In this document: positions 1 through 32,000 of the stretch, in pieces
Numbering within the stretch: position 1 is the stretch's first letter
How the letters are laid out: each line of letters begins with the position of its first letter
Assembly (NCBI RefSeq): GCF_000023965.1
Contig: NC_013202.1
Span: 2,970,001 to 3,002,000 of the forward strand
Source of the DNA: Halomicrobium mukohataei DSM 12286
Lineage (GTDB): Archaea; Halobacteriota; Halobacteria; Halobacteriales; Haloarculaceae
Length of the DNA: 32,000 nucleotides
Reading direction: 5' to 3'
The notes under the pieces: generated by a model
What the model was told of the DNA's origin: nothing
Seen by the model: the letters and a program-made list of their open reading frames with translations, nothing else
Databases searched by the model: none
Translations under genes and position numbers: made by a program

Positions 1-14
1 GAGAGTTCTACTAG

Positions 15-84
15 ACCACCTTTTTCCGCTTCGGGTTCGCGCGGAGCGCGAACCGCTCGCGCAAAAACGTGGGCGAAAAAGACC
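15..84. repeat. Imperfect palindromic element of ~70 bp, copy 1, with an oligo-T tract on both strands
   Basis: The sequence is ACCACCTTTTTCCGCTTCGGGTTCGCGCGGAGCGCGAACCGCTCGCGCAAAAACGTGGGCGAAA. The core stem is GGTTCGCG (34-41) / CGCGAACC (47-54). The outer arms are CCACCTTTTT / AAAAACGTGG. It aligns with 907-975 at roughly 85-90 % identity by eye. Confidence 0.7.
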
Positions 85-256
85 GCGAGTCGTGCCTGAC
101 TCACGGCTTCGCCGTTCGTCTTTCGAGATTCCGAAGGAATCTCGCCACCGGCGCGCTCGCGGTGTTGTGCGTGAACACCGCGAACGCACTGCTCGTCAGA
201 GCTTGCTCTGACGGTGAATCGCGCGAACGACCGGGTTCTTCGAGCCGTTCGTTCGC
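34..256. repeat. Run of five consecutive GC-rich stem-loops in a non-coding stretch
   Basis: The stems are 34-54 (8 bp), 124-144 (CGAGATTCC-GAA-GGAATCTCG, 9 bp), 159-181 (GCGGTGTT/AACACCGC), 194-213 (CGTCAGAG-CTTG-CTCTGACG) and 223-256 (GCGAACGA/TCGTTCGC with an inner CGG/CCG). No convincing ORF covers the region. Confidence 0.6.
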
Positions 257-483
257 ACGAGTGCTACAGTTCTCCAACCGGCTACGATGATCTCGATCAG
301 TACGATCAACACGAGCAGTTACCGGCTGTTGATTCTTGTCGCCGTTTGCCCGGGCCACGGCGTCCGACTGAACGCTGTGAGAACCGGCTCTGGAGACGAG
401 GGCCGGAGTCTCCCGGTGACGTACGGTCGGTCCGGTAACGATCGACAGTCCTCCGTCTGAAATCCACGAACGAAAGTTAACAC

Positions 484-489
484 ATATAT
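484..489 (+). promoter_or_regulatory. TATA-like box (ATATAT) for the TFS-like gene
   Basis: An AT-rich hexamer is preceded by purine-rich CGAAAG. It lies ~27-32 nt upstream of the ATG at 516, the spacing expected for a leaderless haloarchaeal transcript. Confidence 0.5.
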
Positions 490-515
490 CCGACAACCGC
501 GTGTTCCGACGGTGT

Positions 516-833
516 ATGCGATTCTGTGACGAGTGTAGTTCGATGATGCACACGGAGGGCGACACGTGGGTGTGTCGCTCCTGTGAGAACGAGGAATCAC
601 GGGACTCGCACGCCGAAGCGGCGATGACGACCCAGGACGGACAGCGGGACGACGGGGCACCCGCCGTCGCCGACGCGACCCAAGACGCCACCGAGACGAT
701 GCACGAGTCCTGTCCGGCCGAAGGCTGTGACAGCGACCGGGCCGGCTACGAGATGCTGCCCAAGCCGGGCGGCTCCTACGAGGTTCGACTGTTCACCTGC
801 GTCGAGTGTGGCCACAAGTGGCGCGAGTCCTGA
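516..833 (+). CDS. Transcription factor S (TFS/TFIIS-like) paralogue with two zinc ribbons and a non-canonical acidic loop
   Basis: The N-terminal ribbon is MRFCDECSSMM...WVCRSC. The C-terminal ribbon is CPAEGC...FTCVECGHKW, the typical TFIIS_C ending. I prefer the ATG at 516 over the GTG at 501 because of the upstream TATA. Confidence 0.8.
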   Translation: MRFCDECSSMMHTEGDTWVCRSCENEESRDSHAEAAMTTQDGQRDDGAPAVADATQDATETMHESCPAEGCDSDRAGYEMLPKPGGSYEVRLFTCVECGHKWRES

Positions 834-843
834 CGGCGCAACG

Positions 844-899
844 CCCGTCGAATCAGGGTTTGCCCGGCAGTACTTCGGGCTCTCCAGACCGATGGATAT
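844..899. repeat. Direct repeat copy A: a displaced duplicate of the 3' end of the gene at 1008-2174
   Basis: CCCGTCGAATCAGGGTTTGCCCGGCAGTACTTCGGGCTCTCCAGACCGATGGATAT matches 999-1054 at an offset of 155 bp with 3 mismatches (880, 894, 898). Weaker similarity extends back to 836/991. Confidence 0.85.
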
Positions 900-906
900 C
901 CTGGCA

Positions 907-975
907 ACCACCTTTTTCCCGCTCGGGTTCGCGCTTCGCGCGAACCGCTCTCGGCAAAAACGTGGGCGAAAGAAG
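907..975. repeat. Imperfect palindromic element, copy 2; candidate bidirectional terminator between convergent genes
   Basis: ACCACCTTTTTCCCGCTCGGGTTCGCGCTTCGCGCGAACCGCTCTCGGCAAAAACGTGGGCGAAAG. T5 lies at 913-917 on the plus strand and A5 at 956-960, which is T5 on the minus strand. The element sits between the TFS stop (833) and the stop of the minus-strand gene (1008). Confidence 0.7.
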
Positions 976-998
976 CGGGATTCGCACACAGCGCGAAT

Positions 999-1054
999 CC
1001 CGTCGAATCAGGGTTTGCCCGGCAGTACTTCGGGTTCTCCAGACCGATAGATGT
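999..1054. repeat. Direct repeat copy B, overlapping the functional 3' end of the CDS at 1008-2174
   Basis: See copy A. This copy encodes the real C-terminus ...YRSGEPEVLPGKP*. Confidence 0.85.
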
Positions 1055-2174
1055 ACTCCACGGCCACGCCGGTCAGCGGCGAGTCGACGGCGGTCGCGTA
1101 CTCCTTGGCCAGATCGAGGTACTGTTCGGTGATGTCGACGACGCGGCGGTAGGCGGCCTCGTCGTCGGGGGCCAGCAGGTACTCGGCGGTGACTGGGGTT
1201 AACTGTCCCTCGCGGCGGTCGTCGGCGTAGTCGTCCACGTCGTCGAGCCAGATCTGTGCGCCGACGATCGCGAGCACGATGGCGCGGGCGAACTCGTCTT
1301 CGATGTCGAGGCCGGCGAGTCGGTACAGGTCGAGCATGCCGTCGTACAGCACGCCGACCCGAGCGTACTGCGTCTTCATGTACGGTAGCGCTCGTTCGGT
1401 CTCGGAGAACAGTTCGGCGACGTCGTCGTCGGTGAACGCGGCGAACTTGTACTCGTCGCGAACGTCTGCGAGTGCCGTGTCGTCGCCGTCTTCGGCGGCG
1501 TCCACGAGGTCCCGAAAGTGGGCGTCCCGGTCCTGGTGGGCCTCACTGTAGTCGACGGCCCACTGGTAGCGCCGGGCGACGATCGGCGGCAGCCCGTCGA
1601 GGATCTCTTCGAGGTGGTCCTGGAGCGCGCGCTGTGCGACCTCGGCGACGCGGCGCATCTCGTCGGGCTCGAAGTCGACGGCGAAGTCCTCGAACTCGGC
1701 GTCGTTGATCGCGTCGCGCATGTCGCCGTCGATCAGCGCCTCGATGGAGAGGCGGGTCATCTGCTCGGCCCGAACGACCATCTCTCGGGGCGACAGCTCC
1801 TGACCGGGGCCGGCCTGGAGCGCCGTCTCGTCGACGCCGGGAACGCCGCTTTCGATCTCGTCGGTCACGGGGTCCTCGCCGGCCCGCTGGCGCGCGCGGC
1901 GGTAGACGTAGCCAAGCGTCAGCTGTGCGGGCAACACGAGCTTCGTGTCGTACTCGAAGCTGACGCTGTCGCGGTCGAACGCCTCCGCGAGAGCGTCCTC
2001 GACGAGCGCGAACACGTCGTCGATCATCCGCTCGGTTCGATCGTCGATCTCGCCTTTCAGCGACAGACTCCCGTAGTCGAAGACGCCAGCGTCGGCGTAG
2101 TAGCCAAGCACCGCTCTGACTGCCGTCGGGAGCCGACTGCTGTCGGCGAGTCGCCCTGCACCTGTCTTGAGCAT
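1008..2174 (-). CDS. Conserved very acidic hypothetical protein with Asp-rich motifs faintly reminiscent of isoprenoid (phytoene/squalene) synthases
   Basis: The long ORF has GC-rich third codon positions. The start is the ATG at 2174 (MLKTGAG...), with a GTG at 2183 as an alternative. Motifs are EIDDRTERMIDDV near the N-terminus and IWLDDVDDYADDRREGQLTPV near the C-terminus. Confidence 0.7.
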   Translation of the reverse strand: MLKTGAGRLADSSRLPTAVRAVLGYYADAGVFDYGSLSLKGEIDDRTERMIDDVFALVEDALAEAFDRDSVSFEYDTKLVLPAQLTLGYVYRRARQRAGEDPVTDEIESGVPGVDETALQAGPGQELSPREMVVRAEQMTRLSIEALIDGDMRDAINDAEFEDFAVDFEPDEMRRVAEVAQRALQDHLEEILDGLPPIVARRYQWAVDYSEAHQDRDAHFRDLVDAAEDGDDTALADVRDEYKFAAFTDDDVAELFSETERALPYMKTQYARVGVLYDGMLDLYRLAGLDIEDEFARAIVLAIVGAQIWLDDVDDYADDRREGQLTPVTAEYLLAPDDEAAYRRVVDITEQYLDLAKEYATAVDSPLTGVAVEYIYRSGEPEVLPGKP

Positions 2175-2301
2175 TGAGACCACCTGCGGACGAAATCGCC
2201 CGCGCTATCGAAGTGCTGTGCTCGGCGGGGGCTTTACGCTTTCGAGAGACGCGGCGACGACGTTCAGCAAGACTCATTACCGACACGTCGTATCACAGGA
2301 T

Positions 2302-3534
2302 ATGAGTGAGCGTTTTGACGTGGTCGTCGCCGGTGCCGGGCCAGCAGGAGCCCAGTGTGCCCGGGACCTGGCTGCGCGGAACTACGACGTTCTCGTCCTC
2401 GAAACGGAGCCAGAAGACGGGTTCCCACGTCAAAGCAACAAGTCGACGGCAGGTACCTTCCCCTCGATGATGGCGTCGTTTTCGATCCCCGACGACGTGG
2501 TCATGCAGTACACGGACAGCGTCGTCCTCGAATCGCCCAACGACTACTACGTCCAGGACCAGGCCGGCGCGGTGCTGGAGTTCGCCGAGTTCAAGCAGTT
2601 CCTCGTCGCCGACAGCCGCGAGAAGGGCGCAGAGTATCGCTTCGACTCGCGGGTGACCGCCCCGATCACCGAAGACGGCGAGATCGTCGGCGTCAGCTAC
2701 AACGGCGATCGAGAGGTCTACGCCGAGATCGTCGTCGACGCGACGGGACCGGCCGCGCCGCTGGCGAAGAAACTCGACGTGTGTGACCTGAAGCGCGAGC
2801 ACCAGGCCATCGGGATCGAGTACGAGTTCGAGAACGTCGACGTGAACCACCCCGAGTACGCCGACCTCCGGGACGCGATGATGCTCCGACTGGACCACGA
2901 CCTCGCACCGGGTGGGTACTCGTGGATCTTCCACACGGGCGGGCGCTCGGCGAAGGTCGGGCTCTGCTACATCCAAAACGACTCTCACAGCCAGCGGGCG
3001 AAGGATGGAATGGGCATCGACGACTACCTCGACTACTGGCTCGACCGCGATCCCCGCTTCGACGACGCCGAGAAGCTCGAATCGAAACAACACCGCGGCT
3101 CGGCACACATCCAGCGGCCGTCCTCTATGAGCACGGACTCGTTCATGGCGATCGGCGACACCGTCCCGACGATCGATCCGCTGTGGGGCGAGGGGATCCA
3201 CAAGGGGATGAAGTCGGCTCGGATGGCCGCGATCACCGCCGACGCCTGCCTCACGCCCGAGACGCCCAACACCGACGCCGAGACGATGGCGACCTACGAC
3301 AAGCTCTGGCACAGCGAGGTCGCACCGCGGGCCCGCGAGCGGCTGTTGATGACGGAGCTGCTCTATCTCGTTCCCAACAGCCGCTACGACCAGCTGATGG
3401 CCGACCTGAAGGAAGTCGGTGCGGGGACGCTCGCACGCGTCAACGCCGGTGAGAAGCGCGCGATCAGCAAGCTGTTGCACCTCTCGGACCTGCCGACGCT
3501 CGTGAAGTACGCCCGTCGGCGACTGAGCGCCTGA
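2302..3534 (+). CDS. FAD-dependent geranylgeranyl reductase family oxidoreductase
   Basis: The start is the ATG at 2302 (MSERFDVVVAGAGPAGAQCARDLA..., a GxGxxG dinucleotide fold). It also carries GGYSWIF and a C-terminal AIGDT...G motif typical of GGR/FixC-like flavoproteins. The upstream part of the ORF (2167-2301) has no such signal. Confidence 0.85.
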   Translation: MSERFDVVVAGAGPAGAQCARDLAARNYDVLVLETEPEDGFPRQSNKSTAGTFPSMMASFSIPDDVVMQYTDSVVLESPNDYYVQDQAGAVLEFAEFKQFLVADSREKGAEYRFDSRVTAPITEDGEIVGVSYNGDREVYAEIVVDATGPAAPLAKKLDVCDLKREHQAIGIEYEFENVDVNHPEYADLRDAMMLRLDHDLAPGGYSWIFHTGGRSAKVGLCYIQNDSHSQRAKDGMGIDDYLDYWLDRDPRFDDAEKLESKQHRGSAHIQRPSSMSTDSFMAIGDTVPTIDPLWGEGIHKGMKSARMAAITADACLTPETPNTDAETMATYDKLWHSEVAPRARERLLMTELLYLVPNSRYDQLMADLKEVGAGTLARVNAGEKRAISKLLHLSDLPTLVKYARRRLSA

Positions 3535-3555
3535 CTGTCGCGGTCGTTCAGCAGC

Positions 3556-3561
3556 TTTTTT
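3556..3561 (+). terminator. Oligo-T (T6) tract downstream of the GGR-family gene
   Basis: CAGCTTTTTTGCC lies 22 nt after the stop at 3534. Archaeal RNAP terminates at oligo-T tracts. Confidence 0.45.
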
Positions 3562-3585
3562 GCCGGCCACCCGGATGCACTACCA

Positions 3586-4329
3586 ATGAGTTCTGGGGCA
3601 CCAGTCGTCGGTGTCGTCGGTGAGGTCGACGACGACCTCGCCGACGCAATCGAAGACGCAGGGGGCCAGGTGCGAACCGGCACAGCCGAGGCCGTCGTCG
3701 CAGACGCCCCTGACGTAGTGGTCGCCGTCGGCGAGCCCGCGACGCTCGCGGTCGCACGCCAGCGACCGTCGATGCCGGTCGTGCCCGTCGACGCGGGTCG
3801 TGGGCTCCGCTCGGTTCCCGGAGCGGCCGCCGTCGAGGCGGCCCCCTCGATCGTCGCCGGAGAGTGGACGACAGAATCTCACCCGCTCGTTGCCGTCGAG
3901 TTGGACGGCGAGCGAGTCGACTGCGCCCTGCTCGACGTGACCCTCGTCACGTCGGAGGCCGCCCGGATCTCCGAGTTCGCCGTCACCGCACGGGCGACCC
4001 ACGTCGGGCAGTTCCGGGCCGACGGCGTCGTCGTCGCCACGCCGGCCGGAACGCCCGGGTACGCACGGCAGGTCGGAACGCCGATCGTCGCCGCCGAGAC
4101 CGGCGTCCTCGCGGTCGCTCCGATCGCACCCTTCGCGACCAACCCCGACCACTGGATCGTGGGCGACGAACGGATCACTCTCACCGTCGAACGGGACGAA
4201 GCCGACGTGACGCTGTTTGCCGACGATCGGTCCGTCGCTCCGGTCCCACCCGGAGAGACGGTGACACTGACGACAGAACGATCGGTCACGGTCGCCGTGC
4301 TTCCGGCGAGTCGGCCCAGATTCCCGTAG
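3586..4329 (+). CDS. ATP-NAD kinase (PpnK) family protein with a degenerate GGDG motif
   Basis: ADGVVVATPAGTPGYARQVGTPIV matches the conserved NAD-kinase DG..v.TptGSTaY...aGGpi. The position of the GGDG motif reads VVAVGEPAT. Confidence 0.7.
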   Translation: MSSGAPVVGVVGEVDDDLADAIEDAGGQVRTGTAEAVVADAPDVVVAVGEPATLAVARQRPSMPVVPVDAGRGLRSVPGAAAVEAAPSIVAGEWTTESHPLVAVELDGERVDCALLDVTLVTSEAARISEFAVTARATHVGQFRADGVVVATPAGTPGYARQVGTPIVAAETGVLAVAPIAPFATNPDHWIVGDERITLTVERDEADVTLFADDRSVAPVPPGETVTLTTERSVTVAVLPASRPRFP

Positions 4330-4381
4330 GCCGGACCGAGAATTGGAAAGACACTAATGGGCGTCGGACGGATTTGCTTCT

Positions 4382-4810
4382 ATGGAGCCGTTCGTCAACA
4401 TCTTCGGGCAGCTGGACACGCTCCAGAGTTTTATCGAGCCTGTCCTGCTCGTGCTCGTCGTCGCCAACATGGCGACGCGATACCTCGCCCACAACCGTCA
4501 CGTCGAACAGTACGAGGACGGCGGTGCGGACGCGATCAGCCGCTTTATTCCTCACGAGGCGACCAACGTGCTGTTGATGCTGGCCTCGTTTTACTACCTC
4601 ACCGTCAACCACCACGGGGGGATGGTCCTCTCGATGTTCGTGGCGGGACTGCTCATCACCGACCTCTTCGAGTTCGAGTCCCGGAAGGTCGAAGCCCGTC
4701 GTGACGTCCCGCTGGATCGGCCGAAGGCGTCGCTGAGCCTCTGGACGCTGTCGCTTCTGTACCTGGGCTTCCAGATGCTCTTTACCGGGACGATCGGAAC
4801 GATCATCTGA
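4382..4810 (+). CDS. Conserved integral membrane protein of unknown function
   Basis: The ATG-initiated ORF has about 4 hydrophobic segments (LLVLVVANMA, LLMLASFYYL, VLSMFVAGLLI, LWTLSLLYLGFQMLF) and a typical codon pattern. Confidence 0.7.
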   Translation: MEPFVNIFGQLDTLQSFIEPVLLVLVVANMATRYLAHNRHVEQYEDGGADAISRFIPHEATNVLLMLASFYYLTVNHHGGMVLSMFVAGLLITDLFEFESRKVEARRDVPLDRPKASLSLWTLSLLYLGFQMLFTGTIGTII

Positions 4811-5180
4811 GACGGGCCGTCGCCGTCGTCCGGTCGACCGCACGTGGCGTGCGGTCGGCCGGTGATTGCTACCGAGCAGTGTGGGACCGACAGTCGTCGC
4901 TTCGTCTCCGATCGGGGACACGCATTCGTGGCCACGTTTTTGCTCTGTGATTGGCAGCTCCCGTTTCGACGCCGCCAGAGCGCTCGCCGGCTCAGCGCCC
5001 ACAGTGGTGTAGTCGGCCGTCGCCGTCACGAGCGCTGCGCTAGGCCCGGTACGAACTGTGTCGAGACGGCGCAAGCGATGTTGCTGGCGTCGCCCGCTCC
5101 ACGAAGCACCGCAATCTCACGGCAGAGAGCAAACCCGCTGTCGACCTCACGTGCCGGAACACCGAGACCGACGCCGTCGA

Positions 5181-5453
5181 TCAGTTGCTACGCTCGGCCC
5201 AGACCTGACGGCCTTCCTCGACCAGCGGGATCAGGAGCCAGAACGTGAGCGCGCCGATGATGGCGAACCAGAAGAAGGCGTCGCCCATGAACAGGGCCAC
5301 CTGGTCGTAGACCGTCAGCGCCTCTGCGGGGGGCGCTTCACCGGTCAGCTGTGCGCCTTCGAAGCTCGGAGTCTTGTACCAGCCGGCGACCGTCATCCAG
5401 CCGAGACCCCCGATCACGAGGGCAGATAGCCCTTTGATGAACTCGTCAGCCAT
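5181..5453 (-). CDS. Small membrane protein, last gene of the bc-associated cluster
   Basis: The start is the ATG at 5453 (MADEFIKGLSALVIGGLGWMTVAGW...). It has 2 TM segments and overlaps the stop of the upstream gene by 8 nt. Confidence 0.65.
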   Translation of the reverse strand: MADEFIKGLSALVIGGLGWMTVAGWYKTPSFEGAQLTGEAPPAEALTVYDQVALFMGDAFFWFAIIGALTFWLLIPLVEEGRQVWAERSN

Positions 5454-5760
5454 TACCTGAATCTTCGGCAGCGTCGTCTTTAGACTTTCCCATTTCCTCG
5501 GTGCGAAAGCGCGTCGAGAAGGCGTAGACGACGGCACCAAACACGATCAGTCCGATCCCGGCGAGTGCGACGATCGGGTCGATCTCCGAGGCCGGAAGCG
5601 TCGCTCGTTCAGTTGCCCGGTCGACGAGCACGAAGCCACCGACGACGCCGACGACCGCAAAGAGCGTCGAGAACACGGTGACGGTCTTGTACACCCGGAG
5701 CGGGACGACCACGTCTCGGTCCTGGTCTGTGTCCGCGTCGACCGACTGTTCGTCCGTCAT
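5446..5760 (-). CDS. Small membrane protein with an acidic N-terminus and 2 TM segments, bc-associated
   Basis: The protein begins MTDEQSVDADTDQDRD and continues with two hydrophobic helices. It is translationally coupled to 5181-5453. Confidence 0.65.
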   Translation of the reverse strand: MTDEQSVDADTDQDRDVVVPLRVYKTVTVFSTLFAVVGVVGGFVLVDRATERATLPASEIDPIVALAGIGLIVFGAVVYAFSTRFRTEEMGKSKDDAAEDSGNG

Positions 5761-5824
5761 CGGCTGCTCTAGGAGCGGCAGCTACTTATATGGGGCGAGA
5801 CGGCGACAGAAGAGCGACGACGGA

Positions 5825-6592
5825 TTACTTCGGCGGTCGCAGCCGGTAGTAACGGCGGTTGAGGTTGAACATGTACCCCTCTCGCATCGTCCGGAGCGCG
5901 GCGTAGGTGATCGCTCCACAGACGATCGGGAACAGGAAGCTCAGGTCGAGCAGGAGGTCCGAGCTCATGGGAATGAGGTTCTGGACCGACAGCGCCGCGA
6001 TGGTCAGGCTGAAGACGACGCCAGCCATCCCGACGGCCGCCCAGAACGGCTGTTCGACCGGCCGGCGCGCCGAGCCCTTGTTGAGGAAGGGGACGATCGC
6101 GACGAATCCGACGACGACGACGTTCGCGATGACGCCGTACATCCGGTCGCTCATCAGCTTCTGGCCGCCGAGGAGGCTTATTTCGGGATTGAGCGACTGG
6201 AGCTTCAGCAGGCCAAAGGACCAGTACAGATACCAGTCGGGCAGGATGATCGCCGGGGTCTGGTTGGCGTTGGCCGGGTGGGGCATCTCGGGGGGGAGCG
6301 CGGCCGAGAGGAACAGGATCATGCCCACGAAAAAGGAGGTGAGCGCGAGGTTGCGCATCATCTCGTGGGGCCAGGCCGGGAACGCCAGCACGTCGCGCTC
6401 GACGTAGTCCGACTGCTGGCGCAGGTCCTGGTCTTCACGCCGGGACCGCTCGAAGTACTCGTAAGTCAGGCGCGCGAGTCCCTCGGTTCGTTCCTTGCGC
6501 TCTCGCCACGTCGGCGTCTCGTCGTCCGGCGCGACGATGCCTGTGCCAGACCCGTCCGTGCGAACGTCGTCGTTGGTGTCGTTGTCGCTCAT
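5825..6592 (-). CDS. petD: Cytochrome bc complex subunit IV-like protein (C-terminal half of cytochrome b)
   Basis: ILPDWYLYWSFGLLKL corresponds to the PEWYFLFAY motif of the cytochrome b C-terminal domain / b6f subunit IV. There are 3-4 TM helices. The start lies 2 nt after the cytochrome b stop. Confidence 0.85.
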   Translation of the reverse strand: MSDNDTNDDVRTDGSGTGIVAPDDETPTWRERKERTEGLARLTYEYFERSRREDQDLRQQSDYVERDVLAFPAWPHEMMRNLALTSFFVGMILFLSAALPPEMPHPANANQTPAIILPDWYLYWSFGLLKLQSLNPEISLLGGQKLMSDRMYGVIANVVVVGFVAIVPFLNKGSARRPVEQPFWAAVGMAGVVFSLTIAALSVQNLIPMSSDLLLDLSFLFPIVCGAITYAALRTMREGYMFNLNRRYYRLRPPK

Positions 6593-6594
6593 GA

Positions 6595-7398
6595 TTAGTG
6601 TGGTTCAGCGATGCCCTGCATCCAGACGATACCGATGTGGACCGCGATGATCGCAGTCGTGATGAACGGCAGGAAGAACACGTGCAGGATGTACATCCGT
6701 TGTAACGTGCTCTGTGACAGGGTGAACCCGCCGAACATCAGCTGTGCGACCCACTCGCCGATGAGCGGGATCGACAGCGCCATCTCGACGCCGATCTGGC
6801 CGGCCCAGTAGCTCAGCTGGCTCCAGGGCAGCAGGTAGCCCGTGTACCCGAACACGAGCGTCAGCGAGATCAGCACGATGCCGATGATCCAGTTGACCTC
6901 ACGGGGTTCCTTGTACGCGCCGGTGAAGTAGACCCGGAGCATGTGGAGGAACACGGCGGCCACCATCACCTGCGCGGACCAGCGGTGGATCGAGCGCAGG
7001 AGGTACCCGAGGTTGAGCTCGCCCATGATGAGCTGGACCGACTCGTAGGCGACCGTCGCGGTCCCGTCGGAGGCGGCCGCGGCCGGTGCGTAGTAGAACC
7101 CGAGCAAAGCCCCGCTGATCGCCGCGACGACGTAGGAGATCGTCGAGAACGACCCGAGCGCGTACAGCGGGTACCAGTACCAGAACTTGTTGTCGAGGTT
7201 GTACTGTTCCGTGTGGCTCTTTGGCATCTGCATGTTGACCTTGTAGTACAGGTCTTCGAGCAGTTCCAGGTAGTCGACGATGCGCAGTCGCTTGTCGAGC
7301 CACAGCAGCGCCGTCAGGTAGATGGATTCCAGCGTCGTCAGCTCTCTGGACTCCATCCACCCTTTGTGGTCGTGGTCGTCTTTGCGTTCTAAACTCAT
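6595..7398 (-). CDS. petB: Cytochrome b/b6 (N-terminal four-helix heme-binding half)
   Basis: The sequence RSIHRWSAQVMVAAVFLHMLRVYFTGAYKEPREVNWIIGIVL...GYLLPWSQLSYWA carries the bis-His heme ligand pairs and the conserved PW/W motifs. Confidence 0.95.
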   Translation of the reverse strand: MSLERKDDHDHKGWMESRELTTLESIYLTALLWLDKRLRIVDYLELLEDLYYKVNMQMPKSHTEQYNLDNKFWYWYPLYALGSFSTISYVVAAISGALLGFYYAPAAAASDGTATVAYESVQLIMGELNLGYLLRSIHRWSAQVMVAAVFLHMLRVYFTGAYKEPREVNWIIGIVLISLTLVFGYTGYLLPWSQLSYWAGQIGVEMALSIPLIGEWVAQLMFGGFTLSQSTLQRMYILHVFFLPFITTAIIAVHIGIVWMQGIAEPH

Positions 7399-7402
7399 TG
7401 TT

Positions 7403-8260
7403 CTATTGTAGTGGCCGCGGCAGCGCGGTGAACGTCACCTGGGTCGGGCTGAACGGATCGTACACCGACTGGTGGCACTGGCAGTACACCTTGTCTTCGG
7501 CGTTGTACGCGGCAGCGCCCGAGAGCGTCTTGTAGCCGGGAACACAGCAGAAGTGGGTACACTTGTTGACCCAGGCCATGAACGACTGTTCGGTCGCCTC
7601 GGCGAAGTACTGCTGGACCGGGCCGGGGATGCTGGAGTACTTGCCTTCCCCGTTCGCGATCTTGGGGACCTCCGGGGATCGGAGGACCTGGACGGTGATG
7701 TTCTGTACGTCACCCTCGGACCGCCAGTTCGCGGTCGCGGGTTTGCCCAGTCCTTCGCTCCCGATGTCGTTGCCCCACTCCTCGTAGTCGTCGAACATGT
7801 CGACCGTGAGGGGGTCGCCGTCGGAGTACTCGGACTGCCAGTCGTAGTCACCCGTCGTCATGGTGAACGTGTTGTTCTGTTCGGCCTGTGGCTGGACGCC
7901 CTCGGCCGTCTGGAGTCCACAGTACTGGAGCATCTGCGAGGAGTAGGGGATACCGCTGCCCCCGAAGTCGTCCTCGATTGCGATCCCGCGCTCGGGGTCG
8001 TACTCGGGCCAGTGACCCTGTAGCTCCCCGCTCTCGATCGTGATCGGGATGATCGGCATACCTCGTGGAGCCGGACCCGCCGTGTTTTCGATCGCGACGT
8101 AGGTCGAGGAACCGCCACCGACACCGCCCGACGAGGTCGTGGTTTCGAGGGCCGCCGCGCCGCCAGCGCCGACGCTCGACAGCGTCGCGCTCCCGACGAC
8201 GCCCTTGACGAACCGTCGACGGCCGGATTCGGCCGGATACTTGTCTTCGTCTAGTGGCAT
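7403..8260 (-). CDS. Rieske [2Fe-2S] protein with a Tat signal
   Basis: The twin-arginine signal is GRRRFVKGVVGS. The Rieske boxes are CTHFCC and CQCHQS. Confidence 0.9.
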   Translation of the reverse strand: MPLDEDKYPAESGRRRFVKGVVGSATLSSVGAGGAAALETTTSSGGVGGGSSTYVAIENTAGPAPRGMPIIPITIESGELQGHWPEYDPERGIAIEDDFGGSGIPYSSQMLQYCGLQTAEGVQPQAEQNNTFTMTTGDYDWQSEYSDGDPLTVDMFDDYEEWGNDIGSEGLGKPATANWRSEGDVQNITVQVLRSPEVPKIANGEGKYSSIPGPVQQYFAEATEQSFMAWVNKCTHFCCVPGYKTLSGAAAYNAEDKVYCQCHQSVYDPFSPTQVTFTALPRPLQ

Positions 8261-8262
8261 AG

Positions 8263-8679
8263 TTATTTCTTGTAGTAGGGGTAGACCGCTCGTTTGATGC
8301 TCTCGACGGGATCGTCACCGCCGAAGGACTCGCCGTCGACGTCTTCCTCTCGGATGTAGAGGTCTTCCCACTTGCGACGACGCTTCTTGACGATCATCAC
8401 GTCGGGGAGGAACTCCTTGCGATACAGCAGCATGATAAAGGCGAGGTCGACGAAGATCACGGTCAACACGCCGCCCATGAACATGTTGGCGTTGATGAGC
8501 CGCGATGTCAGGGACGGCCCGACGCCCGAGGCCCAGCCCGCGAGGATGCCGTAGGTGAACAGACCGACGAAGACGACCTCGATGATCGTCAGGAGGACGA
8601 TCCCCAGGGCTGCCGCCGTACTCTCTCGTGGCTGTTCGTAGCGATGAATGTCGCCGTAGTTAGAGCCTGTCGAGGACAT
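8263..8679 (-). CDS. Small integral membrane protein encoded between the halocyanin and Rieske genes
   Basis: It has 3 hydrophobic helices. Its start shares 1 nt with the halocyanin stop (TGATG), and its stop lies 2 nt before the Rieske start. Confidence 0.7.
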   Translation of the reverse strand: MSSTGSNYGDIHRYEQPRESTAAALGIVLLTIIEVVFVGLFTYGILAGWASGVGPSLTSRLINANMFMGGVLTVIFVDLAFIMLLYRKEFLPDVMIVKKRRRKWEDLYIREEDVDGESFGGDDPVESIKRAVYPYYKK

Positions 8680-9353
8680 CAGTTGTTCCCTCCTTTGGTG
8701 TTCGCCGATTCACCGTACTTCAGCAGGTAGAACGTGAAGATCGTCGAGACGACCATCGCGAGTCCTGCACCGATACCGACCCAGTGGGGCTGGATCGGCA
8801 CACCGGCTTCCTCGGGATCGAGGGTCTCGACTTCACCGCCGCCGTCGCCGCCGGAGTCAGCCGTGGGGTAGTCGGAGCCGACGACGATGGCACCTTTCAT
8901 GTTGAGGCTCTTGTGGGGCACACAGTAGTACGGGTAGATACCGTCCTCTTCGAAGGTGTGCTCGTACTCGACGCCGGTCGTGTCGACGGCGTCGCCGGAG
9001 TCGAGCGGTCCGTCGCCGTCGGAGACGACGTTGTGTCGGCCGCCTTCGCCGGTCCACTCGAACTGGACGGTCGCACCGTTGTCGACGTGGACCGCTGCTG
9101 GCCCGAAGCCGAAGGCACCGCCGTTTGCCTGGACGCCGACCTCGACGGTCGTCGAGTCCTGCCCCGTGGCGTCGACGGTCTCGCCGTCGAAGTTGCTCAC
9201 GCTGCCTAACCAGTCGCCGTAGTCCGGTGTGCCGCCACCGCCGCCGCCGTCGCCGCCTTCCTCCTCCTGGGCGACGGCAGCACCGGTGGCGCTGGCGGCC
9301 GCGGAGGCCCCAGCGACACCTCCGGCAGTCCGGACAAACTCCCGCCTATTCAT
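8679..9353 (-). CDS. Halocyanin (type-1 blue copper protein) with a Tat signal and a C-terminal TM anchor
   Basis: The start is the ATG at 9353 (MNRREFVRTAGG...). A Gly-rich linker follows. The copper-site motif is YYCVPHKSLNMKG (Cys-His-Met), and the C-terminal helix is GIGAGLAMVVSTIFTFYLL. Confidence 0.9.
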   Translation of the reverse strand: MNRREFVRTAGGVAGASAAASATGAAVAQEEEGGDGGGGGGTPDYGDWLGSVSNFDGETVDATGQDSTTVEVGVQANGGAFGFGPAAVHVDNGATVQFEWTGEGGRHNVVSDGDGPLDSGDAVDTTGVEYEHTFEEDGIYPYYCVPHKSLNMKGAIVVGSDYPTADSGGDGGGEVETLDPEEAGVPIQPHWVGIGAGLAMVVSTIFTFYLLKYGESANTKGGNN

Positions 9354-9381
9354 AGACGTGCTGAACTCAGGACCGAATTTG

Positions 9382-9387
9382 TATAAA
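9382..9387 (-). promoter_or_regulatory. TATA box (TTTATA on the minus strand) of the halocyanin/bc operon
   Basis: GGGTTTATACAAATT lies ~29 nt upstream of the ATG at 9353. Confidence 0.55.
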
Positions 9388-9414
9388 CCCACCGAATACC
9401 GCCAGCAGGCACCG

Positions 9415-10278
9415 TTATCCTTCGTGTTGACCGTCCTCACTCTCCCCGGAACTGTCGGGTTCCAGCGCCGGTACGAACTCCGGACGCTCTCCGTCCGAGA
9501 GGCCGATCGCCCGGAGCCGATCGCGGTACTCCTCCGAGCGGAACTTGTCCGAGAGGCGGGCGTTGGCGACCACCAGGAAGAGCACGAGCGCGATCGCCAG
9601 GAACGCCAGCCCGGCGACGATCAGTAGGACCGGGCTCGCACCCGCACCGCCGATCTGATCGATCGCTGCGAGGAAACCGCCGCCGAGCAGTACGATCCCG
9701 GCGAGCAACTGGATCCCGGCGATCAGCTGGAGCATCCAGTTGCCAAGCTCGCTGCCCCCCTCGGGGACCTCGTCCGGTTCCGGGAGCGGGTCGTCGCTGG
9801 GCGGTTCCGGCACGTCGTAGTCGTCCATCGAACAGAGCGCGACGGTCGGCTTCACGTCGCGCAGCACCGTCCCGTGCCCCTCGACGGTCCCGTCGGGAAA
9901 GACCAGCGCGTACCCCTCGTCGGAGTACGCGAGCACGCGCTGGGGGTCCGTGTGGCGTTCGACGCGGGCGAACACCTCGCGGGTGGCGACGCGCGAGCGG
10001 AGGTCGTCGGCCACCCGATCGAGCAGCGCGCCACCGGTGATCCAGCTCTCCTCCTCGAAGGCGACTTCCCACTCTTGGGCGGTCATCTTCGCCATGTCCT
10101 CGGGGCCGAAGTCGTCGAAGTCGTACTTCTCTTCGACCTCCGCCCGGAGCGCCTCGACCGACGCCTCGTCGGTGGCTGACCCGGACGACTGCTCGCCGTC
10201 GGCGTCGATCCCGCTGTCGGCTGTCGCCCCCTGCTGGTCGGCGTCGTCTCCCGGCGGCGTCGATTGCGGGTCGGCCAT
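9415..10278 (-). CDS. Conserved haloarchaeal protein: acidic soluble domain plus C-terminal 2-3 TM helices
   Basis: The ATG-initiated ORF begins with an Asp/Glu-rich N-terminus and continues with LIAGIQLLAGIVLLGGGFLAA...LLIVAGLAFLAIALVLFLVV. Confidence 0.7.
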   Translation of the reverse strand: MADPQSTPPGDDADQQGATADSGIDADGEQSSGSATDEASVEALRAEVEEKYDFDDFGPEDMAKMTAQEWEVAFEEESWITGGALLDRVADDLRSRVATREVFARVERHTDPQRVLAYSDEGYALVFPDGTVEGHGTVLRDVKPTVALCSMDDYDVPEPPSDDPLPEPDEVPEGGSELGNWMLQLIAGIQLLAGIVLLGGGFLAAIDQIGGAGASPVLLIVAGLAFLAIALVLFLVVANARLSDKFRSEEYRDRLRAIGLSDGERPEFVPALEPDSSGESEDGQHEG

Positions 10279-10392
10279 GTGGCGACGCTAGGTCCCAAAG
10301 GCTCTTGTGCTTTCTGACATCACCGCTGTCGCCGTCCGGCAACGCGATCGGGGCTCCGGCACGTTTTAGCGCGGGCTTTCCCTAGGTTGGGT

Positions 10393-10878
10393 ATGCCGGT
10401 CTCCGACGCCCTCGTCGCGACGATCGTCTTCCTGGCCGTGACCGCGAGTCTCCCGTGTTTCCTCTACGGTGCGTACTACATCATCGAGACCGAGCCCGTC
10501 ACCTGGGGGGTCCTGATGCACCACCTGAAGTTCGTCGTCACCGGCCTCGTGTTGACGACGGTGCCGATGCTGGGCTGGATGCTGCCCCGGCTGCCCGACC
10601 AGTTCGGTGGCCTCTCGGCGCTCCACGCCGTCCTCGGACTACAGGCGTACGCGATGCTGTTGTTCGGGATGACGGGGATCGTCCGCATCTTCAAAGCGAA
10701 GTACGAACACGACCTCTACGAGGAGTACGATCAGGACCTGCTGCTCGACGAGATCGGCGGCGACCGGATGGACCACTGGCGCAGTCGCCTCCGGATCGGC
10801 GTCTTCGGTTACGTGATCTTCTGGCTGCTGGCCTACGTGGTCGGCGTCGTCCGCTACGTCATCAGATACCTGCTGTGA
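10393..10878 (+). CDS. Integral membrane protein (4 TM) divergent from the bc-linked cluster
   Basis: The start is the ATG at 10393 (MPVSDALVATIVFLAV...). TTTTAG at 10364-10369 lies ~27 nt upstream. Confidence 0.7.
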   Translation: MPVSDALVATIVFLAVTASLPCFLYGAYYIIETEPVTWGVLMHHLKFVVTGLVLTTVPMLGWMLPRLPDQFGGLSALHAVLGLQAYAMLLFGMTGIVRIFKAKYEHDLYEEYDQDLLLDEIGGDRMDHWRSRLRIGVFGYVIFWLLAYVVGVVRYVIRYLL

Positions 10879-10897
10879 CGGGCCGACACGCACCCGA

Positions 10898-11584
10898 TCA
10901 CGACCAGGGCTCGCCGCTGGCGAGGTCCACGTCGCCGTCGCCCTTCTGGGACGGACAGATGTCGGCCAGCACGCAGTCGCCGCAGTCGGGGTTGCGAGCG
11001 TCACACACCGCGCGGCCGTGGTCGATCAGCAGGTGTGTGAACTGCTGCCACTCCGACTCGGGGACGATCGGCATCAGGTCTTCCTCGATCGCTTCGGGGC
11101 GCTCTTCGTCGGTCAGTCCCAGTCGTCGCGTGATGCGCTGGACGTGCGTGTCGACGACGATCCCCTCGACCACGTCGTGGCCGTGCTGGAGCACGACGTT
11201 GGCCGTCTTACGTCCCACGCCCGGCAGGTCGGTGAGCCCGGACATGGTGTCCGGCACCGCCCCGTCGTACTCCTCGACCATGATCTGGCCGGCCGCCGTG
11301 AGGTAGCCGGCCTTGTTGTTGTGGAACGTGATCCCGTAGATGTCCTCGGCCAGTTGCTCCTCGTCGGCCTCGGCGTAGTCGCGGGCGGACTGGTACTTCT
11401 CGAAGAGGTCTGCGGTCACTTCGTTGACCCGTTCGTCCGTACACTGCGCCGAGAGGACGACGGCGACGAGCAGCTCCAGTCGACTGGCGTAGTTCAGCGA
11501 GATCGCGGAGTCGGGATACTCCTCGTGCAGTCGCCCGATGACTTCCTCGGCCTGTGCCTCCCGCGTCGCGAGCGTCGTGCCCAT
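10898..11584 (-). CDS. nth: Endonuclease III (HhH-GPD DNA glycosylase/AP lyase)
   Basis: It has the HhH motif LPGVGRKTANVVL, the motif DTHVQRITRRLGL, and the [4Fe-4S] cluster loop CDARNPDCGDCVLADIC. Confidence 0.95.
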   Translation of the reverse strand: MGTTLATREAQAEEVIGRLHEEYPDSAISLNYASRLELLVAVVLSAQCTDERVNEVTADLFEKYQSARDYAEADEEQLAEDIYGITFHNNKAGYLTAAGQIMVEEYDGAVPDTMSGLTDLPGVGRKTANVVLQHGHDVVEGIVVDTHVQRITRRLGLTDEERPEAIEEDLMPIVPESEWQQFTHLLIDHGRAVCDARNPDCGDCVLADICPSQKGDGDVDLASGEPWS

Positions 11585-11764
11585 AAGCGTGGGTCGGCCC
11601 GGCGGGGCTTGAGCGATTCGACTCCGGCATGCCTGGCGATACCTGTGACCGCCGACGGAACCACTGCGAACAACCAGAGAGTTCCACCCTCCGGCCGGTC
11701 GGTCGGCCGACAGTGATCGAAGGGGCGATTCTACGAGCGGGACGCCAGTCTCGCTCTCGACAGT

Positions 11765-12226
11765 TCAGAGGGACGCGAGTGTCCCGAGCACGTCGTCGAT
11801 CGGCGGATCTGGAGCCGGACCGTCCGCACGCCACGCGAACCTGAACCGACAGGAGCGGTCGACGACGAACAGCGCGTGCCGAGGCCGCCGGCCCCCTGGC
11901 GTCTCCGCGAGGGCGTCGTACCGCTCGGCGAAGAATGCGTTCGGGTCCGCGAGCAGCGGGAACGGGAGATCGAGGTCAGTGGCCAGCGCTCCGACGGTGT
12001 CGAGATCGGCGACGACGACCCCGAACACCGAGAGCCGGTCGATCGATCGCGACCAGTCGACGACCGCGAGATTTCGGAGGAGCGCCGTCCCCGCGTCGTC
12101 GGGCGCGACGAAGGCGACGACGACAGGCGCTTCGCTGGCCGCCGCCGAGAGGCGATAGGTCTGGTCGCCGTCGGCGGTCGGGCGCGGGAGGTCGAAGTCC
12201 GGAGCGGGATCGCCGGCATCGAGCAT
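11765..12226 (-). CDS. Redoxin / BCP-peroxiredoxin-fold protein lacking the catalytic cysteine
   Basis: The start is the ATG at 12226 (MLDAGDPAPDFDLP..., the typical Prx N-terminus). It also has ...VVVAFVAPDDAGT... and ...LPFPLLADP.... The position of the peroxidatic TxxC carries no Cys. Confidence 0.65.
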   Translation of the reverse strand: MLDAGDPAPDFDLPRPTADGDQTYRLSAAASEAPVVVAFVAPDDAGTALLRNLAVVDWSRSIDRLSVFGVVVADLDTVGALATDLDLPFPLLADPNAFFAERYDALAETPGGRRPRHALFVVDRSCRFRFAWRADGPAPDPPIDDVLGTLASL

Positions 12227-12335
12227 ACCGAAACGGAGGGGCGACCGGCACAAGAAAGCGCGGTGTGTCTGAAAATGCGGTACCACGAACCACACCGGGG
12301 AAACACTCAGGTGTGTCTCACCGGTGGGTTGGCGT

Positions 12336-12869
12336 ATGCCCGGCCCAGTGTTCATCGACGGCGACGGCGTCGAGTTGCGGACGATCGAGCGCGAAGACCT
12401 CGACTTCTGTCGGCAGACCCTGAACGATCCGGCGGTCCGTTCGGGACTCGCCGCGACCGATCCGCTGACGAGTAGCGACGAAGAGGAGTGGTACGAGCGC
12501 CACGTCGTCGAGGGAGACGACGTGCACTTGCTGGTCTGTGACGACGGCGAACCAGTGGGGACCGTCGGCCTCAACGGCGTCAACGAGACGTTCGGCAACG
12601 CGGAGCTTGGCTACTGGATCGCCCCCGACTACCACCGGAACGGCTACGCGACGGCGGCGGCCCGAGCGCTCGTCGACTACGCGTTCACGGAGCGGCGGCT
12701 CCACAAGGTGTACGCCAACGCCTTCGCGTTCAACGAGGGATCCCAGCGTGTCCTCCAGAAGGTCGGCTTCGAGCGGGAGGGAGTCCACCGAGAGCAGGCC
12801 TTCATCGACGGCGAGTACGTCGACGTGTACCGATACGGCCTCCTGGCACCCGATCACACGGCACCGTGA
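12336..12869 (+). CDS. GNAT family N-acetyltransferase (RimJ/RimL-like)
   Basis: Motifs are ELGYWIAPDYHRNGYATAAARALVDYAF and NEGSQRVLQKVGFEREG. I take the ATG at 12336; the GTG at 12324 is an alternative. Confidence 0.85.
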   Translation: MPGPVFIDGDGVELRTIEREDLDFCRQTLNDPAVRSGLAATDPLTSSDEEEWYERHVVEGDDVHLLVCDDGEPVGTVGLNGVNETFGNAELGYWIAPDYHRNGYATAAARALVDYAFTERRLHKVYANAFAFNEGSQRVLQKVGFEREGVHREQAFIDGEYVDVYRYGLLAPDHTAP

Positions 12870-12903
12870 GGTTCATGCGCGCGAGCGGAGTATCACCTCG
12901 CGT

Positions 12904-14346
12904 ATGATCGAACTGACGGGTGACCACACCACGGCCCGGGTCATGGTCGAGGACGAGTCGCTGGTCGAGGAGAACTGCCTCGACCAGATCCGGACGCTGA
13001 TCGACCACCCCGCGTTCACCGAACCGGTCCGCGTGATGCCAGACACCCACTGGGGAGCCGGCGCACCGATCGGCTTCACGATGCCACTCGGCGAGCGCAT
13101 CGTCCCCAACATCGTCGGCGTCGACGTGGGCTGTGGGATGGCCGCGACGAAGTTGGGCTCGACGCTCCCGCTCTCGGACGCCGAGCGCGAACGCCGCGTG
13201 CGCGAGGCGATTCCGATGGGCCAGACCGTCCACGACTACGACGACGCGGTCCACCTGGTAGAGGAGTTCCCCTTCGAGCGGGCCAACGAGGTCTTCGAGG
13301 CGTTCGCGGCCAGCTTCGAGGAGCGGTTCGGCACCGCGATCGATCCCCTGGAGTTCGACTTCGAGGGCTACGACGCCGACTACTTCGAGTCGCTCTGTGA
13401 GCGGGTGCTGGCCCAGCAACGCCAGAGCATGGGCTACGTCATCCGCGGGGTCGGGACGCTGGGCGGTGGCAACCACTTCGTGGAGTTCGCTCGCGCCCAG
13501 ACGACCGGGGACTACTGGCTGATCGTCCACAGCGGCTCGCGATACCTGGGCAAGTCGGTCGCCGAGTACTGGCAGGGCAAAGCGACCGAGCGGCGCAACG
13601 TCGCGACGATCCGCGATTCACTCCCGGAGCGGTACCACGAGTACCTTCAGTTTGACCCCACGGCGGTCTCGGATCGAGACCTCTACGAGTGGGTCACCGG
13701 CGGCAAGGGCGAGTCTCACCTCCGGAAAGACGCCATCCGCGAGGCGTTCGACGGCGGCGAGATCGAAGACGTCTTCGACCGGCTGAGCGATCTCCGGCCC
13801 GACAGCGGCGACCGCAACACCGACCTCGACTACCTGGTGGGCCGGGAGGCCCACGGCTACTACGTCGACATGCTGTTCGCCCAGCAGTACGCCCGCTGGA
13901 ACCGCGCGGTCATGTCCGACCGGATCTGCGAGGTCATCGGCGTCGAGCCCGTCGAGCGCTTCCAGTCGATCCACAACTACGTCGACTTCCGCGACCTGAC
14001 GATCCGCAAGGGCGCGACGCCCGCTCGCGAGGGCCAGCGACTGATCGTCCCCTTCAACATGGCCGAGGGGTCGCTGCTGGCACGCGGGCGGGGCAACGAC
14101 GAGTGGCACGACACGGCCCCCCACGGCGCGGGCCGCGTGATGGGCCGAGGCGAGGCCCACCGCACCGTCGACATGGACGAGTTCGAGGCGGCGATGGAGG
14201 GCGTCTACTCCGAGTCCGTGGTCGAGTCGGTCCGCGACGAGGCACCGATGGCCTACAAGTCCGCCGACGCCATCGCCGACGCGATCGAACCGACCGCCGA
14301 GGTCGAAGACTGGCTCGACGCCGTCCACAACCTCAAGGCGAAGTAG
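12904..14346 (+). CDS. rtcB: RNA 3'-phosphate/tRNA-splicing ligase RtcB
   Basis: The start is the ATG at 12904 (MIELTG...). Motifs are MPDTHWGAGAPIGF, GVDVGCGM, GGGNHFVE and a C-terminal HGAGR. The upstream part of the ORF (12538-12903) overlaps the GNAT gene in another frame and is low-complexity. Confidence 0.92.
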   Translation: MIELTGDHTTARVMVEDESLVEENCLDQIRTLIDHPAFTEPVRVMPDTHWGAGAPIGFTMPLGERIVPNIVGVDVGCGMAATKLGSTLPLSDAERERRVREAIPMGQTVHDYDDAVHLVEEFPFERANEVFEAFAASFEERFGTAIDPLEFDFEGYDADYFESLCERVLAQQRQSMGYVIRGVGTLGGGNHFVEFARAQTTGDYWLIVHSGSRYLGKSVAEYWQGKATERRNVATIRDSLPERYHEYLQFDPTAVSDRDLYEWVTGGKGESHLRKDAIREAFDGGEIEDVFDRLSDLRPDSGDRNTDLDYLVGREAHGYYVDMLFAQQYARWNRAVMSDRICEVIGVEPVERFQSIHNYVDFRDLTIRKGATPAREGQRLIVPFNMAEGSLLARGRGNDEWHDTAPHGAGRVMGRGEAHRTVDMDEFEAAMEGVYSESVVESVRDEAPMAYKSADAIADAIEPTAEVEDWLDAVHNLKAK

Positions 14347-14351
14347 CGTCG

Positions 14352-14603
14352 ATGCAGATTACAGCCCCGCACTCGATCGACCTGTTCCACATCCTCTTCA
14401 GCTGGCCGATAATCCTCACGGCGTATCTGGGGACCGTCCTCGTCTACGTCGACGCGCGCCGCCGCGGACTCCGAGCGAAGTCCTGGGCGGTCGTCACGTT
14501 TCTCGCGGGACCGCTCGCACTGACGGTGCTGGTCGTCTACTGGATGCACACCAGGGAGCGAACGGGACCGTTCGATCCGATCGGCCGCCAGGGCGAGCCG
14601 TAG
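14352..14603 (+). CDS. Small 2-TM membrane protein (PLD-N-terminal-domain-like)
   Basis: The protein is MQITAPHSIDLFHILFSWPIILTAYLGTVLVYVDARRRGL...WAVVTFLAGPLALTVLVVYW. It starts 6 nt after the rtcB stop. Confidence 0.6.
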   Translation: MQITAPHSIDLFHILFSWPIILTAYLGTVLVYVDARRRGLRAKSWAVVTFLAGPLALTVLVVYWMHTRERTGPFDPIGRQGEP

Positions 14604-14659
14604 TCCGGGACGGCGCGGTGCCACGAGAGCAGCGACGCCGACGCTGGTGACGCGCCCAG

Positions 14660-15802
14660 CTACAGCCCCAGTTCCCGTCCCAGTACGAGCCGCTGGATCT
14701 CGCTGGTTCCCTCGCCGATCTCCATCAGCTTGGCGTCGCGGTAGAACCGCTGGGGTGCGAAGTCGGTCGTGTAGCCGTAGCCCCCGAGCACCTGGACGGC
14801 GTCCTCGGCGACCTCCCGGCAGATCTCGCTGGCGTCGAGTTTCGCCATCGAGGAGAGCCGTCCCACGTCCTCGCCGGCATCGTACTTCGTGGCGGCCTTG
14901 TGGGTCAGCAGTCTGGCCCGCTCGATCTTGCGGTCCATCTCGACGAGCATGTCCCGGACGGCGTCGAACTCGCCGATGGGCTGGCCGAACTGTTCGCGCT
15001 CTTTCGCGTATTCGAGGGCGGCTTCGAACGCGCCCTGTGCAAGCCCCACGGAGAGGGCGGCGATCGAGATACGCCCGCCGTCCAGCGTCTTCTTCGTCTG
15101 CTCCCAGCCGTCGCCGGGCTCGCCCAGCATTCGGTCTGCCGGAATCCGGCAGTCGTCGAACCGGATCTCGCAGGTCGGCGAGGCGTTGAGGCCCATCTTC
15201 TCCCACTCCGTCGTCACTTCGAATCCGTCGTCGGCCTCGGGATCGACGAGAAAGGTCGAGATGCCGTCGTAGCCCGCGTCCGGTTCGGTGACGGCCTTGA
15301 CGACGAGCGAGCCGGCGACCGAGGCGTTGGTGATGAACTGCTTGGTGCCGTCAAGCACCCACTCGTCGCCCTCTCTGGTCGCGGTCGTGCTCATGTCGCT
15401 GGCGTCGCTCCCGCTCTCTGGCTCGGTCAGCGCCCAGCCGCCCAGATACTCCCCCTCGGCCAGAGGCCGGAGCCAGCGCTCGCGCTGGTCGTCCGTGCCG
15501 AACAGCTCGATCGGCTTCGAGGCCAGCGAGACGTGGGCTGCGTAGGAGAGCCCGATCGAGCCGGACACTCGGCCCAGTTCCTCCGTCACGAGGGCGTACA
15601 TCAGCTGGTCGCCGCCCAGTCCGCCCCACTCCTCGTCGATGGGGACCCCCATCACGTCGAGTTCGGCCAGCTGATCGAAGATCTCGGCGGGGAAGCGGTG
15701 CTCGTCCTCGATCTCCTGGGCGATGGGCTCGATCTCGGCCGCACAGAACTCACGGACCGAATCGCGAATCATCCGGTGTTCGTCTGGGAGGGTAAAGTCC
15801 AT
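14660..15802 (-). CDS. Acyl-CoA dehydrogenase
   Basis: Motifs are GGWALTEPESGSDA and the C-terminal EIGEGTSEIQRLVLGREL. I take the ATG at 15802 (MDFTLPDE...), which has CTATATG ~28 nt upstream at about 15827-15833. Confidence 0.92.
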   Translation of the reverse strand: MDFTLPDEHRMIRDSVREFCAAEIEPIAQEIEDEHRFPAEIFDQLAELDVMGVPIDEEWGGLGGDQLMYALVTEELGRVSGSIGLSYAAHVSLASKPIELFGTDDQRERWLRPLAEGEYLGGWALTEPESGSDASDMSTTATREGDEWVLDGTKQFITNASVAGSLVVKAVTEPDAGYDGISTFLVDPEADDGFEVTTEWEKMGLNASPTCEIRFDDCRIPADRMLGEPGDGWEQTKKTLDGGRISIAALSVGLAQGAFEAALEYAKEREQFGQPIGEFDAVRDMLVEMDRKIERARLLTHKAATKYDAGEDVGRLSSMAKLDASEICREVAEDAVQVLGGYGYTTDFAPQRFYRDAKLMEIGEGTSEIQRLVLGRELGL

Positions 15803-15871
15803 GTCACCGCCTTCGAGGCGAGCAAACATATAGCATGGTGGCGGCTGGCGTCAGAACCGCTTTGATACGGT

Positions 15872-15938
15872 TTATTGTAGTTGCGTGCCGGCGATCGTCG
15901 CCACGGGGTAGACGATCGCCGGTACGTCGCTACAATAA
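15872..15938. promoter_or_regulatory. Long imperfect inverted repeat (28-nt arms, 11-nt spacer) in a divergent intergenic region
   Basis: The arms are TTATTGTAGTTGCGTGCCGGCGATCGTC (15872-15899) and GACGATCGCCGGTACGTCGCTACAATAA (15911-15938). Of 28 positions, 24 are complementary. The outer ends are AT-rich. Confidence 0.6.
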
Positions 15939-15943
15939 TTCGT

Positions 15944-16771
15944 ATGAGTGTGGCTCCCCTCGGTACGGCCATGGCGTTTCGACGGTTCCTGCGCGGTCGC
16001 GTCCCCTGGGAGACCCTGGAGGGCGTCGCCGGGGAGATGTGCGAGCGGTACGACGAGCCGTCGGTTCGCGTCGAGTTTCTCGACGCGGACAACTGGCTGT
16101 CGACTCCGATGGCCGTCGACGATCGCTGGTTCGTGAAGCTGATCACCGAGCAAAACTCTCTGGTCCACGCGCTGTTGACCGCCGGCCGGAACCTCGGAGC
16201 CTTCTCCTCGGGGACCGAGGGCTTCTTCGAGCACTTCGGGACGCCCTACGAGATGGCCGACCACGAGCTGGCGGCGACCCGGACCATGCGCGAACTGGGA
16301 GTGAACGCGCCCGAGCCGATCGAGGCCTTCGAGTACGAGGGCCACGGGGTGCTCGTACTGGAGTACATTCCCGACTTCGCCGTCCTCGAAGAGCTGTCGG
16401 ACGAGACCGCGAGCGACCTCGCACCGGTCGTCTTCGACTTCCTCCATCGGATGCACGAGGCGGGGCTCGCACACGGGGACTTCCGGGCCGAGAACGTCCT
16501 CGTCGCCGACGGCGAACTGTACTTCATCGACGCGACGAACGTCCGTGACGGTGCGATCGACGACGCCCGGTCGTACGATCTCGCGTGTGCCCTGGGTGCG
16601 TTGACGCCCCTGACCGGCGGACGGCGGGCCGTCGACGCCGCTGCCGACCACTACACGCCCGCAGAGTTGCTCGCGGCCCGCGAGTTCCTCGATTTCGTCA
16701 ACATCCGACCGGACCACGACTTCGAGGCCGCCGGCCTCAAAGGCGAGATAGAGAAGCTCGCAGAGCAGTAG
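15944..16771 (+). CDS. Protein-kinase-like fold phosphotransferase (RIO/Bud32/Kdo-kinase-like)
   Basis: The catalytic-loop-like motif is LAHGDFRAENVLVADGELYFIDATN. The start is uncertain: ATG 15944 or ATG 15971 (MAFRRF...). Confidence 0.7.
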   Translation: MSVAPLGTAMAFRRFLRGRVPWETLEGVAGEMCERYDEPSVRVEFLDADNWLSTPMAVDDRWFVKLITEQNSLVHALLTAGRNLGAFSSGTEGFFEHFGTPYEMADHELAATRTMRELGVNAPEPIEAFEYEGHGVLVLEYIPDFAVLEELSDETASDLAPVVFDFLHRMHEAGLAHGDFRAENVLVADGELYFIDATNVRDGAIDDARSYDLACALGALTPLTGGRRAVDAAADHYTPAELLAAREFLDFVNIRPDHDFEAAGLKGEIEKLAEQ

Positions 16772-16777
16772 CGGCGA

Positions 16778-17659
16778 TCACTCCGACGACCGCGCGGTCA
16801 GCGTGATCCCGGCCAGGACGACCGCTCCGCCCGCGACGGTCCACGACGACGGCACTTCCGTGAGCAAGAGCAACGCCAGGAGCGCGCTGCCCAGCGGTTC
16901 GCCAAGCAGCGTCACGCTGACCAGGCTCGATTCGACGTGAGCCAGCGACCAGTTCACGAGCGTGTGCCCGAGGATGCCGGGACCGACGGCCATACCGAGA
17001 AAGAGGAGCCACTCTCGACTCTCGTAGCCCGTCAGCGGAAGTCCCTGGGCGAGGACGACCGCCAGCAGCGCCAGCGCGGCGACGCCGTAGACGACGGTGA
17101 CGTAGGGGAGCAGCGGGAGTCGCTGCCGCAGCGACCGACCGGCGAGGACGTAGCCGGCGGCCATCAGCCCGCCGACCAGTGCGAGGGCGTTGCCGTACAG
17201 CGGTCGCGGTCCGACGGCCGTCCCGCCCAGCAGATCGCCGAGAGACATGACGACGATCCCGGCGATCGCGACGACGACCCCCAGGACCGTCCGCCCGGTG
17301 ACGCGCTCGTTCAGGAGGAGCCACGCGCCCGTGACGACGAAGATCGGCTGGGACTGGACGAGCGTGACGCTGGCGGCGACGCTGGTCCACGAGAGGCTCT
17401 CGAACCAGGCCGCGAAGTGCGCGGCCAGCGCCACCCCGGTGAGGCCGGCGGCCAGCAGGTGCCGGCCGGAGAGGTCGCCGACCGCGTCGGCGTGGCGAGC
17501 GAGCAGGACGGGAGCCAGCAGCGCGGTCGTCAGCAGGACACGGTAGAACGCGGCGACGACTGGCGGGGCCGTACTCCAGCGGATCAGGATCGCGCTCGTG
17601 CTGATCGCGACGACCGCGACGGCGAGCGCGAGACGTGGCCGGGCAACGCTGTCGCTCAC
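16778..17659 (-). CDS. EamA/DMT family transporter (10 TM)
   Basis: The protein has two hydrophobic EamA-like halves. It starts at a GTG at 17659 (VSDSVARPRLALAVAVVAIS...). Confidence 0.85.
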   Translation of the reverse strand: MSDSVARPRLALAVAVVAISTSAILIRWSTAPPVVAAFYRVLLTTALLAPVLLARHADAVGDLSGRHLLAAGLTGVALAAHFAAWFESLSWTSVAASVTLVQSQPIFVVTGAWLLLNERVTGRTVLGVVVAIAGIVVMSLGDLLGGTAVGPRPLYGNALALVGGLMAAGYVLAGRSLRQRLPLLPYVTVVYGVAALALLAVVLAQGLPLTGYESREWLLFLGMAVGPGILGHTLVNWSLAHVESSLVSVTLLGEPLGSALLALLLLTEVPSSWTVAGGAVVLAGITLTARSSE

Positions 17660-17720
17660 GGCCGTACGTGGAACAGCGATGGCTTGAACGCTGGGAAGTC
17701 GGCGAGGCGGTACCCGGCCG

Positions 17721-18302
17721 TTACTCGGCGTCGGCCGGCACGTCGAAGTCGTGGAAGTGCTCGCCCTTTTCCTTCGAGAGGATGTTCAGCGCCGCCGCCG
17801 CGCCGTCGCCGGCGGAGATGACCGCCTGCCACTCCTCCGCCCGGACCATCGCGCCGGTGGCGTAGGCGTCGTCGACGCTGGTCTCCATCGAGACCGTCAC
17901 GTCGACGGTGTCCTCGTCGGTGAACGCACAGCCCAGCGAGTCGGCCAGCGACCGGTCCGCGCCGGTCGCGAGCACGAGGAAGCGGCCTTCGACGGTCTGG
18001 TCGCCGGCCTCGCCGGCCTCGGACTCCGCTTCGGTCGTCACCGCGAACCCCTCGGCGGTCTCTTCGACGGCCGTCACTGCCTCGTCTCGCAGCGTGACGC
18101 CGAACTCCTCGACCTGCTCGCGAGACTGGGCGACGAACTCGGAGCCGTCCATCGAGTCGATGCCGAGGTAGTTGAACAGGTGTGCCTTGTGCATCCACGT
18201 CTCGTCGGTGTCGAAGACCACAGTGTCGAGACCGTTCTTCTCGGTGAACAGGGCACCACTCAGGCCGGCGGGGCCGCCGCCGACGATCACAACGTCGTGC
18301 AT
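17721..18302 (-). CDS. Small FAD/NAD(P)-binding oxidoreductase (thioredoxin-reductase-like, ~193 aa)
   Basis: The start is the ATG at 18302 (MHDVVIVGGGPAGLSGALF..., GxGxxG), and ATGAD occurs later. CTATTTATG lies ~25 nt upstream at 18325-18333. The remainder of the 940-aa ORF is an antisense shadow of the transducer gene. Confidence 0.8.
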   Translation of the reverse strand: MHDVVIVGGGPAGLSGALFTEKNGLDTVVFDTDETWMHKAHLFNYLGIDSMDGSEFVAQSREQVEEFGVTLRDEAVTAVEETAEGFAVTTEAESEAGEAGDQTVEGRFLVLATGADRSLADSLGCAFTDEDTVDVTVSMETSVDDAYATGAMVRAEEWQAVISAGDGAAAALNILSKEKGEHFHDFDVPADAE

Positions 18303-18452
18303 AGCCGTGTGTTCGTGACAGTGGCATAAATAGCTCCGGCGACACCGCTGTAACCGGGTGTGCTGAAAGAAACGATCGGAAACGATCCGCCCGGTTATTG
18401 GCGCTGATAGCGTGGCCACATCGCTTTTGCTGTCACCGTCCCACGGTGAGCT

Positions 18453-20405
18453 ATGGCGGACATTGCAGCGGGGCCAGACCAGAACCACAGTCGACGAAGC
18501 TGGGGAGCGACGCTCCGAGAATTCGTCGAGTACATTCCGAGCGGCGACACGATTCCAGACGAGACGTGGCGTGGACGCCACCGGAACGTGCTCCGCTTGC
18601 TGGTGGCACACGTGCCCGTCCTGCTGGCACTCGGTCTCGCCGACGGGACGGAGTCGATGGTGACCGGTGCGCAGTTGCCAGAGATTCCGGTCACGCACGT
18701 CCTGGCGGAAGTCGGCGTCGTCGTCACGCTGGCGATCGCAGCGTGGCTGGCGCTGTTCAAGCGGCGAACTCGGACCGCGCTCGCGACTCTGGGGCTCGTG
18801 ACGACCTCGGGATTCCTGGTTCACTTCTCGGGGGGCTACATCGAGGCGCACTTCCACTTTTTCGTCGTGATGGCCGTCGTCGCCGTCTACGAGGACTGGC
18901 TCCCCTTCGTTCTGGGGATCGGGTACGTCGCGCTCCAGCACGGCTACTTCGGCATGATCGATCCGAGTCGGGTGTACAACCACGCTGCCGCGATCAACAA
19001 CCCCTGGGCCTGGGCGTTCATCCACGCCGCGTTCGTGCTGGGCCTGGCCGCCGCACTGATGGCACACTGGTACTCGACCGAGCGGTCCCGAGAGCAGGCC
19101 CAAGAGCAGCTGCGGCAGGCCCGCGAAAAGACCGAAGAGATCGAGGATCTGGAGGCGAAACAGGCCGAGATCGAGCGCGCGAAAGCCGAGGCCGAGGAGG
19201 CGAGAGCAGCGGCCGAGGCCAAACGCGACGAGGTCGAGCAGCTGTACGAGCGACTGGAGGCCGACGCCGACGACTGCAGCGCAGCGATGGCACGAGCGGC
19301 AAACGGCGACCTCACCGTGCGCCTCGAAACCGACAGCGACAGCGAAGCGATGGCCCAGATCGCGGTCTCGTTCAACGAGATGATCGCAGAGACCGAAGCG
19401 ACGATACAGGAGATCCAGTCGTTCGCCCAGGAGGTCGCGGACGTCAGCATGCAAGCAAACGCCAGCGCCGACGAGGTCAAGCAGGCCAGCGAGGGCATGA
19501 GCGGCTCGATACAGGAGATCGCGAGCGGCGCGAGCGAACAGCGCGAGCGGCTCGCCAGCGTCGCCGACGAGATGACCGACCTCTCGGCGACGGTCGAAGA
19601 AGTGGCCGCATCGGCCGAGACGGTCGCCGACAGTTCGCGCGAGACCGCCGAGATCGCCGAGGCCGGCGAGACGACCGCACGACGAGCGATCGAGAACGCA
19701 CGCGAGGTCCAGGCCGCCATCGACGAGACGGTCGACAACGTCGAACTTCTCGACGAGCAGATGGCAGAGATCAGCGAGATCGTCGAGCTGATCGGCGACA
19801 TCGCCGAGCAGACGAACATGCTGGCGCTCAACGCCAACATCGAGGCTGCTCGTGCCGGCGGCGAGAGCGGGACCGGTGGCGGTGGGGGGTTCGCCGTCGT
19901 CGCCAACGAGGTCAAGCAACTGGCCGAGGAGACCCAGGAGTCGGCCGCCGAGATCGAACAGCGGATCGAACGGACCCAGAGCCAGACCGACGCGACCGTC
20001 GAAACGGCCCGCAGCGCCGAAGCGGACATGCAGTCGGAGGTCGAGGCCGTCGAAGCGGTCGCCGAGTCGTTCCGGCAGGTCGCCGAAAACGCCGAGCAGA
20101 CCGACGACGGCATCCAGCAGATCAGCGAGACGGCCGACGATCAGGCGGCCAGCACCGAGGAAGCCGTCTCGATGGTCGAAGCGGTCGCAGACATCAGCGA
20201 GTCGACGGCGGACGAGACCGAGAGCGCGTCCGCGGCGGCCCAGCAACAGGCCGCGTCGATGAACCAGGTCAGCACCAGCGTCGAGGCCCTCAGCGAGCAG
20301 ACCGAGCGCCTCCAGACGCTCCTGGGGAAGTTCGAGGTGAACGCGACGGCGACGGACGGCGGGACCGACGCAGGAACGGGCGACCGCGACGCCGGCCGTC
20401 GCTGA
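18453..20405 (+). CDS. Methyl-accepting chemotaxis protein / halobacterial transducer with an N-terminal His-rich 6-TM domain
   Basis: There are six predicted TM helices (aa ~45-215), then a coiled coil and a HAMP-like segment ([24 protein letters not shown]). The MCP signalling hairpin is [45 protein letters not shown]. Confidence 0.92.
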
Positions 20406-20445
20406 CGCGGGCTCTCTGTTCGAGATCGCTATCGCTCTTCGGAGA

Positions 20446-20925
20446 CTACTCCAGCAACTGCTTCGTAGTCCGGTGTCGGTATCGGAACATCGGCTCGAAA
20501 CCGACGTAGGCGAAGGGGCCGACGGCTTTGCCGAGCGGTCCACCGGGGAACTGGTACTCGACCCGGTCGTGGACCAGCGTCGCGTCGCCCTCCGCGACGA
20601 ACCGGTGGGTGTGCAGCCAGTGGGCGAACGGCCCCTCGGTCATGTGGTCGCGGAACATCGCGTGCTCGTCGCTCTCCTCGCGGGCGACGATCTCGGAGGT
20701 CCAGGTCTGGCGCGGTCCGACGCCCAGCGGTCGGACCGACGAGACGATGACGGACCCTTCCGTGAGCACGTCGGGGTCCGGTTCGCCGTCGGGGCCGCGT
20801 GACTCCTCTACGACGAGGTTCATCCAGTTCGGCGTCAGGGCTTCGAGCCCGTCCCCGGTCGAGTGAAACTCCCACACGTCTGCCAGTGGCGCATCGACGC
20901 GGACCGACCGCTCGTAGACGCTCAT
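20446..20925 (-). CDS. SRPBCC (cyclase/dehydrase, START-like) family protein
   Basis: The protein begins MSVYERSVRVDAPLADVWEFHS.... Its length is typical and it has the ...GPFAHWLHTHRF... pattern of the polyketide-cyclase/CoxG-like fold. Confidence 0.75.
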   Translation of the reverse strand: MSVYERSVRVDAPLADVWEFHSTGDGLEALTPNWMNLVVEESRGPDGEPDPDVLTEGSVIVSSVRPLGVGPRQTWTSEIVAREESDEHAMFRDHMTEGPFAHWLHTHRFVAEGDATLVHDRVEYQFPGGPLGKAVGPFAYVGFEPMFRYRHRTTKQLLE

Positions 20926-21046
20926 GTGAAGACATAGGCGGGCAGCGGTGAAAAGACAGTGGTCCGCGACGGCTCCCAGACGGATTATCGTCGGTCGTTC
21001 CCGGATCGACTGCGCGCCACCGAGAAAACGGCGACAATTACCCGTA

Positions 21047-22300
21047 TCACGGCCAGGTCCCGGCTTCCGCGGCCGCGCGGTGGACGCGCTCGATCGCGAC
21101 GGCGTACATCGCGGTCCGCAGCGTCGGCGCGTCGGTCGCCTCGTACCGCTCGATCAGGTCGTCGAACGCCGACGTGATCACGGTCTCCAGTTCGTCGTTG
21201 ACACGCTCCAGCGACCACGAGAAGCGCTGTCGGTTCTGGACCCACTCGAAGTACGACACCGTGACGCCGCCAGCGTTGGCGAGGATGTCGGGGAAGACGG
21301 CGATCTCGCTGTCGGCCAGCACGTCGTCGGCGTCGGGCGTCAGCGGCCCGTTGGCGGCTTCGACGATCACGTCTGCGCGTACGTCACGGGCGATGGCGGC
21401 GTCGATGGCGTTTTCCAGGGCCGCCGGCACGAGCAGATCCACGTCCAGCGTGAGCAACTCGCGGTTGCTCAACTCCTCGCTGGCCCCCTCGAAGCCCGTC
21501 ACCGACCCGGTTTCGCGCTTGAACGACTTGGCCGCGCTGGTGTCTATCCCCGCCGGGTCGTACACCGCCCCCGAGGAGTCAGAGACCGCGACGACGGTCC
21601 CGCCCTGCTTGGCGATCAGTTCGGCCGCGACGGACCCCGCGTTGCCGTAGCCCTGGACCGCGACGGTGGCGTCGGCGATGTCCCCGCCGAGGTAGTCGAA
21701 GGCCTCGCGAGCGACGATCGCGACCGATCGGCCAGTCGCCTCGACGCGACCCTCGCTGCCGCCGGACTCGATCGCCTTGCCGGTGACGACGCCGGGAGCA
21801 GTCGTGTTCTCTAGGGTCTCGTAGGTGTCTTTGAGCCAGTTCATCTCGCGCTGGCCCGTGTTCACGTCGGGCGCTGGCACGTCTCGATCCTCGCCGATCA
21901 GCGGCCGCAGTTCCGTCGCGAACGCGCGGGTGATACGTTCGATCTCGCTCTCGGAGTAGTCGCTGGGGTCGAAGGCGATTCCTCCCTTGCCGCCGCCGTA
22001 GGGGATGTCGACGGCGGCGCACTTGTACACCATCCACCCCGAGAGGGCCTTGACCTCCTCGCGAGAGACCTGCGGGTGATACCTGATCCCGCCCTTGTAC
22101 GGGCCGCGGTCGCCGTTGAACTGCGAGCGGAAGGCACGGATCGTCTCGATCGATCCGTCGTCCAGTTCGACCGACAGCGTCGTTTCGAGGACCCGTTCGG
22201 GTCGCTTGAGGCGTTCGAGCGCGTCGTCGGGGACCGCGACGAAGGCCGCGGCGTCGTCGATCTGCTCCTGGAGGCTCTCGAAGGGATTGACCTCGGACAT
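21047..22300 (-). CDS. gdhA: Glutamate dehydrogenase (Glu/Leu/Phe/Val dehydrogenase family)
   Basis: Motifs are [18 protein letters not shown] and the Rossmann [12 protein letters not shown] take the ATG at 22300 ([10 protein letters not shown]...). Confidence 0.93.
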
Positions 22301-22384
22301 GCCGGGAGTGACGGCCAGTGGGCGCAAAAGTGTATCGGCAGTTGACGTGTCACATATCTCGTCTGGCGGTAGCTGCCAGCCGGA

Positions 22385-23215
22385 TCACTCCTCTGCCCGC
22401 GCGAGGATGCGCTCGGCCTGACGGACCTGTGGCGCGTCGATCATCTCCCCGTCGACGACGAACACGCCACGCGCTCGCTCGTCGGCCGCCTCGCTGGCCT
22501 CGACGATCCGGCGAGCCCAGGCGATCGCCTCGTCGTCTGGCGTGAACGCCGCGTTGACGACCGGGACCTGCGCCGGGTGGATCACCATCTTGCCGTCGTA
22601 GCCCAGCCGCCGAGCCTCCGTAGCTGCCTCGCGCAGCCCCGCCTCATCCTCGTACGCCGGGTAGTGGGTGTCGATCGCGTCGACGCCCGCCGCACGTGCC
22701 GCCAGCAGTGCGTGCTGGCGCGCGTGGGCGACCTCGCGACCGCTCTCGGTGCGGGTCGCTCCGAGATCGCCCGCCAGATCCTCGGCACCGAACAGGAGCG
22801 CGTCGGTCGCGTCGACGGCGGCGATTTCCTCGGCGTGGAGGACGCCAGCGGCCGACTCGACGAGCGCCAGGACCGGACCGCTCGCGTCGCGTTCGGCGAG
22901 CATCCCGGCCAGCGTCTCGACGGCGTTCGCGTCCGGCACCTTCGGAGCCATCACGCTGTCTGGCTCGCCACCCGACAGAACGACCGAGAGATCTCTGGCC
23001 GCGCCGTCGTCGATTGGGTTGACCCGCACGCACAGTTCACACGTCGACTCGACCGTCGCCAGCACGTCGCGGACCGCCTCCCGTGCGGCCTGCTTCCGGT
23101 CGGGAACGACGGCGTCTTCCAGATCGAAGACGGCGACATCGGCCCCGCTGTCGGCCGCCTTCCGCAGTTTATCGGGCTGGTCACCGGGGGCAAAGAGGAC
23201 GCTCCGTCGAGCCAT
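22385..23215 (-). CDS. citE: HpcH/HpaI aldolase / citrate-lyase beta-subunit-like (CitE, malyl-CoA-lyase-type) protein
   Basis: The start is the ATG at 23215 (MARRSVLFAPGDQPDKLRKA...DVAVFDLEDAV). A later ...GKMVIHPAQV... is typical of CitE-like lyases. Confidence 0.85.
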   Translation of the reverse strand: MARRSVLFAPGDQPDKLRKAADSGADVAVFDLEDAVVPDRKQAAREAVRDVLATVESTCELCVRVNPIDDGAARDLSVVLSGGEPDSVMAPKVPDANAVETLAGMLAERDASGPVLALVESAAGVLHAEEIAAVDATDALLFGAEDLAGDLGATRTESGREVAHARQHALLAARAAGVDAIDTHYPAYEDEAGLREAATEARRLGYDGKMVIHPAQVPVVNAAFTPDDEAIAWARRIVEASEAADERARGVFVVDGEMIDAPQVRQAERILARAEE

Positions 23216-23262
23216 ATCGCCGCTTCGACGGCCAGCTATGTAACTGTCTGGCACGCTGTCAG

Positions 23263-23447
23263 GGTAGTGTTCAGATAAGCCGCTGTATTTTCTGAGTTGC
23301 AGACACGGAAAGCCCTCGGCCCGCTAGCCAGATCTGTGGCGGATATTCTCCCTCCGGTCGAATAGTGCCGCCGCAGATCGAGCTACCGTGCCTCGCCCTT
23401 TCCGTGCCTGAATGACGTTACTCTCTATCTCTTACCTGAACACCGCC
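23263..23447. mobile_element. MITE, 185 bp, with 17-bp terminal inverted repeats and an 8-bp target-site duplication
   Basis: The left end is GGTAGTGTTCAGATAAG. The right end, reverse-complemented, is GGCGGTGTTCAGGTAAG. Subterminal CACGGAAAGCCCTCG / its inverse are present. The direct repeat GCTGTCAG lies at 23255-23262 and 23448-23455. There is no ORF. The same family occurs at 28522-29057. Confidence 0.85.
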
Positions 23448-23515
23448 GCTGTCAGAGAGCCACCCGAACGCAGTCGCTCCGCCCGGACCACCAGCAAGAG
23501 ACCCCCGCTCCGCCC

Positions 23516-24667
23516 TCAGGGCGTCTCGACGTCGAGGGTCACCACGTCCGACAGGCGGAGTTCGTCGCCGGGTCCGATCGGTTCCCGATCGCCCTTCGAC
23601 AGCCGGGTGCCGTTGAGCTCGGTGGGATTATCGCCGAGGTCGACCACGTAGAACTGGTCGTCGTCGCGCACGAAGCGGACGTGTTCGCGGTGGATCAGCA
23701 CGGACGTGTCGTCGTCCTCCCCGGCGTCGGCCAGCAGCGACCGGATCTCTCGACCGACGGTCTCGTCGTCGCCGACGACGACAGACTGCCCGTAGGCGGA
23801 GAGCGCGAGTCGAGACGGCGCGACGGTCCCGCTCGCGTCGCTCCCGCGATGGGCGTCCAGGTCCTCACCGCAGGACGCACAGAAGGCGTCGTCGGGACCC
23901 ACGTCGCTCCCACAGCCGGGACAGGCGTCGAGGGTCGTCTCGTCCGCGCCGCGGTGGGCGTCCAGATCCTCACCGCAGGACGCACAGAAGGCGTCGTCGG
24001 GACCCACGTCGCTGCCACACTCCGGACAGGCGTCGAGGGTCGTCTCGTCTTCGTCTTCCTCGGCGGTGCGGTGGGCGTCCAGATCCTCCCCACAGCCCGG
24101 ACAGAAGGCGTCCGACGGGTCGACGGCAGTGTCACACTCGGGACAGCTCCCCAGCGTCGCCGTCTCGTCGGACTCGCCCGTTTCGTCGTCGGCGTCGTCC
24201 GCGGTGTCGGCAGGCTCGCTCGTCTCCGCGCCCCCCTCGCCGACGGCGTCGTCTCGTTCCGGCGCGTCGTCGGCGTCCTCGGTGCTCGGGCGCTCTGGCT
24301 CGTCCGTCGCCGCGTCGGTCGCCCCGTCCGCGGTGTCTGTGGACTCGCTCGCCGCGTCGGCGAGCGGCGAGTCGTCCGGCTCGGCGTCCGCCTGTGGATC
24401 GGTCGGATCTTCGAGATCCAGATCGTCGTCGCCGAACAGCGGGTTGTCGCTGACGGCGTCGCCTTCTGGGTCGTCTTCCGGTGTCGCCTCGTCTTCGGAC
24501 GCCGTCTCCGCGTCGGCTTCCGAGTCCTCGTCCGAGGTCGATTCGATCTCCCCGTCGTACTGCCACTCCCCACACTCCGAGTTCGTACACCACCCCCCTG
24601 CAGCGGTCGGATCGAACGCTTCGCCACACAGCGGACATTCGACCGACCTACTGGTACTTTCTGACAT
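23516..24667 (-). CDS. Multi-zinc-ribbon, acidic-linker, C-terminal FHA-domain protein (ArnA-like architecture)
   Basis: The N-terminal ribbon is CPLCGE...CTNSEC. A ~120-aa Asp/Glu-rich linker follows, then three CPxCGxxVxPxDAFCxxCGEDLDAHR double ribbons. The C-terminal FHA signature is VGR...HREHVRF...YVVDLGDNPTELNG. Confidence 0.85.
   Translation of the reverse strand: MSESTSRSVECPLCGEAFDPTAAGGWCTNSECGEWQYDGEIESTSDEDSEADAETASEDEATPEDDPEGDAVSDNPLFGDDDLDLEDPTDPQADAEPDDSPLADAASESTDTADGATDAATDEPERPSTEDADDAPERDDAVGEGGAETSEPADTADDADDETGESDETATLGSCPECDTAVDPSDAFCPGCGEDLDAHRTAEEDEDETTLDACPECGSDVGPDDAFCASCGEDLDAHRGADETTLDACPGCGSDVGPDDAFCASCGEDLDAHRGSDASGTVAPSRLALSAYGQSVVVGDDETVGREIRSLLADAGEDDDTSVLIHREHVRFVRDDDQFYVVDLGDNPTELNGTRLSKGDREPIGPGDELRLSDVVTLDVETP
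23846..24150 (-). repeat. Intragenic tandem repeat: two ~105-bp units at ~91 % identity plus one diverged unit, each encoding a double zinc ribbon
   Basis: Units 23846-23950 and 23951-24055 differ at about 9 of 105 positions. A third, diverged unit lies at ~24068-24150. Confidence 0.85.
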
Positions 24668-24692
24668 ACGTGTTCGATCAGTCTACCTACGC

Positions 24693-24700
24693 ATAAAAAA
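24693..24700 (-). promoter_or_regulatory. TTTTTTAT on the minus strand: a possible internal TATA box for the FHA gene and/or oligo-T terminator after the PP2C gene
   Basis: The 42-nt gap between the PP2C stop (24710) and the FHA ATG (24667) contains CTATTTTTTATGCG. The motif lies ~27-30 nt upstream of the ATG. Confidence 0.4.
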
Positions 24701-24709
24701 TAGTTTTCC

Positions 24710-25861
24710 TCACGGCGTTTCCCCTTCCTCCGGGAGCAGAACCGTCTCGCGGTCCTCGATGGGGTCCGTCGCCAGCGCGCGGGTCAGCGGTCGATGCTCC
24801 GGTGTCGCCGGGAGCGCCGGATCCTGCAAGAACAGCGTCGAGAGGTTGTCCTTCCCGCCCCGGTCGTTGGCCATCTCGACGAGCGTCTCGCTGGCCGCGG
24901 CCAGCGATTCGGCCGTCATGACGCACTCTCTGATCTCCTCGTCCGTGACGACGGCGTCGAGGACGCGCTGGGCCGCCGCCTCCGAGCGGTCCGACTCGAC
25001 GTACTCGTCGTACAGTTCCGGGGCGTCGGTCTGGGCGTCGATGAGGCCGTCGCTGGTGACCAGCAACACGTCTTCGGCGTACAGCGGAACGACGTTGCTG
25101 TCGACCGCGACCGTCGCAGCGTCCGGGTCCTGGTCGGCCCCGCCGCCCAGTGCGCGGGTGATCTCGTTGCCTCGGGGGTGGACGTGGGCCGCCACGTCGT
25201 CGATCTCGCCGCGATCGCGGAGTTCCGCCACGACGCCGTGGTCCTTGGTCAGCAGTTCGATCGTCTCGCGCGCCTCGTTGAGCAGGTACGCGCGGCTGTC
25301 GCCGACCCAGGCGTAGTAACACCGACCACCGAAGCAGAGGCCGGCGACGACGGTCGTGTACGCTCGGTTGCCGGTCTCGTTCGTGTATCGGATGATCTCG
25401 CGGTGGGCGGTCGTGATGGCCGCCTCCAGCGCGCTCTGGATCTCGGCCGGCGTCGGCGGGTCGGTCGCGACCGCATCGGGCAGGGTCACGTCGAAGGCGT
25501 CCGGGTCGCTCCGGAGGGCCCGACTCGCAACGTCCTGCAGTTCGGTCGTGATCGTCGTCGTGGCGACGTAGGAGGCCACGTCGCCGGCCTCGTACCCGCC
25601 CGCACCGTCGGCCAGGACGAACGTCGCGACGCTGCGGTTCCGTGGCTCCGATCGACCCTCGGACTCCTCGCCCGTCTCGTCGCGTTCTGCCTCGGCGTCG
25701 GTGCCGTCGTGGGAGTCGTCCGTCTGGCCGTCGGCCTCCTCCGAGCGATCACGGAGGCCGTCGCGGTGGCCCTGTTCGATCACGTCGACCGCGAGACTGT
25801 CCTCGTTGATCCCGCTGGACCGCTTGCGTTCGCCGATGTCGTAGTTCGTCGCGTAGATCAT
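24710..25861 (-). CDS. PP2C-family Ser/Thr phosphatase with an acidic insertion
   Basis: The start is the ATG at 25861 (MIYATNYDIGERKRSSGINEDS...). Motifs are LADGAGG, VGDSRAY, VTSDGL and GGKDNLS. The start overlaps the kinase stop (ATGA). The upstream part of the 588-aa ORF is an Arg-rich shadow over the kinase gene. Confidence 0.88.
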   Translation of the reverse strand: MIYATNYDIGERKRSSGINEDSLAVDVIEQGHRDGLRDRSEEADGQTDDSHDGTDAEAERDETGEESEGRSEPRNRSVATFVLADGAGGYEAGDVASYVATTTITTELQDVASRALRSDPDAFDVTLPDAVATDPPTPAEIQSALEAAITTAHREIIRYTNETGNRAYTTVVAGLCFGGRCYYAWVGDSRAYLLNEARETIELLTKDHGVVAELRDRGEIDDVAAHVHPRGNEITRALGGGADQDPDAATVAVDSNVVPLYAEDVLLVTSDGLIDAQTDAPELYDEYVESDRSEAAAQRVLDAVVTDEEIRECVMTAESLAAASETLVEMANDRGGKDNLSTLFLQDPALPATPEHRPLTRALATDPIEDRETVLLPEEGETP

Positions 25862-27078
25862 GTCTGAGAGACGTTGAACTCGAATGTCGTTCCGTAGCTC
25901 GGGTGGACGAGCGCGATGAGGTCGCCGTCCCCGAGCGCGTGCTCGCTGGGCGGATCCTCGCCGTTTCTGTCGGTCGGATCGCCGCCACGCGCTTCCAGTA
26001 GCTCCTTGCCGCCGGGCTGGAGGAGTCGCTGCCAGCCGGTCTGGGTGTTGACGTAGGTCCCGTTGAGGCTGTGGTCCTCCAGTCGCCAGATCGCCTCGTC
26101 GTTGCTCGTATCGAAGCGAACGTGGATCGGAGAGACGTGCTCGTCGGCGTCGTCGAGCGTGATCGACGGCGTCGTCGCGCCGCCGTCCCGGCCGATCGTG
26201 TCGCCGGGGTGGACGGTGAACGACCGGTCTTCGCCGAGCGCCTCCAGGCTCGCCTGTGGCGGCGGACTGGGGTCTTTGGCCTCCAGCACGTACTTCATCG
26301 AGGTCGCGTTGGGGTAGCGATCCCGGTAGTCGGTCTGTGTCGCGCGGGCGATGATCTCCGCGAGGTACGTCGGGCAGTCGACGCCGAAGTCCCGAGGGTC
26401 GACGCCGTCTTTCTTCGGGACGGTCCCTTTGAGCAAGAACAGGAGGATCTTCCCGATCGAGTACACGTCCGACCACGGGCCCTGCCCGTCCTCGGCGTCG
26501 CTGGCTTCGGCGATCTCTCGGGGCTTGTACGGCCCGAGAATCGTCGTTCCGGCGTCGTCGGCGTCGGTCCCGTCGAACCCAGTCGCCGTGTTGAAGTCGA
26601 TCAAGATCGGGTGGTCCTGTCCGGCGAGCATGATGTTGTCGGGCTTGAGGTCCCGGTAGACGATGTCGTTCTCGTGGAGGAAGCTCATCGCGTCACAGAG
26701 CCCGATCCCGACCCGCCGGACCTCCGGGGGATCGAGCGGTCCGACGCGGTCGATGGCGTCGTCCAGCTCGTAGCCGTCGACGAACTGGACGACCAGCACC
26801 GGGGTGTCGCCCTCGTCGGTGCGCTCGATCAGGTCCATCACGTTGTCGTTGCCCCCCGCCGCCCGGACGGTTTCGAGCGCGTCGGCCTCTTTCAGGAAGT
26901 ACTGCTCGATCACGTCCCGGTCGTTGCTGGAGCCGGCGTAGTTGGGAACCTTCACCGCGACCGTGTCGCCGCTGTCCTCGTCGATCGCCTCGTAGGCGAC
27001 CGCGAAACCGCCGCTGCCGGCCTCGCCCTGGATGCGATACTGGCCGGCGACGAGATCGCCCGCTTCGAACGTCGTCAT
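25858..27078 (-). CDS. Hanks-type Ser/Thr protein kinase with a C-terminal FHA domain
   Basis: Kinase motifs are the G-loop GSGGFAVAY, VAVKV, the catalytic loop YRDLKPDNIM, and IDFNTATG (a DFN variant of DFG). The C-terminal FHA signature is IGRD...PIHVRF...LEDHSLNGTYVN. Confidence 0.9.
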   Translation of the reverse strand: MTTFEAGDLVAGQYRIQGEAGSGGFAVAYEAIDEDSGDTVAVKVPNYAGSSNDRDVIEQYFLKEADALETVRAAGGNDNVMDLIERTDEGDTPVLVVQFVDGYELDDAIDRVGPLDPPEVRRVGIGLCDAMSFLHENDIVYRDLKPDNIMLAGQDHPILIDFNTATGFDGTDADDAGTTILGPYKPREIAEASDAEDGQGPWSDVYSIGKILLFLLKGTVPKKDGVDPRDFGVDCPTYLAEIIARATQTDYRDRYPNATSMKYVLEAKDPSPPPQASLEALGEDRSFTVHPGDTIGRDGGATTPSITLDDADEHVSPIHVRFDTSNDEAIWRLEDHSLNGTYVNTQTGWQRLLQPGGKELLEARGGDPTDRNGEDPPSEHALGDGDLIALVHPSYGTTFEFNVSQT

Positions 27079-27103
27079 CGAGTATCACCGGCGACGCGGG
27101 CCA

Positions 27104-28285
27104 TCACTGGATGCCGTCGTCGCTGTCGACGATCTGGGTCGCCTGGCTCTGTTCGGCACGACCGCCCTCTTTGACGATCTCGGTCTGGCGCTCGGCCTCC
27201 TGGACCGCCTCGGCGTCCTCGCCGTGGATCACTGTCATCTGCTCGACTTTCGTCTCCGCGGCCTCGACGTTGCCCTTGCCGAGCTCCGTCCGGATGACGG
27301 TCTGTTTGTGGTCGATGTCGACGGACTCGTTGTGCTCGGCCAGCTTCTCCTGTTCGTCCGTGTACTCGACGCCGATCTGGTCGCTGGCGGTGTCGCCGCG
27401 GGCCGAGAGCTGTACGTCCGCGAGCACCTCCTCGCTGCCGGGCTCGCGGGGCGGCGCGTGGATCTTGAGGACGACCCGCTGGCTCTCCCGTTCGATCAGG
27501 TCGGGGAGCTTGACCCGGGTGGCGTTTGCCTCCCACTCGGGCGAGACTTCCTGGGCCTGCGGGAGCGCGCGATACACCTCGCTGACCTCGACGCCGGGGG
27601 CCACGTCGAGGTCGAGGTGGGCGTCCGGCGCGACGACGGAGCCGGCCTGCTCGACGGCCTCGCCGAAGAAGTCCTCGATGTCGCCGGGCGCTTCGAGGTG
27701 GGTCCACGTCCCGCGCCCGGCCGTCCCGAGCGTCCGGATCGTGGCCTCGTTGTAGTCGGTCCCGATCCCGGCCGACTGGATCCGGATCCCGGCGTCGTCG
27801 ATGGCTTCGGCCAGCCCCTCGAACTCGTCGGGCGTGCGTTCGTTGTCCTTGCCGTCCGAGAGCAAGAGGAGTCGCTTGACCGTGTCGGGCCCGGTCGCGG
27901 AGGACGACAGCGTCTCCTTGGCGGCCTTGAGCCCGTTGTACATGTCGGTGCCGCCGCCGGCAGTCAGCTCCTCGACGTGGTCCATCGCCGTCTGGCGGTC
28001 GAGATCCGACCACCGTGTCGCGGGCAGGATCACCGTCGCCTCGGTGTCGAACGCGACGATACTCACGTAGTCCTCGTCGGCCAACAGCCCGAAGACCCAC
28101 GCAGCGCCGTCGCGAGCGCGTTTGATGTTGTCACCCTCCATCGACCCGCTCGTGTCGATACAGAGCGCGATGTGGCGTCGCACGTCCGTCTCCTGTTCTC
28201 CCGGCTCGACGTCGATCTCGGCGGTCACGGTCGTGCCGTCGGCCGGTACGTTCGGCCGATTGACGCTCGTCTCGATAGATGCCAT
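27104..28285 (-). CDS. von Willebrand factor A (vWA) domain protein with a C-terminal beta-rich and helical extension (ArnB/TerY-like)
   Basis: The start is the ATG at 28285 (MASIETSV...). The MIDAS motif is CIDTSGSM, and further motifs are ...AGGGTDM... and ...LLLSDGKDN. About 190 aa of extra C-terminal sequence ends in a Glu/Gln/Thr-rich helix. Confidence 0.88.
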   Translation of the reverse strand: MASIETSVNRPNVPADGTTVTAEIDVEPGEQETDVRRHIALCIDTSGSMEGDNIKRARDGAAWVFGLLADEDYVSIVAFDTEATVILPATRWSDLDRQTAMDHVEELTAGGGTDMYNGLKAAKETLSSSATGPDTVKRLLLLSDGKDNERTPDEFEGLAEAIDDAGIRIQSAGIGTDYNEATIRTLGTAGRGTWTHLEAPGDIEDFFGEAVEQAGSVVAPDAHLDLDVAPGVEVSEVYRALPQAQEVSPEWEANATRVKLPDLIERESQRVVLKIHAPPREPGSEEVLADVQLSARGDTASDQIGVEYTDEQEKLAEHNESVDIDHKQTVIRTELGKGNVEAAETKVEQMTVIHGEDAEAVQEAERQTEIVKEGGRAEQSQATQIVDSDDGIQ

Positions 28286-28312
28286 GGGTGACAGTAGCTC
28301 GCGACTCGTATG

Positions 28313-28318
28313 TATAAA
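28313..28318 (-). promoter_or_regulatory. TATA box (TTTATA on the minus strand) of the vWA-kinase-PP2C operon
   Basis: AATTTATACATAC lies ~29 nt upstream of the ATG at 28285, in a local AT-rich pocket. Confidence 0.55.
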
Positions 28319-28521
28319 TTGTGCCTGTCGGCCGACAAAACAATGGCTAGTCGCGAGCCGTCGCGTCGGGAACCAGTCCGCGGACGGTCGCGTCGAGGGG
28401 CGCGGCGAGTGTGTCTCGTTGGCACGGCCGTACAACGTGGGCGACTGGCAAGGACTTTGTCGCGAGGGCGGACGGCAGCCGCCACGGCGGTCGGTGGTGT
28501 TCCCGCTCGACACGCGCACCT

Positions 28522-29057
28522 GGTGGTGTTCAGATAAGCCGCTGGATTTGGTGAGTTGTAGACACCGAAAGCCCTCGTGCAGTTGCGGTCCCGCGACTCG
28601 CGAGAGCCACAGGCTCTCGCTGGCCTTCGCTCACTTCGTTCGCGAAGAACTCGCTGCGCGCGCTTCGCGTGCTTGCCGAGAGGGACTCTCCGAGTCCCTC
28701 TGGCCGTGCGAACGGGCGCTTTGCGCCCGTGAGCAGACTTCGTCGGGGTTCCCGCAAGGGCCGGCCGGTAGAACCGGCCGGCCATAACGTGACGGCGAAG
28801 CCGTCACGCAGCACTCGCCCTTTCATCCGCCAGGGTTTAGACTGTGAGGCAGCCGAATCCTGGCGTCTGTGCGAACAGGGTGAGCACAGGCTCAGGAGAG
28901 CGTGCTCTCCTGGCGGATGAAAGGGCGAGGCGCGGTCCGGGGTTCTGCGGCGGCACTATCCGAACGCAGTGAGGATATCCGCCACAGAACCCCGGAGCGT
29001 GCCGAGGGCTTTCGGTGCTTCAGACTGCCTTCACCGATCTCTTATCTGAACACGACC
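28522..29057. mobile_element. MITE, 536 bp, same family as 23263-23447 but opposite internal orientation, carrying a ~350-bp hairpin-rich insert
   Basis: The left end is GGTGGTGTTCAGATAAG. The right end, reverse-complemented, is GGTCGTGTTCAGATAAG. Subterminal CACCGAAAGCCCTCG lies at 28563-28577 and its inverse at 29003-29017. The 8-bp direct repeat GCGCACCT lies at 28514-28521 and 29058-29065. There is no credible ORF. Confidence 0.85.
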
Positions 29058-29117
29058 GCGCACCTAGCGGCAAATTTTATGGTAAAGTAGCGAAAACTTC
29101 CGCACGGAGAGATATGT

Positions 29118-29402
29118 ATGCACACACCACAGTCGAACGGCGAGGGCGGACCAGAGACCCGAGAGAGCACTGCGTCGGGAGCGTCTAACCCCGGAGAACA
29201 CGCCGCCTGTGGGCTGGTGGCGCTCCTCGTCATGGGGGTGGCGACACTCTATCTGTATCCCACACTGGTGGTCGCCACGCGACCCCTGTTGCTGCTGTCC
29301 TCGACGGTGATCGTAGTCGCGCTCCTCTGGGTGTGGCTCTCCGTCTGGCTGAGCATCGAGATCGTCCTAGAGTGGCAGACCGCACGAGCGCGTACAGAGT
29401 GA
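29118..29402 (+). CDS. Small 2-TM membrane protein of unknown function
   Basis: The ATG-initiated ORF has two hydrophobic helices (GLVALLVMGVATLYLY; LLLSSTVIVVALLWVWLSVWL). More A/T-ending codons appear than in the neighbouring core genes. Confidence 0.5.
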   Translation: MHTPQSNGEGGPETRESTASGASNPGEHAACGLVALLVMGVATLYLYPTLVVATRPLLLLSSTVIVVALLWVWLSVWLSIEIVLEWQTARARTE

Positions 29403-29680
29403 GGGGCTGCGGTGGCCGTCGCCCCAACATCCCGAACCGCCGACAGCGCCGAAACCTCCAAATCCTCGGGCCGCCCAACACGACCGTGGCAGACATCACG
29501 ACCCGCGTCGCCGAGACCGTCGCCGAGGCGGCCGGCAGCGACGGCTGGTGTTCGCGCGACCAGATCGTGGCGCTGATGACACAACGGGGTGTCGATCGGA
29601 TGGAGATCCAGCGCGCACTCCAGCGCGGCGTCGACGAGCGCCGGCTCGAACGGGACGGCAAGCGGTACCGACGACGCTGA
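29399..29680 (+). CDS. Small basic protein with a winged-helix-like C-terminal half
   Basis: A GTG at 29399 overlaps the upstream stop (GTGA). The sequence ...VADITTRVAETVAEAAGSDGWCSRDQIVALMTQRGVDRMEIQRALQRGVDERRLERDGKRYRRR fits a helix-turn-helix-plus-wing pattern. The start is uncertain. Confidence 0.35.
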   Translation: MRGCGGRRPNIPNRRQRRNLQILGPPNTTVADITTRVAETVAEAAGSDGWCSRDQIVALMTQRGVDRMEIQRALQRGVDERRLERDGKRYRRR

Positions 29681-29682
29681 CG

Positions 29683-30129
29683 ATGCCTGCGCCAGACGAG
29701 GACGGCCGAGAGCGACCCGGCGGCCGTCGACCTGACGACCTGTCTCTCCGGTCGGGCGAGCCACGCATCGGCGGGCGACTGGTCGCCGCACTCGCGGAGG
29801 GGCTGGGGTTGACCCTCGTGGCCAACGGCTTCTACCTCCCGCTGTCGGGTCCCGACAGCACGTGGGGCCACCTCGCACTGGCCGCCTTCGGCGGCGTCGT
29901 CGTACTCGCAGGCGTCCTCGCTCACCGCGGGGACACGCCGTGGCTGACTCTCCCCTTCCCGCTGGTCGGGCTCGCGCTCCTCGTGGTGACGCCGGAATTC
30001 GGCGTCGGATCGCTGTCGGTGACGGCGTGGGCGAACCTCGCAGCACTCGCGACCATCGGCGCGCTCCCGCTCGTGTGGTACCTCCGACAGCGAGCCACGG
30101 CGCGCCACCGGGCCAGAAAGCGCCTCTGA
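29683..30129 (+). CDS. Membrane protein (about 4 TM) of unknown function
   Basis: The ATG at 29683 lies 2 nt after the previous stop. The protein reads MPAPDEDGRERPGG...LVAALAEGLGLTLVANGF...AAFGGVVVLAGVLA...LVGLALLVV...ALATIGALPLVWYL. Confidence 0.5.
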   Translation: MPAPDEDGRERPGGRRPDDLSLRSGEPRIGGRLVAALAEGLGLTLVANGFYLPLSGPDSTWGHLALAAFGGVVVLAGVLAHRGDTPWLTLPFPLVGLALLVVTPEFGVGSLSVTAWANLAALATIGALPLVWYLRQRATARHRARKRL

Positions 30130-30189
30130 TCGACCGCTGGCCAGCCGACAGTCATCAGCCTTTTCTCCCGCCTCGGTGCAACGGAGGAC

Positions 30190-30354
30190 ATGACCGACAC
30201 GGCCCTCCGACAACGACTGGACGCCGCCCTCGTCCTCCTCGCTGCGAACTTCCTCCTCCTGCTGGTGGTCGCGTTCGAGGTCCACCCGCCGGGTGCTATC
30301 GGCGCGCTCGCCCTGACGCTGCTGGTCGCGTACGGACATTTGCGCGGATCGTGA
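30190..30354 (+). CDS. Possible 54-aa 2-TM micro-protein, below the ORF-track cutoff
   Basis: I read it directly from the sequence: MTDTALRQRLDAALVLLAANFLLLLVVAFEVHPPGAIGALALTLLVAYGHLRGS*. Confidence 0.35.
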   Translation: MTDTALRQRLDAALVLLAANFLLLLVVAFEVHPPGAIGALALTLLVAYGHLRGS

Positions 30355-30388
30355 CAGCGATCGCGAGAGGCGAAAGAAAACCGCCCGT

Positions 30389-31357
30389 CTACATGTAGCC
30401 CAGATCGCGCAGGCGCTCCATCAGGTCTTCTTTGTCCTGGGCGCGGCCGGCGCGCTCGGTCGTTCCTTCGAGGTCCTGCTGCCAGGCGGGCTCCTGGGCT
30501 GCCTTGTCGGTCGAGACTTCGGAGCCGAGCGAGCGGAACCCGGCGAAGTACTTCGGCGAGACGGGGATGTCGTCCTGCTCGATGCCCTCGGGCAGGTCGT
30601 CGTCCGTTTCCGGAACGTAGCCTTCCTCGGGGAACCCTTCGACGGTGTCGGGCACGACGAAGTTCCAGAAGGCGTCCCAGACGGCGGCCTCGTCGAACTG
30701 GAGGATCGTCTGGATGCGGTCGTGTGGCGGGTAGATGTCCGGGTCGTGGCGCGGCGAGAAGAACGTCTCGTCGGCGCGGGACTCCTGTTCGTCCCAGCGG
30801 ATGCCCGAGATGATGCCGTCGACGTCGTGCTCCTCGATGGCGTCGTTGAGCGCGACCGTCTTCAGCAGGTGGTTGCCGACGTAGGTGTCGAGCAGGAAGG
30901 GGAAGCTGTCTTCCTCGTACTCGAGGATCTCGCGGACGTGGTGCTGGTTGTGCTCCGAGAGGGCGTCGATTGGGATGTCGTCGCCCGGATCGAGTCCGTT
31001 CTCGTCGACGTAGTCGCCGATGTCGGTGTTGCGAGCCCAGATGACTTCGAGGTCCCACTCGTCGGCCCAGTGCTCGACGAACTCGATGAGCTCGTCGAAG
31101 TGCTGGTAGTGGTCGATGAAGACGACCGGCGGGACTTCGAGGTCGAAGCGGTCGGCGACCTCCTTGACGAAGTACAGCGTCAGCGTCGAGTCCTTGCCGC
31201 CGGTCCACATGACGACCGGGTTCTCGTACTGTTCGAGGCCTTCCTTGGTGACTTCGATGGCCTTCTCGATCTTGTGGTTGATCGACGGGTAGTCCTCCGG
31301 CGTCTCGCCCTCGCCGTCGGTGTAGTCGACGTCGAGGTAGTCTGGGAATGCTGCCAT
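30389..31357 (-). CDS. PAPS reductase / CysD-like PP-loop ATP pyrophosphatase family protein
   Basis: The start is the ATG at 31357 (MAAFPDYLDV...). The PP-loop is VVMWTGGKDSTL. The C-terminal ERAGRAQDKEDLMERLRDLGYM resembles the CysD-type ending. Confidence 0.8.
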   Translation of the reverse strand: MAAFPDYLDVDYTDGEGETPEDYPSINHKIEKAIEVTKEGLEQYENPVVMWTGGKDSTLTLYFVKEVADRFDLEVPPVVFIDHYQHFDELIEFVEHWADEWDLEVIWARNTDIGDYVDENGLDPGDDIPIDALSEHNQHHVREILEYEEDSFPFLLDTYVGNHLLKTVALNDAIEEHDVDGIISGIRWDEQESRADETFFSPRHDPDIYPPHDRIQTILQFDEAAVWDAFWNFVVPDTVEGFPEEGYVPETDDDLPEGIEQDDIPVSPKYFAGFRSLGSEVSTDKAAQEPAWQQDLEGTTERAGRAQDKEDLMERLRDLGYM

Positions 31358-31534
31358 GAGTAATGAGATATAATTAGATGCGCTGTAAGTACTTTTTGGA
31401 TGTCCGACAGGTATGTGGGATATTCCCATACTGTGTGGGAATCGGCGCGGTCCCGATCGGCCACTTTTCGAGCGTGCTCTTGGCCCTGCAGAGGTCGTCG
31501 TTTCCGTCGAATGACACAGAAGCAGACCGCAGAA

Positions 31535-32000
31535 TCAGCTGATGAACTCGTTGTTGCGCCAGTCGACGCTCTCGTTTTCGGCGTCGTCGCGGGGTTCCTC
31601 GACGACGTTGATCGTCGCAGGGAGTTCCTCGCCGTCGACGATCCGGACCGCTTCGAGGCTCTCGTCGACACAGACGATCGCGGTAAGAGTGCCTTTCTCG
31701 GCGTTTTTCGCGACTTCACAGAGGACCTGGAACATCGGATACTGCAGGGCCGTGTTCTGGAGGACCGTTTCGAGGTCGCCCTTGAAGCAGGCGTACTCGA
31801 CCAGCTCCGACGGGATCTCTTCTTCTTCCTCCTCGAATGAACCCCACTGGGGACTGCCACCACCGCTGTTGGGACCGGGTCCGGGTCCGTCCATCTCTTC
31901 GGGATCTTCCTCGTAGACCCGATTCTCCGTGACGCTGGCCTTCAACTGGGCCGTCGGCGTGTACTTGCTGATCGTGTCGTCGGCCGAGACAGCGCTGATG
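31535..32000 (-). CDS. Hypothetical acidic protein, 5' end outside the window
   Basis: The reading frame stays open to position 32000 (...ISAVSADDTISKYTPTAQLKASVTENRVYEEDPEE...). The TTG at 31945 in the ORF track is probably internal. I recognised no motif. Confidence 0.55.
   Translation of the reverse strand, partial: ISAVSADDTISKYTPTAQLKASVTENRVYEEDPEEMDGPGPGPNSGGGSPQWGSFEEEEEEIPSELVEYACFKGDLETVLQNTALQYPMFQVLCEVAKNAEKGTLTAIVCVDESLEAVRIVDGEELPATINVVEEPRDDAENESVDWRNNEFIS

Follow-up and report, generated by a model that had tools for sequence, protein, structure and literature searches.

When a kinase, its opposing phosphatase, FHA domains and a vWA protein are encoded side by side, with no neighbouring gene that indicates an output, the question is which kind of switch they form and what it controls. 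Such a locus occupies positions 23516-28285 of the window, the 32,000-nucleotide stretch of Halomicrobium mukohataei DSM 12286 analysed here (NC_013202.1, 2,970,001 to 3,002,000), in which four co-directional minus-strand ORFs encode a vWA protein, a kinase-FHA protein, a PP2C phosphatase and a zinc-ribbon/FHA protein (Table 1). An earlier note on this DNA had described these genes and likened them to the ArnA-ArnB system; the ORFs lie exactly as it claimed, its three junctions (gaps of 25 and 42 nt on either side of an ATGA overlap) are all found in the sequence, and profile-HMM searches matched the expected Pfam families throughout. We consider the operon to be an ArnA/ArnB-type phosphorylation switch with its own writer and eraser, a reading to which we assign a probability of roughly 0.6.

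Table 1. Features of the locus, in coordinates of the window.
Feature	Position	Strand	Basis
TATA box TTTATA, vWA-kinase-PP2C unit	28313..28318	-	Sequence; 33 nt 5' of ATG
vWA protein, ArnB-type scaffold, 393 aa	27104..28285	-	Pfam VWA 2e-18
GGTGA, Shine-Dalgarno-like, within 25-nt gap, 6-10 nt 5' of kinase ATG	27085..27089	-	Sequence
Hanks-type Ser/Thr kinase with C-terminal FHA, 406 aa	25858..27078	-	Pfam Pkinase 1e-27, FHA 6e-8
PP2C/PPM phosphatase, 383 aa, start overlaps kinase stop (ATGA)	24710..25861	-	Pfam PP2C_2 2e-9
T-rich TATA-like box TTTTTTAT, in 42-nt gap, ~31 nt 5' of fourth-gene ATG	24693..24700	-	Sequence
Zinc-ribbon/FHA adaptor, 383 aa	23516..24667	-	Pfam DZR 1e-19, FHA 6e-8
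Three 105-nt tandem repeats, one 35-aa zinc-ribbon unit each	23833..24159	-	Repeat search, family D1
MITE-like element	23262-23447		
MITE-like element	28522-29062		

In the vWA protein the MIDAS is complete (D44-x-S46-x-S48, T113 and D144), as had been proposed, and is conserved in the orthologues. The C-terminal 'extension' of some 190 aa is real, and an AF2 model (pLDDT 91.8) resolves it into further domains, giving a vWA domain, a split beta-sandwich and a Thr-rich C-terminal four-helix bundle (approximately residues 312-383); no Pfam family matched this C-terminal half. The same three-domain architecture, with an intact MIDAS, is found in ArnB, which together with ArnA makes up the module that represses the archaellum in Sulfolobus acidocaldarius (Saci_1210/1211; PDB 8S05, 5A8J). 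ArnB is the best match among solved structures by sequence, topping the list in a single-sequence search of the PDB (4.8e-10) and leading the next match by five orders of magnitude when the family profile was used (E=1.1e-19, with a weak second stretch aligned across the helical bundle), at an identity of only 18-19%. By fold it is among the best, the full-length model giving Foldseek TM scores of 0.78 to 4fx5, 0.72 to ArnB (8s05) and 0.64 to vWA2 (5a8j). Within the bundle, T329, T333, T345, T368 and T383 are invariant in clade 1, and across both clades T383 never varies and T329 is kept in 90% or more of the sequences.

The enzymes expected of a self-contained switch are also intact. The kinase domain (residues 14-270) retains G21xGG, K43, D143/N148 and D161 across 31 orthologues, in which the canonical pThr-contact residues of its FHA domain (R297, S316 and S337-N339) are likewise conserved; the latter domain also holds a conserved insert of about 35 aa. 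In the phosphatase every metal-binding motif (D21, D85-G86, D188, D271 and D338) is present and kept by orthologues, an acidic insert separates motifs 1 and 2, and NCBIfam Stp1_PP2C matches at 1e-42 with 146 bits, under the model's curated cutoff of 230. Here the arrangement departs from that of Sulfolobus, where ArnC, ArnD and PP2A are unlinked to the scaffold and adaptor, and the eraser belongs to the PPP rather than the PPM/PP2C family; the kinase of this locus also differs in carrying an FHA domain itself. A vWA-associated Hanks kinase, a PP2C eraser and an FHA reader, components like those of this locus, gate machine assembly in the PpkA-PppA-Fha1 threonine-phosphorylation pathway of type VI secretion in Pseudomonas aeruginosa, although there the vWA is a periplasmic part of the kinase and zinc ribbons are lacking; its target is the T6SS, and we know of no archaeon with one.

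The fourth protein is laid out like ArnA, with a zinc ribbon at the N terminus (C11, C14, C27 and C32), a flexible linker and, at the C terminus, an FHA domain. The four ribbons, acidic linker and FHA domain previously described are all present, in a layout that must be corrected to one N-terminal ribbon, an acidic linker of about 130 aa and three further ribbons (175-192, 214-231 and 249-266 in the cysteine map); these extra ribbons and the length of the linker set it apart from ArnA. Most orthologues have the N-terminal ribbon and only two further ones, and the additional ribbon here arose by a 105-nt tandem duplication, copies 1 and 2 sharing 90% identity, an expansion that is, on this comparison, lineage-specific. 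The FHA domain keeps R306, but the canonical phosphate-binding Ser is replaced by His326 and SxNGT by GDNPT, so that pThr binding by this domain is doubtful. Of the 'two pThr readers' first envisaged, that of the kinase is thus canonical and the second uncertain. Neither is there a specific sequence link to the FHA domain of ArnA, which was absent among PDB matches at E<=1.

By analogy with the ArnAB mechanism (PMC6509490, PMC12852372), the kinase would phosphorylate the vWA protein at several threonines of the helical bundle, and the FHA domain of the kinase itself may dock on primed pThr sites, which we propose would make phosphorylation processive. Before phosphorylation the adaptor would be bound only loosely, by its N-terminal zinc ribbon, and afterwards tightly, by its FHA domain, until PP2C returns the complex to its initial state. 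Once switched, the complex might engage a downstream regulator or machine through protein-protein contacts made by the MIDAS face and the freed zinc ribbons.

How the four genes are expressed bears on whether they act as one unit. An A/T-rich box lies at an equal distance 5' of the vWA start in 33/33 loci, and the 33-nt spacing from TATA box to ATG suggests that the vWA-kinase-PP2C mRNA is leaderless or near-leaderless. Upstream of the kinase lies GGTGA, which we take to be a Shine-Dalgarno site on the basis of the haloarchaeal anti-SD sequence. The idea of one TATA box and one operon becomes uncertain at the fourth gene, since the 42-nt gap contains a TATA-like box of its own, a candidate internal promoter and/or oligo-T terminator of the upstream unit; similar T-rich boxes are found ahead of fourth-gene orthologues from several genera and from clade 2. 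A single translationally coupled unit therefore probably holds for the vWA, kinase-FHA and PP2C genes but not for the adaptor gene, which probably has its own promoter, shared in relatives with the gene of a membrane zinc-ribbon protein (c5). At one locus (L013) the adaptor gene and c5 have moved away from the triad as a pair.

Across Halobacteria the four components are co-conserved and recur in three different gene orders, with the vWA, kinase-FHA and PP2C triad colinear in all 32 of the 32 related haloarchaeal loci examined, and the packing of writer, eraser, readers and scaffold into one locus thus holds beyond the window. Clade 2 has the order ZnR-FHA>vWA>STK-FHA>PP2C-FHA, in which scaffold and adaptor genes are not only linked, as in the Sulfolobus module, but adjacent; clade 3 is found in Halorubrum and one metagenome contig, and the HArc-gm2 genome holds two paralogous modules.

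The absence of a membrane or output partner, claimed for this locus, holds within the window, but many relatives add c5 and one adjoins a gene for FtsZl1. This leads to an unlikely alternative, that the target of the module is membrane remodelling or a cytoskeletal process and not transcription, with phosphorylation gating the assembly of a Sec23/24-like vWA/zinc-ribbon complex that is recruited to the membrane by c5 or acts with FtsZl1. The c5 gene lies 3' of the adaptor gene in 13 census loci, H. zhouii and HArc-gm2, and its product has 6-7 TM segments as well as an acidic linker and carries at its C terminus a zinc ribbon akin to those of the adaptor. The FtsZl1 connection comes from one distant relative only (L088), which lies immediately 3' of a 1123-aa Tubulin_2/FtsZl1 gene; there a relative of the window's vWA protein (with identities to it of 31% across the C-terminal half and, by tblastn, 35% across residues 2-358) is clustered with ZnR-FHA, STK-FHA, PP2C and Tubulin_2 genes. 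This arrangement matches Huta_2050-2056 of Halorhabdus utahensis, a haloarchaeal locus with a vWA protein and several Ser/Thr kinases that was predicted to be a membrane-remodelling system (Makarova & Koonin 2010, PMC2875224), and ArnAB itself was deposited as 'archaeal ortholog of the Sec23/24 core motif', a resemblance discussed in PMC12852372. Against this, neither c5 nor FtsZl1 is found in the window, the FtsZl1, PQQ propeller and CAP genes of the Halorhabdus locus are absent from it and from every clade-1 and clade-2 locus, and the H. mukohataei/katesii lineage appears to have lost c5 with the other four genes intact. None of the four window proteins has a TM segment; on the ArnA/ArnB-type reading the module is cytosolic and chromosomal.

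Equally doubtful is a role as a stress or DNA-damage-response regulator. The DRA0331-DRA0334 operon of Deinococcus radiodurans (vWA, STPK, FHA protein and KI-FHA-PP2C) combines the identical four domain types, its kinase and phosphatase working in push-pull fashion with docking by FHA, and has a link to radiation-responsive kinases (bioRxiv 10.64898/2026.01.23.701218); the FHA-PP2C fusion of DRA0334 is mirrored in haloarchaeal clade 2, and in Saccharolobus islandicus ArnA (SisArnA) is a global repressor of DNA-damage-response genes (PMC10470591). The Deinococcus kinase, however, has TM helices and no FHA domain, its FHA protein lacks zinc ribbons, and the likeness seen is one of domain types; the bacterial vWA matches examined have unrelated gene surroundings. 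DNA-repair genes are linked at none of the loci, and the module has no DNA-binding domain; the latest ArnAB study saw no direct DNA binding (PMC12852372).

The genomic setting argues against the accessory or conflict island suspected in the earlier note. The flanking MITE-like elements are real, but H. katesii lacks the downstream one at the corresponding position and no such element occurs in H. zhouii, and by this comparison they are recent, incidental insertions. Upstream, genes for an M20 peptidase, GGR, Fer2, DUF7110 and PAPS_reduct are common to three Halomicrobium species, PAPS_reduct being upstream in Halosimplex and Salinibaculum too; the GC content of the locus equals that of its flanks, no PADLOC model matched the vWA, PP2C or zinc-ribbon proteins at E<=0.01, and viral contigs yielded no relative. 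The island is thus not supported, and the module looks vertically inherited within Haloarculaceae. A TerY-P-like or other conflict or defence system is highly improbable: the three-gene composition is similar, the kinase domain has a generic match to PADLOC kinase models and the Halorubrum relative lies in a 51.6% GC stretch, presumably low for that genus, but the kinase is fused to FHA where that of TerY-P has a zinc ribbon or OB fold, the neighbourhood is free of effector, restriction and Ter genes, and position and synteny are conserved across genera. The TerY-P triad (TerY-like vWA, PP2C and STK-zinc ribbon/OB; Anantharaman 2012 and Gao 2020, cited through PMC10542128) is associated with defence systems and predicted to be a metal-sensing phospho-switch.

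An ArnA/ArnB-type switch here would lie in a euryarchaeon, unlike that of Sulfolobus, and a 2021 review found the arnA-arnB cluster seemingly in no euryarchaeote (PMC10117864). The cluster itself is unstudied, and the kind of system is already known; as a default guess, it would control the expression of genes for surface structures or for a stress response.

The four-gene cluster is best read, by analogy with ArnA and ArnB of Sulfolobus acidocaldarius (a zinc-finger/FHA protein and a vWA protein that together repress the archaellum), as an ArnAB-type switch that would come with its own dedicated writer and eraser, a Hanks kinase-FHA protein and a PP2C phosphatase. The four minus-strand genes are present as the earlier note described them, with a 25-nt gap between the vWA and kinase genes that contains a Shine-Dalgarno-like GGTGA, an ATGA stop/start overlap between the kinase and PP2C genes, and a 42-nt gap before the gene for the zinc-ribbon/FHA protein, here termed the adaptor. 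The TATA box ahead of them (TTTATA) is likewise in place, 33 nt upstream of the vWA ATG, and in 33/33 loci a similar A/T-rich box stands ahead of the start codon of the vWA orthologue. Pfam backs every domain call that had been made by eye, namely VWA (2e-18) in the scaffold, Pkinase (1e-27) in the kinase, PP2C_2 (2e-9) in the phosphatase, DZR (1e-19) in the adaptor, and FHA (6e-8) in both the kinase and the adaptor. No transmembrane segments are predicted in any of the four proteins, and neither Rfam nor tRNA scanning gave any match in the window. Seven proteins of the window, these four together with citE, GDH and the PAPS-reductase-like protein, were compared with a Halomicrobium chromosome (GCA_009217585.1, CP045142.1) and show 100% identity to it throughout; NCBI labels the vWA protein MULTISPECIES for Halomicrobium.

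Features of the window and of the related loci retrieved for comparison (L-numbers), with positions in the respective sequence
Feature	Position	Strand	Remark
vWA gene	27104-28285	-	393 aa
Hanks kinase-FHA gene	25858-27078	-	406 aa
PP2C gene	24710-25861	-	383 aa
Zinc-ribbon/FHA (adaptor) gene	23516-24667	-	383 aa
TATA box of vWA gene	28313-28318		
T-rich box ahead of adaptor gene	24693-24700		
MITE-like element, downstream of cluster	23262-23447		shares termini GGTGTTCAGATAAGCCGCTG... with the upstream element
MITE-like element, upstream of cluster	28522-29062		about 540 bp
Inverted repeat within upstream element	28814-28834 / 28909-28929		nested, perfect, 21 nt
Small ORFs	29118-30354	+	94, 64, 148 and 54 aa
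Chemotaxis transducer gene	18453-20405	+	650 aa
Stretch missing from H. katesii locus	18348-20356		roughly 2 kb
Split cytochrome b region	5825-10278	-	
RtcB gene	12538-14346	+	
c5 gene, locus L083	12913-14115		
c5 gene, locus L085	8001-9203		
c5 gene, other loci			L005, L008, L012, L014, L017, L020, L021, L026, L027, L031, L033
Clade-3 cluster and FtsZl1 gene, locus L088	78-12243		
Distant ArnB-like vWA gene, locus L087	7001-8206		

The likeness to ArnB is clearest in the vWA protein, for which an AlphaFold2 model was built on 33 homologues (pLDDT 91.8, pTM 0.87). In this model strands from residues 3-27 and 217-308 surround the vWA core, and residues 312-383 form a C-terminal four-helix bundle; the C-terminal region of about 190 residues that had been described as an extension is thus real, but it is composed of folded parts, the bundle among them, rather than being a tail. 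A Foldseek search of the PDB gave full-length matches to three structures only, 4fx5 (a Catenulispora vWA protein; TM 0.78), 8s05 (ArnB in the ArnAB complex; TM 0.72) and 5a8j (the ArnB paralogue vWA2/ArnE; TM 0.64), and the modelled protein shares the three-part architecture of ArnB, in which a vWA domain with an intact MIDAS, a beta-sandwich and a helical bundle make up the scaffold. By sequence, the best PDB match is ArnB itself (8s05_A), with E-values of 4.8e-10 for the single protein by phmmer and 1.1e-19 for the family profile, the runner-up to the latter scoring 2.5e-14. The alignment supports homology to ArnB, with the significant stretch confined to the vWA domain; the helical bundle is recovered as a weak second stretch (i-Evalue 20). 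In sequence terms the C-terminal half forms a narrow family. It is matched by only 34 representative clusters among 1.84 billion proteins, whose full-length members are nearly all about 390-430 aa and aligned at the same position, and it has no Pfam family even at E<=10.

No variation is seen at the MIDAS residues D44, S46, S48, T113 and D144 among 33 sequences drawn from two clades. All of clade 1 (the Haloarculaceae relatives, including the window) shares the bundle threonines T329, T333, T345, T368 and T383, the last of which is unchanged in clade 2 as well. ArnC phosphorylates several sites of the equivalent ArnB bundle in sequence, which creates a surface on which ArnA's FHA domain docks, while the zinc finger of ArnA binds the junction of beta-sandwich and bundle in unphosphorylated ArnB (PMC6509490, PMC12852372).

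The kinase and phosphatase are predicted to act as an antagonistic pair, as the catalytic residues of both are intact. Among 29-31 orthologues the G-loop, K43, D143, N148 and D161 of the kinase are conserved, as are D21, D85-G86, D188, D271 and D338 of the PP2C, so that these motifs, like the MIDAS, bear out what had been seen in the single sequence. The PP2C matches the NCBIfam model for Stp1-type PP2C phosphatases at 1e-42; its score of 146 bits falls short of the curated cutoff of 230 for this model. The FHA domain of the kinase carries canonical residues (R297, S316 and S337-L-N-G-T) and a conserved insert of about 35 aa.

The adaptor has the layout of ArnA, an N-terminal zinc ribbon followed by a long acidic linker and a C-terminal FHA domain. 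Its first ribbon (C-x2-C...FDP...GG[WF]C) is conserved in both clades; the four ribbons of the H. mukohataei protein resolve into this one and three further ribbons, which ArnA lacks. Most orthologues have two of these, and the third extra ribbon stems from a 105-nt tandem duplication with copies 90% identical. A specific homology between adaptor and ArnA was considered and dropped, as ArnA was retrieved from the PDB at E<=1 neither by the full adaptor nor by an FHA-domain profile; FHA queries return generic FHA domains, such as 1uht (a plant FHA-domain protein), Rad53 FHA1 and GarA. Throughout the Haloarculaceae clade the phosphate-contacting Ser of the adaptor FHA (S85 in Rad53) is replaced by His326 (IHREH) and GDNPT stands in place of SxNGT; the clade 2 adaptor FHA retains SSEH and SRNGT. 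Of the two pThr readers proposed for the cluster, the canonical kinase FHA is therefore secure, and the adaptor FHA of the window is a less certain candidate.

A pattern-plus-tblastn scan of GTDB species genomes recovered 32 haloarchaeal loci, and the triad of vWA, kinase-FHA and PP2C genes is colinear in 32/32. The adaptor gene follows directly in 23 of the 32 and was not detected beside the triad in five others; one locus (L006) is uninformative because its contig ends just past the PP2C gene. In many relatives a fifth gene encodes c5, a membrane zinc-ribbon protein of about 400 aa with 6-7 transmembrane segments, an acidic linker and a C-terminal zinc ribbon, and with no Pfam family apart from weak zinc-ribbon matches. 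In 13 census loci, and likewise in H. zhouii and HArc-gm2, it comes after the adaptor gene, and in locus L013 adaptor and c5 genes lie together some 5 kb from the triad on the opposite strand. The gene is absent from the window and from the H. katesii locus while present in relatives, so it was apparently lost in this lineage; no c5 homologue is named from either species.

Two more distant versions of the cluster differ in gene order. In clade 2 (Natrinema, Halovivax, Natronobacterium, Halobiforma, Salinilacihabitans, Haloarchaeobius and Halobellus; 40-45% identity) the order is adaptor, vWA, kinase-FHA, PP2C-FHA, a fusion that gives the phosphatase an FHA domain too. The genome HArc-gm2 (GCA_025517465.1; L032, L085) holds both a clade 1 five-gene cluster and a clade 2 cluster, with the C-terminal FHA on the PP2C of the latter, which indicates paralogous modules able to coexist. 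Clade 3, more distant still, has the same four components in another order, plus PQQ-propeller and CAP proteins, and was found in Halorubrum ezzemoulense (L086), where a GC content of 51.6% suggests an acquired island, and in a metagenome contig (L088). A separate contig of about 50% GC (L087) carries a distant ArnB-like vWA gene whose product is 25% identical in its C-terminal half. Two Orc1/Cdc6-like genes flank it on one side and an HSP70/GrpE pair on the other; no kinase, PP2C or FHA gene lies alongside it. The pairing of adaptor and c5 genes, the T-rich box ahead of the adaptor gene and the place of the clade 2 adaptor gene upstream of vWA together point to two transcription units, a translationally coupled vWA-kinase-PP2C unit and a probably separate adaptor(+c5) unit, so the single coupled operon first proposed would probably hold for the triad only.

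Under the ArnAB-type reading, the kinase would phosphorylate the vWA bundle at several sites, aided by its own FHA domain, and the adaptor would shift from tethering through its zinc ribbon to FHA-pThr binding. The PP2C would then reset the phosphorylated complex, and a downstream partner may be engaged through the MIDAS face and through zinc ribbons that have come free. The clade 2 reader, writer and eraser each bear an FHA domain, consistent with a model that makes the phosphorylated scaffold a hub for which they compete. The arrangement departs from that of Sulfolobus, where arnA and arnB are adjacent and the kinases and the phosphatase (PP2A, of the PPP family) are encoded elsewhere; in the window the kinase and PP2C genes lie between the adaptor and vWA genes, and the eraser is a PPM enzyme. 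Clade 2, unlike the window, has adaptor and vWA genes adjacent, as in arnA-arnB. The same push-pull logic of kinase and phosphatase has been proposed for the Deinococcus DRA0331-0334 operon (bioRxiv 10.64898/2026.01.23.701218). Orthologous operons in bacteria were also considered and abandoned, as the best bacterial vWA matches, from Polyangiales at about 31% identity, are secreted or lipoprotein-like, are encoded in an unrelated context beside FtsE/X-like genes and have no linked FHA or PP2C genes.

Among rival views of the output, control of the membrane or cytoskeleton draws on c5 and FtsZl1 in relatives. In L088 the cluster lies directly downstream of a 1123-aa Tubulin_2/FtsZl1 gene and resembles the Halorhabdus Huta_2050-2056 locus, from which FtsZl1 was defined and a membrane-remodelling system predicted (Makarova & Koonin 2010, PMC2875224). 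In FtsZl1-associated systems that gene belongs to the same predicted operon, whereas tblastn with the L088 protein found it neither in the window nor in any other fetched locus; searched for within the window, both FtsZl1 and c5 proved absent. A bolder version, which we consider improbable, holds that these modules are not transcriptional regulators but phospho-regulated, Sec23/24-like coat or scaffold complexes at the membrane. The complex would consist of the ArnB-type vWA protein and zinc-ribbon partners, membrane-anchored c5 or, in relatives, an FtsZl1 filament would recruit the scaffold, and kinase and PP2C would gate assembly. Were this so, the clusters would offer a genetically tractable prokaryotic system in which to study how COPII-like vWA/zinc-finger/beta-sandwich/helical cores arose. 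An output in the stress or DNA-damage response is a further rival.

A defence role, and with it the accessory or conflict island suggested by the earlier note, is contradicted by the surroundings of the cluster, by PADLOC and by a viral-contig scan that found no relative of it. At E<=0.01 PADLOC, which we take to include TerY-P models, has no family for the vWA, PP2C or zinc-ribbon/FHA proteins and matches only the generic kinase domain. The kinase of the TerY-P triad carries a C-terminal zinc ribbon or OB fold (PMC10542128) in place of the FHA domain found here, and TerY-P and defence systems show Ter, restriction and effector linkage and a patchy mobile spread, in contrast to a cluster with varied housekeeping neighbours across loci. 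Its GC content equals that of its flanks, the upstream order of M20 peptidase, geranylgeranyl reductase-like, ferredoxin, DUF7110 and PAPS_reduct genes is common to three Halomicrobium species, and PAPS_reduct lies upstream in Halosimplex and Salinibaculum too. The two MITE-like elements said to bracket the cluster are real, but they appear to be recent intergenic insertions and not the boundaries of a mobile unit, the downstream copy being absent at the equivalent site in H. katesii and both being absent from the H. zhouii locus. Archaellum, pilus and defence genes are never among the neighbours in any locus examined, which, for archaellum and pilus genes, agrees with the report that arCOG05332 and arCOG02900 (ArnA/ArnB-family genes) never occur in T4P loci (PMC4858521).

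Several features of the wider window were recorded alongside. Divergent from the vWA promoter lie four small ORFs, at least two of them hydrophobic, which are kept in H. katesii; H. zhouii and HArc-gm2 carry two bPH_2 genes in their stead. A chemotaxis transducer (MCPsignal 1.9e-35, HAMP) that has no Pfam family in the precomputed annotation lies about 3 kb from the cluster, in a stretch lacking from the H. katesii locus, which is colinear elsewhere, and so marks a strain-level indel. The split cytochrome b (PF00033 / PF00032), with a halocyanin-like copper protein and DUF7319, and RtcB are ordinary housekeeping context.

The component set is already familiar from FHA/STK/PP2C clusters, the TerY-P triad, the Deinococcus operon and FtsZl1 loci, and an ArnB-like fold has been noted in Halorubrum (PMC12852372). 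The searchable literature holds no description of a Haloarculaceae-conserved ArnAB-like pair accompanied by kinase-FHA and PP2C genes of its own, nor of the clade variants and the c5 partner, though FHA/vWA neighbourhoods of euryarchaea may be shown in Reimann et al. 2012, which could describe these as well. According to a 2021 review, euryarchaeotes seem to lack an arnA-arnB cluster (PMC10117864); for archaeal PPM phosphatases, a single biochemical study is cited in a 2016 review (PMC5007285). Haloarchaeal Ser/Thr phospho-signalling is almost unstudied, and the ArnAB switch has so far been treated as crenarchaeal. As the genes for scaffold, adaptor, writer and eraser lie side by side, and do so also in species of Haloarcula, a genus with some strains amenable to genetics, the genome itself gives the cognate relations of kinase, substrate, reader and phosphatase, which are directly testable. 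Hints of where the output of ArnAB-type switches may be sought come from the phosphatase FHA, from the membrane zinc-ribbon partner and from FtsZl1 as a neighbour, and the cluster, unsurprising in principle, is a good experimental entry point.
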